From IMG/VR virus record IMGVR_UViG_3300004806_000016: a stretch of 64,000 nucleotides of DNA; one strand, given 5' to 3'. Below are positions 1-64,000 of the stretch, one piece after another. How positions within the stretch are numbered: the first letter of the stretch is position 1; each line of letters opens with the position of its first letter. This DNA comes from a virus. Position numbers and translations under genes: made by a program. Under the pieces are notes generated by a model. It did not search any database, was not told the origin of the DNA, and worked only from the letters and a program-made list of their open reading frames with translations.

Positions 1-622
1 GCTGATCGTAAAGGAATATCCTACAGCCTGTGCTGGTTCGGCTAATTTCCGCCACCTGCTGAATGAATTGAAAATTAAAAAGGATTTTGTCCCAGATATT
101 ATCTATATTGACTATTTGAATATCTGTATGTCGTCGAGGATAAAGCATGGAGCCAACGTCAATTCTTATACCTATATCAAAGCAATTGCAGAAGAAATAC
201 GAGGGCTCGCAGTGGAGTTCGATGTACCTATCGTCTCTGCGACTCAAACAACTAGAAGTGGATATTCGAACAGCGACGTGGGACTGGAAGATACATCAGA
301 GTCATTCGGACTCCCAGCCACAGCTGATTTTATGTTTGCACTCATCTCAACCGACCAGCTACGTACGCTCAATCAAATCATGGTTAAGCAGCTCAAGAAT
401 CGCTATTCTGACCTTGGGAATACTGAGCGGTTCGTCGTTGGTATTGATCGTGCAAAAATGCGTCTCTATGATTGCGAGCAGTCAGCTAATGATGATGTTT
501 TAAATGGTCCGAACAGAAAAACAAATGATTCTGTATTTGACAATAGCTCATTTGGTGATCAGGATAACTTCAGAAACAATGTTACTAAGTTTGATAGAGA
601 AAAGTTTAAAGATTTCAAGTGA
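1..622 (+). CDS. 41: T4 gp41-like replicative DNA helicase, C-terminal part (gene starts before the window)
   Basis: The frame is open from position 2 (LIVKEYPTACAG...). It carries DIIYIDYL (Walker B), VSATQTTR, SESFGLPATAD and KQLKNRY motifs of DnaB/gp41. Confidence 0.95.
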   Translation, partial: LIVKEYPTACAGSANFRHLLNELKIKKDFVPDIIYIDYLNICMSSRIKHGANVNSYTYIKAIAEEIRGLAVEFDVPIVSATQTTRSGYSNSDVGLEDTSESFGLPATADFMFALISTDQLRTLNQIMVKQLKNRYSDLGNTERFVVGIDRAKMRLYDCEQSANDDVLNGPNRKTNDSVFDNSSFGDQDNFRNNVTKFDREKFKDFK

Positions 623-654
623 TAAATAATTGATCAATCACCAAGGAAAAGAAC

Positions 655-1029
655 ATGCTTTACAACAGAAATGATTTAGATTTTCAACAGGGCGCAACAT
701 TTCAATTGAGATTAAATGTGCAGAATGCCAATAACTGGCCAGTTGATCTTACTACATATTCTGCTGTAATGCAGATTAGACCTTCATATGATAGTAATAC
801 AGTATTAGAATCTATGTCAACTTCTAATGGCGAGATCGTAGTCTCTAATACTTACTTCTATGTTTTGACTCTACCAGCTAGCAGAACAGCTAACGTATCT
901 ACAAAGAATGCTATTGGTTATCCTCCAAAGGTAACATATGTTTATGATATGTCATTAACAAGCAATACAGGTATCACTACTAAGATAATGTATGGTCAGG
1001 TTAATTTCTATTCTCAGGTTACTAGATGA
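655..1029 (+). CDS. Hypothetical virion-associated beta-rich protein (QGATF...YVYD type)
   Basis: AAGGA RBS and a GATAAATA late-promoter-like box upstream; beta-strand pattern typical of small phage structural proteins. Confidence 0.55.
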   Translation: MLYNRNDLDFQQGATFQLRLNVQNANNWPVDLTTYSAVMQIRPSYDSNTVLESMSTSNGEIVVSNTYFYVLTLPASRTANVSTKNAIGYPPKVTYVYDMSLTSNTGITTKIMYGQVNFYSQVTR

Positions 1030-1256
1030 TAACTCAACAGCCAATAACTGTAACGCTACCACAGATACAGACGTATTCTCTGGCGTATCCTATTATCAAG
1101 ACTCTGACCTCTCAGAGACCAAAAGAAAATACATTTACAGCCATTCTACCAGACCCAACACATATCACAGTTCGTAAACTGGAACCACTCGGCGACAATA
1201 CATTGTTGAATCCTCTTAGTGGTGTTGGTCAGACTTATTCCCAAATCTCACAATAA
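1026..1256 (+). CDS. Hypothetical protein
   Basis: ATGA overlap with the upstream gene; Pro/Thr-rich. Confidence 0.5.
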   Translation: MITQQPITVTLPQIQTYSLAYPIIKTLTSQRPKENTFTAILPDPTHITVRKLEPLGDNTLLNPLSGVGQTYSQISQ

Positions 1257-1261
1257 ATTAC

Positions 1262-1290
1262 TTTACATTTTGTTCAAATCGCGGTATAAT
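1262..1290 (+). promoter_or_regulatory. Sigma70-type promoter
   Basis: TTTACA-N17-TATAAT upstream of the GGAG RBS. Confidence 0.6.
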
Positions 1291-1315
1291 TGATTCTCAG
1301 TTGAAGGAGAGCAGG

Positions 1316-1624
1316 ATGATATCCGAGTTAGACCCAATTACTCAGGCTTATGTTCTTGGTTGGTTAAGCTGTCTCTTCTCAGCTATGCCGATTGCTATGC
1401 TTTTTCTCTTGCCGCATGATGGATGGAGTAAAGGTCATTATGATAGAACTATAAAGAAATTAGAAATACAGTTGAAAGATCACAAAAAGATTATTGAGCA
1501 GTTGATAAAGGATCAGTGGAATGAGCATGCACCTAGTTGGCCCATACCTTACAACGACCAAGTACTCGCAAAAACAAAAGAAAAGCAAATCCAAGAAACT
1601 GGCCGAGGCGACAGCCCAGCATGA
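1316..1624 (+). CDS. Hypothetical membrane protein
   Basis: ATG after GGAGAGCAGG; one N-terminal hydrophobic segment. The 3' part overlaps the next ORF. Confidence 0.45.
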   Translation: MISELDPITQAYVLGWLSCLFSAMPIAMLFLLPHDGWSKGHYDRTIKKLEIQLKDHKKIIEQLIKDQWNEHAPSWPIPYNDQVLAKTKEKQIQETGRGDSPA

Positions 1625-1925
1625 AAAGTGGCTGAGGGACCGAGGTCTTCACCCAGAACAACGAGCCTTGCAAAAAGCATACAGAGGCAAACATAAAAAT
1701 TCTATTCCTGATTATAATACTGATCGTAGCATGCTTAGCAACAGCGTGGGCAATGGTTTTACGAAAGGTATAATGGCTAACATACATAAAGAGTCTCCCG
1801 AGGTACAGCGTGCTATTCTTGAGAAAGCTAGTCGTGTCATGCCTCTGTTTAACAAGGGTGGCTTACAGTATGCTACGCCAAGTACTGATATGACTATGGT
1901 TGGTTCTAAGAGCAGGAGGGGTTGA
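1521..1925 (+). CDS. Conserved T4-like phage hypothetical protein
   Basis: Basic protein with a C-terminal PLFNKGGLQY motif of a kind recurrent in T4-like phages. Confidence 0.65.
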   Translation: MSMHLVGPYLTTTKYSQKQKKSKSKKLAEATAQHEKWLRDRGLHPEQRALQKAYRGKHKNSIPDYNTDRSMLSNSVGNGFTKGIMANIHKESPEVQRAILEKASRVMPLFNKGGLQYATPSTDMTMVGSKSRRG

Positions 1926-2119
1926 TGGATTACAAGGTGAAGAAAGAAGACAATCAGTTTAAGGTTATCGAAACAAAGACTGATAAGATTATCTATGAAT
2001 CTGTTGACGAAAAGAAAGCTCGTGAGCTTGCTAGGAAGTGGAATCTTGGTGGAGGATTTTCTGGTTGGACACCAACTTTTTTTCTTGACGAGCATAAATT
2101 TCAGCCCCAGACTGACTAA
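1922..2119 (+). CDS. Hypothetical protein
   Basis: AGGAGG RBS; NLGGGFSGWTPTFF motif. Confidence 0.65.
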   Translation: MMDYKVKKEDNQFKVIETKTDKIIYESVDEKKARELARKWNLGGGFSGWTPTFFLDEHKFQPQTD

Positions 2120-2124
2120 ATAAT

Positions 2125-2232
2125 ATCAGAAATGGTTTTGTATTGCTAGTGCACAGCAAAGAGGCAAGTCGATTTATCGAGAGGAATAGTTGAGAATAAC
2201 GGTGGGGTTCCGCTCAACCGAACCATTCTGAT
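2125..2232 (+). ncRNA. Candidate structured non-coding RNA (multi-branch, ~108 nt)
   Basis: Closing stem ATCAGAAATGGTT (2125-2137)/AACCATTCTGAT (2221-2232). Inner helices: TTGCT/AGCAA, TCGA/TCGA, GTTGAG/CTCAAC with CGG/CCG. Preceded by ACTAAATA and followed by a terminator. Confidence 0.6.
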
Positions 2233-2235
2233 TCA

Positions 2236-2264
2236 GGGGGAGATCTTCGGGTCTCCCCCATTTT
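2236..2264 (+). terminator. Rho-independent terminator
   Basis: GGGGGAGATC-TTCG-GGTCTCCCCC hairpin followed by ATTTT. Confidence 0.8.
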
Positions 2265-2270
2265 CATTGA

Positions 2271-2278
2271 TATAAATA
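2271..2278 (+). promoter_or_regulatory. T4-type late promoter TATAAATA
   Basis: Exact gp55 consensus 30 nt before the ATG at 2308. Other exact copies at 6828, 11552, 27926, 55203 (+) and 56045-56052 (-). Confidence 0.8.
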
Positions 2279-2307
2279 CATGATCTAATTTCTAAGAGGG
2301 TGTATTC

Positions 2308-3642
2308 ATGTTTAAGTTTAAAGATTTTCTAACGGAAGCGAAGAAAAAAGAAGAAGATGATTTTAAAACAGGCGATTCTGCTGGTAAACTTTTTGAATTA
2401 CTTAAAGCCAGAGAACAAAATGGCGGAACGTTTCCCGAATCTCACAGAGTTGAAGGCAAAACACCAACTGATATTCATAACAAGATGGCTGCTAAAATGT
2501 TTGGTGATGAATATGAAAAACATCCACAATATAAAAATCTTGTTAAAACAGCACAAATTGCTGCAAAAGCAAACGATACTTTCAACCAATCAGAACATGG
2601 TCATGATGTTAAGAAAGGTTATCAGAGAGTCGCATGGACATCTCAACCAGCAGATCATCAAAAAGAAACAGGTCATGAAGATCCAAATTCTGTAGCCGAT
2701 AGTATCCCGACATTAAGTCATGGCGCTATGATTGCGCATTCTGACAAATTAACAGGTAAAGGTCAATCAGTCAACTATAAGAATCCAGGTTCTAAGACTA
2801 TGGAGATGTTGGCTCAGACTAGTTTAAAAAAACATACTGAACCTCATGCAAAATTGTTAAAGGACAAAAAGTTAACGAGTGGCGAAGAAGGTCATAATCA
2901 ATACAAAGCATTAAGAGATTCTGATAATCCAGAAGATCAAGAAACAGCAGCTTCAGTAAAGAAATCGGCTGATGTAGTCAACCAAAAATTTGCTAAAGAT
3001 ATACATGCTGGTCTGTTGGCTCAACAGGCTAGAGATGCTCAAAATGGTACTAATGAATTGAGAGATACTATCGTTAAAGCAGTAGCTCCTAAGACTCACC
3101 TTAAGACAGTCGTTACTCATACTGAAGTCGATAATCATGGTAATCATGCGCATACTAAAGTTTATGACTTGCACGATCACGTCAACCAATACTTAAATAA
3201 TTTCGAAAATTTACACGTAGATCCAGTCCACAAACAAGGGCAATCTTCAGTCACAGTTTATGGTCATCATAAAAAAACTGGTAAAAGAATGAGATTGATG
3301 GGTCTTTCAGTTTATTCTGGGGGTAGACCAACAACCATTTCTCCTAGAGGCGCCATAACTCTTCCTAGCGAGAATCATCCTGATGTTGAATATACTAATC
3401 ATCATATAGTTGGCGCTAATGGTGAACATCAAACAAATACTCCTGTTAAACAGAAACATTCTGTAGAAAAACCAGTAGAACAAAAGAAACCAAAAACAAG
3501 AGAACCAGGCCCAAGAGCTTTATCGAGTATCGTAAAGCCAAGACCTAAAATTGTTACTAATCAAGAACAGAAACAACAGAAAACCAACAACAGCAGACAA
3601 TCATCAATTGGTGGTAAGAATTTTTATGGTGAATCAGAATGA
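2308..3642 (+). CDS. Putative internal head protein, possibly PD-(D/E)XK nuclease-like
   Basis: N-terminus MFKFKDFLTE resembles the T4 capsid-targeting sequence. GKLFE...SVAD...HSDK spacing suggests a restriction-like fold (weak). His/Lys-rich. Confidence 0.5.
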   Translation: MFKFKDFLTEAKKKEEDDFKTGDSAGKLFELLKAREQNGGTFPESHRVEGKTPTDIHNKMAAKMFGDEYEKHPQYKNLVKTAQIAAKANDTFNQSEHGHDVKKGYQRVAWTSQPADHQKETGHEDPNSVADSIPTLSHGAMIAHSDKLTGKGQSVNYKNPGSKTMEMLAQTSLKKHTEPHAKLLKDKKLTSGEEGHNQYKALRDSDNPEDQETAASVKKSADVVNQKFAKDIHAGLLAQQARDAQNGTNELRDTIVKAVAPKTHLKTVVTHTEVDNHGNHAHTKVYDLHDHVNQYLNNFENLHVDPVHKQGQSSVTVYGHHKKTGKRMRLMGLSVYSGGRPTTISPRGAITLPSENHPDVEYTNHHIVGANGEHQTNTPVKQKHSVEKPVEQKKPKTREPGPRALSSIVKPRPKIVTNQEQKQQKTNNSRQSSIGGKNFYGESE

Positions 3643-5540
3643 TCAATTTCAGACAGTTTATCATTGAGGAAGAACAGCAAGAAGGCAAGAAACTCAAGCA
3701 TCTAACTCACATCGAAGACATGCCAATCCATCATGGGCATGAGGGTGTTGCTGCTGCCGATGCTATGCTTAGGGATACCCATAAGGCATTGACTGGCAAG
3801 GGAATGGGTAAGTCAACCATATCAACAAAATATGATGGCGCTCCTTCTATCGTTTATGGTCATCACCCAGAGACTGGTAAATTCTTTGTTGCTTCTAAGT
3901 CAGCTTTCAATAAAGATCCAAAGATAAACTATACACCTGAAGATGTAGAACGTAATCATGGTCACGCTCCAGGTCTGGTAGAAAAACTAAAGGCAGCATT
4001 AGAACATCTTCCTAAAGTCGCGCCCAAGAAAGGTGTGTTCCAGGGCGATGTTATGCATACGCCAAACGATGTTGAAGATCATGATGGTAAGTATCACTTT
4101 ACGCCAAACACCATCAAGTATTCTGTAGGTAAAGATTCTACTGAAGGTAAAAAGATTAAGAACTCGAAGTTCGGTATCGTTACTCATACTCAGTATGATG
4201 GTAAAGATATGGGTTCTATGAGCGCTGCTCCTATCAGTCAGGAAAACAAAGATAAGTTTAAGCAACATCCTGACGTACATCAGATCGACCCTGCGACGAA
4301 TACGGAGGGTGCACACTATACTCCTGAGATGCAAAAAGAATTTGCTAATCATATGGAGAATGCGAGACGCACCTACGCTAATATGGACCACTCAACCCCA
4401 GAAATCACAAAAGGCCATGAGATAAATCTTGAGGCTCATGTTAACGACATGGTTCGTAAGGGTGGCACTCCATCAGTCGAGGGTTTTATCTCACATCTTA
4501 AGAATAAGAAGATGAAAGATGTAGAGAAACTAAAATCCCCAGCTGGTAAAGAAAAGAAAGCCAGAGAGCATGACGATAACATAGGTCATGTCGAAGACAA
4601 CAAAGAACACTTTAAGAATCTATTAGATCTACACAGTCATCTACAGAAAGCCAAGAACGTTCTGGTTAGAGGATTGAATTCATCGGGTAGCCCATATGAG
4701 CATTCCGTTGACGGCAAGAAGACTGATCCCGAGGGATTCGTAATCAATCGTGGCGATCATATGTCTAAGCTGGTCAATCGCGATGAGTTCTCAAGAATGA
4801 ACCTTCTTGGCGCTGGTAAGATGAGCAAGAGAAACGAACCAGCAAAAGAAGAAGATGATAAGCCAATCGTCTATGCGCATGGTAGAATGAATCCACCACA
4901 TGCTGGCCATGAAGCTGTGATCAATAAAGTCCATGAGCTTGCTAATCAACAGGGTGCAGATCATAAGGTCGTATTGACTCATACTCAGGATCCTGAGAAG
5001 AATCCACTATCACCACAAGATAAGCTGGCTCATGCTAAGAAACTATTCCCAAAGACAAACTTCGGTCTATCGGATGACGAGCACCCAACACTAATAGAAC
5101 AGCTTGCTAAACTAAACAAGGCTGGCCATAAGAAACTGACAATGGTTGCTGGCGATGATCGCGTAGAGGGTTATAAAAAACTATTGAACGATCGCAACGG
5201 TAAAGATTTTGATTTTAAAAAGATTGATGTAGTATCGGCTGGTGGTCGAGATCCAGACTCTGAGGGCGTTGAGGGTCTTTCGGCTTCAAAGATGAGAGAC
5301 CATGCTATCAACGGTCGTGCTAAAGAATTCGCTGCTGGGCTACCAAAAGGAACAAGCCCAGAACATGCTAAACAATTGATGCAAGATACAGCCAAGGGAA
5401 TGGATATTCCTATCACTCCAAGCACTCATCCTGTTACTCTTAAACGTCATGCTCTAAGAAATGATCCGATCGGCCATGCTGCTCAGAAAGAGTTAAATAG
5501 AAGAGCTGCCGAAAAAGTAATGAGTAAGAAGAAAAAATGA
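3639..5540 (+). CDS. Fusion of an RNA/DNA-ligase-like nucleotidyltransferase (DUF6267-like) and a HIGH-superfamily cytidylyl/adenylyltransferase
   Basis: Ligase motifs TKYDG, FVASKS, FQGDVM, EGFVI and KLV in order. C-terminal GRMNPPHAGH, VAGDDR and SASKMR. N-terminus MINFRQFIIE. Confidence 0.75.
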   Translation: MINFRQFIIEEEQQEGKKLKHLTHIEDMPIHHGHEGVAAADAMLRDTHKALTGKGMGKSTISTKYDGAPSIVYGHHPETGKFFVASKSAFNKDPKINYTPEDVERNHGHAPGLVEKLKAALEHLPKVAPKKGVFQGDVMHTPNDVEDHDGKYHFTPNTIKYSVGKDSTEGKKIKNSKFGIVTHTQYDGKDMGSMSAAPISQENKDKFKQHPDVHQIDPATNTEGAHYTPEMQKEFANHMENARRTYANMDHSTPEITKGHEINLEAHVNDMVRKGGTPSVEGFISHLKNKKMKDVEKLKSPAGKEKKAREHDDNIGHVEDNKEHFKNLLDLHSHLQKAKNVLVRGLNSSGSPYEHSVDGKKTDPEGFVINRGDHMSKLVNRDEFSRMNLLGAGKMSKRNEPAKEEDDKPIVYAHGRMNPPHAGHEAVINKVHELANQQGADHKVVLTHTQDPEKNPLSPQDKLAHAKKLFPKTNFGLSDDEHPTLIEQLAKLNKAGHKKLTMVAGDDRVEGYKKLLNDRNGKDFDFKKIDVVSAGGRDPDSEGVEGLSASKMRDHAINGRAKEFAAGLPKGTSPEHAKQLMQDTAKGMDIPITPSTHPVTLKRHALRNDPIGHAAQKELNRRAAEKVMSKKKK

Positions 5541-6820
5541 TGGATGAAGACAAGCTATTAAAAAATCTAGCAAAAGCTCTAGGTAATGAGAATTTATTAG
5601 AAGAGCTTGAACAGAAAAAAATAAAAGAAGAACAGCTCTTAGAAAATATCAATAGAGCGTTTACTGGTCTTTCTTTTAAAGAAAAGACGCAGGTCGAAGA
5701 GGCATTTGAGAATCCTGTTCCTATAATCGAAGATGTTCCTGTTGGGTTTACAGCCCCGCCATCAAAACCTGGAGAACCAGCTGCTATTCCGCTTGGAGCC
5801 CAGCCATTACCACAGCTTCCTCATAAAGATTTTGTTACCAAAGCAGTTGATGCATTATCTCAGAAACCAAGAGATGAATATGTAGCTGCTGTTGATGCTA
5901 TTCCAAATAGTATCCGCAAGGAACTTGATATACTAAAGAAGACAGTTACTGATCTTCATCGCTTTTCTTCACGCATCTCTCAGATGGGCGGCGGCGGTGA
6001 AGTCAACCTTCGCCATTTAGATGACGTCAATAGATCATCTATCGCTGACGGTCTCTATCTTCGCTACGACGCAGCTACAAAGAAGTTTGTGTTTGACGAT
6101 CCAGTTTCCAGTCCAAACTTATTGAATGTCGCCTCTGATATTATACCATCAACGACTCTAACATATACTATTGGTAATACAACACATCGCTGGGATTCAT
6201 TATATGTTGGTTCTAACTCCATTACCTTTTCGGACTCTCTAGGTGGTCCAGATCAGGTATTGTCAGTTGCGAATCAGGTATTCTATATCACTCAAGGTGC
6301 AGGAACAAACACGGCATATAACGCCAATGCGGGATTCAATGCTGGTGGGATCATTTTACAAAACTATACTATTCAGTTAGCAAATACATCGCAAAATTTG
6401 ATAGTCGGTTCTACTTCCGTAAACACAAGCGTTATCTTTAACCAAAACATCAAAGCAAATACAACTATTACTTTTACTGACAATACCGTACAAAATACAG
6501 CTTATAAGGCTCCTAACGTAAGAATAGCAAACGTAATATCAAATACAGTGTTAATTGATTTTGCATCGGACAACTTTGTCCACATTCATACCAACGATGG
6601 AACAGTTACTGCTAACTTACAGAATCTTACTGCTGGTAAAGTTGTTGAGCTATTCATCTTTAACAATGTCGGCGGTACTCAGCAGTTCAACCATGGCGTT
6701 TCCTCAACACAGGCTACAGGCGGTCAATCTTTTTATCTAAGCTCTCACAATACGATGTATGTTAAGTATTTCTGTTTAGATGGAACTGCAAACAATACGT
6801 TCGTAGCTGCTATAACATAA
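5537..6820 (+). CDS. Virion structural / fibre-like protein
   Basis: GGGGEVNLRHLDDV motif, then a Thr/Asn-rich beta-type C-terminal region. Confidence 0.6.
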   Translation: MMDEDKLLKNLAKALGNENLLEELEQKKIKEEQLLENINRAFTGLSFKEKTQVEEAFENPVPIIEDVPVGFTAPPSKPGEPAAIPLGAQPLPQLPHKDFVTKAVDALSQKPRDEYVAAVDAIPNSIRKELDILKKTVTDLHRFSSRISQMGGGGEVNLRHLDDVNRSSIADGLYLRYDAATKKFVFDDPVSSPNLLNVASDIIPSTTLTYTIGNTTHRWDSLYVGSNSITFSDSLGGPDQVLSVANQVFYITQGAGTNTAYNANAGFNAGGIILQNYTIQLANTSQNLIVGSTSVNTSVIFNQNIKANTTITFTDNTVQNTAYKAPNVRIANVISNTVLIDFASDNFVHIHTNDGTVTANLQNLTAGKVVELFIFNNVGGTQQFNHGVSSTQATGGQSFYLSSHNTMYVKYFCLDGTANNTFVAAIT

Positions 6821-6827
6821 GTTATTT

Positions 6828-6898
6828 TATAAATATTACGTTGCAGAAGGCTACGGCAATCCTGCGTTGTAAACTGGTTAAGCCCAAGGGAAACACCA
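6828..6898 (+). promoter_or_regulatory. Late promoter plus structured 5' leader
   Basis: TATAAATA at 6828-6835. Hairpins GCAG..CTGC and TGGT-..CCC-AA-GGG..-ACCA enclose the RBS region. Confidence 0.5.
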
Positions 6899-7690
6899 AT
6901 GTCGAAAGAAAAAAGTCTCCATTCTAGTCCTCAGCTAGTATTCGAAGAGCAACAAAGGGTTGTCGTAGACCCTTCGCACAAAGAAATTATGTCTTTGTAT
7001 AGAAAATCAGAACAATCAGGCCACTCGTTTGATACTCTCTTAGAGGTGTATCGCCGTGGATTCATGGTGTCTGGCGATCAACAGAGCGCATTTAATAGAG
7101 TTAATTCGTTCATTGCAGAAGGTAAGGCGTACGAGATGGATAAAGATTTAGTAGAAAAGCGTGGCCTCTGGGATAATATTCACGCCAAGCGCGAGAGAAT
7201 CAAACATGGTTCTGGTGAACATATGCGCAAGCCTGGATCTAAAGGTGCACCGACTGCGCAAGCTCTTAAACAATCTCAGACTAAAGAAGCATATACAGGC
7301 GCTGAACCAACAACATCAAATACAGATAGTCCATCAAGTCGTTTTGTTGGAACAAATGAATTGACTGATACATATGCTAACATGACTCCAGGTCAATCAA
7401 AAGCAAAGACAATTAAGCGTATCGTTAAAGAAGTTAATGAAGATAAAAAAGGTTATAAGAATCCAACTGGTGGCTTGACTCAGAAGGGCAGAGACCATTA
7501 TAATAGGGAAACTGGTGGTCATCTCAAAGCACCAGTAACTACTCCTCCTTCAAAACTAAAGAAGGACAGTAAAGCTGCTGGTCGTCGTAGATCATTCTGT
7601 GCTCGTATGGGCGGTGTAAAAGGTCCGATGAGAGACGAACACGGTAAGCCAACTCGTAAGGCTCTCGCTCTAAGAAAGTGGAACTGTTAA
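6899..7690 (+). CDS. Multi-module basic head-associated protein (DUF6321-like C-terminus)
   Basis: Modules GLWDNIHAKRERIK..GSGE.MRKPG and GGLTQKGR...RRRSFCARMGG...ALRKWNC, both of types common in phages. Confidence 0.65.
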   Translation: MSKEKSLHSSPQLVFEEQQRVVVDPSHKEIMSLYRKSEQSGHSFDTLLEVYRRGFMVSGDQQSAFNRVNSFIAEGKAYEMDKDLVEKRGLWDNIHAKRERIKHGSGEHMRKPGSKGAPTAQALKQSQTKEAYTGAEPTTSNTDSPSSRFVGTNELTDTYANMTPGQSKAKTIKRIVKEVNEDKKGYKNPTGGLTQKGRDHYNRETGGHLKAPVTTPPSKLKKDSKAAGRRRSFCARMGGVKGPMRDEHGKPTRKALALRKWNC

Positions 7691-7857
7691 TGAAAACTTT
7701 TAAACAATTTGTCTCAGAATTAACTACGCCAGTAAGCACTACTGGCAAGAGACAGACTGTGCATATGAAGACTGGCCCTGCTCGCGACATGACTGGTAAG
7801 ATAATCCATACTCCAATATTCAAGAGTGCAAGCTCAAGAAGTGGTGGTGGAAAATGA
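7690..7857 (+). CDS. 55-aa internal-protein-like peptide (not in ORF track)
   Basis: MKTFKQFVSELTTPVSTTGK...; translationally coupled at both ends (TAATG and ATGA overlaps). Confidence 0.7.
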   Translation: MKTFKQFVSELTTPVSTTGKRQTVHMKTGPARDMTGKIIHTPIFKSASSRSGGGK

Positions 7858-8480
7858 AAACGTTCCTTCAGTATCTAGAAGAGTCAAGAAGAGGGACTCA
7901 TCACTACGTAGATATTGACGATACACTGTTCCATACTACTGCCAAGATTGGTGTTAAAGATCAACATGGTAAAATCTATAAGAGATTGAGTAATAGCGAA
8001 TTTAATACCCATGAATTACCAAAAGGTCATTCGTATGATTTTGCTGAGTTTAGAGACGCTGATAAATTCTCAAAAGAATCTAAACCCATCAATCCGATGA
8101 TATCTAGAGTTAAGAAGATAGCAGATAATATTAAGAAACACCCAAACAGTAAGGTGCATCTATTGACTGCTAGAGCTGATTTTGATGACAGAGAAAAGTT
8201 TCTTGATACGTTCCGTAAACATGGTTTAAATATGAATGATATACATGTCCACCGTGTAGGTAATGTACCTGGGAATGAATCACCTGCTAAGAAAAAAGCC
8301 GATCTTATTCGCCAACATCTACATAAGTTTGGTAATAAGAAGGTAGTGATGTATGACGATAGTAAAGCTAATCTTAAAGCATTGCTAAATATGAAGAAGG
8401 AACACCCTGATGTGAATTTTTCTGCATTTCATGTTGGGCCACATGGGGAAATGACACCACATAAAGATGGAGATAAATGA
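7854..8480 (+). CDS. HAD-family phosphatase (polynucleotide 3'-phosphatase-like) with capsid-targeting-like N-terminus
   Basis: DIDDTL, LTAR, K and YDDS motifs I-IV; starts MKTFLQYLEE. Confidence 0.8.
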   Translation: MKTFLQYLEESRRGTHHYVDIDDTLFHTTAKIGVKDQHGKIYKRLSNSEFNTHELPKGHSYDFAEFRDADKFSKESKPINPMISRVKKIADNIKKHPNSKVHLLTARADFDDREKFLDTFRKHGLNMNDIHVHRVGNVPGNESPAKKKADLIRQHLHKFGNKKVVMYDDSKANLKALLNMKKEHPDVNFSAFHVGPHGEMTPHKDGDK

Positions 8481-8803
8481 TGGAATTTTTAATTGCAATT
8501 GGATTTATGGCAGTAGTTTCTACTGTTGTCTATAAAATGATCACCAAGAAAGAGACAGCTGAAGTTGCAGCTACTGAGACTGCAAAAGAAGTTGTTACTG
8601 CAGCCGAGCCAGTCGTTGAACAGGTTGCTAACACTGTTCTTGCTGAAGTAAAGGCTGAGGCACCAGTAGTAGCAGCTGCTATTGAAGCTGTAACTGAACC
8701 AGTTGTTGAACAAGTTGCTGCTGCTGTTGAAACAAAGGTTGAAGAAGCAGTAACTGAAGTTGTTGCTAAGATTAAGAAGCCAAGAGCTAAGAAGGCAAAA
8801 TAA
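8477..8803 (+). CDS. Membrane-anchored Ala/Val/Glu-rich protein
   Basis: N-terminal TM segment, EPVVEQVA repeats and a basic tail. Confidence 0.6.
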   Translation: MMEFLIAIGFMAVVSTVVYKMITKKETAEVAATETAKEVVTAAEPVVEQVANTVLAEVKAEAPVVAAAIEAVTEPVVEQVAAAVETKVEEAVTEVVAKIKKPRAKKAK

Positions 8804-9240
8804 TGGATGAGCTTATTGAACAGATGAAAGTTGTGTTGGCGAGTGTATTTGCACTCTATTTAAAGACACATTATTTTCATTGGAATATTGAAGGACCAAA
8901 CTTCCCTCAATACCATTCTTTCTTAAACGAACTCTATGAAGAGATCTTTGAATCGGTTGATGCTCACGCTGAACAGATTCGCACCATGGGTGCATATGCT
9001 CCAGGTTCTTTTGTTCGTTTCAAGGATCTATCAATCATCCAGGATGAGATAAACATTCCTAGTGCTATGTCTATGTTGACTCAGCTTCAGAAAGATAATC
9101 TGGCAGTCATAGTAGAATTAAAGAAAGCAAATGATCTCGCCGAGAGAGAAAATGCTGTCGGCACTGCGAACTTTCTACAGGATAGAGTTGATAAACATTA
9201 TAAGCATGATTGGATGCTTAAATCTATTACAAAGGCATAA
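8803..9240 (+). CDS. dps: Dps/ferritin-like DNA-protection protein
   Basis: HYFHWNIEGPNF..H..L.ELY....D..AE.IR signature; C-terminal KH.WML. Confidence 0.9.
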   Translation: MDELIEQMKVVLASVFALYLKTHYFHWNIEGPNFPQYHSFLNELYEEIFESVDAHAEQIRTMGAYAPGSFVRFKDLSIIQDEINIPSAMSMLTQLQKDNLAVIVELKKANDLAERENAVGTANFLQDRVDKHYKHDWMLKSITKA

Positions 9241-9242
9241 AA

Positions 9243-10502
9243 ATGGACAACAAATTTAAGTCACTAGAAACGATTATCAAAGAGATGGCAAATATCCATC
9301 GCAACTCAGAATTGCGTAAGAAGGTGACTAATGTTGCTCGTCCAGATACAGCGACTGATCCGACTGATGTAAAGTCAAAGATTGCTAAACAGGCTGAGAT
9401 CAAGAATAAGATAATTGATGAGGCTAAGGACGAAGCTCCTAAAAAAGATAGCAAGAGCGACGAATCCCATATGGATGATCCTAAAAAGGTCAAGGGCGGA
9501 AAGACTGAAGTTGACGTCCAGCCAACAACCGATGATAGACTGAGCGATGATTCGGCTGAGACTAAAGATTCAGATAAGACTCGCAGAAAAGAAAACAAGA
9601 AGATCGGTCAGAAGGGCGCACCAATTAAAGAGGCAGCTGATACTTCTGTTAAAAAATATGAAGGCCCAAAACATACATATGGCCCAGACGGTACTCGTCA
9701 TAAAGAAGTCTTAAAACAGATTAAAGACGTAATAACTAAACACCTAAATCACACTAATTTTAACAAGGAGGAGACTCAGATGTTCTCAGACAAGAAATTC
9801 GGAGTTTCCGAATCAGTAATCAAATCAGTTCTTGCTATCGTAGAAGCCGACAAGAATAAGTCAATTGACGGTGCTGAATCAGGTGCGAAGTCAGAAAAAG
9901 ACGAGACTAAAAAAGTAGCTAAGATGAAAGGTATGTGCCCATCTTGCAAAAAGAGTCCTTGTGAATGCATGAAAGAAGAAAAGTCATGTGGTTGTGGTGG
10001 TAACTGCAAGTGCTCTACAAATGAAGAGCTAAAGGGCGGTCAGAAGAAGCTAGATAAGAACCACAACGGTCATCTAGATAAGCAAGATTTCGAGATGCTT
10101 CGTGGCAAGAAAAAAATGAAAGAAGAAGCTGAACATCTTGACGAGATCTCAAAGAAAACAGCAATGAGTGCTTATCAAAGCGCAACTTTTGTAGACGATG
10201 AACACCCAAAAGCTGATGCGATTCGTGGTCACATTGAAAAGAAGTGGGGTAAGGAAATGGGTAAGCATGCTGATGCTCATGCTCATCTTTCAAACTATCC
10301 TCGCCACAATCCATTTCAAAAAGATGATAAGTTAAAGAGTGCAAAGCCAGCCTCAAAAATGAGAACAACTGCTTCAGGTAAAATCCATAAGCAAGACATT
10401 GCTGCAAAGAAAACGGAAATTAAGTCACGCATGAAAGAAGAAGTTGAATTTTCTGCTGAAGAAATTGCACGTATCGAAGCAATCGCCAAGGAAATGGAAT
10501 AA
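9243..10502 (+). CDS. Highly charged prohead-core/internal-head-like protein
   Basis: Lys/Glu-rich with repeated xKEE motifs, a Cys cluster and an EF-hand-like LDKNHNGHLDKQDF. Confidence 0.6.
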   Translation: MDNKFKSLETIIKEMANIHRNSELRKKVTNVARPDTATDPTDVKSKIAKQAEIKNKIIDEAKDEAPKKDSKSDESHMDDPKKVKGGKTEVDVQPTTDDRLSDDSAETKDSDKTRRKENKKIGQKGAPIKEAADTSVKKYEGPKHTYGPDGTRHKEVLKQIKDVITKHLNHTNFNKEETQMFSDKKFGVSESVIKSVLAIVEADKNKSIDGAESGAKSEKDETKKVAKMKGMCPSCKKSPCECMKEEKSCGCGGNCKCSTNEELKGGQKKLDKNHNGHLDKQDFEMLRGKKKMKEEAEHLDEISKKTAMSAYQSATFVDDEHPKADAIRGHIEKKWGKEMGKHADAHAHLSNYPRHNPFQKDDKLKSAKPASKMRTTASGKIHKQDIAAKKTEIKSRMKEEVEFSAEEIARIEAIAKEME

Positions 10503-11281
10503 TGCACAGTTTCAGCCAGTGGCTAGAAGAAGCCAAGAAAAAAACATCAGAGAAGTATCCTGTATCTGCTGATGGCATCCAGAAAGGTGCCAACGGCGGT
10601 CAGGGCGGCGTAAACGATAAGAACGATTCAACAGATGATCGTACTGAGAGCGTCGAAGAAGGTTTTGTTTCTGGCAATAGACCAAACTCAAAACCAAATG
10701 CTTCTACCCACTCAAAGGCAGCGAATGCTCCTTCTAGCGCAGCATCATCACAAAATGCAGCGAATGCTGTTGTTGCTAAGAATATGGCTGCTTCGATAGC
10801 TGCTAAGAAACAACAAGAAAAACAAGCTGAGGACCAAAAGAAGATAGCTCAGAAGAATGCTGAAGCCGAAAAGGCCAAGGCGATTAATCCACCATCTTCA
10901 AATCAGAAACCAACTACAGTTTCTAAACCAGCGAAGGCAATGGGTGAAGAGCTTGTTACTGAGGGTCGCCCAAGAAAAGATGCTAATCCTGATGAGGGTC
11001 CGTCAAAACACCCAATCAATCAGCTAAGATTGGTTATCTCTACTCGTGGCATGCATCATTTTGAACATAAGAATGGCAAGAAAACAGCCATGAGCCCACC
11101 AACTGCTCATAAGCTGCTTGCTAGACATGATAATATGAAGACACCAGCAGAAAAAGATGAATATGCACAGCGTATGCATCATAGCCCAGAATCATTGAAA
11201 GATGTAATTCATGGTAAACCTGCTGAACATAAGCCAAAGATCTCTCTTGGTGGTTCTAAGAATGTAGGTGGGGTAAAATGA
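10502..11281 (+). CDS. Putative internal head protein
   Basis: Starts MHSFSQWLEE (CTS-like); low-complexity Ala/Lys. Confidence 0.55.
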   Translation: MHSFSQWLEEAKKKTSEKYPVSADGIQKGANGGQGGVNDKNDSTDDRTESVEEGFVSGNRPNSKPNASTHSKAANAPSSAASSQNAANAVVAKNMAASIAAKKQQEKQAEDQKKIAQKNAEAEKAKAINPPSSNQKPTTVSKPAKAMGEELVTEGRPRKDANPDEGPSKHPINQLRLVISTRGMHHFEHKNGKKTAMSPPTAHKLLARHDNMKTPAEKDEYAQRMHHSPESLKDVIHGKPAEHKPKISLGGSKNVGGVK

Positions 11282-11556
11282 GTTTAAATGTGAACAATCT
11301 AGTTATTGTTCCGCCTCCCCCAAAAGAAACAATGGGTGGAGTTACTGCGTCTAAGATTGTCATTTTAGGAAAACCAGAAGAAATTACTCCTCAGACAACT
11401 GGAGCCATATCTGCTGGTAATATTGTAATTCAGAATAAACCAAAAGCTAGTTATGCAGTATTAAGAGATCCTAGAGTATTGCAGAAAAAGACCCCAGATA
11501 AGACTAAAAGGGTATCTAGTTTTATGCATGACATGACGACAGTTCGTAAAATATAA
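11278..11556 (+). CDS. Hypothetical protein
   Basis: ATGA overlap; three NxVI-type repeats. Confidence 0.5.
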   Translation: MSLNVNNLVIVPPPPKETMGGVTASKIVILGKPEEITPQTTGAISAGNIVIQNKPKASYAVLRDPRVLQKKTPDKTKRVSSFMHDMTTVRKI

Positions 11557-11591
11557 ATAATAAAAAACAATTCCTTAGGAGGATATCTAAA

Positions 11592-12863
11592 ATGGCACAA
11601 TGGGGTAGAAACGATCAAGGTGTTACTGCGAATAGCAGCACTACAAAGGAGACTTCAAATGGCGCTCCTATGGGACTATGGTCTAGAGTAAAAGGCGGTG
11701 GTGAAGTTGCATCTGTTCGTTCAGATGGCGCCAACGCTCACTTCGGTAATACATCTTCAGGCTCTCGCGCTGCTGTGGACGTAACACTATTCGGTAATAC
11801 TACCGTTGGTGCGTTTATACCAGGAAAAGCTGTTGGTGTGTTTGCTGTTAATGCTGCGATGATGGCATCGACAGGTGGTAACGTTGTTATTGCTTATGTT
11901 ACATCAGGCGGTTCTGGTTATCAAGCAAATGCTGCAGTTACTCTAACAGTAACAAATGGTGGGTCTGGTGCAGTCGTTAACGCTCATGCTAATACTTCAA
12001 CAAATGCAGGTCGTATCGATTCTCTTCTAATCTCGACTCCAGGTGCTGGATACGTTACTTCACCAACAGTAGCAATTGCTGCTCCAGGTGCAATTAACAT
12101 CGCAGCAAATACAAACACTATCCCAGTACCAGCTGCAAATAACATTACAGCAAACACTGCTGGTGTTGTTAATAACGCATTGCTTATCACTTCAGCGAAT
12201 ACAAAATGGAACGTAAATGACCACTTGTATTATGGTGTTCCTGCTTCCAACACTGCAATCCCAGGTCTAACTGGTAACTCTTACTACTATGTAGCATTCG
12301 CTAACTCAACTGGTATCCAACTTTCAAGCACAGTTGGTGGCTCTGTAATTACATTGTCTCCAGGTACTTCTAGCAGCGGCGAAACTCATACAGTTACTGG
12401 CGATGCTTCTTTCATTAAAGTTACAACTGCTAACTCATACTGGCAGATTGGTGATAGATTCTACTATGGCGTTCCAACTTCTAACACTGCTTTTGGTGGC
12501 CTAAGCAGTAACTCTTACTACTATATCTCTTTCGCGAATACTACTGGTATTAAGATTGCTAACAGCCCAACTGGCGCTAACTTGACATTCGGTGTTACTA
12601 CAATTCCAACTGCTTCTTCGCCAGAAACTCATACAATCAAGGGCGATACAGCAACTGGTTATGTTGACGTAAATACCGATAATCCTCTAGTAACTCACGT
12701 TGGTTGGGTTCTTCGTACAGAAGGTACTGGTGGTCGTGCTGGTCGCGTTCATTATGAGACTCTTGTAGCGATGCACTCAATCGGCCAGAGCGGAACTACT
12801 GCTACAGGCGTAACTGGTCCATCTAATACTGTTACTTCGAATACTGTTGACCAATACGTATAA
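11592..12863 (+). CDS. Virion structural protein with an internal tandem domain repeat
   Basis: Late promoter at 11552 and AGGAGG RBS. Termini MAQWG...HVGWV...GRAGRVHYETLVAM. Two copies of W..D..YYGVP.SNTA..GL..NSYYY..FAN.TGI. Confidence 0.75.
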   Translation: MAQWGRNDQGVTANSSTTKETSNGAPMGLWSRVKGGGEVASVRSDGANAHFGNTSSGSRAAVDVTLFGNTTVGAFIPGKAVGVFAVNAAMMASTGGNVVIAYVTSGGSGYQANAAVTLTVTNGGSGAVVNAHANTSTNAGRIDSLLISTPGAGYVTSPTVAIAAPGAINIAANTNTIPVPAANNITANTAGVVNNALLITSANTKWNVNDHLYYGVPASNTAIPGLTGNSYYYVAFANSTGIQLSSTVGGSVITLSPGTSSSGETHTVTGDASFIKVTTANSYWQIGDRFYYGVPTSNTAFGGLSSNSYYYISFANTTGIKIANSPTGANLTFGVTTIPTASSPETHTIKGDTATGYVDVNTDNPLVTHVGWVLRTEGTGGRAGRVHYETLVAMHSIGQSGTTATGVTGPSNTVTSNTVDQYV

Positions 12864-12877
12864 TCGGTAACTAGATA

Positions 12878-13480
12878 ATGGCAAATGACTCTAGAAGAGT
12901 TTCACAACTAAGTCAGACCTCGAGCCTTTCAGCAAATGATAGGCTCGTGGTCTTAACAGGCATAACAGCCAATACCCCAAATACACAGACAATCTCTGTT
13001 AACAATTTTATATACGCTACAATAAACAATTTTCCTGTTGCCAACACATCACAAGTTGGCGTAGTTAAGACCGACGGTCTAACAATATCTGCAGCAGCAA
13101 ATGGTGTCATATCTACTACTAGAACTAATATTCTCAGTGTTACAACAGCAACATATTCTGGTTCTACAGTTGAAGTTGATCTAACAAAATCAATAGTAAA
13201 ACTTGCCCCACATAATAACACAGGTAGCCCACACTATCATATTGCAGATGGTGTAGAAGGTCAGATAATGTATCTTGTTGCTGGTGGTGCTTTGAGTGGA
13301 AACTATACTAATATCAGATTTGCTCACTGTAGATTTTCAGATGCTAACAGTGGTTCTCCTAATACCATATACGAATATAATGATAATGGTTGGTGGTTGC
13401 CTTTCCAAAATGGTGGTACGATCGTCACTATAATTTTTACTAATGGCTACTGGAATCTTCCGCATAACATTTTTGACTAA
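12878..13480 (+). CDS. Virion structural / fibre-associated protein
   Basis: N-terminal RVSQL.....LS..D.LVV motif typical of phage fibre proteins. Confidence 0.6.
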   Translation: MANDSRRVSQLSQTSSLSANDRLVVLTGITANTPNTQTISVNNFIYATINNFPVANTSQVGVVKTDGLTISAAANGVISTTRTNILSVTTATYSGSTVEVDLTKSIVKLAPHNNTGSPHYHIADGVEGQIMYLVAGGALSGNYTNIRFAHCRFSDANSGSPNTIYEYNDNGWWLPFQNGGTIVTIIFTNGYWNLPHNIFD

Positions 13481-13491
13481 AGAAATAGATA

Positions 13492-13881
13492 ATGCATGAA
13501 AAATTGACTGATGATAATTTTGTGATTTATGCAGCTAAACATTATGACAATCCCCACTGTCTATCTACAGATGAGTTTTTGGAAGATCTGAAAAGAATTA
13601 AATATATTAAGAAATTGTTGACAAGATACATTGAGAACAGTGATTTGAAAGAGCGACTAATACTCAATCATCTCATAGTTCTCAATAATCTTTTTGGGGC
13701 TGAACATCTCTGTCGCATATTATATCTTAAGATGAGACTACAGTTTAAATATCTTAAACCATTTTTATTAATGATGAATATACTTCCTGAAAAGATGTAT
13801 AACATTAAAGATGAAAAAATAATAGAAATAGATATGATTCCGATGGATGATCGAATTATCGAGGTACTAAGAAATGTCTAA
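13492..13881 (+). CDS. Conserved T4-like hypothetical protein
   Basis: LTDDNF..YAAKHYDNP.C...EF.EDLKR.KY motif. Confidence 0.75.
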   Translation: MHEKLTDDNFVIYAAKHYDNPHCLSTDEFLEDLKRIKYIKKLLTRYIENSDLKERLILNHLIVLNNLFGAEHLCRILYLKMRLQFKYLKPFLLMMNILPEKMYNIKDEKIIEIDMIPMDDRIIEVLRNV

Positions 13882-14050
13882 TATAAAAGAAGATTCTGGT
13901 GCTATTGCTCCTGCAGCTGTTAATTCGGTCGGCGCTGGTGGTATGGGTTCGACCAGTCAAGGGCCAATCCAGGGTTATGATCCTTTTCTTGAGAAGCCAA
14001 AGAAAAAGAAACTACGCGATATTGTAAGAAGAAAGATGCCAAATGGTTGA
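13874..14050 (+). CDS. 58-aa hypothetical protein (not in ORF track)
   Basis: GAGG RBS; MSNIKED...NSVG...IQGYDP; fills the gap between neighbours exactly. Confidence 0.6.
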   Translation: MSNIKEDSGAIAPAAVNSVGAGGMGSTSQGPIQGYDPFLEKPKKKKLRDIVRRKMPNG

Positions 14051-14420
14051 TCAAATTGATCGTTTAGAAAGTGCAATCGAACGCCTAGCCGATATATCAA
14101 CGGATCTAAAAGCGATGTTGGCAGCACACGAACAGCGTATCAATCAATCTGAAAAAGATACAGGCGTGCTGTTTAAGCTCGCCGAGAATAGAAGAAAAGA
14201 ATACGACGCAAAAATCGACGAAGTCTATAACAGCATGAACGAAAAAGACGATAAGATTCTCTCAGAACTAAAAGCCCATCGCGAGGCTTCCGCGAAGGAA
14301 CACGAATCTCTATCAAAAAGAATTACAATATTAGAAAAATATATCTGGCTCGCGATTGGCGGCGCCACTGTAATATCTTCGCTAATGCCATATATGATAA
14401 AAATGGTAACTGGCCACTAA
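14043..14420 (+). CDS. Coiled-coil protein with C-terminal TM segment
   Basis: Heptad pattern followed by LEKYIWLAIGG; usual position upstream of primase. Confidence 0.65.
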   Translation: MVDQIDRLESAIERLADISTDLKAMLAAHEQRINQSEKDTGVLFKLAENRRKEYDAKIDEVYNSMNEKDDKILSELKAHREASAKEHESLSKRITILEKYIWLAIGGATVISSLMPYMIKMVTGH

Positions 14421-14484
14421 AATAATCCTTGCTTTTTTCACAGAAACCAGTATAATTATATTGTGAACGTGATGAGGATTATGA

Positions 14485-15507
14485 ATGAATTGGTTAGAGC
14501 ACAAATACGTAGGTCTATTATCACCGCGACTTAGAAACTATAAGCGTAAGTCAGCAGGTCTCTATAACTTCTCCTGCCCCATATGTGGTGACTCTGAGAG
14601 CAATAAATCAAAAGCAAGAGCATATATTTATGAGAAGAAGGGCAAGTCAGCCTTTCATTGTCATAACTGTAATGCATCGATGGGTGTTCCGAACTTCATC
14701 AAGATGATTGATCAGAACATCTATAATGAATTTATCATGGAGAGGCTGAAAGATAACAAGTCTCCAGAACAGACTGAGTTGGATAATTTCGTCAGTAAGA
14801 TGAAGAAGCCAGTGTTTCTCAAGGAGGGGCCACTGAAGGGTCTTAAAAAGATCAGCCAACTATCCCCAGACCACCCAGCTAAATTACTTATTGATAGTAG
14901 AAAGATTCCTACGCCATACCATGCTAAGTTGTTCTTGTGTCCTAATTTTAAAACATTTACGAATGACTTAATTCCAGATAAATTTTCTGAAGAGAGTCTG
15001 AAGAGAGATGAGACAAGAATACTTATACCGTTCTTTGATAAGAGCAAGAGACTTCATGCTTATCAGGGAAGGGCGATTGGTAAATCTGAGCCGAGATATA
15101 TTACTATTATACTCGATGAGGAGGTACCAAAAATATATGGGCTGGACACTGTTGATGAGAGATATAAGATCTACGTCTTCGAGGGCCCAATTGATTCTAT
15201 GTTTATTCCTAACGGTGTTGCCACTGCTGGTGGTGATCTCGTATCTTCTCTTAAGGGATTCGATAAGTCTAACATCGTTATCGTCTATGATAATGAACCA
15301 AGAAATCGTGATACAATTAAAAAACTTGACAAAGCCATAATGCAGGGTTATAATGTATGCATATGGCCAGAGAATCTAGATTCGAAAGACGTAAATGATA
15401 TGGTGAAGACGGGTCTATCGCCCGAGTTCGTAAAACACATTATTGACACGAATACATATAAGGACTTGGCTGCTAAATTGGCGCTTACAAAATGGAGTAA
15501 AAGTTGA
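14485..15507 (+). CDS. 61: DNA primase
   Basis: CPICGDS...CHNC zinc finger; EGPIDSMF, YDNEPR and KDVND TOPRIM motifs; TTGCTT-N17-TATAAT promoter upstream. Confidence 0.95.
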   Translation: MNWLEHKYVGLLSPRLRNYKRKSAGLYNFSCPICGDSESNKSKARAYIYEKKGKSAFHCHNCNASMGVPNFIKMIDQNIYNEFIMERLKDNKSPEQTELDNFVSKMKKPVFLKEGPLKGLKKISQLSPDHPAKLLIDSRKIPTPYHAKLFLCPNFKTFTNDLIPDKFSEESLKRDETRILIPFFDKSKRLHAYQGRAIGKSEPRYITIILDEEVPKIYGLDTVDERYKIYVFEGPIDSMFIPNGVATAGGDLVSSLKGFDKSNIVIVYDNEPRNRDTIKKLDKAIMQGYNVCIWPENLDSKDVNDMVKTGLSPEFVKHIIDTNTYKDLAAKLALTKWSKS

Positions 15508-15508
15508 G

Positions 15509-15712
15509 ATGATGGTAGAATTTACGAATACTGGCATGCATGCTGGTAATCCTATATGGATCAATAAGAATCAAATCATAGCATGTTATGAGATCCCAAC
15601 AGAGGGTGGGAGCCTGTCGACTAGAATTTATGGCGGTTCTCCTGCCATTGAATGGATTGTTGAAGAAAGTTTGAATGAAGTAATAAGGAAGATTAATGAT
15701 GAACAGCGCTAA
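15509..15712 (+). CDS. Small hypothetical protein (FlbD-like)
   Basis: PIWIN...I....VEESL.EV pattern. Confidence 0.5.
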   Translation: MMVEFTNTGMHAGNPIWINKNQIIACYEIPTEGGSLSTRIYGGSPAIEWIVEESLNEVIRKINDEQR

Positions 15713-16403
15713 GATCGTAGCAGTAACACAACCAACTATTAGCAACCCAGATGATCCATTTGATTCTCTGATGGAAATAAATGACTTCATCGCCTATGTT
15801 GCCCGAGTCTCTAATCCGTCTAATCAGAATAACACTCTTACGGCCAACAAACTATTGAAGTATCTGGCCAAGCATAAGCACTGGTCGCCGTTTGAGATGG
15901 TTCATGTTGTGATGGAGATTAACACGACTCGTGACATTGCCCGTCAGATTCTGCGTCACCGTAGCTTTACGTTTCAGGAGTTTAGTCAGCGTTATGCTGA
16001 TCCTACAAATGACTTGGGGTTTGTTACTCGCGAAGCTCGTTTGCAAGATCCCAAGAATCGCCAGAATAGTATAGCAATTAATCCAGGCGATGGGGAAAAT
16101 GTTGCTAATTTTATGAGTGATTGGCACTGGCAACAGCAAAATATGATTGATGCAGCAAAGAGTGCATATGATTGGGCAATTGAAAATGGAATCGCAAAAG
16201 AACAAGCAAGAGCAGTACTCCCAGAAGGTCTTACAGTTTCTCGCATGTATATGGCTGGCTCTCTGCGTAGTTGGATACATTATTGCCAATTGAGAATGGC
16301 AAACGGAACCCAGAAAGAACATCAGGAAGTTGCTACTGATGCTTGGTATCAACTGACTTCAAAATTCTCATCATTAAAGGATAGTCTCAATGATCTCAGT
16401 TAA
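15696..16403 (+). CDS. thyX: Flavin-dependent thymidylate synthase
   Basis: HWSPFE, RHRSFTFQEFSQRY and EQARAVLP motifs. Confidence 0.95.
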   Translation: MMNSAKIVAVTQPTISNPDDPFDSLMEINDFIAYVARVSNPSNQNNTLTANKLLKYLAKHKHWSPFEMVHVVMEINTTRDIARQILRHRSFTFQEFSQRYADPTNDLGFVTREARLQDPKNRQNSIAINPGDGENVANFMSDWHWQQQNMIDAAKSAYDWAIENGIAKEQARAVLPEGLTVSRMYMAGSLRSWIHYCQLRMANGTQKEHQEVATDAWYQLTSKFSSLKDSLNDLS

Positions 16404-16884
16404 GGGTGCTTCTAACTATCTTACTAAGAAAGAATTGTGGTACGTTAAGGATCTCTGCGAATTTATATGTGACAAATTTTTCACAAAACGTCTACAAGAT
16501 AAGCTCGAGATTACTGTAAAGTTTTCAGATTTTTTAGAAAAGGAAGGTTTCTTGGGCGACTGTGGATGGGAAGATAATCATTATCGTCCTAGGGAATTTA
16601 CCATTAATGTCGATCGCCACGGTAGGTTTGCTCAGATCATCAACACCGTAGCCCATGAGATGGTTCATGTTAAACAGATGGCTAAGGGCGAGTTCTATCA
16701 GCTCATGCGCCAGCCATCAGGCATACACAAATACAACGGTAAGATCGTAGATCAGAATAAGGTTGATTATTGGGATCAGCCTTGGGAGATTGAAGCCCAC
16801 GGTAGAGCAATTGGATTGGTCAACCAGTGGGCTAGAGATAGGAAGTTTTCTATTTCTGTCTGCGAGAAAGTAATCTTAGATTAA
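16390..16884 (+). CDS. Zn metallopeptidase-like protein
   Basis: AHEMVHVKQ (HExxH) and PWEIEA. Confidence 0.75.
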   Translation: MISVKGASNYLTKKELWYVKDLCEFICDKFFTKRLQDKLEITVKFSDFLEKEGFLGDCGWEDNHYRPREFTINVDRHGRFAQIINTVAHEMVHVKQMAKGEFYQLMRQPSGIHKYNGKIVDQNKVDYWDQPWEIEAHGRAIGLVNQWARDRKFSISVCEKVILD

Positions 16885-17349
16885 CAACATATAACCTTGG
16901 GCGAATAGTAGGCTGGCAAATACCGCACAACCTACACTCGCCCAGAGTAGCTCCATACTGACAGCAAGTATGGAAGTGGAAGAGAGAACCATGGCAATCT
17001 GAAGGAATGTAATAGCCATTGAATACCATGGGCTACGCTTCTTAGCTTCGTCTCTATCAGCTTCGAGTTTACGAGCCTCGTTCATGATCTCTTTCTTTTC
17101 ATTCTCATACTTTGCTATTACTTTCTCGTCCGGCTCTACGCGAAGCTCATAGATGTTCTGCTTGATAGACTTTGCCTGATAGAAAGACCAAGTGTCGTTG
17201 ATCGATAATGTGTTGCTAAGAATCTTAGAACTGTTGCCATTTGATACTAAAGTGAATGTTGCAAGAAGTAAAGCAAAAACTGAAATGGTGATAGCACCAC
17301 GTCCCTTCATTACTGCTTCGCCCTCCGATCTCGACATACCTTTTAACAT
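16876..17349 (-). CDS. DUF4337-like membrane protein
   Basis: DTWSFYQAKSIK and LQIA.VL.S motifs; three TM segments. Confidence 0.7.
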   Translation of the reverse strand: MLKGMSRSEGEAVMKGRGAITISVFALLLATFTLVSNGNSSKILSNTLSINDTWSFYQAKSIKQNIYELRVEPDEKVIAKYENEKKEIMNEARKLEADRDEAKKRSPWYSMAITFLQIAMVLSSTSILAVSMELLWASVGCAVFASLLFAQGYMLLI

Positions 17350-17651
17350 TATTTTCCTCCAATTAAACTCTTAAGTAAACCTACACCCTGTTTTGCCTGC
17401 ATCATATCTACTGGGCCACTCTGTATTGAACCCCAAACCACAGCAAAAAGCAATAGTAGTGTCAGACCACAATTGATGATCTGTATGACTGAGCCAATGC
17501 CGAGTAGGTGCTCGACTCTAACTAACTCGCGGATCAGCAAGCTAACCATCTCAACTTCAGTCTTACATCTTTCAGCTTCATTTAACCAGAATGCTTTTTC
17601 TTTCATCTCTGGTGGATATCTACGTTTAACTTCTTGATCTACGATTGCCAT
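17349..17651 (-). CDS. Hypothetical membrane protein
   Basis: Coupled to neighbours; TM segment. Confidence 0.55.
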   Translation of the reverse strand: MAIVDQEVKRRYPPEMKEKAFWLNEAERCKTEVEMVSLLIRELVRVEHLLGIGSVIQIINCGLTLLLLFAVVWGSIQSGPVDMMQAKQGVGLLKSLIGGK

Positions 17652-18202
17652 TATTTTATACCAGCTTTAAATTCTAGTATCGACAATCTCTTATCAACGT
17701 TACCTCTTGATACAGCAGCATCTAAAGCTAGTTTATCTATACGGTCGCCTAATTCTTCTCTCAACTGTTGTCTACCCAATGCAGCTTCTGCTTTTATCGC
17801 TGCCCTCGCTTGCGCAGCGTCAGCCTGCATCTCGAGTGTAATCTTTTGATTGGATGCGATACTTTTTTCTCTGTCGAGAGTCATAGCGGCTCTTGCCAAA
17901 GCTGCGTCCCTTTCCACTTTGTCTATCTTTTCATTTAGTGATTCTCTGATTTGTGCCATATCAATAGTTGTTCCTTGTGGAGGAATAGCTTTATTATCAG
18001 CATTAACAACTACAGCGATTTTAGACTTGAGTTGAATGATCTCGTTGTTAGCACTGCTCAATGCTGACATCAAGTAAACGACGCAGCTAAAAAGAATAGG
18101 AATGCCAGCGAATACAATTTTTTCAATCAACGCACCCTTAGTTTGGTTAGAAGCTAATTGTTGTTCAACCGCTGCAATTTTTTTGTCTTCATCAGTTAAC
18201 AT
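17651..18202 (-). CDS. Hypothetical TM + coiled-coil protein
   Basis: GGAG RBS; TM segment, then helical repeats (AALARAAM/AAQARAAI). Confidence 0.6.
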   Translation of the reverse strand: MLTDEDKKIAAVEQQLASNQTKGALIEKIVFAGIPILFSCVVYLMSALSSANNEIIQLKSKIAVVVNADNKAIPPQGTTIDMAQIRESLNEKIDKVERDAALARAAMTLDREKSIASNQKITLEMQADAAQARAAIKAEAALGRQQLREELGDRIDKLALDAAVSRGNVDKRLSILEFKAGIK

Positions 18203-18227
18203 GGTTTACTCCATTTTTTTTTTATTA

Positions 18228-18707
18228 TTAGAATCCTGGTAATATTTTTGATAACATGTGGTAGGTTGCATAATCTCCGCTTGCTTTTGATAGCATAGCA
18301 AACCCAGCTAGCATTACCCAAAGAAGAGCAGGAAGAACAATCAGTAGAACGAAAGCAAGAACCATTAACTGTTCTCTTTCCTCAGCAGCTTCTTTTGCTT
18401 CAACTTCTGCACGTGCAGCTGCTTTGGCTAATTCAGCCTTATCTTTAAAGTATTTTTCTTTTTCTGCGGTGGAAAGTGTCATGAGCATGCGAGCTTCTTC
18501 TTCTTGAAGTTTCTTCGCATTTTCTGCTTTAATCTTGGCATTCTTAATCATCTGTCTCTGGTTCTGCAACTTCATCTTGTTGTTTGCAGCTTCTTTCATA
18601 CCTTTTTGATTCTTGAAAAGGTCTGTAATACCAAAAATAGACTCAGTGAGAACTTCGCCCCAAGCCTTGCCGAGCTTGGCAGCTTCTTTCGGATCTGACG
18701 GTAACAT
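18228..18707 (-). CDS. Hypothetical coiled-coil membrane protein
   Basis: GAGG RBS; C-terminal TM segment. Confidence 0.6.
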   Translation of the reverse strand: MLPSDPKEAAKLGKAWGEVLTESIFGITDLFKNQKGMKEAANNKMKLQNQRQMIKNAKIKAENAKKLQEEEARMLMTLSTAEKEKYFKDKAELAKAAARAEVEAKEAAEEREQLMVLAFVLLIVLPALLWVMLAGFAMLSKASGDYATYHMLSKILPGF

Positions 18708-18822
18708 GGAATACCTCTTTATTAAAATTTACTATAATCAGAAAAAAATAATAAAGAATCAGACGTGGTATTTATTAACAACTGATACTATAAGTAGGTA
18801 GTAATCAGAAAAAGAGGCATGT

Positions 18823-19572
18823 ATGAAGTATAAAAGCATATTCATTTCCGACGTTCATCTTGGAACAAGAGGAAGTAAGCCAGAATTATTACTATCATTC
18901 CTAAAAGATGCTGAATGTGACAATCTATTTCTTGTTGGTGACATATTTGATGGCTGGAGGCTGAAAAAAGGCTGGTACTGGCCAGAGCAGCACTCTACAG
19001 TGATACAAAAGATACTTCGTATGTCCCGCAAAGGAACGAAGATTATCTATATCCCAGGCAATCATGACGAGTTTATGCGTCAGTTCGTGGGCCATCAGTT
19101 TGGCGAGATAACACTTACTGATGAATATCTATATCATGCATTGAACGGTAAAGATTATATTATCGTTCATGGTGATAAATTTGATCTAGTAACAATGAAT
19201 ATGAAATGGCTTTCCCACGCTGGTGACTGGGCTTACACATTGCTCTTGAATATAAATACAGTTTTACATTGGGTCCGTTCTTATTTCAGATTACCCTATT
19301 GGTCATTGTCTAAGTGGGCAAAGAAACAAGTTAAAGAAGCAGTAAATTTTATAGGTAACTATGAATCCTCCCTTGCTCATTATGCTCGAATTAAAAACGT
19401 TGATGGTGTTATCTGCGGGCATATTCATTCGGCTGCTATGGATATTATAGAAGATGTTGAGTATATGAATTGTGGTGACTGGGTTGAATCCTGCACAGCA
19501 TTAGTTGAACATGTAAACGGAACATGGGAGATAATCTATGTGGGTATTGATAATTCTAGCAGTACACATTAA
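18823..19572 (+). CDS. Metallophosphoesterase, PlcP/LpxH-like phospholipase C
   Basis: SDVHLG, GDIFDGW, WYWP..H, PGNHD, HGD and CGHIH motifs. Confidence 0.85.
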   Translation: MKYKSIFISDVHLGTRGSKPELLLSFLKDAECDNLFLVGDIFDGWRLKKGWYWPEQHSTVIQKILRMSRKGTKIIYIPGNHDEFMRQFVGHQFGEITLTDEYLYHALNGKDYIIVHGDKFDLVTMNMKWLSHAGDWAYTLLLNINTVLHWVRSYFRLPYWSLSKWAKKQVKEAVNFIGNYESSLAHYARIKNVDGVICGHIHSAAMDIIEDVEYMNCGDWVESCTALVEHVNGTWEIIYVGIDNSSSTH

Positions 19573-19708
19573 CAATCCTGCAGATAATCCAGGACGTGTT
19601 ACAATAAAATTTGATACGGAGCAACAATGCCAAAAGGCGAAAGGCTCTATGGAATACTGGTTAAAATTTGATCAATTTAAAGTTATATCTGAATGCAAAA
19701 GATCCTAA
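19538..19708 (+). CDS. 56-aa exported/membrane peptide (not in ORF track)
   Basis: GGAG RBS; MWVLIILAV hydrophobic start; two Cys. Confidence 0.5.
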   Translation: MWVLIILAVHINNPADNPGRVTIKFDTEQQCQKAKGSMEYWLKFDQFKVISECKRS

Positions 19709-20772
19709 TAGTAACAGATTGTTATGAGCCATCTATCAATGGTGTAGTGACAACTCTCAAAAATATAAAGAAACAGGCTGAGTTGGACGGATACAAAGTA
19801 TTGATCGTCGAGCCATCATTGTTTCATAATTTCAGTTCTATGATCTATCCAGATATTCGTATATCTATTCCTTTCAGTTTTACTAAGATGGTTGATGAGT
19901 TTCAGCCAGATTTTATTCATATTGCCACAGAAGGTGTGCTTGGTGTAACAGCTCTAAACTATTGTGCGAAACGTAATTATAATTTTACGACTGCGTTTCA
20001 CACAAAATGGGGTGAGTTTTTAAATAGCATACTCCATATACCAGTAAGCTGGACTAATACATGGCTCCGCAGATTCCATAGAGATAAAATAGTATTCTGC
20101 ACCTCTAAATCTATGATTGAATACTTGACAAATAACAAGATTGGAGGTAAACTTATAAATTGGTCGAGGGGAGTAGATACAGACATATTTGGCCCACCAA
20201 GACTGATGAAAAACCAGACCAATACTTTTATAAAGCCAAGAAATCTGTTGACAGTGAATAGAATTAGCAAAGAAAAGAATCTGGATGCATTCTGTCAGCT
20301 ATCAACTTTCCTATATAACCTTACCGTCGTAGGCGATGGTCCTTATCTAAAAGAACTAAAGAAAAAATACCCAAAGGTAAAATTTACTGGAGCTCTGGTT
20401 GGTGAAGAGTTAGCTGCTGCCTATAGAGAAGCTGACTGTTTTGTGTTTCCTAGTAAGAATGATACGTTTGGTGTTGTGATTATTGAGGCGCAGATGTTGG
20501 GAACGCCAGTCGCTGCTTATCCCGTGACTGGGCCAATTGATATTATTAAAGATGGAATAAATGGAATTACACACAAAAGTTTAGAATTTGCTGTGAGAAA
20601 AGCATTAACGCTTGACAGGAAGACTGTTTACGAGTATACTTATGAAAATTACTCTTGGAAGAGCGTCTGGAATACATTTAAAGAAAATATGGTAGGAGTA
20701 GAAAAAAATGATAACAAGCCCAATCCTAGTGACGAAACGAGATGGAACGAAAGAACCGATAGATCTCAATAA
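19693..20772 (+). CDS. GT4 glycosyltransferase (Agt-like glycolipid synthase)
   Basis: VTD...INGVVTTL, IHIATEG.LG, RGVD, RISKEKN and FPS..DTFG.V..EA...GTPVAAYP motifs. Confidence 0.85.
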   Translation: MQKILIVTDCYEPSINGVVTTLKNIKKQAELDGYKVLIVEPSLFHNFSSMIYPDIRISIPFSFTKMVDEFQPDFIHIATEGVLGVTALNYCAKRNYNFTTAFHTKWGEFLNSILHIPVSWTNTWLRRFHRDKIVFCTSKSMIEYLTNNKIGGKLINWSRGVDTDIFGPPRLMKNQTNTFIKPRNLLTVNRISKEKNLDAFCQLSTFLYNLTVVGDGPYLKELKKKYPKVKFTGALVGEELAAAYREADCFVFPSKNDTFGVVIIEAQMLGTPVAAYPVTGPIDIIKDGINGITHKSLEFAVRKALTLDRKTVYEYTYENYSWKSVWNTFKENMVGVEKNDNKPNPSDETRWNERTDRSQ

Positions 20773-22996
20773 ATTCCATAAAGTTGTTGCTTGGGCTTGT
20801 GAAGGATTAACTGGTGTATCAGAATCTGTAATTGAGATAAAGTCTCATATTCAGTTTTATAATGGCATCAAATCTACTGATATTCAAGAAACATTAATCA
20901 AAGCAGCCTCTGAATTGATCAGCGAGGAAACTCCTAACTATCAGTATGTTGCTGGCAATCTGATCAATTACAATTTGAGAAAAGAGGTATACGGTGGGTA
21001 TGATCCTTGTAGTCTGCATGAGCATATTGCTAATGTTACCAGTGCTGGATATTATGACTCTTCCATTCTGGAATGGTACTCTGCTCAGGAACTTGACTTA
21101 CTTAATTCTTACATTGATCATCGCCGCGATTTTAATATTACATATGTTGGGATGGAACAGTTTCGCGGTAAGTATCTAGTCAAGAACAGAGTAACAGGAA
21201 AATATTTTGAGACGCCACAGATGGCGTTTATGCTTATTGGTATGGTGTTGTTCCGTAAATACAAAGAAGATAGATTAAAATGGGTTAAGGACTTTTATGA
21301 TGCAGTTTCTAATTTCGAAATTTCTCTCCCTACGCCAATCATGGCTGGACTACGTACGCCTCAAAAGCAATTCAGCTCTTGTGTTCTTGTTGAGACTGGA
21401 GACTCGCTTGACTCAATTAATGCAACAACATCTGCCATCGTTAAGTACGTCAGCCAAAAGGCTGGTATCGGGATTGGTGCTGGCTCCATTCGCGCTATCA
21501 ATTCTCCTATTCGTAACGGTGATGCAAGTCATACTGGCGTTATACCGTTCTATAAACTATTTTCTAGCGCAGTTAAGTCTTGCAGCCAAGGAGGTGTTCG
21601 CGGAGGCGCTGCTACTCTATACTATCCTATTTGGCACCTAGAAATTGAAGACCTATTAGTACTAAAGAACAACAAGGGAACGGAGGATAATCGTGTCAGA
21701 CATCTCGACTATGGAGTCCAATTCAATAAGATTATGTATGAGCGATTGCTTGCTGGCTCACACATTACCCTTTTCTCGCCGCAAGATGTTCCAGGCTTGT
21801 ACGATGCGTTTTTCGCAGATAGCGACAGGTTCAGAGAACTCTACGAAAAAGCTGAGCGTTCTACAAAAATCCGCAAGAAGCAAATCCCCGCGATTGACCT
21901 CTTCTCGGCTTTCATCCAAGAGCGTAAAGACACTGGCAGAATTTATCTTCAAAACGTAGACCATTCAAATGACCACGGCGCATTTCTTAAAGATATTGCA
22001 CCTATCCGCCAATCTAATCTGTGCTGTGAGATTAATCTACCAACCAAACCACTAAATGATTTTAATGATCCTGATGGAGAAATTTCATTATGCACACTAG
22101 CAGCTATTAACTGGGGGAAGATACGTGATCCAAATGACTTTGAAAAACCTTGCACTCTTGTTGTGCGTGCTCTGGATGAGCTTCTCGACTATCAGGACTA
22201 TCCAGTTTTGGCTGCAAGAAACTCAACGTATAATCGTCGTCCTCTTGGCATTGGTATCATCAATCTGGCTTATTGGCTTGCTCGTAATGATCTATCTTAT
22301 CAACATATAGATAGTGACGGACTAGTAAAACTACATGAGTATGCCGAGGCATGGTCGTACTACTTGATCAAAGCATCCGTTGATCTTGCTAAAGAAAAGG
22401 GTGCATGTCCTAAGACTAATGAGACAAAATACTCTGCAGGGTTAATGCCGATTGACACATATAAGAGGGATCTAGATGAAATCGTTGCACCTGAATACAA
22501 GAAAGACTGGGAAACACTTAGAGCGGAAGCAGCGAAGCATGGCATTCGCAATTCGACACTCATGGCTCTTATGCCAGCTGAAACGTCAGCTCAAATATCC
22601 AACTCGACCAATGGTATCGAGCCACCAAGGAGTCTGGTATCGGTTAAACAGAGCAAAGACGGTGTTCTCAAACAGGTCGTTCCCGAAGTTAGGAGGCTTA
22701 AGAACAAGTATGACCTACTTTGGGATCAAAAATCCCCACAAGGTTATCTCAAGATATGCGCAGTTTTACAAAAGTTTATCGATCAAGGAATCAGTGTCAA
22801 TACGTCTTACAATCCAAAATACTTTGAGGAAGAAAAGATTCCATTGAGTGTTATGTTACAGGACTTGTTGATGTTCTATAAGTATGGCGGTAAACAACTC
22901 TATTATTTCAACACCAACGATCAGGCTGGTGAGATTGATGTTCCATTAGCAGCAGGTGAAATTGATGACGAAGATTGTGAATCATGTAAAATCTAA
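20708..22996 (+). CDS. nrdA: Ribonucleotide reductase class Ia alpha subunit
   Basis: ATP-cone VTKRDG, FSSC, SNLCCEI, LYY and C-terminal CESCKI. Confidence 0.97.
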   Translation: MITSPILVTKRDGTKEPIDLNKFHKVVAWACEGLTGVSESVIEIKSHIQFYNGIKSTDIQETLIKAASELISEETPNYQYVAGNLINYNLRKEVYGGYDPCSLHEHIANVTSAGYYDSSILEWYSAQELDLLNSYIDHRRDFNITYVGMEQFRGKYLVKNRVTGKYFETPQMAFMLIGMVLFRKYKEDRLKWVKDFYDAVSNFEISLPTPIMAGLRTPQKQFSSCVLVETGDSLDSINATTSAIVKYVSQKAGIGIGAGSIRAINSPIRNGDASHTGVIPFYKLFSSAVKSCSQGGVRGGAATLYYPIWHLEIEDLLVLKNNKGTEDNRVRHLDYGVQFNKIMYERLLAGSHITLFSPQDVPGLYDAFFADSDRFRELYEKAERSTKIRKKQIPAIDLFSAFIQERKDTGRIYLQNVDHSNDHGAFLKDIAPIRQSNLCCEINLPTKPLNDFNDPDGEISLCTLAAINWGKIRDPNDFEKPCTLVVRALDELLDYQDYPVLAARNSTYNRRPLGIGIINLAYWLARNDLSYQHIDSDGLVKLHEYAEAWSYYLIKASVDLAKEKGACPKTNETKYSAGLMPIDTYKRDLDEIVAPEYKKDWETLRAEAAKHGIRNSTLMALMPAETSAQISNSTNGIEPPRSLVSVKQSKDGVLKQVVPEVRRLKNKYDLLWDQKSPQGYLKICAVLQKFIDQGISVNTSYNPKYFEEEKIPLSVMLQDLLMFYKYGGKQLYYFNTNDQAGEIDVPLAAGEIDDEDCESCKI

Positions 22997-23057
22997 AGAA
23001 AGTGAATGGGATGATTTTGTTTATGATTGCTTTTTAGAAGTATTTAAGGAGATTGAA

Positions 23058-23210
23058 ATGAATGAATTGATTGAGAAAGTTGCTATTGAAATGGCAATGG
23101 GTAATAATGGTGGTGACTGGGCTGGGCATTATAATGAAGATCAGAAGAATATTTGGCGTGAACGAGCTAAAAAAGTTATTGAGTTTGTGAAAGAGGGTCT
23201 TGTAAAATGA
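23058..23210 (+). CDS. Hypothetical protein
   Basis: AAGGAG RBS before ATG 23058. Confidence 0.55.
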   Translation: MNELIEKVAIEMAMGNNGGDWAGHYNEDQKNIWRERAKKVIEFVKEGLVK

Positions 23211-23482
23211 AAAAGATTGAGCGACCAATTGCCACTTCACTTGTCGATGAACCAATATTCCATTATTGTAGATCAGAAGATGAAGTAAAAAATGCTTTTG
23301 CTGGTGTAGACCCAAAAGACATATATGTCTACAAGCGTTGGGTTGATATGGAAACATTCCAACCTTTGTTATTGGTCCTTGTTAAGAATGGCAAGGAGAC
23401 TGTCAGCGAATGGTATAAATGGGTCGTTCCATTACAATATGTTGGAGACACACTAAAAGATGTTGATAAGGAATTATTATGA
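23207..23482 (+). CDS. Hypothetical protein
   Basis: ATGA overlaps on both sides. Confidence 0.55.
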   Translation: MKKIERPIATSLVDEPIFHYCRSEDEVKNAFAGVDPKDIYVYKRWVDMETFQPLLLVLVKNGKETVSEWYKWVVPLQYVGDTLKDVDKELL

Positions 23483-24585
23483 GTGTATTTGATTCGACTA
23501 ACCGTAAAGATTCGACAAAAGTGCGAGCATTTTTTGATGATGCACCAACAATCGCACGTTATGATAAGCAAAAGTATCCATTCCTTGAAAAGCTAACAGA
23601 GAAACAACTTGGGTTCTTCTGGCGCCCAGAGGAAATTGACATCTATCGTGATGCTAAAGACTTTAAAGGATTGACAGAGCATGAGCAGCACATCTTCACT
23701 TCTAACCTCAAACGTCAGATCCTACTCGACAGTGTTCAAGGCAGAGCTCCTACAGTCGCCTTCGGTCCAATTTGTAGTTTACCAGAACTTGAGAACTGGA
23801 TCCTTACATGGGCATTTTCAGAGTCAATTCACTCAAGAAGCTACACCCACATCATCAGAAATATCTACGCCAACCCATCAGAAGTTTTCGACGGAATCCT
23901 AGATATGCAGGAGATCGTGGACTGTGCTGGTGACATCAGCAAGTACTACGACAGCTTGATTGCTTATAATAACGACTTGGAACATGCAAAAAATTTAGGT
24001 CAAAAAATTCTTCATGAAAAGTATGAGCACAAGAAAGCTCTATGGCTCACGCTCATGTCGGTCAACATCCTTGAGGGTGTTCGCTTCTACGTCAGCTTCG
24101 CCTGCTCATGGGCGTTCGCCGAGCTGAAGAAGATGGAAGGCAACGCGAAGATCATTAAGTTGATTGCTCGCGATGAGAACTTGCATCTTGCTGGGACTCA
24201 GCAGTTGCTAAAGGTGTTACCAAATGATGATCCTGACTTTGCTAAGATCAAGGAAGAAACCAGAGATGAATGCATCAAAATGTTCCGTGATGCAGCTGAG
24301 CAGGAAAAGGCATGGGCGCACTATCTATTCAAAGATGGTTCGATGATTGGTCTTAATGAGTCTCTACTCAACGAATATGTCGAGTGGATTTGCAATAAAA
24401 GAATGACAGCAGTAGGTCTGCAGCCTATATATAAGAACGGATCAAATCCACTACCATGGACTCAAAAATGGATTAGTGGAGCTGAAGTCCAGGTCGCGCC
24501 GCAGGAAACTGAGATTACAAGCTATGTTAATGGTGGGGTGAAGAAAGATGTCAACAACGAAACATTCAAGGGTTTCTCATTATGA
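23479..24585 (+). CDS. nrdB: Ribonucleotide reductase class Ia beta subunit
   Basis: FFWRPEE, ESIHSRSY, RDENLH and QVAPQETE motifs. Confidence 0.97.
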   Translation: MSVFDSTNRKDSTKVRAFFDDAPTIARYDKQKYPFLEKLTEKQLGFFWRPEEIDIYRDAKDFKGLTEHEQHIFTSNLKRQILLDSVQGRAPTVAFGPICSLPELENWILTWAFSESIHSRSYTHIIRNIYANPSEVFDGILDMQEIVDCAGDISKYYDSLIAYNNDLEHAKNLGQKILHEKYEHKKALWLTLMSVNILEGVRFYVSFACSWAFAELKKMEGNAKIIKLIARDENLHLAGTQQLLKVLPNDDPDFAKIKEETRDECIKMFRDAAEQEKAWAHYLFKDGSMIGLNESLLNEYVEWICNKRMTAVGLQPIYKNGSNPLPWTQKWISGAEVQVAPQETEITSYVNGGVKKDVNNETFKGFSL

Positions 24586-24770
24586 GTGGAAGTTATTTGG
24601 GTGGCTCTACTGTTATAAAACCAAAATATAACAAAAAAAGAGCAAAACATTTAAGAGAGAGAATGAAAAAACACATAGAAGTGTTAAATAAAAAGAACAC
24701 TAGCGATAGAGAAATACTTGAAAATTTCGTTTCTGAAAGTTTTTTAATAAAAAAGGAAGATAAATTATGA
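24582..24770 (+). CDS. Hypothetical basic protein
   Basis: Coupled ORF; SYLGGSTV motif; very A-rich. Confidence 0.45.
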   Translation: MSGSYLGGSTVIKPKYNKKRAKHLRERMKKHIEVLNKKNTSDREILENFVSESFLIKKEDKL

Positions 24771-25573
24771 GATTACTATTTAATTTTCTAATTCTAGTAT
24801 TAGCAACTGTTGGTTTTGCTCGTGCTGCGGATCAATTACCACCGAAGCCAGTCGCTTCTTGTTCGGTACAGGTGCCATATGGAACACCATCTACAGTCGC
24901 TAATCACCCTGTCATTTGTAGGACTGCTTATTTGCTCGAGCATGATCCTGTTGCCAAAATCCCAAACTGGGTCGCTTGGACTCTTACCCCAGATCATGCT
25001 ATCGGGTGCGTGGCTCGCACTAATGCTTTTGCTGCCGACCAGTCTCTACCAGCTGGTGCTAGATCTGCCCCATCTGATTATGCTGGTTCTGGATATGATC
25101 AGGGGCATCTAGCCAACGATGCTGATATGTCTTGGGACAATCAAGTCGAGCATGAATCATTCTATATGTCTAACATGAGCCCACAACTTCCATCCGTTAA
25201 TCGCGGTACTTGGAAAAATCTAGAGTCGGCAGCTCGTGCTTGGGTCTATCAGACTAAACATCCACATACGATCTATGCGGGTAACATTTACTCATCCGGA
25301 TCAAAAACTATTGGTGCTGATAAGGTTGTCGTTCCTGACACTCTATTTAAAATTGTTATTGATGATGTTACTAAAAAGTCATATGCTTTCATGTTCCCTC
25401 ACAAGGACGGTTTATCATCTGACTTTACACAATATCAGGTAACGGTTGCTGAAGTCGAAGTTGCTTCTAAGATTACATTCCCTGTTCCTGATTCAAAAAC
25501 AGTAAAGAATCCTCCTCTTGTTGCTGATCTAAAGACTATCGCAGCCGACAAGAAGAAGCAATGTAAGGAGTAA
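24767..25573 (+). CDS. Secreted DNA/RNA non-specific (beta-beta-alpha-Me) endonuclease
   Basis: Sec signal peptide; YDQGHL, SNMSPQ...NRG.W..LE motifs. Confidence 0.9.
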   Translation: MRLLFNFLILVLATVGFARAADQLPPKPVASCSVQVPYGTPSTVANHPVICRTAYLLEHDPVAKIPNWVAWTLTPDHAIGCVARTNAFAADQSLPAGARSAPSDYAGSGYDQGHLANDADMSWDNQVEHESFYMSNMSPQLPSVNRGTWKNLESAARAWVYQTKHPHTIYAGNIYSSGSKTIGADKVVVPDTLFKIVIDDVTKKSYAFMFPHKDGLSSDFTQYQVTVAEVEVASKITFPVPDSKTVKNPPLVADLKTIAADKKKQCKE

Positions 25574-25576
25574 TAA

Positions 25577-25753
25577 ATGTCTGAAACAGTTTTCCCATTT
25601 ACATGTCAGGGTTGTGATGCTGAATTTGATGTTCAATCTGATTTGTCTGAAGTGGTTGAATATTGCCCATATTGTGGTGAAATGATTTATGAGGACGAAC
25701 CAGATGATTATTATGACGATGAAGAAGAAGATGAGTTAGAAGAAGAAGAATGA
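25577..25753 (+). CDS. Small zinc-ribbon protein with acidic tail (not in ORF track)
   Basis: CQGC...CPYCG followed by a poly-D/E tail; AAGGAG RBS. Confidence 0.7.
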   Translation: MSETVFPFTCQGCDAEFDVQSDLSEVVEYCPYCGEMIYEDEPDDYYDDEEEDELEEEE

Positions 25754-26160
25754 GCTATGACAATCCGTGGTTTTATAACGGAGTTGTAGTTGATTCGGAA
25801 ATACTTGAAGAATACTTAGGATTCGTATATAAGATAACCAATCTGGCCAGCCAGAAGAAGTATATTGGTAAAAAGTTACTCAAGAGAACCAAGACCAGAC
25901 AGGTCAAGGGTAAAAAGAAACGCACTCTCGTTGAGTCGGATTGGAAAGACTATTACGGTTCTAATAAAGAATTACAGGAAGATGTGATAAATCTCGGCGC
26001 ACACAATTTTAAGAGAGAGATCATAAGGTTTTGTAAGACTAAAGGCGAGTGTAATTATTTTGAAGCGAAACAGCAATTTTTGCTTGACGTTTTAGAAAAT
26101 ACGGAGTATTATAATTCCTGGATAAGTGTTAAAGTACACAGAAAACATTTGCCCACGTGA
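25750..26160 (+). CDS. denA: GIY-YIG endonuclease II-like
   Basis: GFVYKITN...KKYIGKK, YYGS and YYN motifs. Confidence 0.75.
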   Translation: MSYDNPWFYNGVVVDSEILEEYLGFVYKITNLASQKKYIGKKLLKRTKTRQVKGKKKRTLVESDWKDYYGSNKELQEDVINLGAHNFKREIIRFCKTKGECNYFEAKQQFLLDVLENTEYYNSWISVKVHRKHLPT

Positions 26161-26227
26161 CGTAATAGGTAACCGTATCGGACTTAAAATCCGAGTTCTG
26201 GGAGTTCGAGTCTCCCCGTGGGCACCA
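26151..26227 (+). tRNA. tRNA-Leu (anticodon TAA), short variable loop
   Basis: Acceptor stem GCCCACG/CGTGGGC; anticodon arm TCGGA-CTTAAAA-TCCGA; T arm GGGAG-TTCGAGT-CTCCC; encoded CCA. Confidence 0.9.
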
Positions 26228-26242
26228 AAATACAGGTGAGTT

Positions 26243-26722
26243 ATGAGACCTAAATTTGATCTAGAAGAAATTCGCGAATTTATTCGTAACACTTCAGAAA
26301 CTACATCAATCTATATTGGTGCTGATTCTGAACGCTATCGTAAGAAGAAATCACAACTCTGGATGGCCGATTACACATTGGCTGTTGTCGTCCATCACGA
26401 CAGTTGCAGAGGCTGTAAGGTATTCGGCGAAGTTGTTACTGAGCGCGATTATGATCAAAAGATGGATAAGCCAGCAATGCGTCTAATGAATGAAGTTATG
26501 AAGGCAGCGCAGCTTTATCTTGATCTGGCTGAAGCTATCGGGGATCGTCACTTTGAGGTCCATCTAGATATCAATCCAGATATTAGACATGGCTCATCAT
26601 GCGTGGCACAACAGGCAGTTGGCTATATCCGTGGTATGTGTAATGTTATACCAATGATTAAACCAGATGCTTTTGCTGCCTCATATGCGGCTGATAGATT
26701 AAAAGATATTCTTGCAGCATAA
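26243..26722 (+). CDS. RNase H-like YkuK family protein
   Basis: IYIGADS, RLMNEV, EVHLDIN and ASYAAD motifs. Confidence 0.8.
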   Translation: MRPKFDLEEIREFIRNTSETTSIYIGADSERYRKKKSQLWMADYTLAVVVHHDSCRGCKVFGEVVTERDYDQKMDKPAMRLMNEVMKAAQLYLDLAEAIGDRHFEVHLDINPDIRHGSSCVAQQAVGYIRGMCNVIPMIKPDAFAASYAADRLKDILAA

Positions 26723-26729
26723 ATAGCAT

Positions 26730-27155
26730 ATGAAAAAGACAGCAAATCTGCTGTTCCTATTGGCACTGTTGTTTTCTTTTAGTGAAGCCCACGGAGCAGC
26801 TAAACAATACAAAGCATCAGCAACATGGTATGAATGTTGCGAAAAGACAGCTAACGGTGAGCGTTTCCATCCCTATGGGTTTACAGCCGCTCACCGCACA
26901 TTTCCTTTTGGGACTGTATTAAGATTGACTAATGAAAAGACTGGTAAATCTATCATAGTAAGAGTGAATGATAGAGGGCCATATATTCGTGGTAGAGATA
27001 TAGATGTGACGAAAGGCGGAGCAATTGCTCTTGGTTTCTTTCACAGTGGGACTGCTAAGTTGTTGATAGAAGTTTTGGAAAAAGGAAAAAAGAATGATAA
27101 ATCTATTCGAAAAGTACGTAGGTCAAACATTCGATACGGTGCACGATCAAATTAA
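26730..27155 (+). CDS. RlpA-like lytic transglycosylase (DPBB domain)
   Basis: Signal peptide; ATWY, TANGERF, TAAHRT.PFG and VNDRGP motifs. Confidence 0.9.
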   Translation: MKKTANLLFLLALLFSFSEAHGAAKQYKASATWYECCEKTANGERFHPYGFTAAHRTFPFGTVLRLTNEKTGKSIIVRVNDRGPYIRGRDIDVTKGGAIALGFFHSGTAKLLIEVLEKGKKNDKSIRKVRRSNIRYGARSN

Positions 27156-27291
27156 GCAAGAAGCTCGCGCGAATAATCTATCAATTAATGTCATTCCTGA
27201 TGGTGTAAATAACATTGATGTGGACGATAATAGACTTAATGTCTGGGTCGACCTCATCACAGACGAAATTAACAAATTTACCATAGGCTAA
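27094..27291 (+). CDS. Small protein, possibly peptidase-inhibitor I78-like
   Basis: YVGQ...D.D.NRLNV.VD....I..F.IG pattern. Confidence 0.5.
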   Translation: MINLFEKYVGQTFDTVHDQIKQEARANNLSINVIPDGVNNIDVDDNRLNVWVDLITDEINKFTIG

Positions 27292-27971
27292 TGAAAACAA
27301 TAATAAAACACATTTTTGGTAATATTGATGAATATGATTTACAGGTTTATAAATTATCATTAGATCTTGAGGGGGAACCAGAGTATAAAGCATTAGAACA
27401 GGGTTGGTCTGTTCAATATGGTAACTGGTATCCTTCTAGAATGGTAAGGCTAGATCTCTCGAGATATAATAAGACGCCAAAACAAATCAAGAACTATACG
27501 TTTACTCATCACGATAACCCAGAAGATTATTCTGAGTTTGAAAGGGTGTTTGAGGAATTCGTAGTAGCAAGAGACTTTACCCCACAATATAAGATAGCCA
27601 CTGATCTTGATAGGACTAGCTGGCTATCAGTGCATAAAGAAGATAGATTGGTAGCTTTCACTAAGTTTATCAATTATGACGGTGGATTAGAGAGTCAGTT
27701 TACTGCTTGGGATTACTCTGAGCCTAAATTGTCTATTGGCGTAAAGATAGTTGACTATGAAGTTGAGGTAGCAAGATCTAAAGGATTGGACTATCTTTAC
27801 ATCGGTCCTGGGTATGGTAAATCCTGTTTCTATAAGTCTAAATTTCAGGGTTTCGAGTGGTGGACTGGTACTGAATGGTGCGGCGACATACAGGCATATC
27901 AAGAAATATGTATGCGCGATTCAACTATAAATACATTTGATGATTTATCCAAACTGATATGGGACCACTGA
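27291..27971 (+). CDS. Aminoacyl-tRNA--protein transferase-like (ATE1/Bpt GNAT fold)
   Basis: ALEQGW, R.VRLDL, WDY..PKLSIG, A...GL.YLYIG and YK..F..FE motifs. Confidence 0.65.
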   Translation: MKTIIKHIFGNIDEYDLQVYKLSLDLEGEPEYKALEQGWSVQYGNWYPSRMVRLDLSRYNKTPKQIKNYTFTHHDNPEDYSEFERVFEEFVVARDFTPQYKIATDLDRTSWLSVHKEDRLVAFTKFINYDGGLESQFTAWDYSEPKLSIGVKIVDYEVEVARSKGLDYLYIGPGYGKSCFYKSKFQGFEWWTGTEWCGDIQAYQEICMRDSTINTFDDLSKLIWDH

Positions 27972-27972
27972 T

Positions 27973-29220
27973 ATGCCTGGAGTAATAAGCAAAAAGGGTA
28001 AAAAGAACCCAAAGCTAATTAAAGTCTTGACTAAGAGAGCAAGACAACTGATGAACGATAATCGTTTCAAAGTCAGAATGGCAACTATCAACAGAGTTCC
28101 TATCAATAAGAAATTTGATATTCCCTATCTAGCAGGTTATTCTAAAGACGGCAAGACAGTATACATTGACCGTCATCTTAAGACAATATTTCAGGGTGTT
28201 GATATATCTCAGTTCCTTCGCATACATGAGATAGCAGAAAAGACACTACTAGATTTAGATCATCTTACATATCAAGAAGCCCACCATATCGCTACACATC
28301 TAGAGCGCATGGCTGTTGAAAAGGTAGGTCTTAACTGGGAAAAATATACAAAATTCCTAGAACCATACATTAAGAGAGTCCATGGTGAAGATTTAAAGAT
28401 AGTTCCTAAAGATTTAGATCTTGAGCCATACGCCGATGAACATGATCCTATCCTCAGAAATCTTATGAAGAAGGAAGGCGTAAGGGATATTAAAGCCAGA
28501 ACGGTCAGAGAATCAATAGGACTTGATGAAGTCAAGATCAGCCTAGAATATCATGACGAGCTGAATCCTGTTCTGTGGGATGGTTTTAAATTAAAGCCAG
28601 AAGTAAGAAACAAACTGATGGAATTTGCGAAGGCATGGGCCAGTTTCGCGAAAATACCACTTGACATTATACAGGATATCATTATAATAGGTGGTAATGT
28701 TAATTATAACTACACATCTAAATCAGACATAGACGTCCATCTTATCCTTGATCGCGATCAGCTGGGCCAAAACAGAGAGATGGTTGATGAATATCTCCAA
28801 GACAAGAAAGTCCTATGGACTCTCACACATAAGGTGTCTGTACTCGGATACCCAATCGAACCCTATGCGCAAGACTCACATGCAAGTTATCCCCGTGGTC
28901 AAGGCGTCTACAGTATCAAACGAAACACGTGGGTTCAATACCCTCCTCGCGGGAAATACGACTTTAAGAACGATCCAGCTCTAAAGAGAAAAGTCTTATT
29001 CTATAAGAGACTGATCGATACCATCATCAAAGATAAGATGGATGTTGGTGCTGTTAGAGATCTAAAGGCAAAGTTGAGAGATATGCGTGCTGCTTCTATT
29101 GCCGATGGTGGTGAGTTTGGTTTCGAGAATCTAGTGTTCAAGGAACTAAGGAACCGTGGTTATCTTGATAAGATGAACAAATATGAATTAACAATGAAAG
29201 ATCAGGAGTTGAGTTTATGA
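27973..29220 (+). CDS. Pol-beta-superfamily nucleotidyltransferase with extra N-terminal domain
   Basis: IIGGNVNYNY...SDIDVH, IEPYAQD and GEFGFENLVFKELR motifs; TATAAATA at 27926. Confidence 0.75.
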   Translation: MPGVISKKGKKNPKLIKVLTKRARQLMNDNRFKVRMATINRVPINKKFDIPYLAGYSKDGKTVYIDRHLKTIFQGVDISQFLRIHEIAEKTLLDLDHLTYQEAHHIATHLERMAVEKVGLNWEKYTKFLEPYIKRVHGEDLKIVPKDLDLEPYADEHDPILRNLMKKEGVRDIKARTVRESIGLDEVKISLEYHDELNPVLWDGFKLKPEVRNKLMEFAKAWASFAKIPLDIIQDIIIIGGNVNYNYTSKSDIDVHLILDRDQLGQNREMVDEYLQDKKVLWTLTHKVSVLGYPIEPYAQDSHASYPRGQGVYSIKRNTWVQYPPRGKYDFKNDPALKRKVLFYKRLIDTIIKDKMDVGAVRDLKAKLRDMRAASIADGGEFGFENLVFKELRNRGYLDKMNKYELTMKDQELSL

Positions 29221-29317
29221 TGCTACTCGAGACTATGGTAATTAAAGATATGTGGGAACGAGGATTTAATCCTTGCTTTCAGTCAGATATCGAACTATAC
29301 TGGAAGGAGTTGTTAGG

Positions 29318-29572
29318 ATGATTGAGATTTACAGCAAACCAAACTGCCCATACTGCACTAAAGCAAAACAACTTCTTCGTACCATGGATATTCCTTTCAA
29401 TGAATATAAACTGGATGAAGATTTTACCCGTGAGATCGTGTTGGAAAAGTTTCCTAATGCTAAATCTTACCCAATCGTAGTCGTTGATGGTTTCCATATC
29501 GGTGGTTACAGTCAACTAGCAGAAAAGATCAATTCTGAAACTAATGACAATCGTAAACTCTTAGCTGAATAA
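29318..29572 (+). CDS. nrdC: Glutaredoxin
   Basis: CPYC, SYP and IGGY motifs. Confidence 0.9.
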   Translation: MIEIYSKPNCPYCTKAKQLLRTMDIPFNEYKLDEDFTREIVLEKFPNAKSYPIVVVDGFHIGGYSQLAEKINSETNDNRKLLAE

Positions 29573-29583
29573 GGACTTATATT

Positions 29584-29853
29584 ATGCAATTTCAACGTGA
29601 CCACCTTCTTGAGGATCTCAAGGCTCATGTCTGTGAGATCCATTTCACTAAAGTAAACGGCGATTTTCGTAAGATGCGTTGTACTCTTCGCTGGGATCTT
29701 GTGCCTGCTAATACTGATATCAAGCATCTAGATGAAGAGCACAAGAAAGAACCAAACCTCAATACAGTTGTTGCCTGGGATGTAGAAAAGGGCGGATGGC
29801 GTTCTTTCCGTATTGATACAGTCCAATACGCTCAGATCATTGAGGCTTACTGA
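29584..29853 (+). CDS. Sm-like/SH3 (WYL_2-like) conserved T4 protein
   Basis: FTKVNG..R.M.CTL and WD.EK.GWRSFR motifs. Confidence 0.75.
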   Translation: MQFQRDHLLEDLKAHVCEIHFTKVNGDFRKMRCTLRWDLVPANTDIKHLDEEHKKEPNLNTVVAWDVEKGGWRSFRIDTVQYAQIIEAY

Positions 29854-30131
29854 TGACAAAAATTGTTATGGTTGATGTGCTTACGAGTTTTCGTAATCGT
29901 TATGCTGTTGAATTGAATGATGAAGACCCAGCCGAGTGGGCTGTGGATACTGTCGTTTGTGAGATGCATGATGTAAAACTCACAGAATTCAGCCAATATC
30001 ACATTGGTGATCAGGTAATGTCTCATAGAGAGATTACTAAAGAAGAATATCTCCGTATGTTTGACGAAGATAATGATTATCTAAAGGATTGGACTGAGAA
30101 ACAAAAACTCTCATTCATCAACAATAAATAA
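29853..30131 (+). CDS. Hypothetical protein
   Basis: EFSQ.HIG...FD.DNDYL..W motif. Confidence 0.65.
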   Translation: MTKIVMVDVLTSFRNRYAVELNDEDPAEWAVDTVVCEMHDVKLTEFSQYHIGDQVMSHREITKEEYLRMFDEDNDYLKDWTEKQKLSFINNK

Positions 30132-30164
30132 TGTTTTTCAACACTCTTAAGGAGGTCAAATGAA

Positions 30165-30530
30165 ATGAGCGATTACTGGGGTTTTCACCTTATCTTAGAC
30201 GCATCTGGCTGTGATCATGATGCTATTACCTCTCACGATAACATCTATAATTTTGTTAAACAGCTAGTGACTGATATTGATATGGTTGCCTATGGTGAAC
30301 CTCAGATTATCAATTTTGGTTCAGGAAATAAAGCAGGATACACTCTCGTTCAATTGATTGAGACCAGTAATATCTGCGCCCATTTCGTCAACGAACATAA
30401 TCATATGTATCTTGACGTTTTCTCCTGTAAGACTTTTGACCCAGAAGTTGTTATTAGACTTGTTGCTGAATATTTCAAGTCAACAAACTATAATACAGCT
30501 TTCATTGAAAGGCAAGCGCCAAACACATGA
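30165..30530 (+). CDS. speD: S-adenosylmethionine decarboxylase proenzyme
   Basis: G.HLILD, LIETSNI..H (self-cleavage Ser) and YLDVFSC motifs. Confidence 0.85.
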   Translation: MSDYWGFHLILDASGCDHDAITSHDNIYNFVKQLVTDIDMVAYGEPQIINFGSGNKAGYTLVQLIETSNICAHFVNEHNHMYLDVFSCKTFDPEVVIRLVAEYFKSTNYNTAFIERQAPNT

Positions 30531-30955
30531 TAACAGGATTTACTTGTGGAGCCTTTGATCTTTTGCATCCAGGGCATATTGCTATGTTGAAAGACTGTAA
30601 GAGTCAGTGTGATTGGCTTATCGTTGGCCTTCACACTGACCCAACAATAGATAGACCAGAAAAAAATAAACCTATACAGACTGTGTTCGAGAGATGGATG
30701 CAGTTAGATTCATGCGTTCATGTTGATTATATCATTCCTTATGATACTGAACACGACCTAATAAATATGATGGCGACGCTAGATATCAACAAGAGATTTG
30801 TCGGAATAGATCATCAGCTGGATGTTATAACAGGCCAATCTATATGCGATAGGCGTGGTATAGAAATTATATACAATGAAAGAAATCATGATTACAGTTC
30901 AAGTGAATTGAGGAGCAGAATACGTAATGACACACGTCGAAGAATATTTTTCTGA
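30527..30955 (+). CDS. HIGH-family sugar-phosphate nucleotidylyltransferase (TagD/HldC-like)
   Basis: GAFDLLHPGH, LIVGL and R.HDYSSSELR motifs. Confidence 0.85.
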   Translation: MITGFTCGAFDLLHPGHIAMLKDCKSQCDWLIVGLHTDPTIDRPEKNKPIQTVFERWMQLDSCVHVDYIIPYDTEHDLINMMATLDINKRFVGIDHQLDVITGQSICDRRGIEIIYNERNHDYSSSELRSRIRNDTRRRIFF

Positions 30956-31514
30956 AGTTGCTCGCATCGGCGAGTTGATCGATAAACAAAAGATAGAGAG
31001 TTTTGCCAATGCCCTGCGCACCACCCGTGACATTTCGAATGGACGAGTATTTGTTCTCGGCGTGGGTGGGTCTGCTGGCAATGCATCCCATATGGTTAAT
31101 GACCTGCGAAAACTCTGCGGCATCGAGGCTTATGCTCCAACAGACAATGTTAGCGAACTCTCTGCTCGCACAAACGATGAAGGGTTTGATACAGTATTCA
31201 TCGAGTATCTACGCACCTCACGGTTTACACAAGGAGACACAGTAATTGTTCTCTCTGTTGGTGGTGGTAGCGTTGAGCGTAACGTATCTGTTGGTCTTAT
31301 TAAGGCAATTGATTACGCACATAAAATGGAGGGTTGCGTACTTTCGATTGTGGGTAAAGAAGATGGCTACGCTGCTACAAAGTCTGACCTAGCAGTCGTT
31401 GTTCCCCCAGTAAATCCAGATAGAATTACACCACATAGTGAAGCGTTCCAGGCTGTCGTCTGGCATTGTGTAGTTTCACATCCTGAATTGCAAATGAGAA
31501 AAACAAAATGGTAA
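30927..31514 (+). CDS. gmhA: Sedoheptulose-7-phosphate isomerase (SIS)
   Basis: GVGGSAGNASH, RTND.G, SVGGGS and HSEAFQ...H motifs. Confidence 0.85.
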   Translation: MTHVEEYFSEVARIGELIDKQKIESFANALRTTRDISNGRVFVLGVGGSAGNASHMVNDLRKLCGIEAYAPTDNVSELSARTNDEGFDTVFIEYLRTSRFTQGDTVIVLSVGGGSVERNVSVGLIKAIDYAHKMEGCVLSIVGKEDGYAATKSDLAVVVPPVNPDRITPHSEAFQAVVWHCVVSHPELQMRKTKW

Positions 31515-32065
31515 AAGCAGTATTTTTTGATAAAGACGGTGTATTGAATAAGCTAGTCAAGCGGCCAACTAAGATGACTGCTCCCTGGACTATTGAAGAG
31601 TTGGAGTTCAACTGGCAGTCAAAAGCAGCAGTTAATCTCGTAAAGAAATATGGTTGGAAGACGTTTATGATTACCAATCAGCCAGATTTCTCCGACGAAG
31701 ATCCAACAGAAGGTACGGATATCGCAGATCTGTTCGCTATTATGCAGTGTACTCTGTCTTATTTTAGGTTTGATGGGTTTGACTATTGCACCGAGAGAAG
31801 CTCAGATCATTATAAACCAGCAACAGGAATGGTTGATGATATTGCCAAAGAACATGATATTGATCTGAAACATAGCATCATGATTGGTGATAGCTGGCGC
31901 GATATGGTTCTGGCTTACAAGTGCGGAATGAAGAGCTACTATATAGGTAGTAAAGAAGATATAGATTTCTGGCCAGAAGAATGGCGTAATGTAAGACCAG
32001 ATTATTTCGTCAATAATGTATATGCTGCTTGTAATCATATCGTAAACGGTGGAGCTATGGAATGA
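31508..32065 (+). CDS. gmhB: Heptose-1,7-bisphosphate phosphatase (HAD IIIA)
   Basis: FFDKDGVLN, ITNQPD, KP..GM and IGDSWRD motifs. Confidence 0.85.
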   Translation: MVKAVFFDKDGVLNKLVKRPTKMTAPWTIEELEFNWQSKAAVNLVKKYGWKTFMITNQPDFSDEDPTEGTDIADLFAIMQCTLSYFRFDGFDYCTERSSDHYKPATGMVDDIAKEHDIDLKHSIMIGDSWRDMVLAYKCGMKSYYIGSKEDIDFWPEEWRNVRPDYFVNNVYAACNHIVNGGAME

Positions 32066-32793
32066 AACTATTTGCTGATGGTGCTGACTTTGATGGTATT
32101 ATTGAGGCGGCAAAGGATCTCGAGATTAAAGGATTCACGACTAATCCTACATTGATGCGTAAAGCAGGTGTAACTGATTATGTTAAATTCTCTCAGAGTC
32201 TAATTGAATACCTATACAATAAGAGACCAGACACTTGCTTGAGTCTTGAGGTATTCGCTGATGATAATGAGGGAATGATTCGTCAAGCCAGAGAGATTGA
32301 CTCTTGGTCTGATGAATATCCAGTGTATGTTAAGATTCCTGTAATGAATACGAAAGGCGAATCAACAGAAGAAGTAATCTCTGTATTGTCTAATGAAGGA
32401 ATCAAGCTCAACGTAACAGCAGTGTTTACTATCGATCAGGTACGGGATATCGTGAAGTGTATCACTAAAGATACCCCAACTATCATCTCTGTGTTTGCTG
32501 GACGTATTGCTGACTTGGGTCATAATCCAATCCACATCATGGAAGAAGCAATACAGATTATTGACGCTGGTCTACGCAATTATCCAAACAAGACTACTGA
32601 ATTGCTATGGGCCAGCCCACGCGAGGCATATAATTATATTGAAGCATCTAATATTGGTTGTGATATTATTACGATGACACCTGACCTAATTAAGAAGGTA
32701 AAGGGTTTCCGTTCTAAGTCACTAGAGCAGTTCTCAAAAGAAACGGTTCAAATGTTTTGTAATGATGCGGTGGCAAGTGGATTTAAAATATAA
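32062..32793 (+). CDS. tal: Transaldolase (TalC/FSA-size)
   Basis: FADGA, GFTTNPTL, YVKIP, NVTAVF, SVFAGRIAD and LLWAS.R motifs. Confidence 0.9.
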   Translation: MKLFADGADFDGIIEAAKDLEIKGFTTNPTLMRKAGVTDYVKFSQSLIEYLYNKRPDTCLSLEVFADDNEGMIRQAREIDSWSDEYPVYVKIPVMNTKGESTEEVISVLSNEGIKLNVTAVFTIDQVRDIVKCITKDTPTIISVFAGRIADLGHNPIHIMEEAIQIIDAGLRNYPNKTTELLWASPREAYNYIEASNIGCDIITMTPDLIKKVKGFRSKSLEQFSKETVQMFCNDAVASGFKI

Positions 32794-33550
32794 AAAAGCA
32801 CTCGTAACAGGTGGTACTCGCGGACTCGGTAAAGTTGTTGCTGAGTTGTTTACGTCAAAGGGTATTGATGTCGTAACCTGTTCTAGAGGAAAACAGGATA
32901 CACCAAATCATTACCAGTGTGATGTATCCAGTGCTTGGACTGTATCTAGGATGATTAAAGATCATCAAGATCTAGATATTATCGTCTGTAACGCTGGTAT
33001 ATATGGGCCGATTGGGCCACTAGAAACTATCAAACCAGACAACTGGAAACAGACCATAGAAGTCAATCTAATGGGTGTTGTTAATGTGTGTCGGTTTGCC
33101 GTTCCCATCTTAAAAGCAAATGGTAAGGGTAAGATCATCATCCTATCGGGTGGTGGTGCTACTCAACCCATGCCTAATTTCTCAGCGTATGCAGCATCAA
33201 AGGCAGCTGTCGTTAGATTCGGCGAGACACTAGCAGAAGAGCTGAGGGAATTTAACATTGATGTTAATTGTGTTGCTCCAGGATCATTGAATACTGACTT
33301 TATGGAACAGGCAATTGCCGCTGGCCCAGAGCTAGCGGGTCAGTCATTTTATGATAGGATGATAAAGCAACAACAAGAGGGTGGTGCTGATATCAATATA
33401 GCTGCTGAGTTGTGTTACTTCCTAGCATCAGAACAGAGTGATGGATTAACAGGTAAATTAGTAGCAGCCCAGTGGGACGACTGGAAAAATATGGATAAAT
33501 ACAATACGACTGGTGATTTATATACATTAAGAAGAGTGAATAAACAATGA
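32762..33550 (+). CDS. SDR-family oxidoreductase
   Basis: TGGTRGLG, NAG and YAASK motifs. Confidence 0.9.
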   Translation: MMRWQVDLKYKKALVTGGTRGLGKVVAELFTSKGIDVVTCSRGKQDTPNHYQCDVSSAWTVSRMIKDHQDLDIIVCNAGIYGPIGPLETIKPDNWKQTIEVNLMGVVNVCRFAVPILKANGKGKIIILSGGGATQPMPNFSAYAASKAAVVRFGETLAEELREFNIDVNCVAPGSLNTDFMEQAIAAGPELAGQSFYDRMIKQQQEGGADINIAAELCYFLASEQSDGLTGKLVAAQWDDWKNMDKYNTTGDLYTLRRVNKQ

Positions 33551-34527
33551 ATATAGCTATAGTAGGATGTGGCCTTGTAGGTAACAAGAGAGCAAAACAA
33601 CTGGCTGGTTGTAAGTTAGTTGCCGTCCACGATATAAACAAACAAAAATGCATTGACTTAATTTCCGCAACAGGTTATACTGATTGTGTGATAGAAAACG
33701 ACTGGAAGAATGCCGTTACCCGAAACGATGTTGATGTTGTCATCGTTGCTACAATGCATAATATGTTAGCAGAGATTACGATCGCAGCATTAGAAGCAGG
33801 TAAACATGTATTGGTTGAGAAGCCAGTCGGTAAAGATATTGAAGACATCAACAATATCATCCTAGCAGCAGATAAAGCTGGTAAGATGGTTCGTGTTGGT
33901 TTCAATCATCGCTACCATCCTGCTATGATGAAAGCAACCAAGCTGATCGAACAGGGATACATTGGTGATATCATGTATATCCGTGCTCGCTACGGGCATG
34001 GTGGTCGCGTAGGATACAACAAAGAATGGCGTGGTGACCCTAAGTTGGCTGGCGGTGGTGAGCTGGTCGAACAGGGTATTCATATCATTGACCTCGCTCA
34101 GAAGTTCTTGGGTAAATTTACTGATGTAAAGGGTTTCGCCGAGACATTCTATTGGGATCAGGTGTTGGATGATAATGCTTTCCTAACACTGCGTAACGAT
34201 AAGAAACAGACAGCATTCATTCATGTAAGCTGTACCGAATGGAAGAATACCTTCTCGTTTGAGATCTACGGCAAGAAGGGTAAGCTAGAAGTCAATGGTC
34301 TTGGCGGTAGCTACGGTATTGAGACTCTCAAGTATTATGAAGTCAGACCAGAGATGGGCCCACCACATACAACTATCTGGGAATACCCACAGGAAGATAA
34401 GTCTTGGGAACAAGAGATCATCGAATTTATGGAAGATATTAGAACTAACAGAACACCAGAAGCAGGACTACAGAGTGCTAGGAATGCTTGGGAAGTAATC
34501 AACATAATCTATGGAGCAAGTAAATAA
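33547..34527 (+). CDS. Gfo/Idh/MocA oxidoreductase
   Basis: GCGLVG, GKHVLVEKP and GGG...QG.H..D motifs. Confidence 0.9.
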   Translation: MNIAIVGCGLVGNKRAKQLAGCKLVAVHDINKQKCIDLISATGYTDCVIENDWKNAVTRNDVDVVIVATMHNMLAEITIAALEAGKHVLVEKPVGKDIEDINNIILAADKAGKMVRVGFNHRYHPAMMKATKLIEQGYIGDIMYIRARYGHGGRVGYNKEWRGDPKLAGGGELVEQGIHIIDLAQKFLGKFTDVKGFAETFYWDQVLDDNAFLTLRNDKKQTAFIHVSCTEWKNTFSFEIYGKKGKLEVNGLGGSYGIETLKYYEVRPEMGPPHTTIWEYPQEDKSWEQEIIEFMEDIRTNRTPEAGLQSARNAWEVINIIYGASK

Positions 34528-35135
34528 TGGCTATCGAGAAAAGATTATTGTTAACAAGATTGGCTAACTGCCCTGTGCTTAATCTTGGTGAATACACATA
34601 TGGTATGCCGCAAGGATTGGTGTTAGAATTTGGCGTTCACGTTGGTAATACTATCAGAGCAATCTCTCATTTTACTGATCGACCAGTGTTTGGCTTCGAT
34701 TCCTTTGAGGGATTGCCAGAAGATTGGTCTGGTGCTGGTGGTGTAAAGAAAGGCCATTTCGCCTGTGAGATCCCAGAAAATCTCAGACACAATGTGGTTC
34801 TTGTAAAGGGTTGGTTCGAGGATACACTGGGCCCATTCTGTAAGGCAATGAACCATAACAAAGTTGCTTTCGTTCATATTGACTGCGACATTTACTCTGG
34901 TGCTAAGACTATCTTTGGTGAGTTGACCAAGGCAGATATGTGGCAAGATGGTAGCGTTATTGTATTTGATGAGATTGCTGGCTATCCTGGATGGGAAGAA
35001 GGCGAGTTCAAAGCATTCAATGAGTTTCTTGATGCTACTGGTTGGAGATGGAAACTGTTAGGTATTCATGGCGGTAACAGAGCAGACCTAGACCAAGGTG
35101 GTGAAGTTAAGTGTGCCTTTAAGATCTTTAAGTGA
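34527..35135 (+). CDS. TylF/MycF-like sugar O-methyltransferase
   Basis: LEFGV..G, GFDSFEGLP, GWFEDTL, HIDCDIY and FDE motifs. Confidence 0.8.
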   Translation: MAIEKRLLLTRLANCPVLNLGEYTYGMPQGLVLEFGVHVGNTIRAISHFTDRPVFGFDSFEGLPEDWSGAGGVKKGHFACEIPENLRHNVVLVKGWFEDTLGPFCKAMNHNKVAFVHIDCDIYSGAKTIFGELTKADMWQDGSVIVFDEIAGYPGWEEGEFKAFNEFLDATGWRWKLLGIHGGNRADLDQGGEVKCAFKIFK

Positions 35136-35142
35136 GAGTAAA

Positions 35143-36171
35143 ATGGAAAATAACTTTGATCTAATAGAACAGAATGAAGCAGGTAAGAATGCAAACGGCG
35201 GAACCGAACTATTCATGCGGTTCCTCTATGGTGGTAGAATTCCTCGTGAGTTGTTAGTCAATACTCAGATTATACCTGGACGTATCAGAGAATTAGATTC
35301 GTCAAAGATTCGCGTATTAACATTACATGATCTACCAGAAGATCCTGAATGTCAGAAACTGAAGGACGCTCATTTCCGTAAGAAATTTCATAAGATAGTA
35401 TTCATCTCAAACTGGCAGTATCAACGGTTCAGAGATATTTTACGTGTTCCCTATTCAACAGAACATACTGTTATTGAAAATGGTTTAGAGCCAATAGATG
35501 TTGATATTGATAAGAAACCAGATGTTGATGATGTCGTTAATATCTGTTACATTACTACACCTCATCGTGGCCTAGAACTATTGGTACCGATGTTTGAGAT
35601 GTTAGCCAAGGAAGATAAGAAGATACACCTACACGTTCACTCTTCCTTCAATATGTATGGCTGGCCCGATGCTGATAAGCCATACGAAAAACTATTTGAT
35701 ACATGTAAGAGTCACCCACAGATTACATATCACGGATATACTGAGTTCAACCAACTTAGAGGGATGATGAAAGACTATCATATCTGTGCCTATCCTTCTA
35801 TCTGGGAAGAGACTGCCTGTCGTTCTATCCTAGAAGCAATGAGTGCTGGTATGTTGTGCGTTCATCCTAACTTTGGTGCATTGTTTGATACGACTGGCGG
35901 CATGAATTTTATGTATGATGGTTCTGCTGATAAGAGACAACATGCTGATATGTTTGGCGAACACCTCTATTCTGCTATCATGGCTGTTAGAACTAAGTCT
36001 GATGCTGTTCGTTCTCGTCTGTTGTTTAACAAGTCATATGTTGATACACGCTATCATCCTGACCTAGCAATCAGCCGCTGGAACAGAATGCTTGGTGATC
36101 TAAACGATAAGTATGATACACCAGAAAAGAGAAAACTAGAAACACAAATGTTCTCATACAAGGTAGGATAA
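35143..36171 (+). CDS. GT-B (GT4-like) glycosyltransferase
   Basis: GGTE, TP.RGL and YPSIWEETAC....EAM.AG motifs. Confidence 0.85.
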   Translation: MENNFDLIEQNEAGKNANGGTELFMRFLYGGRIPRELLVNTQIIPGRIRELDSSKIRVLTLHDLPEDPECQKLKDAHFRKKFHKIVFISNWQYQRFRDILRVPYSTEHTVIENGLEPIDVDIDKKPDVDDVVNICYITTPHRGLELLVPMFEMLAKEDKKIHLHVHSSFNMYGWPDADKPYEKLFDTCKSHPQITYHGYTEFNQLRGMMKDYHICAYPSIWEETACRSILEAMSAGMLCVHPNFGALFDTTGGMNFMYDGSADKRQHADMFGEHLYSAIMAVRTKSDAVRSRLLFNKSYVDTRYHPDLAISRWNRMLGDLNDKYDTPEKRKLETQMFSYKVG

Positions 36172-37157
36172 TGATCTTAACAAAGACTCCATTACGTATC
36201 AGTTTCTTCAGCGGTGGCAGCGATCTGCCATCGTTTTATTCTAAGGAAGATGGTGCTGCTCTCTCTGTTACTATAAGCAAATACATCTATGTCATGGTTC
36301 ATAAGACACCTCACCTCGGTGTTAAAGTGATGTACGATCAGATTGAAGAATTTCCTGATGTTGAGGCAATGCAAACAAACATTACCAGCGAGACATTGAA
36401 GTACTTCAACATTGAGAAAGAAATAACAGTAGCATCTATATCTGATATTCTATCTAAGGGATCAGGTCTAGGATCATCATCTGCTTTTACCGTTGGTCTG
36501 ATTAATGCATTATCAGCAAGTAAATGGGGTGTTGCCTCTAATGGTTACCTAGCAGATATTGCCTGCGAGATAGAGATGAATAGATGTAACTATCCCGTAG
36601 GAAAACAAGACCAGTATGCTGCTGCTTATGGTGGGCTGAACCTATTTCGTTTTAGAAAAAATGGTGAGGTATCAGTAGACCATACAAATGTTTCCCTTTC
36701 TACCCTAGGCAAATTAGAATCAAATCTAATGCTAGTATATAGTGGAAAGGGCAGATCAGCAAATAGTATCTTACAGAAACAATCAGCAGCAATGAGTGAT
36801 GCTGATAAGTTCAATCTAGTAAGACGTAGCAGAGACAAAGCATTTACTGGTCTTGAATACCTGCGCAATGGTGATGTTGACTCTTTTGGTGACCTATTAC
36901 ATGAGGCATGGCTAGATAAGAAAGGAGTAGTCAGCGAGATAACACAAGACTACTTCGATGACGTGTATCAAAATATAAGAATAGCTGGAGCAATTGGTGG
37001 TAAACTACTTGGTGCTGGCGGTGGTGGTTTCTTTATATTCTATGTTACTCCTGATAAACAAGAGCATGTCAGACATCATATTGAAAACTATACTTCATGT
37101 AAAGTGTATGACTTCAAATTCACTGATCGTGGATCCCAAATAGTTTCAATTTGCTAA
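36171..37157 (+). CDS. hddA: GHMP kinase, D-glycero-alpha-D-manno-heptose-7-phosphate kinase-like
   Basis: TPLRISF..GGSD, GSGLGSS, GKQDQY and GGKLLGAGGGG motifs. Confidence 0.85.
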   Translation: MILTKTPLRISFFSGGSDLPSFYSKEDGAALSVTISKYIYVMVHKTPHLGVKVMYDQIEEFPDVEAMQTNITSETLKYFNIEKEITVASISDILSKGSGLGSSSAFTVGLINALSASKWGVASNGYLADIACEIEMNRCNYPVGKQDQYAAAYGGLNLFRFRKNGEVSVDHTNVSLSTLGKLESNLMLVYSGKGRSANSILQKQSAAMSDADKFNLVRRSRDKAFTGLEYLRNGDVDSFGDLLHEAWLDKKGVVSEITQDYFDDVYQNIRIAGAIGGKLLGAGGGGFFIFYVTPDKQEHVRHHIENYTSCKVYDFKFTDRGSQIVSIC

Positions 37158-37213
37158 ATAATAGTGCTTGACTTATTACGAGAAAAGCATTATTATAATC
37201 ATAGGTAAAACAT

Positions 37214-37594
37214 ATGGATAATGTAATCAAGTTTCCTAAGAACAACATTAATCCTTCGTTCGTTCCCAACGATCTGAACGAGATTGATGAAAGAATGCAA
37301 ATGATAAAGTTCCAACATATCATTGAGACTCTTGAGACTATTCTACCTACACTATTCCAGCAGATTGAACTTGCTGGTTTCAATATAAACGACGAAGAAG
37401 ATATATCTATTAAAGATGGTGCGTTTGTGATAGAAGCAATTAGATCATTCCTATGTAAGACGCATGGTATAGACCATCCGTTTCAGACAATAGCAGAGGA
37501 AGTATTTGAGCGAACAAGCGATACTACCTTTAGAATTATTGATAAGCTGAATGTTACACTTAAAGAAGACATGATGGAGAAAGGAACCAGCTAA
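37214..37594 (+). CDS. Hypothetical protein
   Basis: NVIKFP start and HPFQ motif; CTTGAC...TATAAT promoter upstream. Confidence 0.65.
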   Translation: MDNVIKFPKNNINPSFVPNDLNEIDERMQMIKFQHIIETLETILPTLFQQIELAGFNINDEEDISIKDGAFVIEAIRSFLCKTHGIDHPFQTIAEEVFERTSDTTFRIIDKLNVTLKEDMMEKGTS

Positions 37595-37611
37595 TAACTG
37601 GTTGTTATAAT

Positions 37612-38460
37612 ATGATTATTGTTGACCTCAATCAAGTAATGCTGTCTAATCTACTAATGCAATTGGGTAATCATACAAACGCTCAACTAGAAGAGAACAT
37701 GGTACGCCATATGGTTCTCAATTCATTACGTTCTTATAGGCAGAAGTTCGGTAGTGAATATGGTGAGTTGGTGATTGCTTGTGATAACACCAACTACTGG
37801 CGTAAACAGGTTTTCCCATATTATAAGGCGAACCGTAAAAAGAATCAAGAGAAATCTGAGCTTAACTGGCAATCAATCTTTGAGTGCATGAATAAGATTC
37901 GTGCTGAGCTCAAGGAGTATTTCCCATACAAAGTAATTGATATTGAATCAGCTGAGGCGGATGATATCATTGCCACACTCGTGAAAGAGTTTAGCGAGTT
38001 TCCAGCCCAAGATATCCTAATCTTATCTGGTGATAAAGACTTCATTCAATTACATGTGAATGATAACGTAAAGCAGTATGATCCAGTACGTAAAAAGTAT
38101 ATCAAACATGCTGATCCTGTACGTTACCTCAAAGAGCATGTATTAAAGGGAGACTCGGGCGATGGCGTACCTAATGTGCTTTCTAATGACAATTGTTTTG
38201 TTGTTGGTGAGCGTCAGAAGCCATTGACTCAAAAGAAGATTGATGCTTTGTTAGATACAGATATTGATGAAAAGCATCCTAACTATCGCAATTACATGCG
38301 AAACAAACAACTGATTGACCTAAGTATGGTTCCTATTGATATTTCTATGAAAGTGATGGAATCATATGATAGTCAGTCATCAAAAGGTCGTGAGAAATTA
38401 CTTAATTATTTTATCGTGAACAAACTGAAACATTTAACAGAACATATTTCGGAGTTTTAA
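37612..38460 (+). CDS. rnh: T4 RNase H (5'-3' exonuclease)
   Basis: YWRK..FPYYK..R, EADDII, SGDKDF.QL and GDSGDGVPN motifs. Confidence 0.93.
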   Translation: MIIVDLNQVMLSNLLMQLGNHTNAQLEENMVRHMVLNSLRSYRQKFGSEYGELVIACDNTNYWRKQVFPYYKANRKKNQEKSELNWQSIFECMNKIRAELKEYFPYKVIDIESAEADDIIATLVKEFSEFPAQDILILSGDKDFIQLHVNDNVKQYDPVRKKYIKHADPVRYLKEHVLKGDSGDGVPNVLSNDNCFVVGERQKPLTQKKIDALLDTDIDEKHPNYRNYMRNKQLIDLSMVPIDISMKVMESYDSQSSKGREKLLNYFIVNKLKHLTEHISEF

Positions 38461-38464
38461 TAAT

Positions 38465-38959
38465 ATGGCAACTAGAGTAGGCGTGGCCGAGTTCTTAGAG
38501 AAGGTAAGTAAACTAGGAACAGAACAAGAAATGATAGATGCGCTCAAATTTAATGATAGCGTAATCTTGCGAATGGTGCTTCAGGGAGCATATGATCCCG
38601 CAGTAAAATGGTTGTTACCTGAAGGTAGACCACCATACAAAGTAAATGATCTAGTAGATCAAGAGAATGTATTCATTCGCGAACACCGTAAGCTGACCTA
38701 TTTTGTTGAGGGATTCTATCCTAATCTACCTCAGACCAAGCGCGAACAGATGTTTATTGAATTGTTAGAGACGATAGCACCAGCCGATGCTGAAATGTTA
38801 TGCGCGATCAAAGATAAACAGTTTCCTTGGCCTAGAATCACAGAAGAAGTTGTAAGAACAGCATTCCCTGATATGATACCTACACCAATGGAACCAAAGT
38901 TGGTTTTGCCTACACCAAAAAAGAAGTTATCCGACAAAGTAAAGGAGATCACTGGTTAA
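38465..38959 (+). CDS. Conserved T4-like hypothetical protein
   Basis: LPEG.PPY and KRE.MFI.LLE motifs. Confidence 0.7.
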   Translation: MATRVGVAEFLEKVSKLGTEQEMIDALKFNDSVILRMVLQGAYDPAVKWLLPEGRPPYKVNDLVDQENVFIREHRKLTYFVEGFYPNLPQTKREQMFIELLETIAPADAEMLCAIKDKQFPWPRITEEVVRTAFPDMIPTPMEPKLVLPTPKKKLSDKVKEITG

Positions 38960-38960
38960 C

Positions 38961-39164
38961 ATGTCTAAGTCTAAGAACACAAGGTATAACAATCATAATG
39001 ATGATCGTGATTATATTGATGGTGATGATGTTAGAAGGGAACGTAATAATAAACGAGATAAGCGACTGTCTCGCGCTATTAAGACCAAGAACATAGATCA
39101 ATTGCTTGAGTTGGAAGAATACAACGAGGAACAATATAGTTATGCCAACATATACGTTCGTTAA
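38961..39164 (+). CDS. Hypothetical protein
   Basis: AAGGAG RBS; charged. Confidence 0.55.
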   Translation: MSKSKNTRYNNHNDDRDYIDGDDVRRERNNKRDKRLSRAIKTKNIDQLLELEEYNEEQYSYANIYVR

Positions 39165-39378
39165 CAATGATACTGGTGATTACTTTGAAGAATTCATGTC
39201 AATGAGTGAGTTAGATAATTATCTAAAAGCAAACCCAAATGTAACACAAACGATTGGTGCAGTGAACCTAATATCTGGTGTGCCTAAGAAACCAGATGAT
39301 AGCTTTAGAGACATTCTAAGAAACATCAAAAAGGGTAACTCTAAAGGATTTACAAGGAGCACGATCAATACTTTCTAG
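39142..39378 (+). CDS. FmdB-like small protein
   Basis: MPTYTF...TG..FE start; usual position before phoH. Confidence 0.65.
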   Translation: MPTYTFVNNDTGDYFEEFMSMSELDNYLKANPNVTQTIGAVNLISGVPKKPDDSFRDILRNIKKGNSKGFTRSTINTF

Positions 39379-39387
39379 GAATATTAA

Positions 39388-40134
39388 ATGGTTCAACCCC
39401 CAAGAATATCAAGAAAAGAAAAAAGAAAACAACAACAAGAGGGTAATAATAAGAACGATAACAGTGTAAAACTGAACTTCAAACTAAGAAACATTGAACC
39501 GTTAACGGAGAATCAAAAGAGAACGTTTGAAGCATACTATGAAGGCAAGAACCTAATGTTACATGGTATTGCCGGAACGGGTAAGTCCTTTATCGCTAAC
39601 TATCTAGCAACCAAAGAGATACTAGAAGAGAATAGCAGATATAAGAAACTAGTAATCGTTAGATCAGTGGTACCAACTAGAGATATGGGCTTTCTACCAG
39701 GAAGCAATAGAGAGAAGACCAAGGTATATGAAGCACCATATCAGGCAATCTTTACTGAGTTGTTTAATAGGGGTGACGCTTATGAATACCTCAAGCAACG
39801 AAACATTGTTGAATTCATTAGCACATCGTTCATTCGCGGTATAACATTGAATGATTGTATTGTTGTCGTTGATGAGATAGCAAATCTTACATTACATGAG
39901 CTTGATTCTGTTATCACTCGTGTTGGTCGTAATTGTAAGATACTATTCTGTGGTGATTTTAGACAATCAGACTTCACCAAAGAACATGAAAAGAATGGGC
40001 TGGTTGACTTTATGAAAATAATAGATAGAATGAAGTCGTTCGAATTTATAGATTTCGACGAGAACGACATAGTTAGATCAGCAATGGTGAAGGAATATAT
40101 AATTGCAAAAGATAGACTCAAAATCGTCGCATAA
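39388..40134 (+). CDS. phoH: PhoH-family ATPase
   Basis: GIAGTGKS, GFLPG, RG.T, VDE..N and GD..QSD motifs. Confidence 0.92.
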   Translation: MVQPPRISRKEKRKQQQEGNNKNDNSVKLNFKLRNIEPLTENQKRTFEAYYEGKNLMLHGIAGTGKSFIANYLATKEILEENSRYKKLVIVRSVVPTRDMGFLPGSNREKTKVYEAPYQAIFTELFNRGDAYEYLKQRNIVEFISTSFIRGITLNDCIVVVDEIANLTLHELDSVITRVGRNCKILFCGDFRQSDFTKEHEKNGLVDFMKIIDRMKSFEFIDFDENDIVRSAMVKEYIIAKDRLKIVA

Positions 40135-40774
40135 CTTTGACCTACAACTATTACCAAAGTCAAAGATAGTACGAGAAGTAATAAACGGAAAGCGCCATTA
40201 TGTAACACCTGATGGCGTTTTCCCATCTGTAACGACTGTACTTGGTAGAGTACAAGATAAGACAGCATTGAACGAGTGGCGTGCTAGAGTAGGCGAAGCA
40301 GAAGCCAATAAGATAAGCACTCAAGCAGCAAACAGAGGTACAGCAGTACATGATATGCTTGAGAAATACGTCAAGAGAGAAGACTATCAAGTAGGCCAGA
40401 TGCCCGCCAACAAATTGATGTTTGACTCTATTAGATCTGTACTAGACAAGAACCTAACCAAAGTATACGGTATAGAGTATCCACTCTGGTCTAAGCGATT
40501 GTATACTGCTGGAACTACTGATATGATTGGTGAATACAATGGAGTAACAAGTATTGTTGACTTCAAGACCAGTCGTAGACTCAAGGAAGAGAGTTGGATC
40601 GAGTCATATTTCCTACAATCAACAGTATATGCTATGATGACCGAAGCAAGGACTGACCTAATAGTTCCTCAGATCGTAATCATTATTGGTGTTGATGATG
40701 AACCAGAGCCACAAATATTTGTGAAGTCTTCCTATGACTTCCGTGATAAGGTTCAAACCATTTTCAAAAAATAA
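40103..40774 (+). CDS. PD-(D/E)XK exonuclease
   Basis: PSVTTVL, RGT..H...E, AG..D...DFKTS and Q...YA motifs. Confidence 0.85.
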   Translation: MQKIDSKSSHNFDLQLLPKSKIVREVINGKRHYVTPDGVFPSVTTVLGRVQDKTALNEWRARVGEAEANKISTQAANRGTAVHDMLEKYVKREDYQVGQMPANKLMFDSIRSVLDKNLTKVYGIEYPLWSKRLYTAGTTDMIGEYNGVTSIVDFKTSRRLKEESWIESYFLQSTVYAMMTEARTDLIVPQIVIIIGVDDEPEPQIFVKSSYDFRDKVQTIFKK

Positions 40775-40854
40775 TTTAATTTTTTCAAAAAAAGTGGTTG
40801 ACTTTTTTTAGCACATTCACGTATGATGATAATATGATGAATGAGGGAAAGCAA

Positions 40855-41049
40855 ATGACAAACCAAGAGATCGCTAAGTCAATCCGCCATAATCTGTTCG
40901 CTGAACGTGACAATCTGAAGGAGGCGTTTGATTATGCCTTTAAGACATTCCGTACGCTTGGCGCCAATGAACTGGCGGCGACCACGGCATTGTTCGTGGT
41001 GCTGAATACGCTCGCAAATGAATTAGAGAAAAGTGAAAAAACTGTTTGA
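40855..41049 (+). CDS. Early hypothetical protein
   Basis: Start follows the promoter cassette RBS. Confidence 0.6.
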   Translation: MTNQEIAKSIRHNLFAERDNLKEAFDYAFKTFRTLGANELAATTALFVVLNTLANELEKSEKTV

Positions 41050-41107
41050 CTTTTTTTCAAAATGAACGTATGATGATAATATGATGATGAAGCAAAGGAA
41101 GAGCGAT

Positions 41108-41398
41108 ATGAGCGGCATTGAAATCCTGATCGGCGACCACCAAGGTATCTATATCCCCCAACAGTTTGCCATGTATCACGAGGATATGGATAATGTATCC
41201 GCCGAAGATATGGAAATCCTTAAGACTGGCCCAGACCACGAACACTACTGGGAAGCATGGGATTCCGTGCTTCAGAATGCCACGGCAACCCATAACGGTA
41301 ATGTGTGGCGTCTGTACCAAGACGGTGATCTGTTTGCCGTATGCTATGAGCTGATGACCGATCAGGAGTATAAAGATTTTTTCGGCGAGGAGCGATAA
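41108..41398 (+). CDS. Early hypothetical protein
   Basis: GIYIPQ.F...GPD...YWEAW...QDGDLF motif. Confidence 0.65.
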   Translation: MSGIEILIGDHQGIYIPQQFAMYHEDMDNVSAEDMEILKTGPDHEHYWEAWDSVLQNATATHNGNVWRLYQDGDLFAVCYELMTDQEYKDFFGEER

Positions 41399-41472
41399 TT
41401 TTTTCAAAAAAACTATTTGCTTTTTATCAGGAAATGACCTATACTGATAATATGATGATGGAGGGAAATGAT

Positions 41473-41676
41473 ATGTATACTTTTGTGATCGGCGTATATG
41501 AAGCTGGCGTATTCCGTGATGACCGAACCAACCGATTGTTAAAATATGAGACAGTCCGTGCTCGTACCCCAAAAGACGCTCTGAACCTAGTCAAAGATAT
41601 GTATACAATCAGTATTACCCCAGTAGGTAATATATCCTATTCAATCCTTCGCTCTGATTATAAGGAAATAGCATAA
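41473..41676 (+). CDS. Early hypothetical protein
   Basis: Start follows the cassette RBS. Confidence 0.55.
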   Translation: MYTFVIGVYEAGVFRDDRTNRLLKYETVRARTPKDALNLVKDMYTISITPVGNISYSILRSDYKEIA

Positions 41677-42065
41677 TGGCTACTCGTTCTTTCATTGCTA
41701 TCTATGACCCCCAAGACCCATCAATCATCAATGGTATCTATTGCCATTATGATGGCTATGTTAGTGGCGTCGGTGCTATGTTACTTAAACATTACAATAA
41801 TCAGTTTCTGGCAGATATGTTAGTTTACAATGGTGATATTAAGATTCTGGCTGCTAAGATATCTGATTGTGATATGTCCTATACCGTAAAGAACCCTTTC
41901 TGTCAGTATGTATCAGAAAAAGAACTATTAGAAGAAGCAGAAGACCAAGGTATTGAATATGTATACCTGTATACTAATAGTGAATGGAAAGTGTATAGAG
42001 TATTAGACCGAAACAAATGGGAATCAGTCTCTGATATACTCCAGGAAACCAAACAATATGCCTAA
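41676..42065 (+). CDS. Conserved phage hypothetical protein
   Basis: MATRS.I...IYCHYDGY...G..L..HY motif. Confidence 0.7.
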   Translation: MATRSFIAIYDPQDPSIINGIYCHYDGYVSGVGAMLLKHYNNQFLADMLVYNGDIKILAAKISDCDMSYTVKNPFCQYVSEKELLEEAEDQGIEYVYLYTNSEWKVYRVLDRNKWESVSDILQETKQYA

Positions 42066-42405
42066 TATACTATCATTCATCAATACACCAGAACAAGAAC
42101 GTAAGAATAGAATCAAACTATCACTTGCTGCATATGCATATGAGTTCGATAATAACTCTATAATGAGTGATGGTGACTTTGATGAACTGTCTAAATGCAT
42201 TGATGTTACTATGCCTACTACTGAAACATACCATACTAAGGAGCAACTACTAAGATATACTGCTCTTGATGCCTTCTTTATTAAGGAATTCCAAGCAGAT
42301 ACTGGTCAATGGATACATAAACACCCAGAACTACCAGTACTTGCTGCTCTCTATACTAAGCTGTATAAGTCAAATACTCGTAAACGTAGGAAGAAAACAA
42401 AATGA
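42058..42405 (+). CDS. Protein resembling the NAD-ligase Ia subdomain
   Basis: AAYAYE....IMSD..FD motif. Confidence 0.55.
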   Translation: MPNILSFINTPEQERKNRIKLSLAAYAYEFDNNSIMSDGDFDELSKCIDVTMPTTETYHTKEQLLRYTALDAFFIKEFQADTGQWIHKHPELPVLAALYTKLYKSNTRKRRKKTK

Positions 42406-42518
42406 AAACATCATCATCTCGGAATTCCTCGATTAAATCCATCAAACCTATTGGCTCTAAGCGTAAGATTGCTAAGATTGGCAGTATTAAACCAATTAAA
42501 CCACGGGGTAAACGGTAA
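42402..42518 (+). CDS. 38-aa basic repetitive peptide (not in ORF track)
   Basis: MKTSSSRNSSIKSIKPIGSKRKIAKIGSIKPIKPRGKR; ATGA overlap. Confidence 0.4.
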   Translation: MKTSSSRNSSIKSIKPIGSKRKIAKIGSIKPIKPRGKR

Positions 42519-42736
42519 TCTATAGTGGTATTCACTAAGATATACTGATACTGTAGTGTTTTCCACTAGTAAATGGCGTGTATTTAGTGTGGCTTTAAAT
42601 CCCCTTTATTTAAATGGTGGCGTGTCGTGTTCTGGTCGTGTCTGTGCGAAAAAAAATAAAAAAAGATAGAAATAGTGGTTGCTTTTTTTCGTGATGTGGC
42701 GTATGATGATAATATAAGTTGAAAAGGAAAAACCAA

Positions 42737-43848
42737 ATGACCGCCATTGAAATTCTTCGTCTCGCTGCTACCACCCAATTCCGTCCTTTCGATAAAGCCG
42801 ATTGGATGAGCTTTGCTGGCTGTAACTCACAAAACCCACTGATCGGTGAGGCGGGTAATTATATTGTCATTATAGACGACGAAGTCATTGCCGTCCTAGA
42901 CGAAGATAACAACGAATTCTCCGTTGAGGTTTCTCTCGTTCAAAAATAAAATAGTGCTTGCTTTATTTCTGATCTTAGGGTATGATGAATTATAGTTTGA
43001 AAAAGGAAAAGTGTTATGCAAACGATTCAGTATAATGGTGTTACCTACCCCATCACCCAAGACTTTCTTCTTGCTGTTGCTGAGCTTGATGGTCGTCTAG
43101 TAGATAATGATGGTGAGTTCGCGGTAGAATTTCCCACCCATGACGAGTCAGATCTATTCGAGTGGTTCCTCGAGGATGGTGCTATTAATCTTAGCTGGGG
43201 CGATGATGACGGCCAGCCAAGCGAGATGGATGAGTGGCTGGATTTTGATCCTGACTGCTAAAAATAGTGCTTGCTTTATTTCATTGTCTAGGCTATGATG
43301 AATTATAGTTTGAAAGGGAAAAGCAATGGCTGAGTATGGATATCAGTATACCGAAGAAGAACTCGTGTTGATGCGGGCACTGTTTGATGATAGTCGCACT
43401 GACCGACCCGAATTATTCAAAGCCATTGCCGAGAGCACAGCCAAGACTCAGGCTGAACGGTCTCAATATAAGAGCTTCATTCAGGGTCAGGTCAGACGTT
43501 TAGAGGAGCGAGCAGCACAGCTTGGCTTCATTAAACTGAACGTAGCACCACATGATATCCAGGACTTAGAGCTTTACTTAAATGAGCTCTTGGGGTATAT
43601 TGCCTTCAAGGAAATCGTCGACGAATATCACAGCTACTAGAAAAAAAAGAGCAGCCACCGAGAGAAAGTGGTTGCGTTTTATCCCAGTCTAGGGTAAGAT
43701 GATAATATAAGTTGAAAAGGAAGCTACTATGACCGAAGATATCTTGGAATTCGTTGCTGGCGTGGCCCTGTTGGCTATCACTCTGTTCGCCCTCACCCCA
43801 GCATTCTGGTTGATGATCCAGTCTCTCGGGCGAGCGATCGGAAAATAG
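42737..43848 (+). other. Four single-gene early cassettes (42737-42949, 43016-43261, 43326-43640, 43729-43848)
   Basis: Each small ORF has its own promoter cassette and RBS. Confidence 0.6.
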
Positions 43849-43912
43849 TGCTTGCTTTATTACTGGTATTACCGTATAATCATATTGTGATGATGATAAA
43901 TGGAGAATGTGA

Positions 43913-44380
43913 ATGTCTAAACGTGCAGTAATGGTCGCAGTGATCAATGACAATCAAGACAAGCCATATGAGACTGTGGTGCAGATGATTGCTGATGCTG
44001 TATCGATCCCAATGACGAATGCCCGAGGTGCCTATCGGTTCCTCGTCAAGAACGGACTGGCTAATGGATCGCTGGATAATATCCCAGCTCGTACCAAGAA
44101 GCCCAAGACCGTCACCCTAGCGTCGATCCATAAGAAAGTAGCACAGAAGTATCGTGAGAAGGCAGCAGCGAAAGCTGTAGTCGATCCTGAGATCAAGGCA
44201 CGTAACCTGGCAAAGCTGCGGATGGCTGGTGAGTCATTCGTGAAGCGTCCGAAGGAAGTAGTGCAGCTCCGCGAGCAGGTCAAGGACATGTATCGTGAGA
44301 TCGACGAGCGTAAGGAACTGCAGGACGAGCTGCGTGCTAACATCCCATCGTCACTGCATCGTGATCTTGGACTAGTCTGA
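43913..44380 (+). CDS. Early basic hypothetical protein
   Basis: GGAG RBS; followed by a terminator. Confidence 0.6.
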   Translation: MSKRAVMVAVINDNQDKPYETVVQMIADAVSIPMTNARGAYRFLVKNGLANGSLDNIPARTKKPKTVTLASIHKKVAQKYREKAAAKAVVDPEIKARNLAKLRMAGESFVKRPKEVVQLREQVKDMYREIDERKELQDELRANIPSSLHRDLGLV

Positions 44381-44405
44381 TATTTGTTGTGTTGATAACG
44401 ACTTG

Positions 44406-44432
44406 GTGGGGCTTCGGCTCCACTTTTTTTTT
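44406..44432 (+). terminator. Rho-independent terminator
   Basis: GTGGGGC-TTCG-GCTCCAC followed by a T run. Confidence 0.8.
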
Positions 44433-44499
44433 AGAAATACTGCTTGCTTTTTTTCAGCATCCGAGGTAAGATGATAATATGATGATGAAGGAAAATGAT

Positions 44500-46175
44500 A
44501 TGCTGACGATCGAGATGATACTTCCCCGCCACTGGGCATATGCTCTCAACTATGGTGAGATGGATGGTCTCGATGAAGACGAGATCAAGTCCATTGAAGA
44601 GTTCCAGCAATGGATGATTAAGGAATATGGTGGATGCTGGTGCCTCGAGGTCTCTGGTGACTACTGGTTCTCGAAGTTCCATGATGCATCTGAGTGGGTG
44701 CTTCCCTGCGACGTTTCCACTTTCACATTTGACATTACACCGGAGTAAGCCATGAGAGAAGAGACACTCGAGCGCCTCTATGAGAAACAGATGGATCACC
44801 TAGACAGCGATCTCATGAAGAATCTCCTGACTCAGGAGCAGTATGAGCAGAGGGTCGCGAATCTTGACAGGTGGCTGGCTTCTTGGCAGGGACTGATCTG
44901 GACCAGTCGGTCGACCGACTTCGACGTGTCGGTGCGCACCAAAAAATAATTAAAATAATCGCTTGCTTTATTTCACGAATCGGCGTATACTCTTAATATG
45001 ATGATGAAGGAGTTGAAAATGACAGTATCTGAAGCAAGAGTGATTATCGAACGTGTCCGCGAAGAGAATGGCTTCGGCCTCCTGGAGCTCCTTGAAATTA
45101 TGCATGATGAGCGCGAGGCTGGTAAGGATTTCTTCAACAGCATCTATTCCAAAGAAGAGCGTCAGGCGTATGACGTGATGATGACTGGTTTCTATCAATT
45201 GTTCCATGGAGCTTGATATGTTTGTATATGTTTTGACTTCCGCTACTGCATATGAGGGTGAAGATCTCGTCGGTGTGTATTCCGATCTGCCATCAGCCCA
45301 ATTCGCTGCAGGCCACTATGCAGCTCGTTCTGAACGGGACGATCGCTCCGAGGGGTACTGTGCAGGTGGCGATTACTACAACGTCTATTGTGTAGAGGTC
45401 GGTCGTGCAGGTCGCTGGTACACCGATGAAGATGTGGTCTGGTCCTCAGGAGAATGATATGACCGATTATGATACACGCCATGGTGGTGCATATGATCGT
45501 GGTGGCGCCGATGCCTACTATGGTCGTGCCTTCGATCCTCACTATTATGTTGGTAGCAGTGAGAAGTCCCTTCGCATAAAGATCGATGATCCTGACAGCG
45601 AAGATTGGAAGGCATATGCTGCAGGCTTCCGTGATACTGTAGAGGCTGGCGACTTCAAGGATTGGGGCTGAGAATGGCTAAGTTGGTATACTGGATCTGC
45701 GATGTTCGGGAAGATTCGAAGTGTTACAATATCCGTGCTCGCACCAAGAAGGCAGCTGTCAAGCGTCGCGAGGAGCTCGGTCCCTGGAACTACGACGAGC
45801 CAAGGAAGCATGTAATCGAATACATCAATACCTACGACCTGATGGATATCTGCCTGAGTGAAGCGCGAGGATACGAGTGATGGAATCTTTCTTACGTCTT
45901 ATTATGAATATCTTGATCGTGTGGTGCTCGATCTATTTCGTCGAGTGGCTGTGCAACGGAGACTTCCAGCGCGAGGTCGTCTATCTGTTTGCACTAGTGA
46001 TGGTCGATCTGATGATGCTGCGCCAGTCATGAGAGTCACTTTCAGTGCCTTTACTCAGGGTGGAGCGAATCGTATGGCGATGGTCTATAAGAAGGCAGGA
46101 TGGAAGATCCTGAACGTCCCCGTCCTTAATGAGAAGACTACATTATGGGAATGGAGCATGGAAAAAGCCGATTGA
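44500..46175 (+). other. Run of small early hypothetical ORFs (44500-44748, 44752-44949, 45019-45216, 45218-45457, 45459-45671, 45674-45880 and following)
   Basis: Tightly packed, with RBSs. Confidence 0.55.
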
Positions 46176-46234
46176 CTTTTTTCAAAATATGACGTATACT
46201 TATTATAATGAATACTTGCCTAGAGGAGATAAAC

Positions 46235-47182
46235 ATGGCTCATGAGATTGAAATCGTCGATGGTGTTGCAAAGATGGCCTATGCAGGGGACGTTCCCTGG
46301 CATGGTCTTGGTGTTCGAGTCCCTGATGACGTGACCCCTGAACAGATGCTTCAGGCTGCAGGTCTAGACTGGACCGTAGAGAAGATCCCTGGATTCGCCA
46401 CTATCAATGGCGTCCAGACTCCCATCGACCGTTCTGCACTGGTTCGCTCCAGTGATCATAAGATCCTCGATGTGGTGTCCGATGACTGGAATCCCGTTCA
46501 GAATCGCGAGGCATTCGAGTTCTTCAATGACTTCGTTGCTGCAGGTGATATGGATATGCATACGGCAGGTTCACTGAAGGACGGTCAGATCGTCTGGGGT
46601 TTGGCGAAGGTCAAGGAGAGCTTCGAGCTCTTCAAGGGAGATCGTGTTGAGGGATATCTGCTCTTCTCGAACTTCCATCGTTATGGCAACTCGACGACCG
46701 TTCAGTTCACACCGATCCGTGTCGTATGCAATAACACCCTGACGCTCTCGCTCAATACGAAGGTCGAGAACATGGCGAAGATCTCTCACCGTCGCGTATT
46801 TGACGGAGACTCAGTGAAGGAGATGCTGGGAGTCGCGAAGCACAAGCTCGCTGCATACAAGGAGATGGCAGCATTCCTTGGTGATCGTCGCTACAATGAC
46901 GAGAACATCGTAGAGTACTTCACACGGGTCTTCCCTGTGGCTGGCTCTAAGAAGGACATGTCAAAGAACGCCGAGCTGGCATTCCACGTCTTGGAAGAGC
47001 AGCCTGGGACGGAGTTCGCTCCAGGGTCTTGGTGGCAGGCGTTCAATGCAGTCACCTACCTGACGGATCACTTGGCAGGTCGCTCTGCTGACAATCGCCT
47101 CCAGTCAGCATGGTACGGTCAGAACAAGGGAGTCAAGACTCGTGCTCTTGAGTTGGCCGTCGAGATGGCGGAGGCTGCGTAA
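46235..47182 (+). CDS. DUF932 / phage-plasmid TIGR03299-like protein
   Basis: PWHGLG, AGLDW.V, VQN.EAF.FF, TAGSL..G and TPIRVVCNNTL motifs. Confidence 0.85.
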   Translation: MAHEIEIVDGVAKMAYAGDVPWHGLGVRVPDDVTPEQMLQAAGLDWTVEKIPGFATINGVQTPIDRSALVRSSDHKILDVVSDDWNPVQNREAFEFFNDFVAAGDMDMHTAGSLKDGQIVWGLAKVKESFELFKGDRVEGYLLFSNFHRYGNSTTVQFTPIRVVCNNTLTLSLNTKVENMAKISHRRVFDGDSVKEMLGVAKHKLAAYKEMAAFLGDRRYNDENIVEYFTRVFPVAGSKKDMSKNAELAFHVLEEQPGTEFAPGSWWQAFNAVTYLTDHLAGRSADNRLQSAWYGQNKGVKTRALELAVEMAEAA

Positions 47183-47213
47183 TAGAATGAGTGGATATCG
47201 GAGTAAGGTAAAA

Positions 47214-48064
47214 ATGGCTGATTCCCGTTGGGATGATTATGATGTCGCGCATGGGCATACGCTCGAGCTCTCAGTAGAGACTTGTGATAGGCTGTTTCGT
47301 GATATCTTGGTTCAGAATTATCGTGACAATCTTGGTGAGATCGCCGAGCTAGAGTCAAAGGATAGCCTCGGTCACTGGGAGATTCGAGATCTGATTGAAA
47401 TGATAGAGCGCTCCAGGGCAATGGAAGTCTTGATTAAGTACTACTTTCCTGAGAGCGAGTATATCGGAATCATCGGCAATCAATTCGATCCGAATGAGGA
47501 AGACGAGTATGAGATCGATCTTTTGCGTAGTATGAGAGAGGGTAAGTTTCGATGAGTGATGCTGGTACCATAGCCGAGAGGCTTCACAACATCGAGATCC
47601 TCCAGAGAAAGATGATGGATCGTATCATTGCACTTGAAGATGTTCGAGATCAGAAGTCTGAGCCTGACTGGCGGGCGATCGCTAGTGGCTTTAATGGAGG
47701 TCAGTCAGCAGAAAACCTGATCTCCAATAAGCATAGAGAGATCGAAGAGCTCAAGCGGACTGTCAATCAACAGTCAGCATCTATGCATAATCTGTATACC
47801 CAGAACCAGGAGCTCGAGAAAGACAAAAAGTACTGGGAGGAGCAGGTCGAGAGGCTGCAAAAGGCATATGCTGATATCAGATGGCGCTTCGACAATCAGC
47901 TACTCGTTGAGAAGCAGACCGCTCGTAAGTGCTTCGACATAGTCAATAGGATCAAAAACGAGCCAAATAACCCGATCGAATCCCAGATCAAGAAAGCTCC
48001 GCACAAGTGGTGGATCGTCTGCGAGGACATCGAGAAGGCAATTAAGAAGGAATTTGATTTATGA
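47214..48064 (+). other. Two hypothetical ORFs (47214-47555; 47552-48064, coiled-coil)
   Basis: Coupled ORFs with RBSs. Confidence 0.55.
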
Positions 48065-48510
48065 AAGCATTCAGCGTGGTGGTATTCGACATCGACGGAA
48101 CGATCGCCAACAACGAACACCGTCGCAAATGGCTTGAACAATCTCCAAAGGACTGGAAGCGGTACAACGAGGGGATGGCTGAGGACGGGGTTTACCACGA
48201 CATCGTTCACCTGATGTCCCAGCTCTACTACAACAACAAGATCATCCTTTGCACTGGTCGCGAGGAGACTTTCCGCGAAGTTACTGAAGAGTGGCTGGAA
48301 AAGAACGATATATCTGAGTACGTCGACGACATCTACATGCGTCCTGCTAAGGACTACCGCTCAGACGCAATCGTCAAAGTAGAGCTGCTAAAAAAGATCA
48401 CTTATGACTATGCCAGTCCATGGCTCTGGATCGACGATCGTCAGCAGGTTGTCGATGCAATCCGTGCTGAGGGGATCCGTGTCCTTCAGGTTGCTCCAGG
48501 AGACTTCTGA
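48061..48510 (+). CDS. Stand-alone polynucleotide 3'-phosphatase (PseT C-terminal HAD domain)
   Basis: FDIDGT, TGR, MR...D.R.D..VK, DDR.QVV and QVA.GDF motifs. Confidence 0.85.
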   Translation: MKAFSVVVFDIDGTIANNEHRRKWLEQSPKDWKRYNEGMAEDGVYHDIVHLMSQLYYNNKIILCTGREETFREVTEEWLEKNDISEYVDDIYMRPAKDYRSDAIVKVELLKKITYDYASPWLWIDDRQQVVDAIRAEGIRVLQVAPGDF

Positions 48511-48659
48511 TGGCTAGATTATTATCAATCAAATGGATTGGCTTTGCGGGTCATCCTCGTGATTGGTTTTATTGGAACATCAGTAGGTTCAATTCTGGTT
48601 ATCCTTATACTAGTTATAGGTTGGGTCCATTCTTAATTAAGAGATGGTGGAGGTGAGTG

Positions 48660-51290
48660 ATGGGAATGTTTGATAAGCCAAAGAAATATAAGATCGACTT
48701 GATCCAGGACAGCGACACCAAGGAGATCGTCTATGGGTTGTATGTCTGGAGAAACTCTCTGGGTGGATACTACGACCTGCGATTCGTGTTTCACTCGGAA
48801 CAAAAGGCTAGGGACTTCGTCGAAAAGTGGAAAGAGTTTCCAAAGTACTTTGATGCGGAAAAGTGATGGATCGAGACGAATTTTATAAATTGGTCAATCC
48901 CGTAAGGATGCTGATATGCAACAAGATGTATGAGCACGCTTATCAGAGAATTATTGACTTGACTAAAATGAAGATATACGTTATAGTTAATGATGATGGT
49001 TACAACGAGTGGAAAAGAAAACAATGAACGAGCGTATCAAAGAACTTTGGGAACAATCTCGAACTTCTGGAGTTCATCCTAAGTTTGGGGTTTATGACAA
49101 ATACAGTGTAGAAAAGTTTGCCGAGTTGATTGTCAGGGAATGTGCCAGAGTTGAAAGCGAAATGAACAATCCAGATCATGTCGATGGCAAGTCGTTTAAT
49201 TAAACGATCTTGGAACACTTCGGAGTTAAATAATGTTTCACATAAGAGAAGAAGGCGAAACTACTAAAACAGGATTTAATTTTTATCCGCTTAAAAGTAG
49301 CCAACTTGGGTTTGTATTTAAGCTGGGCAATTTTGTTGGTTATTTTATTGGCTGAAAGATAGAGTAGTAAAAAATGATGACTGAAGATGAAATATTAGAA
49401 TCGCTAAAGGCAGCTGCCCGCACTATTGGAATTCATACTTTTACGATCATGCTTCACGAATATCACGGTCGAACAGAACAGGCGGAAATTGTCCGTGGGC
49501 AAAAACAAAAACTAGAAGATCAACTGCGTAGAAGAATTGAGTTATTCTATGTGATGAAGGAGATAGAGTGATGAACCAGCGTATCAAAGAACTTGCCAAA
49601 CAGGCTGGGTTTGCTATGGAAATTGATAATGATCCTAATAGCCCACCAGGATGGTGGGGTGCTGGACATAATCCAACATTTGAAAAGTTTGCCAAGTTGA
49701 TCATCGCCGATCTTGACAAGGTGTTGACGGATAACTTCTATGGTGATCCACATGAGATACCAGACTTCATCGAAGATGTAAAGAAACATTTTGGAGTTGA
49801 AGAATGAACGAGTATAAAGTAAAATTTCCCGAACAATATAAAACATTGGAGTCAGTGGCTCAGACAATTGGAATAAACATGCTCCAGATTAGGATACATG
49901 AACTTGAGGGACTTACGGAAGAAGCTGAAAAAATTAGGTCATTCAATACCGCAACAGTAGAATTTATGGAATATCTAATTAAAAATTATATTGAGACCAA
50001 AAACAAGTGATGACAATAGATTATGAACAACAATTTGAAGATATAATAGAAAGCATTTTTGAAGCGGGGCGCGATGATGCAGAAGAAGCACTTCGCATTC
50101 TAATTCGTCATGGTATGCATGATGGAGAGCATCACAAGATGTGGGTGATAGATCAGGCTGTCCGTGCATTGGCTGGTGGTTACTATGAAGAACTAATCGC
50201 AGCTGCAAATGGCGGTGAAGATGGTCCGGAAACATATTCATGGGATGTAGGAATTGCTCCATGAGTGAAGATGCTGGTAAGCCAAAATACGATGTAGTCC
50301 TCTATACTTTGCAGAAACGCTACGACAAGTTAGATGCGATGGATAAGAACACAAACGTGTTTGGCATTATGCAACAGATTCGTATGGAACATTGCTATCA
50401 GTTGCAGAAAGCGATGAATATGTGGAAGAAATACAAAGAAGAACATCCTGAGGAGTTTGATTATGAATAGACGTGGATTATTTGCAGCACTTGCACTGGC
50501 GCCTGTTATGGCTGTCGAGGCATTTGCAAAGCCAAAGCCCGAGGGCGAGCCTCACAGTTCACAAAACTCTCTTGTATTGTCAGGAACTAAAAAACAAACC
50601 AAACCTGCTGTTAGTAGTGCAAATGGTATGTTTTTAACATTGGATGGCGGCTGGGGCGCCAATGATCCAGACAAACAGGTTTCAATGGCTGTCGGTCAAG
50701 ATGGCAATCTTTGGTTGAAGTCCAAGGGTGGCGATTGGAAGCGTGTGGTGACAGAATGAAAGTATACATTGATGACTACAATGTGATGTGGTGTGGAACA
50801 GATGATATTCCCCGTGGTGTCGGTGACCACACCAATATTATTGATTGGGACCTTGTTAAGGATACTGATTGGGAAGCATGTAGCTACGGTAAAGACTACA
50901 AGCCTCCGATTGCAGAAATATCTGAAGAAGACTACGCTAAGTTCCACGAGGCATGTGAGACGATCAATCAAATTATAGATAAAGTATATCAACTGAGAAC
51001 AGAGTATTGTGATGCGGAAGATTAATGTAACAAAAAGAACCATGACCCTTGAAGAAGAGGAGCGGCTGTATGGCTACCTCGAGGGTAAACACTGTGCTCT
51101 CGACGAGCAGCGTGATGGTGCAAATTTCTATATGAATATGCAGATGTGGTTCAGCGGTAACAGGAATATCTGGCGTTCCTTCCGCGAGGGCTACCTGAAA
51201 CACACCAAGGGTCGTGCTCCAAGGAAATTTGACCAGAGCTGGCGTAACGTTCCTCGCCCAGCCAATCCCCCAGCTGTAGGAAGCTTCTGA
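48660..51290 (+). other. Cluster of small hypothetical ORFs, including two paralog pairs and a Tat-signal protein
   Basis: Packed ORFs at 48660, 49024, 49374, 49571, 49804, 50007, 50261, 50463, 50756 and 51009. Confidence 0.55.
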
Positions 51291-51679
51291 TGAGAGAAGA
51301 TCTGATGGTCCAGCAACAGATTGATGGCCCATGGCAACATATGGTCGGAGTCATGATGCTGAACCTGACTGATCGAAAGGTAGTAAAACAGATACTGCCA
51401 CAGTTTCTTGAACGCTGGCCAACACCAGAGGCTCTACTTCGCAGCCGCATCATTGATATAGAAGAGATGATTAAGCCTCTGGGCCTCTACCGTCGGCGTG
51501 CAAAGGCGATCTATCGGATGAGCATAGACTTCCTAAGCTGGGATGGTAAGGACGCTACACAGCTTCATGGTATCGGTCAGTATGGTTCGGAGAGTTATCG
51601 CATCTTCTTTCTTGGCGAGACCCTCGAGCCACAAGATAAGGAATTAAAAAAATACATGCTTGACATTAATACCAAATGA
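51290..51679 (+). CDS. HhH-GPD DNA glycosylase (MBD4-like, minimal)
   Basis: PWQ......MLN.T, WPTP, PLGL..RR, LHGIG.YG and P.DKEL motifs. Confidence 0.85.
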   Translation: MREDLMVQQQIDGPWQHMVGVMMLNLTDRKVVKQILPQFLERWPTPEALLRSRIIDIEEMIKPLGLYRRRAKAIYRMSIDFLSWDGKDATQLHGIGQYGSESYRIFFLGETLEPQDKELKKYMLDINTK

Positions 51680-51864
51680 GGGTATGATGTTGAAATGATG
51701 AAACATGACCTTATCCCAATGATCGTTCTCTACTGTCGCGCCAAGAATCTGATCCTGAGTGATTATCTCCAGGGTCTCTTTGGTGGTTTGACTGATGAGA
51801 ATATGCCCAAAAATTTCCTCGCGATGCAGCTGAAGTATCACGAGGATTGGTTAAACAAAGGTGT

Positions 51865-52554
51865 ATGATGTTTGATAAACCTACGGCTGAGTTTTTCGAG
51901 ACTCTTGGTCAGTACGTATACATGTATAGCAGCAAAGATGAGATACTGTATATTGGCAAGGGTGTAAACGATCGTTGCCTCTTTCATCTAAAGGACAAAG
52001 GTTTTGAATATGAAGACTGCTATATAGTCGGTCGTAATCTTGAGAGCTTTAATGATAAACCATCACTACTGTTTGAATCTTATCTGATTAAGAACTATAA
52101 TCCAACCCATAATGCAGTTTCTGGCCATTACAAGGAGTGTTTCGATATGGTCTCTCTTGCCTCTCTCTATTCTGAATTTAAATCTACACAACACGATAAC
52201 TTCGAAACTCTGCCCGATTGGTATATTGAAGACTATCATCTAATCAAGGGCAACATTAGGGAAGTATCGATAGCAAAAGATAAATTCACTGTAATAAGTA
52301 CTGCTAATTCTGGCGTTTATATTCATATCATTGTATCTTCTGTTGATAGTTCCACTCAAGTTCTTCTTGAGATGTCAAACTATTTTACCAATAAACCAAA
52401 TAAAATTATTGAAACTAGAGAGAAACTCTTTCATTGGCTCAAAGCCTGTGGTAAAAAAGAAATAACTGAAGATAAGAATCAGTTAAAAATTTATGTTAAC
52501 TGCGATTCTCCTAACGAAGCTGCTGTCCTCTTTTCTGAATTTTTTGGAGTCTGA
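51865..52554 (+). CDS. GIY-YIG domain protein
   Basis: YVY......ILYIGKG...R...H and E..LI motifs. Confidence 0.65.
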   Translation: MMFDKPTAEFFETLGQYVYMYSSKDEILYIGKGVNDRCLFHLKDKGFEYEDCYIVGRNLESFNDKPSLLFESYLIKNYNPTHNAVSGHYKECFDMVSLASLYSEFKSTQHDNFETLPDWYIEDYHLIKGNIREVSIAKDKFTVISTANSGVYIHIIVSSVDSSTQVLLEMSNYFTNKPNKIIETREKLFHWLKACGKKEITEDKNQLKIYVNCDSPNEAAVLFSEFFGV

Positions 52555-52556
52555 TC

Positions 52557-53144
52557 ATGCCTAATTGGTGTTATAACTATGCTACCTTCTCTCATAAAGA
52601 TCCAGAACAGGTCAAGCGTCTGGTAAATGCTGTTAAAGAACACAATCTCTTTACCGAGTTTGTTCCCTGCCCATCTGAGATTATGGAACATGTTGAAGAG
52701 GGCGAGAATTATAATGAACGATGCGAGGCTAAAGCTAAGAGTAATCTAGAGAAGTATGGTTACTCTGGCTGGTATGACTGGAACTGTGGTAACTGGGGAA
52801 CTAAGTGGGATATCGGCAATCCTGATGTCTATGAAGAGAGTGATGGCTCAGCTGTATGCTCTTTTGATACTGCTTGGGGACCTCCGATTGCTTTCTATGA
52901 AAAGATGGTAGACATGGGCTGGGAAGTCGATGCCGAATATACAGAAGAGGGTATGGGGTTCGTTGGTTACTTTACAAATGAAGAGGGTGACGAATGTTTT
53001 GACTTAAACTTTGATGCTTTTGACGAAGATTGGAAAGATAATTTTCCCGAGCGTCTTCATGAACGTATTCAATATCAGTATGATGACTGGTTAGAATGGC
53101 AGGAAGAAGAGAATAAAACATTTAAAGATGAGATTGGGTGTTAA
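52557..53144 (+). CDS. DUF1281/YubB ferredoxin-like protein
   Basis: MPNWC.N, WYDW...NWGTKWD and FDTAW.PP motifs. Confidence 0.8.
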   Translation: MPNWCYNYATFSHKDPEQVKRLVNAVKEHNLFTEFVPCPSEIMEHVEEGENYNERCEAKAKSNLEKYGYSGWYDWNCGNWGTKWDIGNPDVYEESDGSAVCSFDTAWGPPIAFYEKMVDMGWEVDAEYTEEGMGFVGYFTNEEGDECFDLNFDAFDEDWKDNFPERLHERIQYQYDDWLEWQEEENKTFKDEIGC

Positions 53145-53146
53145 GA

Positions 53147-54268
53147 ATGGCTCGTCGTCCAGCATTAATTAAACGAAAAGCAAAGACCGTTCGAAAGACT
53201 CATAGTGAGGTTTTCCTGGTCAATCGTAAATATCTGGGCGACGAGCCTGAGAATGTGGTTACTCGCGCAGATCTTCTCAATGCTACCAACTGGTATGGTA
53301 TCATGTGCGACCGAGAGGATGCTCGCGAGTACTTACATACTTGGCTGATGGAGGTAGGTCAGGGAGAACTGGCCAAGGGTATCAAAAAGATTCCTGATAC
53401 CTGGATTCCCTTTCATGTGGCTTGGCAGTGCCGTATCGCCAGTAAACATAAGAGAGTCCTTGAGGCTGATGCTTATGACCGCATGATTCGCGACATCAAG
53501 TATGCGATCTCTAAGGGTTCAAATGATGAGCCTGAGGAAAAACCAAAGGCAGCTGTCGTATCTATTCAGGATCGCATGCGCGAGAAGCTCAGTGATATCA
53601 TTGGTGATATTGAGGCTCTGATTGATTCAGGCGAAACATTTTCATTATACGACTGGCTAAAGACCAACGAGGTTCCAGCTGCGTATGCCTCTAAGATTGC
53701 TGACTATTATCGTCCCATCGAGACAGAGATGCGTCTAGCATTGATTCCTAAAGGTCAGGATGGTTATCTAGATGGGTATGAGAACTGGACCAAGTTACAG
53801 ATCCGTGCACGAGCTGAGTTTTATGGCAAGATTATGTCAGATGCTGAACGCTACGGTGATGTGACTAAGAAGGTTCGTAAGCCTCGCAAGCCTCGTGCAG
53901 TATCGGTTGACAAGAAGCTGCAGCACCTTCGCTACCTAAAGGAGAGCAATGAGTTTAAGCTCGCATCAGTAGCTCCAGAGAAGATCCTCGGAGCCTCAGA
54001 GGTCTGGTTGTTTAATGTGAAGTATAAGGTCTTTACAGTCCTTCGAGCACTAGACCGTGGCGGTCTTGATGTGAATAGGTCAACCATCACAAAATATGAC
54101 GAGAAAACCAGTCAGTCTAAGAAGGGCGGACGTAAGCCAGAATTGGTGCTTGACAAAATCCAGAATGGAGGTAAGATAATGCTAAGGAAAGTCTTAGACG
54201 ATCTTAAGCCAGACGGAAAGATTCAAGATCGTCTTAACGAACATGTAATTATTTTGAAGGTCGTATGA
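53147..54268 (+). CDS. Conserved T4-like hypothetical protein
   Basis: SIQDRM, KVRKPRK and L.SV.PEKI.GA motifs. Confidence 0.75.
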   Translation: MARRPALIKRKAKTVRKTHSEVFLVNRKYLGDEPENVVTRADLLNATNWYGIMCDREDAREYLHTWLMEVGQGELAKGIKKIPDTWIPFHVAWQCRIASKHKRVLEADAYDRMIRDIKYAISKGSNDEPEEKPKAAVVSIQDRMREKLSDIIGDIEALIDSGETFSLYDWLKTNEVPAAYASKIADYYRPIETEMRLALIPKGQDGYLDGYENWTKLQIRARAEFYGKIMSDAERYGDVTKKVRKPRKPRAVSVDKKLQHLRYLKESNEFKLASVAPEKILGASEVWLFNVKYKVFTVLRALDRGGLDVNRSTITKYDEKTSQSKKGGRKPELVLDKIQNGGKIMLRKVLDDLKPDGKIQDRLNEHVIILKVV

Positions 54269-55060
54269 TGAAACCAGTAAATAAGTTTTTTGATGATGAG
54301 CATATCGCAAAGATTGAAGAAAAATACAATGCTAAGTATGTCATTGATACTTGTCTTAAATCTCTGGGCGGTTCTTGGGTAAATTCTCCTGCTGCAATTT
54401 TTTATACAGAAGAACCACACCCTGAAGGCTCAAACTACATGGCTCTGTATTGGTCAGATATTCACAATGGGTGGATGATCACGAATGCTATCAAAGCTAT
54501 CGAGGGTCAGTTTGGTGGCTTTCTGTTTGAAGATGGTGAGCTAGTCCATAGTCGTTTTCGGCACGATTGTTTCGTTCATCGCGGAGCAATGGTAGATGGT
54601 GGTCGTGACTACTTTAAATCGTCTGCAAATGTTGAAGGCGCAAGACGAATTAGTTTTAAAATTGAAAAAGATCAGATTGTAGAGGTGCAAAATGAAAGAG
54701 CTGCTTGATGCTTATTACCAAGAACGCCGCCAGAATGAAGCTCTGAAAGGCAATATCGCATTGCTACAGGCTGAGCTGAAGCGTGTTAAAGAAAACTACG
54801 ACTATGTTGTTCATATGAGCCAGAACTATAAAGATATTAGCGAAGAAGAAAAACAGGCTGAAATTGATGAAGGAAAAATTGCCGTCCATAATATATCGAA
54901 ACCAAAATATGTTATTGGTTCTGGCGCAGTTCCTTTCTCAGTAACTGGTGTTGATGCCAGCCAGCATGCACCTAAAGGAAACATCAATACTAGCTTGGTT
55001 GATTATGAGTATGATACTGGTCATGTAATTCCTCGTGACGATTCACATAATTGGGGTTGA
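54265..55060 (+). other. Two hypothetical ORFs (54265-54708, 54692-55060)
   Basis: The first has SRFRHD...VDGGRDY; ORFs are coupled. Confidence 0.6.
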
Positions 55061-55214
55061 TATGATTCCTAGCTGGTATAAAATCTACACACGCATCATT
55101 GACAATACTATAAAGATAGTTTGGTTGATATTACTGATAACATGGCTGCTTGATGGCGCCAAATTGCTTGTAAAATAACTTGACTTTTTACCCAATGTAG
55201 GCTATAAATAATAT

Positions 55215-55530
55215 GCGATGGTCGTTGACGTTATACGGCATAAGCACACTGGACTCGGGGGCGGTACCCGACGCCTCCACCATAGATACATGGTGCTGTT
55301 ACCAATTAAGGTGTAAGGATGCCATCAAAAAGAACGTACAGCTCCGTTCTGGCAAATCGTCATCATGTATCTTTGCTGGGGGCGAAATAGGATCGACAGG
55401 TGTGATAAAGGTATTACTGAGATCATAGCAAACGTCATAGATGCAAACGATAATGCACCTATCGCTATGGCACTAGCTGCCTAAGCATGAGCTTTTGGTA
55501 GTTTTGGCTTGGAAACAGAACAAAACTACC
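55215..55530 (+). ncRNA. ssrA: Two-piece (circularly permuted) tmRNA
   Basis: Acceptor piece ends ...TCGGG-GGCGGTA-CCCGA-CGCCTCC-ACCA (55282). Coding piece starts GGGGGCGAAATAGGATCGAC (55378), giving the G3-U pair. Tag ANDNAPIAMALAA at 55443-55484; 3' hairpin at 55497-55530. Confidence 0.93.
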
Positions 55531-55531
55531 G

Positions 55532-55987
55532 TCAATAACAACTTCGTTGATGTAATACTAATCCATTAACTGAAATTATTTTTTTACAATTCAAACAACA
55601 TACCTTTTTTTGTTGTTTTCCTTGCATTGGATTTTTACCATTTCGGCTTTGTTCTTTTCTTTTTTCTATTAAATGTTCTTTCATTCCAGGCATTTTCCAC
55701 ATATTTAATATTTTATTTTTTTGTTGTTCTTTATTTTTAGGTAATTTATTCATATGCCAAGAATTTCTTTTACCATTTTCCGACATGGTTAACGATATAA
55801 TTTTTTCTTTATCTATCATTTTAGATAAACCAAGCCAAGCAATTCTATCGTATTCATTACCATGTTGTTCCCATAATTTTTTGTGCGCTTCTGCGTGCTC
55901 TTCTACAGTTAAAAGAACAATATTAGATGGATCGTCCGATCCACCAGCGTGTTTAGGAATTATGTGATGTTTGTGATAAATAACCAT
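55532..55987 (-). mobile_element. Free-standing HNH homing endonuclease
   Basis: HHIIPKHAGGSD..SN...LT..EH..AH motif, NPM.GK and a C-terminal Cys motif; AT-rich; opposite strand; own TATAAATA. Confidence 0.85.
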
Positions 55988-56076
55988 GCTGTGTTTCCTT
56001 TCTAACATAGAGTCAGTGGGATTGCCCTCCGCGACTGACAATATTATTTATAATATATTATCTTCAAGGAACCAAA

Positions 56077-56259
56077 ATGCAAAAGTTAGCACAATTTATT
56101 AGCGATTTTCACCATAAGATGTTTGCTTATGTTTCTGAACGTGCAAAGGCGAGCATATGGTTCGCTATCCTTCTTTCATTCATGGCACTGTATGAAGTGT
56201 TTGAACATATCGTAATACCAGCTGCTCTATTGGTTTGGGCTTGGATGTCATGGTCATAA
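56077..56259 (+). CDS. Small membrane protein
   Basis: AAGGA RBS; hydrophobic; YE..EH motif. Confidence 0.55.
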   Translation: MQKLAQFISDFHHKMFAYVSERAKASIWFAILLSFMALYEVFEHIVIPAALLVWAWMSWS

Positions 56260-56364
56260 CTCTATCAACCTGTGGACCTATCGTTTTCGATACCATGTTT
56301 TGGTTATCTCTTGGGTTTTTTGTTACGACAGCAAGTCTTATAATCTTCGAAAAATACTTTTAAT

Positions 56365-56441
56365 GGTCTCTTAGCTCAGCAGGATAGAGCAACAGCCTTC
56401 TAAGCTGTGGGTCGCTGGTTCGAATCCAGCAGAGATCGCCA
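56365..56441 (+). tRNA. tRNA-Arg (anticodon TCT)
   Basis: Canonical cloverleaf; ACAGC-CTTCTAA-GCTGT; CCA end. Confidence 0.95.
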
Positions 56442-56456
56442 TTATTCCTAGTTAAA

Positions 56457-56533
56457 GCTCGGGAAGCATAAGCGGTATATGCCTGCGTCTCATAAACGTA
56501 TTATAGTGGGTTCGAGTCCCACACCGAGCACCA
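56457..56533 (+). tRNA. tRNA with CAT anticodon (Met or lysidine-Ile)
   Basis: TGCGT-CTCATAA-ACGTA; GTGGG-TTCGAGT-CCCAC; CCA end; G7-A66 mismatch and A at position 8. Confidence 0.85.
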
Positions 56534-56570
56534 TTTTTTCGCTACCCCTACCATCATCAAAGGAGCAGTA

Positions 56571-56795
56571 ATGAAATTTGCATTCGACGTCGTTAAGTTT
56601 AATAATGAGATAGACAAGATGTGTAGAAACAATGTCGATTACATTGACGCAGTCGTAACTTGGTGCGAGAGAAACAATGTTGATGTAGAAGTTCTTGCTG
56701 GTGTAATCAAGAAAGATCCCGTAATTAAATCTAAACTTCAGGCTGATGCTGAGAATCTTAATTTCCTCAAAGGTGGAGCTAAGTTGCCGATATGA
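56571..56795 (+). CDS. 33: Late transcription coactivator
   Basis: YIDAV...CE.N..D.E, K.KL...AE.LNFLK motifs; position before gp59. Confidence 0.85.
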   Translation: MKFAFDVVKFNNEIDKMCRNNVDYIDAVVTWCERNNVDVEVLAGVIKKDPVIKSKLQADAENLNFLKGGAKLPI

Positions 56796-57085
56796 TTGCA
56801 AAAGTAAAAGAAGTTGAATGCAGTCTTGATGATTTTGACGATTGGGATCTGAAAGACGAATTACAATCTCGTGGTTATGTTATTGATGGAGATCTTTCTG
56901 ATTTTGAGGATTGGGAGATCTACGAAGAATTCGAGAAACGTAGACTTGGTAAACCCATTGAACCACTCGAAGATGCAATCTTTAAACTTTATGAAGAATG
57001 GTTAGCAGATGAAGGTGATAACGATCGTCGTTTTGATAAAGCACTGCGAGCATTTTTCTCAAAACAACTTGATAAGAATTTATGA
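56792..57085 (+). CDS. Hypothetical acidic protein
   Basis: Coupled ORF; two L.DF.DW repeats. Confidence 0.6.
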   Translation: MIAKVKEVECSLDDFDDWDLKDELQSRGYVIDGDLSDFEDWEIYEEFEKRRLGKPIEPLEDAIFKLYEEWLADEGDNDRRFDKALRAFFSKQLDKNL

Positions 57086-57666
57086 TGTCAGCATTTGAAT
57101 GTTATAAAGAATATCTTGCTCTGAAGAACCACTTCACCAAGCCAAGTTATGATTACTTCAAATATGCAGGTAAAAGCAGAGTTTCTTTTGACTCTTTTGA
57201 GAAGAGAAAAGATAAACTATACTTTATGAAGGTCGCCAAACACACTGACCCAGTAAACTATATTTTGTCTAATCTCCTTGTGAACGAGAAAACTTGGATA
57301 AAAGAAATTGCATATTCTTCAACAGCCGAACAGATCTATCAGGATTGGCTGAAGCGTAAAGAATCACTTACCTACAATTTTACAAACGAACTATCTAAAT
57401 TAGATGAGGATTTCAATTCTAATTTTAAGATAAAAGACAACAGTCACCCACTGTTGCTGAAACTTTATCTTCGTAATGAAGTTTCTCTTGAGACCCTGAT
57501 CATACTGGCAGATATGGTTCAGTGTATGGTATACTGGAATAAGAAGATGGAATATGATCCGTCTTGGGCAAGCATCTCAACTAAGATTATCAAGTATAGA
57601 CCATTCTTAAACTACGACAGAGAAAAGTTTAAGAAGATAGTACTTGACAAATTTAGCGATGTTTAG
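57082..57666 (+). CDS. 59: Helicase loader
   Basis: YLALK.HF....YDYFKY.GK, F.KR.D and SLETL motifs. Confidence 0.9.
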   Translation: MMSAFECYKEYLALKNHFTKPSYDYFKYAGKSRVSFDSFEKRKDKLYFMKVAKHTDPVNYILSNLLVNEKTWIKEIAYSSTAEQIYQDWLKRKESLTYNFTNELSKLDEDFNSNFKIKDNSHPLLLKLYLRNEVSLETLIILADMVQCMVYWNKKMEYDPSWASISTKIIKYRPFLNYDREKFKKIVLDKFSDV

Positions 57667-57680
57667 TATACTAAATAAAC

Positions 57681-57749
57681 TTGAGCGTTATACTGCTCAA
57701 TTAAACAATACTGTCAATACGATTAATACTAACAATACGGAGAATACAA
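57681..57749 (+). promoter_or_regulatory. Probable gp32 translational autoregulatory leader
   Basis: Hairpin TTGAGC/GCTCAA, then AATAC five times at exact 9-nt spacing across the RBS. Confidence 0.65.
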
Positions 57750-58685
57750 ATGGTAGATTTTTCACAACTTAAACGTAATTCTGGTAAGTCTTCACTCGAA
57801 CAACTTACCTCAGAGCTCTCTAAGCTCAGTGGCGGTCAGCAAGGCGATAAGAAGTCTGATGATCGTTTTTGGTATCCTAACGTAGATAAGGCTGGCAATG
57901 GCTATGCTGTTATCCGTTTCCTTCCCGCTCCCCCAAATGAAGATGTGCCTTTTATCCGTATGTTTGAACACGGATTCAAGGGACCAACAGGTTCTTGGTA
58001 TATTGAGAACTCACTGACTACTATCGGCAAGACCGATCCTGTCAGCGAATATAACACTCAGCTCTGGAACTCTGGTCTTGAGTCTGATAAGAAGATTGCT
58101 CGCGATCAAAAGCGTAAGGTCAGCTTTATCAGTAATGTCTATGTTATTACTGACCAGCAAAATCCTGAGAACGAGGGTAAGGTATTCTTGTTCCGTTATG
58201 GCAAGAAGATCTTTGATAAGCTCAATGATGCTATGAACCCAGCGTTTCCTGACGTTGAAGCATTTAACCCATTCGATTTGTGGGCTGGTGCTAACTTCAA
58301 GCTGAAGATCCGTAACGTTGATGGTTACCGTAACTATGACCGTTCAGAGTTCTCAACTACAGCGCCTCTTGGTGATGACGAGATGATGGAAGCAATCTGG
58401 AAGAAAGAACATTCTCTTCAGGGATTCCTTGCTCCTTCTAACTTCAAGTCTTATGATGAATTGAAGGCGAAGCTGAACCGTGTCCTTGGTCTCGATGGCT
58501 CTCCAGCATCCGCTCGCGCGAGTGCAGCTGAGACTTATCTTTCAGCGGAGGATGATGCCCCTTGGAAACAAGAGGCTGCAGCGCCTGCTATTAAGTCTGC
58601 ACCTGCGGCAGCTCCTAAGTTCTCAGACGATGATGACGATGATGATGGTCTGGAGTTCTTTAATAAACTAGCCAACAAAGGCTAA
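57750..58685 (+). CDS. 32: Single-stranded DNA-binding protein
   Basis: DDRFW, GNGYAVIRFLP, WYIENSL and NYD.SEF motifs; acidic tail. Confidence 0.96.
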   Translation: MVDFSQLKRNSGKSSLEQLTSELSKLSGGQQGDKKSDDRFWYPNVDKAGNGYAVIRFLPAPPNEDVPFIRMFEHGFKGPTGSWYIENSLTTIGKTDPVSEYNTQLWNSGLESDKKIARDQKRKVSFISNVYVITDQQNPENEGKVFLFRYGKKIFDKLNDAMNPAFPDVEAFNPFDLWAGANFKLKIRNVDGYRNYDRSEFSTTAPLGDDEMMEAIWKKEHSLQGFLAPSNFKSYDELKAKLNRVLGLDGSPASARASAAETYLSAEDDAPWKQEAAAPAIKSAPAAAPKFSDDDDDDDGLEFFNKLANKG

Positions 58686-58691
58686 AGAATT

Positions 58692-58717
58692 GGGGAGCAT
58701 TTAGCTCCCCTTTTTTT
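58692..58717 (+). terminator. Terminator between convergent genes
   Basis: GGGGAGC-ATTTA-GCTCCCC followed by T7. Confidence 0.85.
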
Positions 58718-61712
58718 ATGCTGCCATTCCGAACAGATCTTTGAGACGTTTCGCTGCATCAGCAGGTTCAACCATACCAACATTATCTTTATCAAATCTA
58801 GCATTACCTTCTTTACCAGATGCCGGAGCCTGACCACCACTGTTAGATGGAGCTTCAGCAGCAATATTTTTATCAGCCGATCTCTGACTTGCTATGTCGT
58901 TAGAAGATGCTTTGGCTAAATCGGCACCAGTAGACGGAGCTGCAGGAGTCGGAGTACCACCACCGCCACCACTGGCCGCTTCGCTTCTCATTCCGCTGCC
59001 ACCACCCTTGGCTGGTTTTGCACCACTACCACTATCTTCCTTCTTGGCTTGTGGTGGAGTAGCTGTATCTGGACCTCCTGAGCCGACTGGGTCTTTACTC
59101 TTATCTTCTTTCTTTCCGCCCTGATCACCACCGCCACCACCACTGGCTGCAGTACCCTCAACTTCACCAGCAGCTATGGATCCATTTCTTGGGATATCAA
59201 ATGTTCCCTGTTCGCCTTTCGCAGCAGAAAAATGCATAGGATCTTTGACGGATTTCCAATTCATACCCCAACCAAGACCCCACTTAGCAGCAAGCGCACC
59301 AGTCTCTGCTGGTAGATCTGTCTTTGTTGACTTGTTTGGATTTGATCCAGGATTGATATCGATAGCAGCACCAGATGCGTGGTAACTCTTTACGCTTGGG
59401 TTGTTTACGTTTGCACGATCAGCATAACCACCTATGCTACTAATCTTATAACCCGTGGCCTCAAGATCACTAATGAATCCTTGGAAGTTCTTAGCATAAG
59501 CACCAGCAACCTGTACCGACTTGCCGCTAGCAGTTTTTACGTTTACAAGATTTGGTTTTGATACAGGACCACCAACACCCTTACTTGCTCCACCTATTGC
59601 TGCAGGACCACCAGCAGCACCACCAGATCCTTGACCGCCACCAGCTCCAGATGGCATCGATACTGAAGGGCTACCAGAAGGGCCAGCACCAGTAGCAGCA
59701 GTAGCAGATTTTGCTACTGATTCTTTAACTGCATCAGCTCTCTGCATAACAACTGCAGCGCCAGAACCACCACCTCCGCCAGAAGGTTTGCCAGCTCCTA
59801 CAGGACTGGGTGGGCCCATCTCTTGTGCTTTTGATACATCTGCACTCTTGGCTGCTCCAGCAGCAGGAGCTTGTGTAGTTGGTGTTGAAGTGAATATGAT
59901 CTTATCTGCTTTAAGGATAATTGTATCAGCTTCAAATGTTAGTTCTTTTTGTCTCTTTTGTTTTTCAGCATCAGCGTCATCTTCTTGTTTTCTTTCAACA
60001 GCAGCCTGACGTTCTGCCATGATAGCAGAAGAAATATCGGGCATATTATCGTTGGAAGAAACAATTTGTGGTGTGTTTTGTTTTGTGGCAACAATTGGTG
60101 CTTCAGATTTTACTGGTCCTGCAGCTTCTGGTTCTGGTTTAATGTCGCCTTTGTCTTCAAGATTATTTCTACCAGCCTGTTGTTGATCTTCTGGTAATTC
60201 TTTATCTTCTTCATCTTTTTGCGATGAGAATTCTTTCCACCAATTATATACTTCATATGCTAGCGCCAAAGAACCTAAAACATTTATAGCAGTCCACACC
60301 CATCCTGGGCCTGGTAATGCTAGACCAGCGAGAGCACTACCTGCTCTGACCATAAATCTTCTAAACACAGATGGTGCAGTCTTTTCTAAGAATGTTAAGA
60401 ATTTAGACCATTTGCTTACGCCTTGTGTCGCTGCATTACTTGCAGCTCCAGCAACTTTGGTTGCTACAGCACCAGCACCTTCGGCGACAGCTCCCGCAGC
60501 TTTTGTTGCTATTGAGCCAGCTCCTTCTACTACTGCACCTGCAGCTTTAGAAGCGCCACTTAATACTCCTTTACCAGCGCTCATTAGACCGCTACCAGCA
60601 GAGCCTGCGATATCCATAGCGCCACCAGCAAGTTTACTTAATAATCCTGGACCTTCTTCTTTCTTGGCTTGTGGCTGCTGTTGTGGTTTTGTTGATGTAA
60701 GATGATCAGCTATATCTTTTAGATACCCATTTGCTGTATCTATCTTATCACCATTACGGCTTATCGCCTCTTCTATTTTTTCCATAGAAAGGCTCTGGCT
60801 TACGCCACTCTTAGAAACAGCCTCTCCGTCTTGTTTTTCGGATGAACGAATCTTTTCGCCGTTCTGTCCAAGACCTAATTTCTCAGCTTCTTTTCTAGAG
60901 ATAAATTGACCGCCACCAACACCCTTGTGCGTATCGGCCCACATACCAGCTTTTTCTCTGAACTCATATCTCTCTCTTTCAGGGACGATTGGTTCGGTAA
61001 CAGCTGGTTTTGCATCAGGTTTTTTATCTTGGTTAGATTTTAACATATCTCTGAGCAGCTGATTCGTCATCATCTGCTGTTCGACTATCGCCTTAGAAAA
61101 AGACTCAGTCGATTCAGACATACCACCGCCTGATTTGTTTTCGGCTTTTGGTTTATTTTCTTCTCTTTTTTGAACTAATCCTTTTAGGCCAGGAAATGCT
61201 TTTACGAATAGATCATCACCAATATCTTTGACTGCACCACCAATAGATTTAGTTATAGATTTTGTTAGTTCTTTTAATTCTCTAACGACTTCAGGTTCTT
61301 CTGTACCAAAACCATCTCTCTTTTTTACATCCTGTTTAGACGCAACTTTTAGTTCTTTTACTAGACCCTTTACTTCTTCAAAGAATGGGCGAGTCGGACC
61401 ATAGCTTACACCATAGTCAGCATTCTGTTTCATTTCTTTGGTTTCAGTTTTTGATGTAGTTGTCTGTTTTTGTAACTTGACCTGCTCTTTTGTAAGGCTG
61501 ATCAGTTCTTTTAGAGCATCATTAGTCTTTTTTTGCTCTTTCTTGAGCTCAGAAACTTCTTTTGTGGTCTTTACAGATTCTTTAGCAACTTCTTTCGCGG
61601 AATCTTTATTCTGTTTAGATATGTCAAGCTGTTCCTGCGCAGTTCTTGCTATATCAGGATTATTAGTCTGCTGTAAGAGTCTCTTTAGATCGTCGTCTGT
61701 AAAATTAGCCAT
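58716..61712 (-). CDS. Tape-measure/baseplate-hub-like protein with an M15 peptidoglycan peptidase domain
   Basis: Helical N-terminus, Ala/Gly repeats, a TM-like segment, and SYHASGAAIDIN...WG..W....DPMHF. Confidence 0.7.
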   Translation of the reverse strand: MANFTDDDLKRLLQQTNNPDIARTAQEQLDISKQNKDSAKEVAKESVKTTKEVSELKKEQKKTNDALKELISLTKEQVKLQKQTTTSKTETKEMKQNADYGVSYGPTRPFFEEVKGLVKELKVASKQDVKKRDGFGTEEPEVVRELKELTKSITKSIGGAVKDIGDDLFVKAFPGLKGLVQKREENKPKAENKSGGGMSESTESFSKAIVEQQMMTNQLLRDMLKSNQDKKPDAKPAVTEPIVPERERYEFREKAGMWADTHKGVGGGQFISRKEAEKLGLGQNGEKIRSSEKQDGEAVSKSGVSQSLSMEKIEEAISRNGDKIDTANGYLKDIADHLTSTKPQQQPQAKKEEGPGLLSKLAGGAMDIAGSAGSGLMSAGKGVLSGASKAAGAVVEGAGSIATKAAGAVAEGAGAVATKVAGAASNAATQGVSKWSKFLTFLEKTAPSVFRRFMVRAGSALAGLALPGPGWVWTAINVLGSLALAYEVYNWWKEFSSQKDEEDKELPEDQQQAGRNNLEDKGDIKPEPEAAGPVKSEAPIVATKQNTPQIVSSNDNMPDISSAIMAERQAAVERKQEDDADAEKQKRQKELTFEADTIILKADKIIFTSTPTTQAPAAGAAKSADVSKAQEMGPPSPVGAGKPSGGGGGSGAAVVMQRADAVKESVAKSATAATGAGPSGSPSVSMPSGAGGGQGSGGAAGGPAAIGGASKGVGGPVSKPNLVNVKTASGKSVQVAGAYAKNFQGFISDLEATGYKISSIGGYADRANVNNPSVKSYHASGAAIDINPGSNPNKSTKTDLPAETGALAAKWGLGWGMNWKSVKDPMHFSAAKGEQGTFDIPRNGSIAAGEVEGTAASGGGGGDQGGKKEDKSKDPVGSGGPDTATPPQAKKEDSGSGAKPAKGGGSGMRSEAASGGGGGTPTPAAPSTGADLAKASSNDIASQRSADKNIAAEAPSNSGGQAPASGKEGNARFDKDNVGMVEPADAAKRLKDLFGMAA

Positions 61713-62203
61713 TAGTTACCTATCTTTGCCAACTTTTCTTGTCCACGAGTATAAGCAGCAACACCAAGGATAGCACCGAAAGCGATATGAATCATACCAC
61801 CATTAGACAGAGATAGACTCTGCCATGCGGTATAACCTACCTGGACGCCTGATCCTTTGTAGAGAATAGGTAGGAACATAGATATGACTGGGAATCCGAT
61901 AAAGTCCATAAAACAGATACCCATATAGAGCCAACCCATTGCTGGACGCCAGTATGCCTTTACCCAGTGTTCTTCTTGTTTATCTAGCTGACTGTCTACT
62001 ATCTTTTCATCAATAGCGGTCTGAGCCAAGCCAACAGAAGCTGTTGCTTGGGCTTGTGCTGTTTGCTGTTGCATTTGCACAGTTTGCTGAGCCATCGTTG
62101 AAGATGCTTGATTATTGTTATTGTTCACATCAATCACAGTAACAGCAGGAGCAGGAGCTGCCACTGGCGCATCATCATCAGCTGGTTTCGCAAATTTAGC
62201 CAT
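61712..62203 (-). CDS. 3TM (GTA-type) holin-like protein
   Basis: WRPAMGW.Y...C..DF and GAILG.....RG.EK motifs. Confidence 0.7.
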   Translation of the reverse strand: MAKFAKPADDDAPVAAPAPAVTVIDVNNNNNQASSTMAQQTVQMQQQTAQAQATASVGLAQTAIDEKIVDSQLDKQEEHWVKAYWRPAMGWLYMGICFMDFIGFPVISMFLPILYKGSGVQVGYTAWQSLSLSNGGMIHIAFGAILGVAAYTRGQEKLAKIGN

Positions 62204-62375
62204 TTCTTTGTTTCTCTTCCATTTCCGCTAGGTGATTCATTATCATCTGAACATAAATATCTCTCTCAAAAGGTATCAGATTTTCTAATTCTGTTATTGA
62301 ATATTTATGATGCTGGATCATAGAAAACATTGTCAAATAGTAATTTTCTAATGAAGTATGATTCAGCGCAAGGTA
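62196..62375 (-). CDS. 51: gp51-like baseplate hub assembly peptide, probably reached by -1 frameshift from the upstream gene (first in-frame ATG at 62330)
   Basis: LNHTSLENYY...QHHKYSITELENLIPFERDIYV; the conserved-looking part lies upstream of the first ATG. Confidence 0.7.
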   Translation of the reverse strand, partial: YLALNHTSLENYYLTMFSMIQHHKYSITELENLIPFERDIYVQMIMNHLAEMEEKQRNG

Positions 62376-63070
62376 AAAAAATCAGATAAGGTTTTCATCT
62401 CAATCTGTCGATCGTTACCATTGCTGTTCTTGTAGTTGATCGCATAATAAAGAGTAGGTTGATTTGCCATGAAAGAACGAACTTTTTCAAAGGTCTTAAC
62501 ATCCAAATTCTCAAGGAATTCTTCAATTTCTTTTACGTCATAACTTGATGCTGGATATACGTTATTCTCGTCATAAAACTTATCTATACAGCGAATTACA
62601 AGCTGGAAAAATGTCTCATTTCCTGATTCAAAAAACTTCTTATCGCTAAAGATAGAAGCCTCAGGAAACTTCATAACGAATCCGCTATCATCAGATAATT
62701 TGATTGTGCTTTCAATCTTTTCTGGAAATTTTACATCTATCGTATTCAGATCTACTTCAAAGTCATAGAGCTGATTATCTTCATAATCTCTGTATGATAC
62801 TTCAACGATGTTGTTTACAGATTGTGCGCGTATGCGTATGAATAGATATTCAAGGTCAAAAATAGCAAGTTTATCAACATCAATCTCATCAATTGCGCAG
62901 TTGTTAACGATCTGTTTAACGGCCATCATTACATCAGTCTCGTCATCAGATTCTCTAGCCATCAATAGAATCTTTTCTTCTTTTACAAGAAAAGGTCTAA
63001 ATCTAACTTCTTTTTTTGTTGATGGTACTGTTAGTTTAAAAACAGGATGATTAATCTTAGGTAGTGGCAT
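62363..63070 (-). CDS. 26: Baseplate hub assembly protein (gp26-like)
   Basis: MPLPKI, RPFLVKEEKILL, FDLEYLF..IR..SV and ...DFF motifs. Confidence 0.85.
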   Translation of the reverse strand: MPLPKINHPVFKLTVPSTKKEVRFRPFLVKEEKILLMARESDDETDVMMAVKQIVNNCAIDEIDVDKLAIFDLEYLFIRIRAQSVNNIVEVSYRDYEDNQLYDFEVDLNTIDVKFPEKIESTIKLSDDSGFVMKFPEASIFSDKKFFESGNETFFQLVIRCIDKFYDENNVYPASSYDVKEIEEFLENLDVKTFEKVRSFMANQPTLYYAINYKNSNGNDRQIEMKTLSDFFTLR

Positions 63071-63085
63071 AATATAACTCCATTA

Positions 63086-63844
63086 TTAAAGAGGTGAATT
63101 AAAATCAGTTTTTATTACGTTATTGTTTTTCGGTGTTGAGATAGAAGACCCAGGAATTAGATTCGTTAGAACTTTTAAAGGATTTGTAGCATTTGATGTA
63201 TCTGAACCCTGTTGGACGTCTGGAGCTTTTGATTCTACAGCAATCATCTGCCAATCTCTGAACGAGAACGATACAGTTACTTTCATTAATTCGTTGTTTT
63301 GGTTCCAGCTAAGAGGTACTTCGTTTAATGATTCTGGAAAAGCTCTTAGCATAACAATTTCTTTTATCTGATTTCCGGTATTATCAAAAACATACACATG
63401 AATATCGGTCGTATAGTTATCTTTGTATTCAGTCTGATATGAAGCATTACGACTAATGATTGGTCGACCAGCTACGATCGCTCCACTAGCTCCAGCAAAC
63501 TCAAATATGCTGTTAATCCATGTGTAAAAATATTTGTAAATCGCACCTCTTCTATCAGCGATAAAACTTATGCTGTTTGACGTAAACGAGGCGTTATATG
63601 GCATTTTTTGGACTGGGCCAATACCATATCTGTTAACATCGCCCATCAACAGTGCGATTCCTGGAATTTTTATAGAATCAGCTCTTACTTGAATCATTTT
63701 CTCTATATCAGCGACTGGTTTCCCGTCTATGCTATAGTTTTGAAGGATGTTAGGAGTCGTAAAACCAACAAGATATTTGTTAGTCTGTAAATAACCTGAT
63801 TTACCTATTTCTGAAGAGAATGATGCGATATTAAAACCAGCCAT
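63086..63844 (-). CDS. Tail-tube-fold protein (gp54-like tube initiator)
   Basis: IPG, YG.GP..KMPY, AFP......LSW and V.FSF..W motifs. Confidence 0.75.
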   Translation of the reverse strand: MAGFNIASFSSEIGKSGYLQTNKYLVGFTTPNILQNYSIDGKPVADIEKMIQVRADSIKIPGIALLMGDVNRYGIGPVQKMPYNASFTSNSISFIADRRGAIYKYFYTWINSIFEFAGASGAIVAGRPIISRNASYQTEYKDNYTTDIHVYVFDNTGNQIKEIVMLRAFPESLNEVPLSWNQNNELMKVTVSFSFRDWQMIAVESKAPDVQQGSDTSNATNPLKVLTNLIPGSSISTPKNNNVIKTDFNSPL

Positions 63845-63846
63845 TA

Positions 63847-64000
63847 TTATAGTTTCCTTACTGAGTCGCTAAACACAGTCTCTTTTCTGGCTTTCTTAAA
63901 TCTTTCGGTCGGAAGCATTAGAGCTGTATCCCAATATTTAGGCTCAACATTTAAAAATTGACCCTGAACATGGCTCCAGAGATATCTCTTAAAGCAAGGA
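63847..64000 (-). CDS. 2: DNA end protector, C-terminal part (gene starts beyond the window)
   Basis: PCFKRYLWSHV...WDTALMLPTERFKKA....V..DS. Confidence 0.85.
   Translation of the reverse strand, partial: PCFKRYLWSHVQGQFLNVEPKYWDTALMLPTERFKKARKETVFSDSVRKL

Follow-up and report, generated by a model that had tools for sequence, protein, structure and literature searches.

The window, by which we mean the whole 64,000-nt stretch of viral DNA that was analysed, contains between positions 2115 and 2264 of the + strand what is probably a self-contained late gene for a structured RNA, belonging to a new family and acting in trans on a conserved partner. Compensatory changes among its relatives show a four-way junction to be the fold predicted for this RNA, and by comparative data the predicted fold is far beyond chance. 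The RNA family is carried by many uncultured freshwater T4-like myoviruses, with one copy per genome. The signals encoded around it strongly support the view that the gene would be an independent, trans-acting unit of about 110 nt. An independent late RNA of this size had been put forward in the original prediction, and comparative analysis strongly supports the proposal: the promoter box is conserved, the four helices covary, a terminator ends the unit with a new promoter behind it, and the gene occurs in both orientations.

The unit consists, in 5'-to-3' order on the + strand between 2115 and 2278, of a promoter-like box, the RNA core (2125-2232, 108 nt), a terminator and a second box. The intergenic gap in which the core lies (2120-2307) extends from the stop codon of the small-protein gene F1 (TAA, 2117-2119) to an ATG at 2308. 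It measures 188 nt, where 190 nt had been claimed, and contains no + strand ORF of 30 or more amino acids; a mechanical 42-aa minus-strand ORF (2031-2159) overlaps its first 40 nt. The features of the locus are as follows, with base identity given for 84 distinct cores pooled from all sets of uncultured T4-like phage contigs and metagenomes, and pairing and covariation for the protein-anchored sample described below.

1925-2119, + strand: F1, a small protein of 64 aa, whose stop codon (2117-2119) lies inside the RNA promoter box
2115-2122, + strand: ACTAAATA, a T4-late-promoter-like box that overlaps the F1 stop codon
2125-2140, + strand: 5' strand of the closing helix P1; all 9 modelled P1 pairs (9/9) have double changes
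2130-2227, + strand: covariance-model match, the sole copy in the 64-kb window
2143-2159, + strand: hairpin P2, UUGCU/AGCAA with the loop AGUGCAC; 5/5 pairs covary, and 96% of cells are paired
2160-2166, + strand: junction strand J2/3, AGAGGCA; G.GGC is shared by at least 97% of the 84 members
2169-2180, + strand: hairpin P3, UCGA-UUUA-UCGA; the inner pairs covary (4/4)
2183-2188, + strand: junction strand J3/4, GGAAUA; at least 97% of the 84 members have the same GGAA
2189-2218, + strand: P4, GUUGAG (2189-2194) with CUCAAC (2213-2218); 6/6 pairs covary, and 100% are paired, in the protein-anchored sample
2195-2199, + strand: A-rich bulge in P4
Inside P4, + strand: P4a, CGG/CCG; 2/3 pairs covary in the protein-anchored sample
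2203-2209, + strand: invariant apical loop UGGGGUU on P4a; GUGGGGUUC is shared by at least 97% of the 84 members
2219-2232, + strand: 3' strand of P1, directly after P4
2236-2264, + strand: intrinsic terminator, GGGGGAGAUC-UUCG-GGUCUCCCCC (2236-2259) with a 10-bp G+C stem, then A and UUUU (2261-2264)
2271-2278, + strand: TATAAATA, a further late-promoter-like box, separate from the first and belonging to the gene that follows (ATG 2308)

The closing helix pairs AUCAGAA-A-UGGUU (2125-2137) with AACCA-UUCUGAU (2221-2232), giving 12 bp with one bulged A, and P1 extends to 2140/2219. UA separates the 5' strand of P1 from P2, and the three hairpins enclosed by P1 (2143-2159, 2169-2180, and 2189-2218) are connected by the linkers AGAGGCAAG and GAGAGGAAUA. 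G2189, the first base of P4 and the final G of GGAAUAG, is also identical in at least 97% of the 84 members. This arrangement had been read from the single sequence as a late-promoter-like box, a 12-bp closing helix around three hairpins with purine-rich linkers, and a UUCG terminator followed by a new late promoter. Each of these parts was found, the two boxes and the terminator at the positions listed, and the minimum free energy (MFE) fold reproduces the architecture.

In a related contig (L001), a small ORF, a look-alike intergenic element, a terminator and TATAAATA occur in matching order. An exact 19-mer from P4a/P4 retrieved 39 loci from viral contigs, all of which have the common layout with differing stem sequences, and most of which fold independently into the four-way junction. 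Ten well-aligned members and a hand-drawn structure were used to build the covariance model R1; the variable arms came out misplaced in MAFFT alignments A1 and A2, which served only for the choice of seed. R1 finds one copy per family locus, including the single copy in the window (2130-2227; 54.6 bits; E, 2e-13). A second pattern, placed on the junction strands, added 6 further members from viral contigs with a changed P4a or P4; its 23 other distinct matches there fell in coding DNA and were put down to chance. Of 55 pattern loci from a metagenome scan, 45 pass R1 at an E value of 0.001 or less. Among 185,579 bacterial and archaeal species genomes, the junction-strand pattern had 5 matches, none of which passes the model; these look like coding DNA, and their number is about that expected by chance. 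Megablast and blastn searches against 50,697 records of cultured phages found no DNA match.

As a working definition, we take a member of the family to have the P1-P4 four-way junction together with G.GGC in J2/3, GGAA..G in J3/4 and the apical loop G-UGGGGUU-C. All of these invariant bases are present in the window (2160-2166, 2183-2189, and 2202-2210), as is the usual context of a late-type box of its own, a terminator of its own (2236-2264) and an adjoining F1 (1925-2119). A record of 173 kb rated 100% complete has a single copy. A long P3 insertion sets one subgroup apart, and in two the P4 bulge carries an additional hairpin. The loci in which subtypes were seen are L022/L024 (1407-1528), L010 (1032-1156), L063 (358-464, - strand), L215, L220, L230, and L234; the subtypes comprise an insertion of about 45 nt in P3, an extra hairpin replacing the A-rich P4 bulge, and more divergent copies that are inverted relative to F1. 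Of the sequencing runs listed for the stretch, 21 in number and all of DNA, 19 are labelled freshwater metagenome; 18 of the 21 hold at least a quarter of the sampled words of the stretch, and all 18 carry that label.

Because pattern searches fix part of the RNA sequence, loci were also collected through the neighbouring protein F1. This protein-anchored sample comprises the best 80 of the 223 F1 relatives in viral contigs, chosen without reference to the RNA, and R1 detects the RNA at 63 of them. In 56 of the 63 it shares the strand of F1 and follows closely downstream, and in 7 it is on the opposite strand, convergent with F1; the 17 loci without the RNA have a terminator and the next gene directly after F1, or too little flank. 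The covariance model R2, built from the protein-anchored sample, recovers all 84 cores, scores the window at 71.0 bits (E, 2e-15), and has no hits in nine negative loci, including T4 and loci with F1 only.

The covariation among homologues that had been named as a check on the RNA gene is present in the protein-anchored sample (63 rows, 41 distinct), in which 26 of the 29 modelled pairs have double changes, distributed over the helices as listed above. The modelled partners are paired in 91.1% of cells, compared with 63.4% in shuffled alignments and 28 to 46% when the partners are slid, and the covariation score is 0.748, compared with 0.219 (0 of 500 shuffles reach the observed value) and 0.055 to 0.110, respectively. 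The two outer P3 pairs of the seed structure are only 40% paired and are to be dropped. The pattern-selected sets agree with these results, and in the 84-row alignment the 12 column pairs with the highest mutual information, among all pairs, are modelled base pairs. The covariation alignments were fitted to the model and so lean towards the structure; we nevertheless take the signal to be real because of the slid controls and the independent folds of single sequences. The same 84-row alignment contains no covariation for a Watson-Crick pseudoknot, the candidate partners all being invariant.

The MFE fold of 2113-2264 has an energy of -49.9 kcal/mol (z = -3.2; 1 of 200 shuffles equals it). The minus strand folds about equally well (z = -3.8), so that the energy of a single sequence cannot settle the strand. 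G-U pairs, however, are found on the + strand only, where the other strand would have C-A, and the strand is therefore fixed as +. The same observations bear on whether the fold belongs to the DNA itself, as a site near the helicase gene that serves as an origin, in single-strand initiation or in packaging. The constant proximity of a gp41-like helicase gene and the good folding of the minus strand are compatible with such an element, but the + strand tolerates G-U pairs that would be C-A mismatches on the other strand or in duplex DNA, and the promoter box and terminator share the orientation of the fold even in inverted cassettes. We give the DNA-element explanation almost no credence.

The columns identical in at least 97% of the 84 members are G.GGC in J2/3, GGAA..G in J3/4 and G-UGGGGUU-C at the tip of P4a. 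The invariant bases thus named sit in the junction and the loop, while the stems, the loops of P2 and P3, and the lengths of the arms vary freely; between P4 and P1 the members have 0 to 2 bases. We favour an RNA that binds a protein or a ligand, because conservation of junction and loop is typical of such RNAs and not of antisense regulators.

A regulatory RNA that acts by base pairing would use the UGGGGUU loop to pair with a C-rich target; an mRNA might offer a site such as AACCCCA, and a tRNA its 3' end with CCA. In favour of this, the 7-nt loop is single-stranded and invariant, and the terminator with its U tail is like that of many bacterial small RNAs. In addition, GGUGGGGUUCC (2201-2211) is identical to the first 11 nt of Escherichia coli tRNA-Tyr and so would be complementary to its 3' acceptor strand. 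This match covers the acceptor strand together with U8 and U9 and runs into the beginning of the D stem; it is probably a coincidence, though it falls in the invariant part of the RNA. Against base pairing, the window shows no enrichment of AACCCCA (9 sites when both strands are counted, 2 of them on the + strand, versus 4.1 expected), and a simple seed would not account for conservation that spans two junction strands. As to tRNA-Tyr, the two 5' bases of the 11-mer vary among members, a match of 9 to 11 nt can arise by chance, and the acceptor strand is not free in the folded tRNA. Base pairing is, in our judgement, an unlikely mode of action.

A compact multihelix junction with invariant unpaired bases could also be a self-cleaving ribozyme or another catalytic RNA. 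Phage genomes are rich in small ribozymes, and Rfam 15 includes models for hammerhead, twister, twister-sister, pistol, hatchet, and hepatitis delta virus (HDV)-like ribozymes. Yet neither the search around the RNA at an E value of up to 10 nor that of 18 members at an E value of up to 1 gave anything but subthreshold Rfam 15 matches, and the context requires no processing, which makes catalysis extremely improbable.

The signals on either side of the core recur throughout the family. They were counted in 51 distinct pattern-selected members, 48 of which have at least 100 nt of downstream flank. TAAATA lies within 40 nt upstream in 48 of the 51, compared with 23 of 1,273 random windows; the exact TATAAATA occurs in 30 of those 48, and in 47 of the 48 the box ends 5 to 11 nt ahead of the start of the model. 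The remaining 3 of the 51 members have TATAAATA slightly further upstream. The box of the window itself, ACTAAATA, is two mismatches from TATAAATA and recurs at a like position in several members. A terminator composed of a hairpin and a T run is found in all 48 members with enough flank, with strengths from -12 to -24 kcal/mol. Within 45 nt after it, the exact TATAAATA is found in 37 of 48 and a TAAATA variant in 7 more, giving 44 of 48. Across the window as a whole TATAAATA is not enriched (7 found versus 4.8 expected). TATAAATA is the T4 late-promoter consensus, with a start about 6 nt after the box; by analogy, the RNA is therefore predicted to start at about A2128, at the foot of P1. Late promoter use, late timing, and the ends of the RNA are all predicted from such signals.

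An alternative in which these signals would act in cis is that of a riboswitch or attenuator, in which the conserved junction would serve as the aptamer and decide whether transcription passes the terminator and enters the next gene. The core does look like an aptamer in that its stems vary while bases of the junction and loop do not, and a terminator directly follows the core in 48 of 48 members. The next gene, however, has a fresh late box between itself and the terminator in 44 of 48, the terminators are strong over the whole range given above, and no competing antiterminator pairing is visible by eye. Moreover, 7 of the 63 copies in the protein-anchored sample lie on the strand opposite F1 and point towards its 3' end; such inverted copies have their own TATAAATA and terminator, with no gene downstream in the direction in which they run. 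Where there is a downstream gene, it is from one of at least six unrelated families across 41 loci (not de-duplicated): the first gene is polynucleotide-kinase-like in 15 loci, of the window's 444-aa type in 10, and from four further families in another 10, with none assigned in 6 (3 inverted, 1 cut locus, and 2 without a conserved gene nearby). The second late box, the inverted copies, and the variety of downstream families lead us to conclude that the RNA is not the leader or riboswitch of a particular gene, and cis-acting control is very improbable.

The same variety speaks against the functional tie to neighbouring nuclease-like and ligase genes that the original prediction had suggested, and the labels themselves are not supported. 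The 444-aa protein (2308-3642, + strand) has no Pfam or PHROG match, and in the 633-aa protein (3639-5540, + strand), which is a DUF6267 domain fused to a cytidylyltransferase-like domain, no ligase is recognisable. A pattern search found no viral-contig relative of the 444-aa protein, yet when the family loci were compared, it grouped with proteins encoded downstream at a dozen others. The 633-aa protein shares about 31 to 35% identity with proteins from T4-like cyanophages, Pelagibacter phage HTVC008M, and Methylophilales phage Melnitz. Its relatives occur in about 559 cultured phage records, mostly of cyanophages, and in L001 (4001-5864) the DUF6267 and cytidylyltransferase-like domains, fused in the window, are encoded by two overlapping ORFs. 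Sequence searches of the PDB with the DUF6267 fusion and the kinase-like neighbour gave nothing useful.

The only constant neighbour of the RNA is F1, which was found beside it, within about 300 nt and in either orientation, in all 47 RNA-selected loci examined. F1 often overlaps the stop codon of a gp41-like helicase gene, to which it is often translationally coupled, and the ORF at the start of the window is the C-terminal part of a gp41/DnaB-type helicase. F1 is widespread in T4-like phage contigs (e.g., L175-L254). An AlphaFold2 model of F1 has three strands and one helix (pLDDT, 74.5), followed by a tail that is of low confidence in the model yet highly conserved (GGGFDGWTPSFF, with the pattern GGGFxGWTPxFF); read together with the model, this pattern suggests that F1 docks onto a replisome partner through a short motif. 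A Pfam scan of F1 gave nothing significant, and Foldseek found no match in the PDB at an E value of 0.001 or less. The sole tblastn match of F1 among cultured phages is in Ochrobactrum phage vB_OspM_OC, in which other genes directly follow F1 and R2 finds no RNA. Among the 17 protein-anchored loci without the RNA, one is in a record of 218 kb rated complete, which has no copy of the RNA anywhere.

As a special case of the trans-acting reading, F1 might be the dedicated protein partner with which the RNA forms an F1-RNA particle. The association in 47 of 47 loci regardless of orientation would fit such a particle, as would the modelled F1 structure, with a folded core of three strands and one helix and a conserved flexible tail. 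But 17 of the 80 protein-anchored loci, one of them in a complete genome, have F1 without the RNA, the frequent coupling of F1 to the gp41-like helicase gene suggests a role in the replisome, F1 matches no RNA-binding family or fold, and the common position could simply be the end of an operon. We consider the F1-RNA particle a possible but doubtful form of the partnership.

For the favoured reading, that of a late RNA acting in trans on a conserved partner, we propose the following course of events, which draws on sequence signals and on what is known of T4. In the late phase of infection, RNA polymerase carrying the late sigma factor of the phage would start about 6 nt past TAAATA, at the foot of P1, and would halt at the strong intrinsic terminator. 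In the resulting four-way junction, P1 would seal the 5' end and run straight into P4, leaving the P2 and P3 arms free in sequence and length, and the A-rich bulge of P4 could fold the apical loop back onto the junction. With its 5' end buried in a helix of 12 to 16 bp and its 3' end in the terminator hairpin, an RNA made late would be expected to accumulate. The surface formed by junction and loop would then bind the conserved partner, so that the RNA would serve as a stable decoy, scaffold, or cofactor rather than as a leader or antisense RNA. The partner would preferably be a protein, either a conserved host factor or F1, with a small ligand as second choice.

A more specific proposal, which we put forward as speculation and regard as decidedly unlikely in this exact form, is that of a late, nuclease-resistant aptamer or decoy RNA that captures a conserved host molecule through its G-rich loop and purine junction and is perhaps packaged. 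The captured molecule may be, for example, a nucleotide immune signal, the CCA ends of tRNAs, or a translation or RNA-decay factor. If true, this would be the first RNA-based sponge or cofactor of T4-type phages, which to our knowledge rely on no dedicated structured RNAs besides tRNAs and rnaC/rnaD. T4-type phages are among the best-studied viruses, and the family is a well-defined orphan RNA in them. With some 20 invariant unpaired bases, a compact fold and small size, the RNA is well suited to probing, pull-down, and structure determination; the identity of the partner would expose a late-infection process or a host interaction overlooked by annotation centred on proteins, and the covariance model lets others annotate the family at once.

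As had been claimed, the RNA is not a tRNA: ARAGORN finds none at 2113-2264, and its 2 tRNAs and 1 tmRNA are elsewhere in the window. Assignment to tRNA or tmRNA was rejected also on the structure, in which linkers of 7 and 5 nt and a closing helix of 12 to 16 bp do not fit a cloverleaf and there is no tRNA-like T or D arm. The tRNAs called are tRNA-Leu(taa) (26151-26227, + strand) and tRNA-Arg(tct) (56365-56441, + strand). The tmRNA call is marked with an asterisk (55189-55575, + strand; tag peptide, ANDNAPIAMALAA), and a TATAAATA box lies within it (55203-55210).

That the family had gone unrecognised in the original prediction is borne out by the Infernal-type check against Rfam 15, which returned only subthreshold noise. 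Among its 4,227 models, searched over positions 1900 to 2500 of the window at an E value of up to 10, the best match overlapping the RNA reached 13.6 bits versus a threshold of 80, and 18 diverse members searched at an E value of up to 1 gave 5 matches, all far below threshold and over terminators or flanks. Full-text literature searches found no description of the RNA family. Fremin, Bhatt, and Kyrpides mined IMG/VR intergenic regions for covarying motifs and report 10,006 unnamed candidates, with freshwater Caudoviricetes as the source of many (2023; PMC10690425). The main text contains no description of the motif, and the tables there carry no sequences; our family may be listed anonymously among those candidates. 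We conclude that the family is previously undescribed, apart from a possible anonymous entry in that bulk catalogue of 2023.

The closest parallel among T4-type phages is offered by rnaC and rnaD of T4 (species 1 and 2 RNAs), which are 139 and 119 nt long and are annotated as stable, with function unknown. They resemble the present RNA in being small and encoded by a T4-type phage. In contrast to the present RNA, which has its own late box and terminator and lies beside helicase and F1 genes, rnaC and rnaD belong to a tRNA cluster, where tRNA-Arg is their neighbour, and rnaC has at its end a T arm like that of a tRNA. R1, with filters off, has no match at rnaC or rnaD in T4 positions 69000 to 75000 at an E value of up to 10, and R2 has none on them at an E value of up to 0.01.

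In its covarying stems, invariant junction and loop, and following terminator, the RNA is like orphan riboswitch-like aptamers built on multihelix junctions, such as the four-way classes of Rfam; it is unlike them in having no consistent downstream gene, a separate promoter for the next gene, and inverted copies. A further comparison is with RNAs that act as protein-bound scaffolds, such as the prohead (packaging) RNA of phi29 and the YrlA-type Y RNAs, which are about 100 to 170 nt long and have a long closing helix between their 5' and 3' ends. We know of no RNA that takes part in packaging of the T4 type. With no match to the sequence or structure of these RNAs in Rfam, and with none of the features that define them, the present RNA is nevertheless like them in kind: phage- or operon-encoded, structured, and sealed by a closed helix.

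Follow-up and report, generated by a model that had tools for sequence, protein, structure and literature searches.

The locus raises the question of why five late genes, whose products are otherwise unrelated, begin with the same type of decapeptide, and what these products could do if the decapeptide directs them into the phage head.

A decapeptide shared by genes of two late operons

The sequence-only reading of this DNA had quoted five N-terminal decapeptides, and all five are present. We scanned the window (the whole 64-kb stretch of DNA analysed) on both strands, at ATG, GTG and TTG starts followed by at least 30 codons, for the strict motif ^M..[FYW]..[FYW][LIVMF].E. It matched at 2308, 3639, 7690, 7854 and 10502, and at no other start. 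The five starts are all ATG codons on the + strand and gene starts within two late operons. Within a crude set of 117 ORFs, 8 internal positions out of 19,257 fitted the motif when its Met was dropped, and the five N-terminal matches stand against 0.049 expected (Poisson P ~2e-9). The probability that all five would land by chance in the 11-gene block 2308-11556 is ~3e-6. In addition, the conserved leader positions vary in synonymous codons (TTT/TTC, GAA/GAG, CTA/ATC/GTC), thus indicating that the peptide is the target of selection.

An intrinsic-terminator-like hairpin (2236..2259, +; 10-bp stem, UUCG loop, T run) closes the upstream unit. A T4-type late-promoter octamer, TATAAATA, lies at 2271..2278 (+), 29 nt 5' of ATG 2308, and heads the unit 2308-6820; a second copy (6828..6835, +) heads the unit 6899-11556, and a third (11552..11559, +) opens the next late unit (ORF 11592) at the end of the block. 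Across the window, the octamer shows no enrichment (7 observed vs 4.8 expected). The earlier statement that the tagged ORFs lie downstream of late promoters holds at the level of these two operons, and not as one promoter per gene.

The block also includes genes without the strict leader. The first unit ends with a leaderless, translationally coupled gene for a 427-aa acidic protein (5537..6820, +). In the second, a 263-aa basic protein with a C-terminal DUF6321 (6899..7690, +) has only ...PQLVFE at residues 11-16, and many shorter DUF6321 relatives begin with the leader. A 419-aa highly charged protein (9243..10502, +; K+R 0.21, D+E 0.18) also lacks a strict leader, and a part of its interior, near residue 190, is similar to protein N-termini from other loci. 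Three further products are leaderless: a 108-aa protein, hydrophobic at its N-terminus and rich in Ala, Val and Glu in its body (8477..8803, +), for which no homologues were found among the fetched loci; a 145-aa Dps/ferritin-like protein (8803..9240, +), whose homologues are 29 ORFs in 80 related loci; and a 92-aa basic protein encoded by the second unit's final gene (11278..11556, +).

Overall, 2271-11556 is probably a pair of late operons for head cargo, from an uncultured T4-like myophage of freshwater related to Kyanoviridae, the cargo set being a restriction-endonuclease-fold protein, a DUF6267-transferase fusion, a HAD phosphatase and two small or disordered basic proteins.

The leader in T4, in related loci and in virions

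The T4 internal proteins IPI, IPII and IPIII carry a capsid-targeting sequence (Mullaney and Black 1996, as outlined in the reviews PMC9026906 and PMC3012670): ipII and ipIII begin MKTYQEFIAE, and ipI begins MKTFKEFTST... T4 genetics assigned targeting to residues 4 and 7 and processing to residues 8 and 10 (PMC9026906), and these are the four positions conserved in the leaders of this phage. The smallest tagged product, ORF 7690 (7690..7857, +; 55 aa; leader MKTFKQFVSE), is identical to T4 IPI at 13 of its first 17 residues. Its ATG overlaps the stop of the previous gene, and a GTG at 7678 would open a longer frame; the ATG is the likelier start. The mature peptide has 45 aa and a pI of ~11.8, and a relative of 54 aa is present in another locus (L005).

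In 80 related IMG/VR loci, 133 ORFs match the strict motif, 132 of them on the gene strand. Grouped with the five of the window, and with the decapeptide left out, they form 25 mutually unrelated families. The sequence-only reading had named as damaging to its proposal a leader that is not kept in homologues and is no commoner than in non-virion ORFs; we found it kept, and in the window far commoner at gene starts than expected by chance. In the ORF 2308 family, it stands at residue 1 in 27/27 full-length homologues, and one further homologue has it three residues in. In the DUF6267 family, represented here by ORF 3639, the strict leader is present in 90 of 120 homologues and offset by a few residues in most others, with E10 invariant and F4 above 90%; in loci that encode DUF6267 and the transferase separately, both genes start with a leader. 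Some HAD homologues carry a degenerate leader without Glu10 (MIKKRFKEFVGSG), thus tagging is not universal in the HAD family.

Then, we considered cultured relatives. In a scan of the whole S-CREM2 genome, four annotated genes begin with the motif, namely gp6 (SAM hydrolase), gp14 (kinase), gp136 and gp154 (cytidylyltransferase). The published virion proteome, in which 52 of ~219 genes are represented, includes the products of all four (hypergeometric P ~0.003). The S-SCSM1 NMNAT (ORF91) and the S-SZBM1 cytidylyltransferase (gp140), both detected in virions, begin MKSFLQFLKE and MRFRQFIIE; the leaderless DUF6267 neighbour of the latter, gp141, was not found by a term search of the published proteome table. 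What these cyanophage proteomes record is presence in virions rather than injection or trimming of N-termini, and the authors concede that abundant proteins may have been carried over. Melnitz, S-CREM2 and S-SCSM1 all encode a gp21-type protease that scores above the Pfam cut-off for Peptidase_S77. The protease and capsid genes of this phage fall outside the window.

The decapeptide could instead be a feature of translation initiation or of the mRNA, or a relic of common descent, with no targeting signal. Indeed, the codons following the ATG are A/T-rich, which generally favours initiation. We find this reading hardly credible: the amino acids are conserved while the codons change synonymously, the folds of the mature parts are unrelated, the motif is a predictor of presence in S-CREM2 virions, and the likeness of ORF 7690 to the T4 IPI leader extends beyond the motif.

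The proposal that T4-type capsid-targeting leaders on catalytic proteins mark head cargo is strongly supported by the conservation of the leader, its spread over unrelated families, its match to the T4 determinants and the virion proteomics of tagged homologues in cultured relatives. Packaging of the five tagged late proteins in the head is well supported by inference, and it is very probable that they accompany the DNA there and reach the host with it. During prohead building, the aromatics at positions 4 and 7 would bind the protein to the scaffolding core, and the hydrophobic residue 8 with Glu 10 would make up the h-x-E site, where cleavage by a gp21-family prohead protease would release the decapeptide. 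The mature forms of all five are basic (pI 9 to 11.8); most likely, they would remain with the packaged DNA and exit with it at infection. Cargo ejected with the DNA would be in the cell ahead of any phage gene expression.

Predicted folds and possible roles of the probable cargo

ORF 2308 (2308..3642, +; 444 aa; leader MFKFKDFLTE) has a predicted MspI/HinP1I-like PD-(D/E)xK nuclease fold and a disordered basic tail (378-444). In a VIA fold search, its AF2 model (pLDDT 84.5) gave Z 8.8 to 1sa3 over 201 residues and Z 8.5 to 1ynm over 206 residues, and the five matches at Z of at least 5 were all restriction endonucleases. M1, E10, E30, D131, S145 and K147 are invariant in the family; in the model, D131 directly precedes strand 132-135 and S145-x-K147 lies within strand 143-150. 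The second acidic residue of the motif is likewise lacking from MspI and HinP1I, which have N or Q in its place. We consider ORF 2308, with moderate confidence, a restriction-endonuclease-fold protein and predicted nuclease, as Z values of 8.5-9.3 (including the ligase domain below) are moderate and the tool warns of chance arrangements.

ORF 3639 (3639..5540, +; 633 aa; leader MINFRQFIIE) joins a DUF6267 ligase-fold domain (~20-390; K64-x-D66-G67) through a 26-residue linker to an NMNAT-like HIGH nucleotidyltransferase domain (~405-590; HxGH at 421-424). Residues 1-16 are disordered in the model, and no protease sites were found in the linker. RNA ligases give the best alignments to the DUF6267 model, namely NgrRnl 5cot (Z 9.3, 183 residues) and Trl1 ligase 6n0t (Z 7.8), and at E values up to 1 DUF6267 matched none of the ligase families in Pfam. 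The top structural matches of the C-terminal domain are NMN/NaMN adenylyltransferases (3h05, Z 13.5; 1f9a, 13.1; NadM 2qjt, 12.9), with PPAT, FAD synthetase and cytidylyltransferases close behind. The model suggests one uncut polypeptide combining an RNA-ligase-like lysine-nucleotidyl-transferase, a match of moderate strength, with an NMNAT-like HIGH nucleotidyltransferase, both activities being predicted.

ORF 7854 (7854..8480, +; 208 aa; leader MKTFLQYLEE) is a HAD-superfamily phosphatase with intact motifs, its invariant residues being DxDxT 20-24, T105, K148 and DD 168-169. ORF 10502 (10502..11281, +; 259 aa; leader MHSFSQWLEE) is basic and mostly low-complexity, and its small C-terminal module (~145-240) recurs C-terminally in larger phage proteins. 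No recognisable catalytic fold was found in ORF 7690 or ORF 10502. Structure prediction and fold search agree with the folds first called from sequence (ligase-like, HIGH transferase, HAD and nuclease-like).

The absence of a recognisable catalytic fold in these two proteins, the basic mature forms resembling T4 internal proteins and the position of S-CREM2 gp136 within a head-assembly module would suit proteins that are loaded and trimmed but act inside the head (core, scaffold, DNA condensation), with no enzymatic role after ejection. We regard this as rather unlikely, since KxDG, HxGH, DxDxT...DD and D131/S145/K147 are invariant across divergent homologues, which a purely structural role would not keep, and T4 Alt is a precedent for enzyme cargo (PMC9503650).

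One tentative reading of what the cargo would do in the host is that it supports NAD+/nucleotide supply or mends the genome as it comes in. NAD+ would be rebuilt by the NMNAT-like domain, 3' ends cleaned by the phosphatase and nicks in injected DNA sealed by the ligase-fold domain, and the nuclease would attack unmodified host DNA. [quoted passage not shown]

The sequence-only reading had favoured an injected kit for nucleic-acid repair or anti-defence, directed for example against anticodon nucleases or NAD-depleting defences, and this found no support. A phosphatase and a ligase healing and sealing RNA ends could undo anticodon-nuclease tRNA damage at time zero, coherently with the RNA-ligase alignments, with the match of the HAD protein to PHROG 415 'polynucleotide kinase' (7e-8), and with the HAD, nuclease-like, DUF6267 and transferase genes adjoining one another in several loci. 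Such a kit is nevertheless quite improbable. Kinase and 2',3'-cyclic phosphodiesterase are both absent from the block, the HAD profile had no match in PDB sequences or in the T4 genome, where PseT is encoded, and in Pfam it neighbours the acid phosphatase IIIB, DUF2608 and lipin-type families; DUF6267 lacks a ligase Pfam match, and no PADLOC family matched. The link of the cargo to PNKP or anticodon-nuclease repair is weak.

Comparison with known systems

Among known systems, the T4 internal proteins IPI, IPII and IPIII are close counterparts. In both cases aromatics occupy positions 4 and 7 of a ten-residue leader, position 8 is hydrophobic and position 10 is Glu; the genes are late, and the mature products are basic and otherwise unrelated. 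In contrast to T4, the cargo here consists mostly of large predicted enzymes (23 to 69 kDa) rather than small inhibitors, and the mature part of none of the five resembles IPI-III. T4 belongs to the Straboviridae, whereas this phage falls in a marine/freshwater Kyanoviridae-like branch.

The T4 ADP-ribosyltransferase Alt is packaged in the head, trimmed by gp21 and injected (PMC9503650, PMC9026906), a precedent for catalytic cargo that enters the prohead, is processed and is delivered with the DNA ahead of phage gene expression. The enzyme classes here are different (nuclease fold, ligase fold with HIGH transferase, HAD phosphatase), and Alt is cut at both termini, whereas only the N-terminal site is evident in this cargo.

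The best structural matches of ORF 2308, MspI and HinP1I (PDB 1sa3 and 1ynm), are monomeric type IIP restriction endonucleases. Compared with them, ORF 2308 shows 8-9% sequence identity, has no partner methyltransferase, and adds a helical insertion, the disordered basic tail and the capsid-targeting leader.

Head-loading by the leader itself is already known from T4; the novelty lies in finding it on such enzymes, and no paper in the literature searched, including those on S-CREM2, S-SCSM1 and S-SZBM1, ties these enzymes to a targeting leader. S-CREM2 gp154, S-SCSM1 ORF91 and S-SZBM1 gp140 are homologous to the C-terminal domain of ORF 3639 (33% identity for S-SCSM1, 32% for S-CREM2), bear the same leader and were detected by MS in CsCl-purified virions. 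In these three phages the transferase is a separate gene, whereas in ORF 3639 it is fused to DUF6267.

A ten-residue leader in one putative late block

All ATG, GTG and TTG starts with 30 or more codons after them, on either strand of the window, were scanned for the strict N-terminal motif ^M..[FYW]..[FYW][LIVMF].E. The motif occurs at five starts only, at positions 2308, 3639, 7690, 7854 and 10502 (all on the + strand), exactly the five leader-bearing ORFs of the sequence-only reading. Inside proteins, the same pattern is found 8 times over 19,257 positions (117 ORFs), which gives 0.049 expected N-terminal matches against 5 observed (P ~2e-9). Furthermore, all five matches fall inside one 11-gene block (P ~3e-6). 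Position 4 is F and position 7 is F, Y or W in 5/5 leader proteins; position 8 is L, I or V and position 10 is E, again in 5/5, as in the prohead-protease site pattern. Codons vary synonymously at the conserved positions, and therefore the peptide is what selection acts on. Matches to a looser motif at 19783, 30927 and 9598 (- strand) were judged to be chance.

In the T4 record, the internal head protein genes ipII and ipIII start with MKTYQEFIAE, and ipI starts with MKTFKEFTSTTTPVST. According to a review of Black's work (PMC9026906), it is mainly leader residues 4 and 7 that direct targeting, and residues 8 and 10 that govern processing. The four positions conserved among the leaders of the window are 4, 7, 8 and 10, those named for T4. 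Coherently, residues 1-16 are disordered in the AlphaFold model of ORF 3639. The N-terminus of ORF 7690, MKTFKQFVSELTTPVST (7690-7740), is identical to T4 IPI at 13/17 positions, reaching past the ten-residue motif. Judged by its sequence, the leader of the window is the T4 capsid-targeting sequence. The identity between ORF 7690 and IPI is also a direct sequence link to T4 over a very long phylogenetic distance.

The 5' end of the window falls within a gp41-type helicase gene, and the gene order downstream of it is the same in methylophage Melnitz. A strong terminator hairpin is located at 2236-2259, and putative late-promoter octamers TATAAATA are present on the + strand at 2271, 6828 and 11552. 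The first precedes a unit of three tightly coupled genes (2308-6820, + strand) by 29 nt, the second a unit of eight tightly coupled genes (6899-11556, + strand) by 63 nt, and the third opens the next unit. Most adjacent genes of the block overlap by 1-4 bases. The octamer count in the window is not enriched, and the number alone is not significant; the claim that all five ORFs lie downstream of late promoters holds at the level of the operons and not gene by gene. One more TATAAATA, at 27926, lies upstream of a leaderless 415-aa ORF (octamer and ORF together spanning 27926-29220), whose C-terminal half is 47% identical to gp156 of phage S-CREM2, a virion-detected protein. A Dps/ferritin-like gene without leader (8803-9240; Pfam Ferritin 6.8e-24) is included in the cargo operon, and its homologues are 29 ORFs of the related loci.

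Protein similarity places the phage among the T4-like phages of sea and fresh water (cyanophages, pelagimyophage HTVC008M and Melnitz). No close isolate was found at the DNA level: compared by megablast with 50,697 phage records, the block had no match. Exact-match scans for the contig in IMG/VR and in JGI metagenomes retrieved no copy.

Leader families in related loci and in virion proteomes

The sequence-only reading had made its packaging proposal depend on conservation of the decapeptide in homologues, and this conservation was found. In the 36-sequence alignment of DUF6267, the N-terminal domain of ORF 3639, E10 is invariant and F4 exceeds 90%; among 28 homologues of ORF 2308, M1 and E10 are invariant and F4 is again above 90%. 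The strict motif is present in 90/120 ORF 3639 homologues (45-66% identity), and in almost all of the remainder the same peptide is displaced by 1-8 residues. In the ORF 2308 family, the leader is at the start of 27/27 full-length homologues, and in a further homologue it begins three residues later. Five members of this family (P0134, P0135, P0138, P0142 and P0147) contain one or two extra h-x-E-A sites (such as LLMEA, LLLEA, FLIEA) in the ~20 residues that follow the leader, a pattern that suggests stepwise trimming.

Scanning 80 IMG/VR loci, fetched via DUF6267, for the strict motif, we found 132/133 matching ORFs on the gene strand. Once the decapeptide was removed, these ORFs and the five of the window formed 25 families with no mutual similarity, the largest being DUF6267/transferase (70 members), DUF6321 proteins (21), the ORF 2308 family (11) and the HAD family of ORF 7854 (8). 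In those of the loci that encode DUF6267 and the transferase as two genes, each of the two has its own leader.

Variants of the leader were also observed. Short DUF6321 relatives start with it (e.g. MISFKEYLEE, MKSFIDYLIE; L007:5642, L019:11776, L036:2077, L038:11200) and longer ones start with MKKFNSFETQLGE; the copy in the window (6899-7690) has lost F4 and F7, and ...PQLVFE is left at residues 11-16. DUF6321 may be a further common head cargo. A subgroup of ORF 7854 homologues (in loci L021, L022, L027, L031, L032 and L037) starts with MIKKRFKEFVGSG, which retains both aromatic positions and has lost Glu10: this form may be loaded without cleavage, or may have lost targeting. Finally, a 419-aa charged protein (9243-10502) has an internal segment, MFSDKKFGVSESVIKSVLAIVE, near residue 190, which is similar to the way separate proteins of other loci begin (MFAKSKVSQSMIDAVNKVLGE, MFTKNSVSQSMIDAVQSVLAE); it may represent a leader of a second type, or mark a fusion cut by the head protease.

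Three published virion proteomes of cultured relatives bear on packaging. In the complete S-CREM2 genome (174,876 bp), five of the 6,246 candidate starts match the strict motif. One is a Met within nrdA, and the remaining four coincide with the annotated starts of gp6 (SAM hydrolase), gp14 (APH-like kinase), gp136 and gp154 (cytidylyltransferase). All four (4/4) are in the virion proteome, a set of 52 proteins that mass spectrometry detected in virions purified on CsCl; the genome has ~219 genes (hypergeometric P ~0.003). The authors of that proteome merely listed the motif proteins as non-structural ones that "may be encapsulated". In S-SCSM1, an NMNAT detected in virions starts with MKSFLQFLKE, and in S-SZBM1 the cytidylyltransferase gp140, the sole enzyme in the virion proteome, starts with MRFRQFIIE. 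The adjoining DUF6267 gene of S-SZBM1, gp141 (L095:2486-3679), has no leader; a term search of the virion proteome table of that paper did not find gp141 and did find its tagged neighbour gp140. The three proteomes show only that tagged homologues are present in virions.

Near-matches were observed in other virion-detected proteins of S-CREM2: gp13, adjacent to the motif genes, starts with MKDLHSFLTE, gp15 starts with MNFSEFNE, and the Cas9-like gp12 has LRFASFMAE 17 residues in, an offset that may reflect a misplaced start. Another leaderless DUF6267 copy is present in S-SCSM1 (L090:1414-2298).

A gp21-family (Peptidase_S77) prohead protease is encoded by each of Melnitz, S-CREM2 and S-SCSM1. 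No Peptidase_S77 gene was found in the 64-kb window, and the absence of PF03420 from five IMG/VR fragments is uninformative, since each is only 41-62% complete. In the literature searched, we found no paper tying these virion proteins to a targeting leader.

Predicted folds of the leader proteins

The sequence-only reading described ORF 3639 (mature form, 69 kDa) as a ligase-like domain fused to a HIGH transferase, and the fold search agrees on both halves. DUF6267 matches 5cot_A (NgrRnl; Z 9.3, rmsd 3.6, 183 residues) and 6n0t_A (Trl1 tRNA ligase; Z 7.8, 195 residues) in VIA-align, values that are moderate because the search was run on the whole protein and was dominated by the other domain. 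Residues K64, D66 and G67 of the motif I KxDG are invariant among 36 homologues, as are E365, G366, K377 and R381, assigned by eye to motifs IV (EGxxxK-like) and V (K-x-K-like). The Atlas neighbour cluster of DUF6267 (48% RNA_ligase members, score 0.76) is a lead only. None of the 36 members matched a ligase Pfam family at E up to 1, and the DUF6267 profile found no ligase among PDB sequences, only marginal PPAT-type matches. The same profile finds no match in the T4 genome, and homology to T4 Rnl1/Rnl2 was thus dropped.

The C-terminal domain matches 3h05 (Z 13.5), 1f9a (Z 13.1), 2qjt (Z 12.9) and 4nah (Z 12.8), and Foldseek retrieved NadD and PPAT at E ~4e-4. In this family, G423 and H424 of HAGH (421-424) are invariant, as well as S548 and R553 of ...SASKMR (S-x-x-x-x-R motif). 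CTP_transf_like scores 19.6 bits on ORF 3639, under the cut-off of 21, and matches 33/36 homologues (best E 1.2e-6); the PHROG "cytidyltransferase" match reaches 1e-55. On its modelled structure, the domain is a predicted HIGH nucleotidyltransferase, closest to NMN/NaMN adenylyltransferases. A polyprotein was considered and rejected on the basis of the linkers between DUF6267 and transferase: 73/87 are without [LIVM]-x-E, and none (0/87) has a leader remnant. With no protease site in the linker of ORF 3639, the two domains therefore probably stay joined.

The model of ORF 2308 (mature form, 48 kDa, pI 9.3) is confident at residues 20-375 and matches the restriction endonucleases MspI (1sa3; Z 8.8, 201 residues) and HinP1I (1ynm; Z 8.5, 206 residues). 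Indeed, the five chains with Z of at least 5 are all restriction endonucleases, and the top 20 are mostly PD-(D/E)xK enzymes; Foldseek gave probabilities of 0.96 and 0.87, but E ~0.01-0.05. Invariant residues include E30 in the first long helix, D131 just ahead of strand 132-135 and S145-x-K147 in strand 143-150. In the model they sit at the positions expected for PD-(D/E)xK and form a putative catalytic site, with Ser145 an unusual residue at the middle position of D...(D/E/N/Q)xK. No match to ORF 2308 was found in isolates by tblastn, and nothing useful among PDB sequences with its profile.

ORF 7854 is, by its motifs, a HAD-superfamily phosphatase: motifs I (DxDxT), II (T/S), III (K) and IV (DD), here D20, D22, T24, T105, K148, D168 and D169, are all invariant among 10 homologues. 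Its match to PHROG 415 "polynucleotide kinase" (7e-8) constitutes the whole link to polynucleotide phosphatases, and its Pfam neighbours are DUF2608, Acid_phosphat_B and LNS2. Searched against the T4 genome, the HAD family profile gave no match at E up to 10, and homology to T4 PseT was dropped for this reason; against PDB sequences it found nothing useful, and tblastn against isolates gave one weak match.

ORF 7690 in its mature form has 45 residues and a pI of 11.8, and ORF 10502 is basic and largely disordered; in character, both resemble classical internal proteins. For ORF 10502, tblastn against isolates gave no match, and the Atlas searches that included it returned weak leads only. PADLOC had no match for six block proteins.

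Probable loading, possible function and comparison with T-even phages

We propose that the cargo units would be transcribed late and that the leaders would bind the scaffolding core while the prohead assembles. A gp21-type protease would then cleave after Glu10, the basic mature proteins would stay among the packaged DNA, and they would leave the head with it. Packaging and trimming of the leader proteins are likely; their ejection with the DNA is probable to a somewhat lesser degree.

The sequence-only reading was sound on packaging, the leader being conserved and tagged homologues being present in virions. A tRNA-repair role, one form of the repair or anti-defence kit that it suggested, did not hold in the same way: the block contains no kinase, and the sequences give this function no support. 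The cargo could at least as plausibly supply NAD+, mend the genome as it enters, or use its nuclease to attack unmodified host DNA, the last of which requires modified phage DNA.

As a tentative and rather speculative extension, lake and ocean T4-like phages might routinely deliver a ready-made enzyme set along with their DNA. In this phage it would comprise a restriction-type endonuclease sparing the phage's own, presumably hypermodified DNA, accompanied by a phosphatase and the ligase-fold/NMNAT-like enzyme, which would repair or shield nucleic acids, or replenish NAD+, from the moment of infection. The leader would be an ancient, general address label letting any gene become injected cargo, and with it sequence alone would be enough to forecast which proteins uncultured phages inject.

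For aquatic T4-like phages, the leader offers a sequence-only rule for predicting head-carried proteins, one that has its basis in T4 genetics and is consistent with the three virion proteomes. It accounts for the recurrent, unexplained "cytidylyltransferase"/NMNAT-like, SAM-hydrolase and kinase proteins of cyanophage virions, and two uncharacterised families, DUF6267 and that of ORF 2308, gain a probable fold and a probable place of action. Should the cargo be injected, it would be the first move of the phage on its host, which makes its enzymes obvious candidates for counter-defence or genome repair.

The loading mechanism is already known, and what is new are the cargo families added to it. 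The internal proteins of T-even phages are a varied cargo sharing the leader alone (PMC3012670), and the 25 leader families follow the same pattern, with diverse cargo and a common leader.

Follow-up and report, generated by a model that had tools for sequence, protein, structure and literature searches.

Does the open frame at positions 3639-5540 (+) of this viral DNA encode two nucleotide-activating enzymes that work on one substrate, and, if so, what would that substrate be? The window, i.e., the whole stretch of 64,000 nucleotides analyzed here, comes from an uncultured freshwater T4-like phage. A sequence-only reading had described a single polypeptide in which ligase-type motifs are followed by those of a HIGH-motif transferase, and this description holds: the single open frame of 633 aa contains 8/8 motifs in order, with KYDG at residue 64, ASKS at 85, QGD at 135, FGIV at 178, EGFV at 365, KLV at 377, the HxGH motif at 415-424 and SASKMR at 548. 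That the fusion is a sequencing artefact is ruled out by the same protein on 23 contigs and by contigs of four runs (one of them possibly the source of this DNA) that span the linker region (4810-4860) with 0 indels and 0 changed bases; no RNA holder is listed among the sequencing runs. Of 20,000 shuffled versions of the N-half, 13 fitted a permissive ligase-motif pattern; this control is weak because the pattern was drawn up once the protein had been seen. Judged from aligned sequences, conservation in 129 relatives is the stronger test of these motifs.

The N-half (residues 20-389; 3696..4805, +) is delimited as a DUF6267 domain by its Pfam match (E 5e-96), the predicted model (pLDDT 94.5) and conservation, and DUF6267 is the cyanophage cluster T4-GC71 (phrog_455). 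The best match in the VIA fold search was NgrRnl (Rnl5, PDB 5COT; Z 8.7, rmsd 3.9, 190 aligned), so that the modeled N-domain matches the ligase nucleotidyltransferase fold, followed by 6n0t (7.9), 1xdn (7.8), 9r3w (7.7), 1s68 (7.7) and 2hvq (7.6). These six top chains are all RNA ligases, those after NgrRnl being Trl1, REL1 and T4 Rnl2, whose catalytic domain (4-233) is covered by the N-half fold (Z 7.7). The DNA ligases in the list had Z of 6.7 or less; the Z of 8.7 is itself modest, and the margin of RNA over DNA ligases is 1-2 units. About half of the best 40 rows were RNA or DNA ligases and every related solved fold listed was a polynucleotide ligase, while capping enzymes were absent among the rows listed, an absence that does not amount to exclusion. 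Foldseek placed archaeal DNA ligases on top, all with E > 0.02; in BFVD the first named match beyond the own family was an RNA ligase (E 9e-3), and the Atlas lead was RNA_ligase (score 0.76). At the sequence level no ligase was matched. PDB sequence searches with the protein or the N-half alignment returned no ligase match, hhalign of that alignment against T4 Rnl1, Rnl2 and gp30 gave nothing significant, PF09414 and PF09511 stayed below cut-off (2 and 3 of 129 rows, E 0.01-1), PF01068 (ATP-dependent DNA ligase) matched neither the protein nor the alignment rows, and the Rnl5 TIGR02306-type model was not among the top NCBIfam matches. Motifs IV-V align weakly with T4 Rnl1 224-241.

Among the 129 relatives (32-55% identity), K64 is kept in 98%, D66 in 97%, K87 in 96%, D137 in 96%, E365 in 95% and K377 in 98%. 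The N-half thus shares with NgrRnl the KxDG motif, the motif III acid, the motif IV Glu and the motif V Lys, and the residues corresponding to the NgrRnl catalytic residues K170, D172, E227, E312 and K326 (PMC7261155) are kept at 95-98%, with equivalences set by motif order and not by residue-level superposition. Its motif Ia SKS recalls the SKGS of Rnl1, and FS stands at the end of the domain, as in Rnl2. It differs from NgrRnl in having 10% identity, an Asp instead of Glu in motif III, a helical insert of ~120 residues (about 229-347) between motifs IIIa and IV, and no N-terminal OB domain, only ~17 residues preceding the modeled catalytic domain. The proposed order of the ligase motifs stands, but FGIV departs from the usual motif IIIa: Phe is found at position 178 in only 16% of relatives, while G179, H183 (98%) and T184 are conserved on that strand, which reads G-I-V-V-H-T. 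The aromatic residue that known ligases have in motif IIIa therefore appears to be replaced, and H183 may take its role. In motif V, one lysine is accompanied by R381 and the second lysine is changed. Given these changes in motifs IIIa and V, the nucleotide used is not fixed by sequence.

In the model, the N-half has neither an OB domain nor the C-terminal domain of Rnl2, in fused and split forms alike; downstream of motif V come a 20-aa linker and then the HIGH domain, and split forms end there with a stop. Capping, one of the roles suggested earlier, is unlikely because the OB domain with motif VI, a feature of capping guanylyltransferases, is absent from both forms and there is no space for motif VI. 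The predicted model supports assignment of the N-half to the covalent Lys-NMP nucleotidyltransferase superfamily, with K64 (bases 3828-3830) as the predicted NMP acceptor, and a Lys-NMP adduct at K64 is very likely. In this Rnl2/Rnl5-like domain, K64 would take up an NMP, for which AMP derived from ATP is the likeliest choice, while D66, D137 and E365 would hold the metal and K377, R381, K87 and H24 the phosphates. The domain would then adenylate a 5'-phosphate end and join it to a 3'-OH. On the modeled fold, sealing of a polynucleotide is likely and, if a polynucleotide is sealed, RNA is slightly favored over DNA.

Beyond the features noted earlier, we noticed that the frame starts with a capsid-targeting-like leader of T4 type, MINFRQFIIEE (3639..3671, +), which resembles the N-terminus of T4 IPII/IPIII (MKTYQEFIAE), and that it lies in an operon (2308-6820) headed by the T4 late promoter consensus TATAAATA (2271..2278, +). 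A terminator-like hairpin at the end of the upstream unit precedes it (2236..2267, +; 10-pair stem, 7 G-C pairs, T-rich tail). The promoter consensus occurs seven times in the window, not above chance; the copies at 2271, 6828 and 11552 are intergenic and 30-70 bases ahead of a start. The leader pattern is found in 72/85 DUF6267 proteins, compared to 67/876 other ORFs, and in 5/218 ORFs of the window, all starting within 2308-10502. Leader pattern and late promoter are like those of T4 IPI-III (PMC3012670), which are small inhibitors, in contrast to the 633-aa enzyme proposed as cargo here. Published proteomes of S-SM1, S-SCSM1, S-SZBM1 and S-CREM2 virions contain the HIGH half, and its cluster GC190 was described as a core gene and virion protein (PMC3037559), while no ligase half appears in the list of S-SZBM1 virion proteins. 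The cyanophage DUF6267 copies checked have no leader, which is on the HIGH half only, and the fused protein of S-PM2 also lacks it; in Melnitz (EXVC040M), by contrast, the ligase carries the leader. By its leader and late promoter, the protein is quite likely packaged in the head of this phage. By analogy to the T4 internal proteins, the leader would direct it into the prohead, be cut after Glu, and the protein would be injected with the DNA.

Several neighbors in these loci are of the end-healing type. The next late unit encodes a HAD-type phosphatase (DxDxT; 7854..8480, +; phrog_415 E 7e-8) with the same leader type, and 19/84 loci have a gene of this kind no farther than ~4 kb from DUF6267; the one here is a candidate end-healing partner by its sequence, with no pairwise likeness to T4 PseT. 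In 17/84 loci a GGPGSGKD P-loop domain, faintly like T4 PseT (8.9 bits), is fused to the HIGH partner, and the HAD and P-loop kinase genes rarely occur together. A Pol-beta domain is fused in P0150; a motif search for Pol X across the loci found none. Immediately upstream, a 444-aa protein with the same leader type (2308..3642, +) overlaps the start of the target (ATGA); it has weak likeness to restriction-type nucleases (Atlas lead, RE_HaeIII-like cluster; 19% of members, TM 0.51), and its relatives are in 20/84 loci. A set of phosphatase, kinase and Pol-beta-type enzymes was described for phage RNA repair (PMC7824862), and phosphatase and kinase genes near relatives of the N-half recall the tRNA repair by T4 Rnl1 with Pnkp. 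Unlike Rnl1 and Rnl2, the protein is late and leader-bearing, stays below the Pfam cut-offs and has a HIGH domain in place of the C-terminal domain. Five DUF6267-carrying genomes gave no match to the Rnl1 and Rnl2 families, in a search whose Rnl1 control itself gave no match. We tentatively propose a late, probably head-packaged, break-sealing ligase, RNA being a likelier substrate than DNA, with an adenylyltransferase partner. Its likeliest job would be RNA repair, e.g., of tRNA cut by host defense nucleases, and the HAD phosphatase or P-loop kinase of many relatives would clean the ends.

Alternatively, the N-domain could be a DNA nick ligase, either taking the place of gp30, unrecognized until now, in T4-like phages of aquatic habitats or acting as the sealer of a fill-and-seal DNA repair with Pol-beta, phosphatase and nuclease partners. 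The DUF6267 gene comes after gp43-uvsX-gp41, the cyanophage homologues of both halves sit at a matching place after gp41, and these cyanophage copies have no leader. The Pol-beta fusion, the nuclease-like upstream genes and the DNA ligases on top of the weak Foldseek matches also fit. Furthermore, gp30 belongs only to the non-cyanophage core (PMC3037559 supplement), and PF01068 had no match in S-PM2, P-SSM4, P-SSM2, C48C1, Melnitz and G001 (T4 control positive). ATP-dependent DNA ligases grip the nick with their OB domain, however, and the N-half has none. RNA ligases rank above DNA ligases in VIA, the genome G002 carries DUF6267 plus a DNA ligase, and the promoter here is late, while replication could use the host ligase. 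A DNA nick ligase is unlikely.

The C-half (residues 405-592) is a HIGH-superfamily nucleotidyltransferase domain (about residues 409-592; 4863..5414, +), as judged from its match to phrog_3041 (E 1e-55), model (pLDDT 95.5) and conservation, and belongs to the phage 'cytidyltransferase' family (T4-GC190; phrog_395/3041). It contains HxGH (421-424), N455-P-L, K462, G505-x-D-R, R537 and S548-x-S-x-x-R, with H424 and S548 each conserved at 98% and R553 at 91%, and TIGR00125 matches 43/56 C-half rows. With a Rossmann-like fold and the (H/T)xGH, NP(L), GxD and SxSxxR motifs, it resembles NMNAT/NadD/NadM, PPAT and glycerol-3-phosphate cytidylyltransferase, and membership in the superfamily follows from the modeled fold together with the (H/T)xGH and SxS/TxxR motifs. 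VIA gave Z 13.0-13.5 to NadD-like, NMNAT, NadM and PPAT structures (best Z 13.5, 151 aligned; PPAT 13.1) and 9.3 to GCT. Because NMNAT, NadD and PPAT tie, the substrate is not picked out by the fold. It should be noted that no family cut-off is reached: NMNAT family models are far under theirs (best E 3e-5), hhalign of the C-half alignment with E. coli NadD is not significant, and with CoaD only the HxGH region aligns. The pyridine ring is stacked on a Trp in NadD/NadM; in the C-half, Trp occurs anywhere in the acceptor-side region (470-545) in only 5/56 rows. The stretch R537 ... EG(M)S548 presumably resembles the RTEGIST-type cytidylyltransferase motif, with an insert. The top PDB sequence match, MJ0951 (TmcAL-like, E 6e-7), raised an acetate-ligase reading, which was dropped because the match consists of two short motif stretches and its fold Z of 9.0 is low. 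The predicted reaction is transfer of NMP onto a phosphate monoester.

Among 80 DUF6267 loci, a survey of fused and split forms counted 15 fused, 58 split into adjacent separate genes and 7 with the N-half only. On the tree, 20-21 fusion/fission changes were placed, at least 14 of them forced by well-supported branches. The linker (4806..4862, +; about 20 residues), delimited from the alignment of fused rows, has a median of 20 aa in 143 such rows and an unconserved sequence, with a full leader remnant in none and (I/L)xE in 24. Across 50,697 phage records, the N-half had 469 matches, the C-half 557 and the whole protein 559; therefore, almost all bearers of the N-half also have the C-half. 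Fused copies are found in the cultured phage S-PM2 (S-PM2d138, 591 aa) and among distant relatives sharing 12-20% identity. The HIGH gene lies ~100 kb away from the ligase gene in P-SSM2, the order is reversed in P0141, and DUF6267 was not detected in Paride or JP4, both of which have the HIGH gene. Two candidate bacterial copies were rejected: the contig from a Nonlabens assembly (L091) is cyanophage, and the other (L104) is a short piece within an unrelated gene. The pairing of the halves is old and common, and the fusion itself is not special. Complex prediction for the two halves scored 0.00, which gives no answer either way.

These data lend no support to the earlier suggestion that both chemistries are coupled on one substrate: most loci are split, the linker is short and unconserved, the genes are unlinked in P-SSM2, and Paride and JP4 have no detected DUF6267. 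They could also mean that the halves are independent enzymes travelling together as late cargo, the fusion letting one leader carry two proteins. The frequent fusion and fission, the variable linker, the leader on many unrelated genes of the block and the HIGH genes that stand alone, unlinked or in reversed order all fit such cargo. Against it are the repeated fusion of the same domains, including in the leaderless S-PM2 protein and remote relatives, and the near-complete co-occurrence in phage records, and we consider it improbable. That the HIGH domain acts in the same pathway as the ligase half is rather probable.

Slightly less probable than independent cargo is that the ligase fold joins no nucleic acid but hands the NMP on K64 over to a protein of the host, to a nucleotide or, as a cap or block, to an RNA end, in host takeover or counter-defense. 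Such a role would suit the missing nucleic-acid-binding OB or C-terminal domain, and the family-specific invariant residues of DUF6267 (H21, H24, H183, T184, N157 and K339) hint at an altered site. Among the proteins that T4 packages is, by annotation, the modifying enzyme Alt. Dinucleoside polyphosphates are side products of ligases, and a nucleotide product might be an Ap4A-like decoy or signal. The related solved folds listed are, however, all polynucleotide ligases, the neighbors are of the end-healing type, and the capping form requires the OB domain with motif VI. Weakest, and very unlikely, is the reading of the HIGH domain as a genuine NMNAT, replenishing NAD+ in the face of NAD-depleting defenses or supplying a NAD-using ligase half, since the fold matches to NMNAT/NadD/NadM, the NadR layout of HIGH plus P-loop and the NMNAT label in cyanophage papers (PMC9602691) are countered by the PPAT tie, the low model scores, the scarcity of Trp, the lack of NAPRTase in five genomes searched, the lack of a NadV/Nudix partner (phage NadM is always accompanied by NadV; PMC9503650) and the lack of a NAD-ligase Ia domain ahead of motif I, so that the NAD synthesis suggested earlier has no specific support.

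For the break-sealing ligase that we favor, the HIGH domain occupies the position of the OB or C-terminal domain of other ligases and would serve the ligase half via an adenylate, by making or recycling the nucleotide donor or by activating the 5'-phosphate; this is the weakest step of the proposal. Within the literature covered, which did not extend to subscription papers, searches for DUF6267, its misspelt GenBank name and Kyanoviridae with ligase returned nothing relevant. We found no paper that names DUF6267 or assigns GC71 to the ligase fold, consistent with the earlier remark that no characterized enzyme is known to have this pairing.

In aquatic environments, T4-like cyanophages and their relatives from freshwater count among the most common viruses, and they have no recognized DNA or RNA ligase. 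T4-GC71 and T4-GC190, direct homologues of the two halves that are mostly separate genes there, are common to nearly all marine cyanophages and have been near-universal genes without an assayed function since 2010. Being one among many, the fusion seen here adds little alone; assignment of DUF6267 to the ligase superfamily singles out a predicted catalytic lysine, a natural fusion exists in the cultured S-PM2, and doubt is cast on the 'cytidyltransferase' and 'NMNAT' labels in lists of auxiliary metabolic genes. As a long shot, the HIGH adenylyltransferase may replace the OB/C-terminal domain and perform or feed end activation, which would make this protein the injected missing ligase of the most abundant aquatic T4-like phages. 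If true, two unrelated nucleotidyltransferase folds would act serially on one broken nucleic acid.

In the sequence-only reading, ligase-type motifs I-V and a HIGH-type transferase were proposed to lie in a single polypeptide. The frame at 3639-5540 (+) indeed encoded 633 residues with no internal stop, and all eight motifs, from KYDG at residue 64 to SASKMR at 548, followed one another as that reading had listed them. Because the identical protein was found on 23 contigs and contigs from four sequencing runs crossed the linker without change, the fusion is real. The gene-bearing runs, among those listed, were all freshwater metagenomes. The window belongs to a T4-like phage genome, in which gp43 and uvsX lie upstream of gp41 (end at 622) and genes for primase, thymidylate synthase and ribonucleotide reductase lie downstream. 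Residues 20-389 matched Pfam DUF6267 (E 5e-96) and also phrog_455, while residues from about 400 to 590 matched two phage families labelled "cytidyltransferase", phrog_3041 and phrog_395. Their cyanophage counterparts, the gene clusters T4-GC71 and T4-GC190, adjoin each other 3' of gp41 and mazG. T4-GC190 belongs to the cyanophage core genes, and its product has been identified experimentally in virions (PMC3037559). DUF6267 was named in no paper of the literature searched, and its assignment to the ligases is absent from that literature.

The N-terminal half is predicted to have a ligase fold, as the earlier reading had claimed. With its AlphaFold2 model (129 relatives, pLDDT 94.5), the top six rows of a search against 48,161 chains were all RNA ligases: NgrRnl (Z 8.7, rmsd 3.9, 190 aligned), Trl1 (twice), REL1 and T4 Rnl2 (twice). 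T4 Rnl1 and archaeal Rnl3 came next, both with Z 7.0, and no DNA ligase scored above 6.7. These scores are modest but the match list is consistent, and Foldseek again placed ligases on top, weakly. The catalytic residues of NgrRnl are K170 and D172 (motif I), E227 (III), E312 (IV) and K326 (V) (PMC7261155); the equivalents assigned by motif order, K64, D66, D137, E365 and K377, were each 95-98% conserved among relatives and also present in the cyanophage copies checked. Unlike known ligases, this half has no OB domain at either end and no Rnl2-type C-terminal domain, carries a helical insert (about 229-347, shorter in P-SSM4), has His-Thr in place of the usual motif IIIa aromatic, and shares additional family-invariant residues (H21, H24, N157, K339 and R381). 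By their defining features it falls outside every named ligase family, and its predicted action resembles that of the Rnl2/Rnl5 catalytic domain.

The C-terminal half (model pLDDT 95.5) is a HIGH nucleotidyltransferase with conserved catalytic motifs. The fold search bore out this earlier assignment, with a Vibrio NadD-like protein, an archaeal NMNAT, NadM, PPAT and Plasmodium NadD tied at Z 13.0-13.5 and glycerol-3-phosphate cytidylyltransferase at Z 9.3. None of the C-half relatives came close to the NMNAT family models' own cut-offs, no Trp is conserved on the acceptor side, and no NAPRTase was found in five genomes carrying the HIGH gene, whereas in phages NadM is invariably accompanied by NadV (PMC9503650). 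Both "cytidyltransferase" and "NMNAT" are putative labels for this family.

Pairing of the two halves is general, while their fusion is labile and recurring and does not define a unique enzyme. A search yielded 2,634 relatives from 8,000 candidates, with full-length fusions making up nearly all of the top 120, and the N-half was matched by 2,099 clusters at 50% identity. In 80 viral loci, ranked by the fused query and thus biased toward linkage, 15 were fused, another 58 carried the HIGH gene on its own no more than about 2.5 kb away, and the remaining 7, five of which lay at a contig end, had the N-half only. In the phage collection, matches to the N-half numbered 469 records and matches to the C-half 557, against 559 for the full-length protein, so the ligase half nearly always has a HIGH gene. 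DUF6267 was undetected in about 90 HIGH-bearing records (e.g., Paride and JP4), some of which may hide it, given a remote fold match in PA5oct. In P-SSM2, the two genes are separated by about 100 kb. A FastTree tree of 240 rows, which omits rows with <300 aligned residues and most near-copies and in which some "alone" proteins may result from contig-end cuts, required 20-21 changes between fused and alone, at least 14 of them forced by well-supported branches. One relative (P0141) has the two halves in reversed order. The S-PM2 gene is in two parts in RefSeq (NC_006820; locus L001, 5986-7765) because of four extra bases; the resequenced record (LN828717; locus L125, 986-2761) has a single fused gene of 591 aa.

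A second, diverged HIGH paralogue adjoins the pair at several loci (L013, L016, L026, L047, L051 and L060), and the DUF6267 relative P0268 has a Hint/intein domain immediately N-terminal to motif I. The 188-kb contig NZ_RMVE01000006.1 (L091), from a Nonlabens isolate assembly, reads as cyanophage, and a 5.2-Mb Anaerolineae scaffold (L104) with a 100-codon DUF6267 piece within an unrelated gene is probably a chimera.

The operon starts 30 bases 3' of the T4 late promoter consensus TATAAATA (2271-2278, +), itself directly beyond a terminator-like hairpin. The N-terminus MINFRQFIIEE resembles those of T4 IPII and IPIII, and in T4 the leader of these internal proteins targets its cargo to the prohead (PMC3012670). 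The leader pattern, composed with DUF6267 and window proteins already in view, was found in 72 of 85 DUF6267 proteins vs. 67 of 876 other ORFs, and in 5 of the 218 window ORFs, every one within the target's block. In the cyanophage copies checked, it is present on the HIGH protein and absent from the ligase. The S-SZBM1 virion proteome included leader-bearing S-SZBM1_140, did not list leaderless 141, and included 139 despite its having no leader; in the published S-PM2 proteome GC190 was undetected, and the S-PM2 fused protein lacks the leader. The leader distribution thus fits the cyanophage proteomes, in small numbers.

Within the window, 2308-3642 encodes a leader-bearing 444-aa protein with weak restriction-nuclease likeness; in relatives, the slot immediately 5' of DUF6267 often holds variable nuclease-like genes or a HAD phosphatase. 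A DUF6321 repeat-type protein (6899-7690) and a 55-aa leader-bearing peptide (7690-7857) are likely further internal head proteins. A leaderless Dps/ferritin-like gene sits in the late block (8803-9240), and 32 of the 84 loci have one close to DUF6267. A 415-aa protein (27973-29220; late promoter at 27926) matched phrog_36119, a family also fused after the HIGH domain in locus L015 (8234-11512). Elsewhere are genes for tRNA-Leu (26151) and tRNA-Arg (56365), a 998-aa protein (58716-61712, -) that is endolysin-like around residues 720-850, and a permuted tmRNA (55189-55575; tag ANDNAPIAMALAA; TATAAATA copy at 55203), whose form we take to suggest an alphaproteobacterial host.

The analysis directly supports the two folds, the conservation of their catalytic residues, the close linkage of the halves, the leader and the late promoter. 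In the mechanism proposed here, the protein would be injected, Lys64-NMP would form, and the ligase half would join strands of a presumed RNA substrate; the HIGH domain may contribute, and how it would help is the weakest step. A role of the ligase half in RNA repair is favored because of the fold ranking, the absent OB domain and the partner genes, namely HAD (19 of 84 loci), P-loop (17 of 84) and Pol-beta, which match phage RNA repair sets (PMC7824862). Because gp30 is absent from cyanophages, sealing of DNA is a close alternative, although one genome carries both a DNA ligase and DUF6267. The DUF6267-HIGH module is real, widespread and uncharacterized, and cultured phages allow its function to be tested directly.

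Follow-up and report, generated by a model that had tools for sequence, protein, structure and literature searches.

A sugar-gene block in the replication module of a T4-like phage

What would a compact block of sugar-metabolism genes in a phage genome make, and onto which acceptor would the product be transferred? The block lies in a 64,000-nucleotide stretch of viral DNA (IMG/VR record IMGVR_UViG_3300004806_000016; the window). The window carries genes for RNR, a gp61-like primase, an RNase H-like exonuclease and PhoH, together with tRNAs and tmRNA, and its source is an uncultured T4-like freshwater phage. Ten ORFs, all on the + strand, occupy 30165-37157, where adjacent genes overlap by 1-32 nt or are separated by a gap of 7 nt, a packing as for translational coupling. 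The placement of the block among core replication genes by an earlier note made from the sequence holds, in that it lies in the replication/nucleotide-metabolism module, and family searches bore out all ten genes and family calls of the note:

30165..30530, + strand: SpeD-like pyruvoyl decarboxylase (PF02675, 82 bits; phrog_3125)
30527..30955, + strand: HIGH-motif (cytidylyltransferase-fold) nucleotidyltransferase, NTase (CTP_transf_like, PF01467; HPGH motif; phrog_7878, 118 bits)
30927..31514, + strand: SIS-domain ketose-phosphate isomerase, GmhA-like (PDB matches all phosphoheptose isomerases, best 41 bits)
31508..32065, + strand: HAD-IIIA phosphatase, GmhB-like (family searches)
32062..32793, + strand: transaldolase, Staphylococcus type (TIGR02134, 275 bits)
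32762..33550, + strand: classical SDR (PF00106, 140 bits)
33547..34527, + strand: Gfo/Idh/MocA oxidoreductase (best NCBIfam matches levoglucosan dehydrogenase and archaeal UDP-GlcNAc 3-dehydrogenase)
34527..35135, + strand: TylF/Methyltransf_24 SAM-dependent methyltransferase (family searches)
35143..36171, + strand: GT-B fold GT4-type (retaining) glycosyltransferase (ORF opened by GTG at 35098; homologues favour ATG 35143 as the start)
36171..37157, + strand: HddA-like GHMP sugar-phosphate C1 kinase (PDB 3k85, 130 bits)

The upstream synteny anchor is a glutaredoxin gene, found in most related loci in the conserved order glutaredoxin, transferase, RNase H, PhoH. It and two promoter-like sites flank the block:

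29273..29572, + strand: glutaredoxin homologue (tblastn match to the glutaredoxin genes annotated in phages DLP6 and Cr30)
28661..28688, + strand: sigma-70 promoter-like site TTGACA-16-TATAAT (perfect consensus, 12/12; inside ORF 27973-29220)
37168..37196, + strand: promoter-like site TTGACT-17-TATTAT (just past the block, where the next transcription unit begins)

Judged by its sequence, the site at 28661 may drive early transcription of the small genes that follow it and of the cassette. Late expression had been proposed from a box at 30123; this element, AATAAATA, matches only 7 of 8 positions of the T4 late box and shares bases with the stop codon of the preceding ORF, and across 18 distinct related loci none had a late box ahead of speD, so that the proposal is not upheld.

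A conserved six-gene core and its add-ons

Six genes, coding for the NTase, GmhA-like isomerase, GmhB-like phosphatase, transaldolase, GT4 transferase and HddA-like kinase, form a core common to 48 related viral contigs (IMG/VR) at one syntenic site, and their order, as given here, is conserved in these loci. The gene for speD, previously counted as a pathway member, is missing from one related locus (L033) and is split from the NTase gene by unrelated genes in three others (L006, L019 and L041); speD is therefore probably a dispensable neighbour, an adjacent auxiliary gene outside the sugar pathway.

The SDR, Gfo and methyltransferase genes are lineage-specific add-ons. Among the 48 contigs SDR and Gfo occur only in this phage, and the TylF-type methyltransferase recurs at four differing positions in cassettes and is fused to the transferase in P0021. 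The closest PDB entries to Gfo are DgpA, levoglucosan DH, glucuronide 3-DH and KijD10, and it is 43-46% identical to genes of archaeal clusters; we predict a sugar-ring (C3) dehydrogenase, with the SDR as its likely ketoreductase partner. In three archaeal loci the same pair adjoins genes for a kinase, an isomerase and a transaldolase (SDR identity 35-39%). The methyltransferase, a predicted sugar O-methyltransferase, has a sole and weak PDB match, CalS11 (TDP-rhamnose 3'-O-methyltransferase). With sugar/glycoside 3-dehydrogenases and CalS11 as nearest solved relatives, sugar tailoring by the oxidoreductase pair and the methyltransferase, as suggested in the earlier note, stays plausible.

The pairing of an HddA-type kinase with a HIGH-type NTase, flagged earlier as unusual, is a conserved trait of the viral cassettes that hardly ever occurs at cellular loci. 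At 57 of 79 cellular HddA-like loci an HddC-type NTase lies within 6 kb, and a HIGH-type enzyme is near the kinase at only one of the 79. No HddC-type NTase was found in the window, the 48 loci or five related contigs, of which two reach a completeness of 98% or more.

A proposed route to an activated higher-carbon sugar

On balance we narrowly favour the reading that the block is a self-contained operon for making an activated higher-carbon sugar and passing it to an acceptor. The scheme is drawn from family assignments and gene order, and the logic of the relay set out in the earlier note, from isomerase through C1 kinase, phosphatase and NTase to transferase, holds. Transaldolase would yield sedoheptulose-7-P, which the GmhA-like isomerase would convert to D-glycero-D-manno-heptose-7-P; the HddA-like kinase would then phosphorylate C1, and to our knowledge every studied GHMP sugar kinase yields the alpha anomer. 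The GmhB-like phosphatase would take off the 7-phosphate, the HIGH-motif NTase, in place of cellular HddC, would form the NDP-heptose (CTP is a plausible substrate), and the retaining GT4 transferase, whose mechanism fits an alpha-linked donor, would put the sugar onto its acceptor. Only in this phage, a single ring hydroxyl, in all likelihood that at C3, is probably inverted by the Gfo-type dehydrogenase together with the SDR reductase, and the TylF-type enzyme probably O-methylates the sugar.

Scores of the GmhA-like enzyme, the NTase and the kinase all fall far under curated equivalog cut-offs, including 72 bits for the NTase against TIGR02199 (rfaE_dom_II) and 142 bits for the kinase against NF049969. 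In the PDB the NTase lies about as far from TagD as from Pcyt2 and Burkholderia HldC, being no nearer to HldC than to glycerol-3-P or phosphoethanolamine cytidylyltransferases; H14-x-G16-H17 and the R119-x-H121-x-x-S124-S125 segment are conserved, and the residue before the SS(T/S) motif is aromatic, not Arg. It is predicted to form an NDP-sugar from a sugar 1-phosphate. The isomerase retains His180 and has Asp59, as in all HddA-linked GmhAs. The phosphatase, aligned via its HAD half, matched a profile built from cellular HddC-GmhB fusions with 91 bits and would strip the terminal phosphate off a 1,7-bisphosphate. The kinase has an invariant GSGLGSSSA motif and scored about 114 bits against WcbL (4usk) and C. 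jejuni HddA (4n3o).

The role predicted for the transaldolase is supply of sedoheptulose-7-P or, alternatively, synthesis of octulose-8-P. A heptose needs no transaldolase if the host has a pentose-phosphate pathway, which counts against the heptose route, and the embedding of this gene in the cassette also allows an octose. In that unlikely but sizeable alternative, the chain is one carbon longer, as in lincosamide biosynthesis: transaldolase would take a C3 unit of F6P or S7P and join it to ribose-5-P, octulose-8-P being the product, the SIS enzyme would isomerise the latter, GHMP kinase and HAD phosphatase would give octose-1-P, and the NTase would give an NDP-octose that is tailored and transferred. 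Dehydrogenase/oxidoreductase tailoring comes next in the lincosamide route (PMC4351081, PMC12945683). Every full cassette retains the transaldolase, which is of the Staphylococcus type and only about 35% identical to the usual cyanophage TalC, and five related contigs have one TAL_FSA gene each, always within the cassette. A transaldolase lies near an HddA-like gene at 0 of about 75 bacterial loci and only at the three archaeal loci with SDR-Gfo, and a six-residue phosphate-loop insertion in the phage isomerase is common to the transaldolase-linked archaeal isomerases and missing from 32 of 34 bacterial GmhAs. Against an octose, however, Cr30 retains transferase, kinase and GmhA-like gene without transaldolase, the nearest solved relatives of the kinase are heptose kinases, and a transaldolase that merely raises S7P supply fits the data equally well. 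Two of the three archaeal genomes with the SDR-Gfo loci have transketolase, so S7P can be made there.

Unrelated auxiliary genes (speD, transaldolase, oxidoreductases) beside a small kinase/NTase/transferase module would be a very improbable account, largely refuted by synteny. In its favour, speD is separable, transaldolase and speD are common as stand-alone phage auxiliary genes, and a peroxiredoxin gene and other unrelated ones are inserted in the same region of L019. Against it, some 40 loci with overlapping frames show one fixed order of the core genes, the four activities make a textbook relay, and archaea independently link transaldolase, SDR and Gfo to the same kinase and isomerase.

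Candidate acceptors

Returning to the favoured operon, its transferase was modelled with a pLDDT of 87 and gave VIA Z scores of about 24-25 to HepE, sucrose-phosphate synthase, PimA, MshA, BshA and TarM; 22 homologues keep the E-x7-E motif (E223 to E231) without variation, and the enzyme has more than 2,200 metagenomic relatives. It is probably the old, syntenic gene beside which the supply genes were added later.

The leading candidate for its acceptor, held tentatively and at somewhat less than an even chance, is the phage's own DNA, either a hydroxymethylated pyrimidine or a glycan already on the pyrimidine; envelope glycolipid and protein are weighed below, and what probability is then left goes to some other acceptor. 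Heptose on phage DNA would not be the wholly new hypermodification that had been suggested, because heptosyl- and di-heptosyl-5hmC, requiring phage HAD/kinase, cytidylyltransferase and GT-B enzymes, have been reported in a preprint (bioRxiv 10.1101/2023.12.21.572611). RB69 and DLP3 arabinosylate DNA by means of an isomerase, a kinase, a GmhB-like phosphatase, an NTase and GT4-like transferases (PMC13326640), enzymes with the same PDB look-alikes as those of the present cassette. Tet_JBP or an orthologue of T4 gp42 (dCMP hydroxymethylase) is present in 5/5 adequately covered cassette genomes versus 1/6 cassette-less relatives (Fisher one-sided p = 0.013, shared ancestry ignored).

Several observations count against DNA. 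Transferase orthologues with 36-42% identity and the same synteny occur as stand-alone genes in phages phiM12, phiN3, RHph_I1_18 and Ochrobactrum phage OC, none of which has a Tet_JBP; the thymidylate synthase of the first three is canonical (L143, D169 and N177 kept), and none was found in OC. Such stand-alone genes in phages without TET/hydroxymethylase would speak against a DNA acceptor, as do the 20-90 kb between the cassette and the TET/hydroxymethylase island and the mildly acidic pI of the transferase family (about 6.1). The island also has transferase-like ORFs of its own.

Decoration of the LPS core or another glycolipid of the host envelope from the cytoplasmic face is rather unlikely; if true, it would alter the surface during infection, for superinfection exclusion or for keeping progeny off debris. 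Transferases for LPS core, lipids and teichoic acid (e.g., PimA and TarM) are among the GT4 relatives, JGI annotators call relatives LPS glucosyltransferases, and the stand-alone orthologues just described, lacking a hydroxymethyl-pyrimidine route, fit this acceptor. So do the candidate early promoter upstream and the heptose-type kinase clusters of cyanophages Bellamy and SynMITS9220M01, where no TET or hydroxymethylase was found, which speaks against DNA as well. However, neither a membrane-anchoring segment nor a lipid-carrier enzyme is present within the cassette or next to it, scant time is left to a strictly lytic T4-like phage for surface remodelling, and the TET/hydroxymethylase association would then be coincidence or shared ancestry.

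Less likely still is a protein acceptor, whether in the virion (capsid/tail glycosylation) or elsewhere among the proteins of phage or host: the cassette sits in the replication module, away from structural genes, a late promoter is absent, and there is no linked gene for a candidate acceptor. Nevertheless, the structural neighbours of the transferase include the Ser-O-glycosyltransferases SdgB and GtfA, and its conservation across many T4-like phages with different hosts fits an acceptor supplied by the phage itself.

Gene content of the block and its phage background

The ten plus-strand ORFs are closely packed, with overlaps of 1–32 nt or gaps of 7 nt at their junctions, and encode, in order, a SpeD-like protein, a HIGH-type nucleotidyltransferase (NTase), a GmhA-like isomerase, a GmhB-like phosphatase, a transaldolase, an SDR, a Gfo-type oxidoreductase, a TylF-type methyltransferase, a GT4 transferase and an HddA-like kinase. 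Pfam, NCBIfam and PHROGs confirmed each of the ten gene calls that an earlier note had made from the sequence alone; its interpretation stood in part, in that the enzyme identities and an unusual pairing of enzymes were borne out, while the placing of speD in the pathway and late expression were not. Most of the block proteins scored well under the curated equivalog cut-offs, indicating that they are distant family members and not orthologues of studied enzymes. No nucleotide match to the block was found by megablast among 50,697 phage records. The phage is T4-like, with a gp61-type primase (~43% identical to those of Kyanoviridae), RNR, an RNase H-like exonuclease, PhoH, two tRNAs and a tmRNA. 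The features of the window that concern us are:

19693-20772, second GT4-like glycosyltransferase gene, directly upstream of nrdA, with a weak match to phrog_2170
26151-26227, tRNA-Leu(taa) (ARAGORN)
28661-28688, perfect sigma-70 consensus TTGACA-16-TATAAT, upstream of the block and inside the ORF at 27973-29220; the best promoter-like site in 14 kb
29273-29572, glutaredoxin gene, the upstream synteny marker
30165-37157, plus strand, ten-gene block
37168, promoter-like TTGACT-17-TATTAT, just after the block
55189-55575, permuted tmRNA with the tag ANDNAPIAMALAA (ARAGORN)
56365-56441, tRNA-Arg(tct) (ARAGORN)

A box at 30123 had been taken as a hint of late expression. The T4 late box sought was TATAAATA; the match at 30123, AATAAATA, spans the stop codon of the ORF preceding the block, and (N)ATAAATA stood before speD in 0 of 18 distinct related loci, leaving late expression unsupported. 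Exact late boxes numbered 7 in the window (4.8 expected).

Conservation of the cassette in related viruses

Scanning IMG/VR with the kinase as query returned 48 loci (46–70% identity), onto which all window proteins were then mapped. The syntenic order in these loci was glutaredoxin, one or two small genes, speD, NTase, isomerase, phosphatase, transaldolase, transferase, kinase, a small gene, the RNase H-like exonuclease, another gene and PhoH, and the gene order of the six-gene core (NTase, isomerase, phosphatase, transaldolase, transferase and kinase) was constant among related loci. A divergent group (L044–L046) carried just the NTase, the transferase, a 96-aa ORF and the kinase, and in L022–L024 the NTase was missing from its usual place. 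On synteny, speD was rejected as a member of the pathway, where the earlier note had placed it: the gene was absent from locus L033, and in three others (L006, L019 and L041) unrelated genes, peroxiredoxin among them, part it from the NTase. The cassette is widespread, since the 48 loci are joined by more than 2,000 metagenomic relatives of the transferase.

The tailoring genes varied. Among the window and the 48 viral loci, the SDR and Gfo genes occurred in the window only. A TylF-type methyltransferase gene was found at four positions: at the NTase–isomerase junction (two unrelated insertions), at the transaldolase–transferase junction, ahead of the NTase and, in the window, ahead of the transferase. 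In addition, one metagenomic protein (P0021; 553 aa, encoded on a 152,589-bp contig) joins a cassette-type transferase and a TylF/Methyltransf_24 domain in a natural fusion. Such repeated and independent recruitment suggests that these pathways often end in methylation of the sugar, O-methylated sugars being a frequent product.

An HddA-type kinase paired with a HIGH-type nucleotidyltransferase

A profile scan with the kinase alignment over one genome per prokaryotic species yielded 80 loci. One of these (L054; JBBARF010000123.1, a 'Bacteriovoracaceae' MAG) carries the tail of the cassette with the exonuclease and PhoH genes at 65–77% identity; this contig clearly comes from a phage and reached the bacterial MAG through binning, and it was removed, leaving 79 cellular loci. 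Within 6 kb of the kinase, an HddC-type NTase was present in 57/79 loci, usually fused to a GmhB-like phosphatase, whereas a HIGH-type NTase was present in 1/79, and a transaldolase in 3/79, all archaeal. When the window and the 48 viral loci were searched for HddC, a GT-A-fold NTP_transferase, the HddC–GmhB profile matched phosphatase genes only; PF00483 was not found in five related contigs, two of which are 98–100% complete. Since HddC is usual in cells and its profile is negative in the viral loci, the pairing of an HddA-type kinase with a HIGH-type NTase in place of HddC, to which the earlier note had drawn attention, is real and conserved, and the phage lineage has a cytidylyltransferase-fold enzyme as its replacement for HddC. 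The HIGH-type NTase of the single cellular exception, a Pedosphaera sp. MAG (L060), scored 46 bits against the phage profile; this locus may be the cellular equivalent of the phage pairing, or where that pairing came from.

The kinase aligned best with known heptose kinases (130 bits to 3k85 of B. thetaiotaomicron; ~114 bits to WcbL and C. jejuni HddA), its GHMP motif is invariant and its bacterial homologues are ~40% identical; its NCBIfam equivalog score was 142 against a cut-off of 600. The phosphatase matched the HAD-IIIA and GmhB models and scored 91 bits against the profile of cellular HddC–GmhB fusions. The NTase belongs to PF01467 (TIGR02199, 72 bits; cut-off, 181.5). Its family profile scores (TagD, 54; HldC, 46.5; Pcyt2, 88 over two domains) do not by themselves assign a substrate, and it is about equidistant from glycerol-3-P cytidylyltransferase, phosphoethanolamine cytidylyltransferase and Burkholderia HldC; we infer its nucleotide and substrate from gene context. 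The motif H-x-(Y/W)-S-S-(T/S), HDYSSS in the window, was present in 13/13 aligned sequences. The STTR5 motif, (F/L)xxGRSTT with Arg at position 5, marks NTP-promiscuous heptose nucleotidyltransferases (Tang et al., PMC11573728); it was absent from the 13 aligned NTases, in which Tyr or Trp replaces the Arg.

Both cellular heptose pathways resemble the cassette in part. The GDP-D-glycero-alpha-D-manno-heptose pathway of capsule and S-layer glycan clusters (GmhA, HddA, GmhB and HddC) shares the isomerase, the GHMP C1 kinase and the HAD-IIIA 7-phosphatase, but its guanylyltransferase HddC has a GT-A fold where the phage has the HIGH-motif enzyme and a built-in transaldolase, and the transferase and tailoring genes are the phage's own. 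The ADP-L-glycero-beta-D-manno-heptose pathway (GmhA, HldE or HldA plus HldC, GmhB and HldD) shares a HIGH-motif NTase of the RfaE-domain-II kind; NDP-beta-heptose enzymes have been surveyed by Tang et al., and such heptose enzymes were noted in viruses (PMC11573728). It differs in using a PfkB kinase, an inverting GT9 transferase and HldD. No PfkB-type match was found in the ten block ORFs, where the GHMP protein is the sole kinase; no extended-SDR 6-epimerase of the HldD type occurs in the block, its only SDR being classical (262 aa, FabG type); and the cassette transferase is of the retaining GT4 kind.

The products of GHMP sugar kinases are alpha-D-sugar 1-phosphates, and GT4 enzymes are retaining transferases whose donors are alpha-linked. 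The cassette's kinase and transferase are therefore chemically consistent with each other, as a beta-specific HldC-like step would not be. From the combination of a GHMP kinase and a cytidylyltransferase-fold enzyme one would predict an NDP-alpha-heptose, or NDP-octose, not described before, along with a novel activity in the HIGH-motif family. Phage-encoded sugar-nucleotide pathways that feed a phage transferase are a known kind of system; what is new here is the enzyme pairing and, probably, the sugar chemistry.

Nature of the sugar and its predicted tailoring

All PDB matches of the GmhA-like protein were phosphoheptose isomerases (50 bits; cut-off, 209). His180 is conserved in 21/21 phage sequences, and Asp59 is as in 34/34 HddA-linked bacterial GmhAs (acidic at position 65, E. 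coli numbering). At residue 175 of the window isomerase, four residues before the catalytic His180, Gln stands in 21/21 phage sequences and His in 32/34 bacterial and 3/3 archaeal ones. The transaldolase is of the Staphylococcus type (TIGR02134, 275 bits); it is the sole transaldolase of each related contig and only ~35% identical to cyanophage TalC, indicating that it is a dedicated member of the cassette and ruling out an ordinary cyanophage talC.

We consider a heptose the probable product, and something other than a heptose or octose the least likely. A lincosamide-like octose is a distinctly less likely one than a heptose, to which the transaldolase draws attention: in the window it lies beside isomerase, GHMP kinase and HAD phosphatase genes, a lincosamide-type gene set, and the only characterised pathway uniting these four enzymes with an NTase is the lincosamide octose route (LmbR, LmbN, LmbP, LmbK and LmbO, with tailoring by LmbL, LmbZ and LmbM; PMC4351081, PMC12945683). 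The likeness, which extends to the NAD(P)-dependent oxidoreductases that follow, is one of enzyme class; the lincosamide NTase is of GT-A type, the product goes into an antibiotic, and that pathway has neither a methyltransferase of the window type nor a GT4 partner. A six-residue insertion in the phosphate loop of the isomerase, missing in 32/34 bacterial GmhAs, is common to the phage and the transaldolase-linked archaeal enzymes, which also favors an octose. On the other hand, the cultured phage Cr30 has transferase, kinase and isomerase genes without a transaldolase, and the solved relatives of the kinase are heptose kinases. Transketolase was present in 2/3 archaeal genomes, which does not discriminate heptose from octose, and this attempted test thus failed.

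The three archaeal loci (L111, L120 and L128, on MAG contigs of Altiarchaeia, Nanoarchaeota and an unclassified archaeon) encode an HddC–GmhB fusion, GHMP kinase, SIS isomerase, transaldolase, extended-SDR epimerase, (UDP-sugar dehydrogenase), SDR, Gfo and GT2, and are predicted to specify a heptose- or octose-type pathway resembling the lincosamide octose gene set. In all three, an SDR–Gfo pair with genes overlapping as in the window (35–46% identity) adjoins the kinase, isomerase and transaldolase, suggesting that the pair is a recurrent extension of the pathway. The nearest solved relatives of the Gfo protein are enzymes that act on sugars or glycosides by oxidation at C3 (DgpA, levoglucosan dehydrogenase, glucuronide 3-dehydrogenase and KijD10), and its NCBIfam matches include an archaeal UDP-GlcNAc 3-dehydrogenase. 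The simplest reading of the pair is oxidation followed by re-reduction, which would amount to net epimerisation. The sole PDB match of the methyltransferase, a weak one, was CalS11, a TDP-rhamnose 3'-O-methyltransferase.

The transferase and the proposed assembly of the cassette

The transferase was modelled as a GT-B fold with a pLDDT of 87 (AlphaFold, 22-sequence alignment). Its structural neighbours were the retaining GT4 enzymes HepE, sucrose-phosphate synthase, PimA, MshA, BshA and TarM (Z 24–25; Foldseek, VIA-align), it matched PF00534 and PF13692, and the E-x7-E motif (E223 and E231) was invariant in 22/22 sequences. Orthologues with 36–42% identity stand alone in phages phiM12, phiN3 and RHph_I1_18 and in Ochrobactrum phage OC, in the same order of glutaredoxin, transferase, RNase H and PhoH. 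When the cassette proteins were compared by tblastn with DLP6, phiM12, RHph and OC, the transferase and the synteny markers alone were in common, the methyltransferase of DLP6 being unrelated. Among cultured phages, Cr30 carries the transferase, the kinase, a GmhA-like gene and TET, and DLP6 the transferase and TET. A literature search on the Cr30 heptose genes and on phage GmhA auxiliary genes found nothing specific. This distribution suggests that the transferase came first and that donor-supply genes were added later, differing by lineage: Cr30 would have gained the kinase and isomerase, the freshwater clade the full relay with transaldolase, and the window phage the oxidoreductases and methyltransferase.

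The acceptor

Sugar-activation pathways encoded by phages have lately proved to be the basis of DNA hypermodifications through which restriction and CRISPR systems are overcome. Phage DNA is the single most likely acceptor, a choice that we make tentatively. A hydroxymethylating enzyme was encoded in 5/5 adequately covered cassette genomes: the complete contig G001 has a T4 gp42 orthologue (285 bits) in an island flanked by a MazG-like gene and the sliding-clamp gene, and contigs G002, G003 and G006, together with Cr30, have Tet_JBP, which DLP6 also has. By comparison, TET was present in 1/6 cassette-less relatives (Melnitz), a difference with a Fisher p of 0.013, uncorrected for shared ancestry.

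Two phage-borne precedents were compared with the cassette. In RB69 and DLP3, a relay of isomerase, kinase, GmhB-like phosphatase and NTase serves solely DNA arabinosylation (PMC13326640, 2026). The UDP-arabinofuranose pathway of RB69, DLP3 and HY126 resembles the cassette in being carried by T4-like phages and in having a SIS isomerase, a C1 kinase, an HAD phosphatase of the GmhB-like kind, an NTase and GT-B transferases of GT4-like type, whose PDB look-alikes are those of the cassette transferase (3mbo, 2gej, 3c4v/3c4q and 6kih). It differs in making a pentose from ribulose-5-P, in a GT-A-type NTase fused to the kinase, and in its target, 5-hydroxycytosine made by a thymidylate-synthase homologue; no similarity between the arabinosyltransferases and the cassette transferase was found by tblastn at E <= 1e-5. 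In the phage 'contig 53' cluster, an HAD/APH-like enzyme, a cytidylyltransferase and a GT-B transferase are necessary and sufficient in E. coli for placing one or two heptoses on 5hmC (bioRxiv 10.1101/2023.12.21.572611). Both systems are encoded by phages and combine a kinase and an HAD phosphatase with an NTase of cytidylyltransferase type, and their GT-B transferases resemble BshA and MshA. However, the contig 53 kinase is APH-like and fused to HAD where that of the cassette is of GHMP type, and its cluster lies beside a C5-methyltransferase and TET where the cassette lies 20–90 kb from the TET/hydroxymethylase island. Contig 53 also draws on E. coli heptose-7-P, to which the cassette adds an isomerase and a transaldolase of its own. 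Being fed from the pentose-phosphate pathway, the cassette should work in hosts without heptose synthesis, where such a self-sufficient donor supply would matter.

Several observations count against DNA. The transferase is not clustered with the hydroxymethylating enzyme (G001: cassette at ~1.5–5.7 kb, island at ~95–101 kb; G002: ~23 kb apart), and the distant modification island has candidate transferases of its own. The phages with a stand-alone transferase (phiM12, phiN3, RHph_I1_18 and OC) lack TET, and three of them carry no more than a canonical thymidylate synthase, which OC lacks as well; the synthases of these three show neither D169N (5-hydroxy-dCMP synthase) nor L143D/E or N177D (hydroxymethylase). 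Bellamy and SynMITS9220M01 have heptose-type kinases without TET or a hydroxymethylase, and the transferase family is mildly acidic (pI ~6.1), a weak proxy against DNA binding. The host envelope is a less likely acceptor than DNA, and protein is rated as somewhat less likely still.

Taken with phage DNA as acceptor, the full reading is that an alpha-linked NDP-heptose or NDP-octose, made via GHMP kinase and HIGH-motif NTase by a route unknown in cells, and epimerised and O-methylated in the window phage, would be attached to hydroxymethylated pyrimidines. In its entirety this is possible rather than likely; if true, no methylated higher-carbon sugar would have been found on DNA before it, and all steps from central metabolites onward would be encoded by the phage. 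The cultured phages Cr30 and DLP6 offer a direct route to learning what the sugar is attached to.

The modification islands occupy the same site, between a MazG-like pyrophosphatase and the gp45 clamp, in G001 (L134; G001:C1:93000-104000), G002 (L051) and Cr30 (L136; 53000-67000). The G001 island holds a gp42-type dCMP hydroxymethylase, DUF1599 and a dCMP deaminase, and those of G002, G003, G006 and Cr30 a TET/JBP dioxygenase instead, which looks like an exchange between two routes to a hydroxymethyl-pyrimidine. Several neighbouring ORFs of 300–390 aa in these islands are without a Pfam match. Four such ORFs without assigned function in the G001 hydroxymethylase island showed no relationship to the cassette transferase profile (hhalign probability <=2%). 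The Pfam models of the T4 beta- and alpha-glucosyltransferases gave a 13-bit G001 match only, and the AGT model matched nowhere, so this search was uninformative. In Cr30, the gene at 59353-60681 (L136 6354-7682), annotated as a 'putative SNF2 DNA repair protein', matched Tet_JBP at 77 bits; within the block that holds it, a gene for inositol-1-phosphate synthase follows a few kb downstream.
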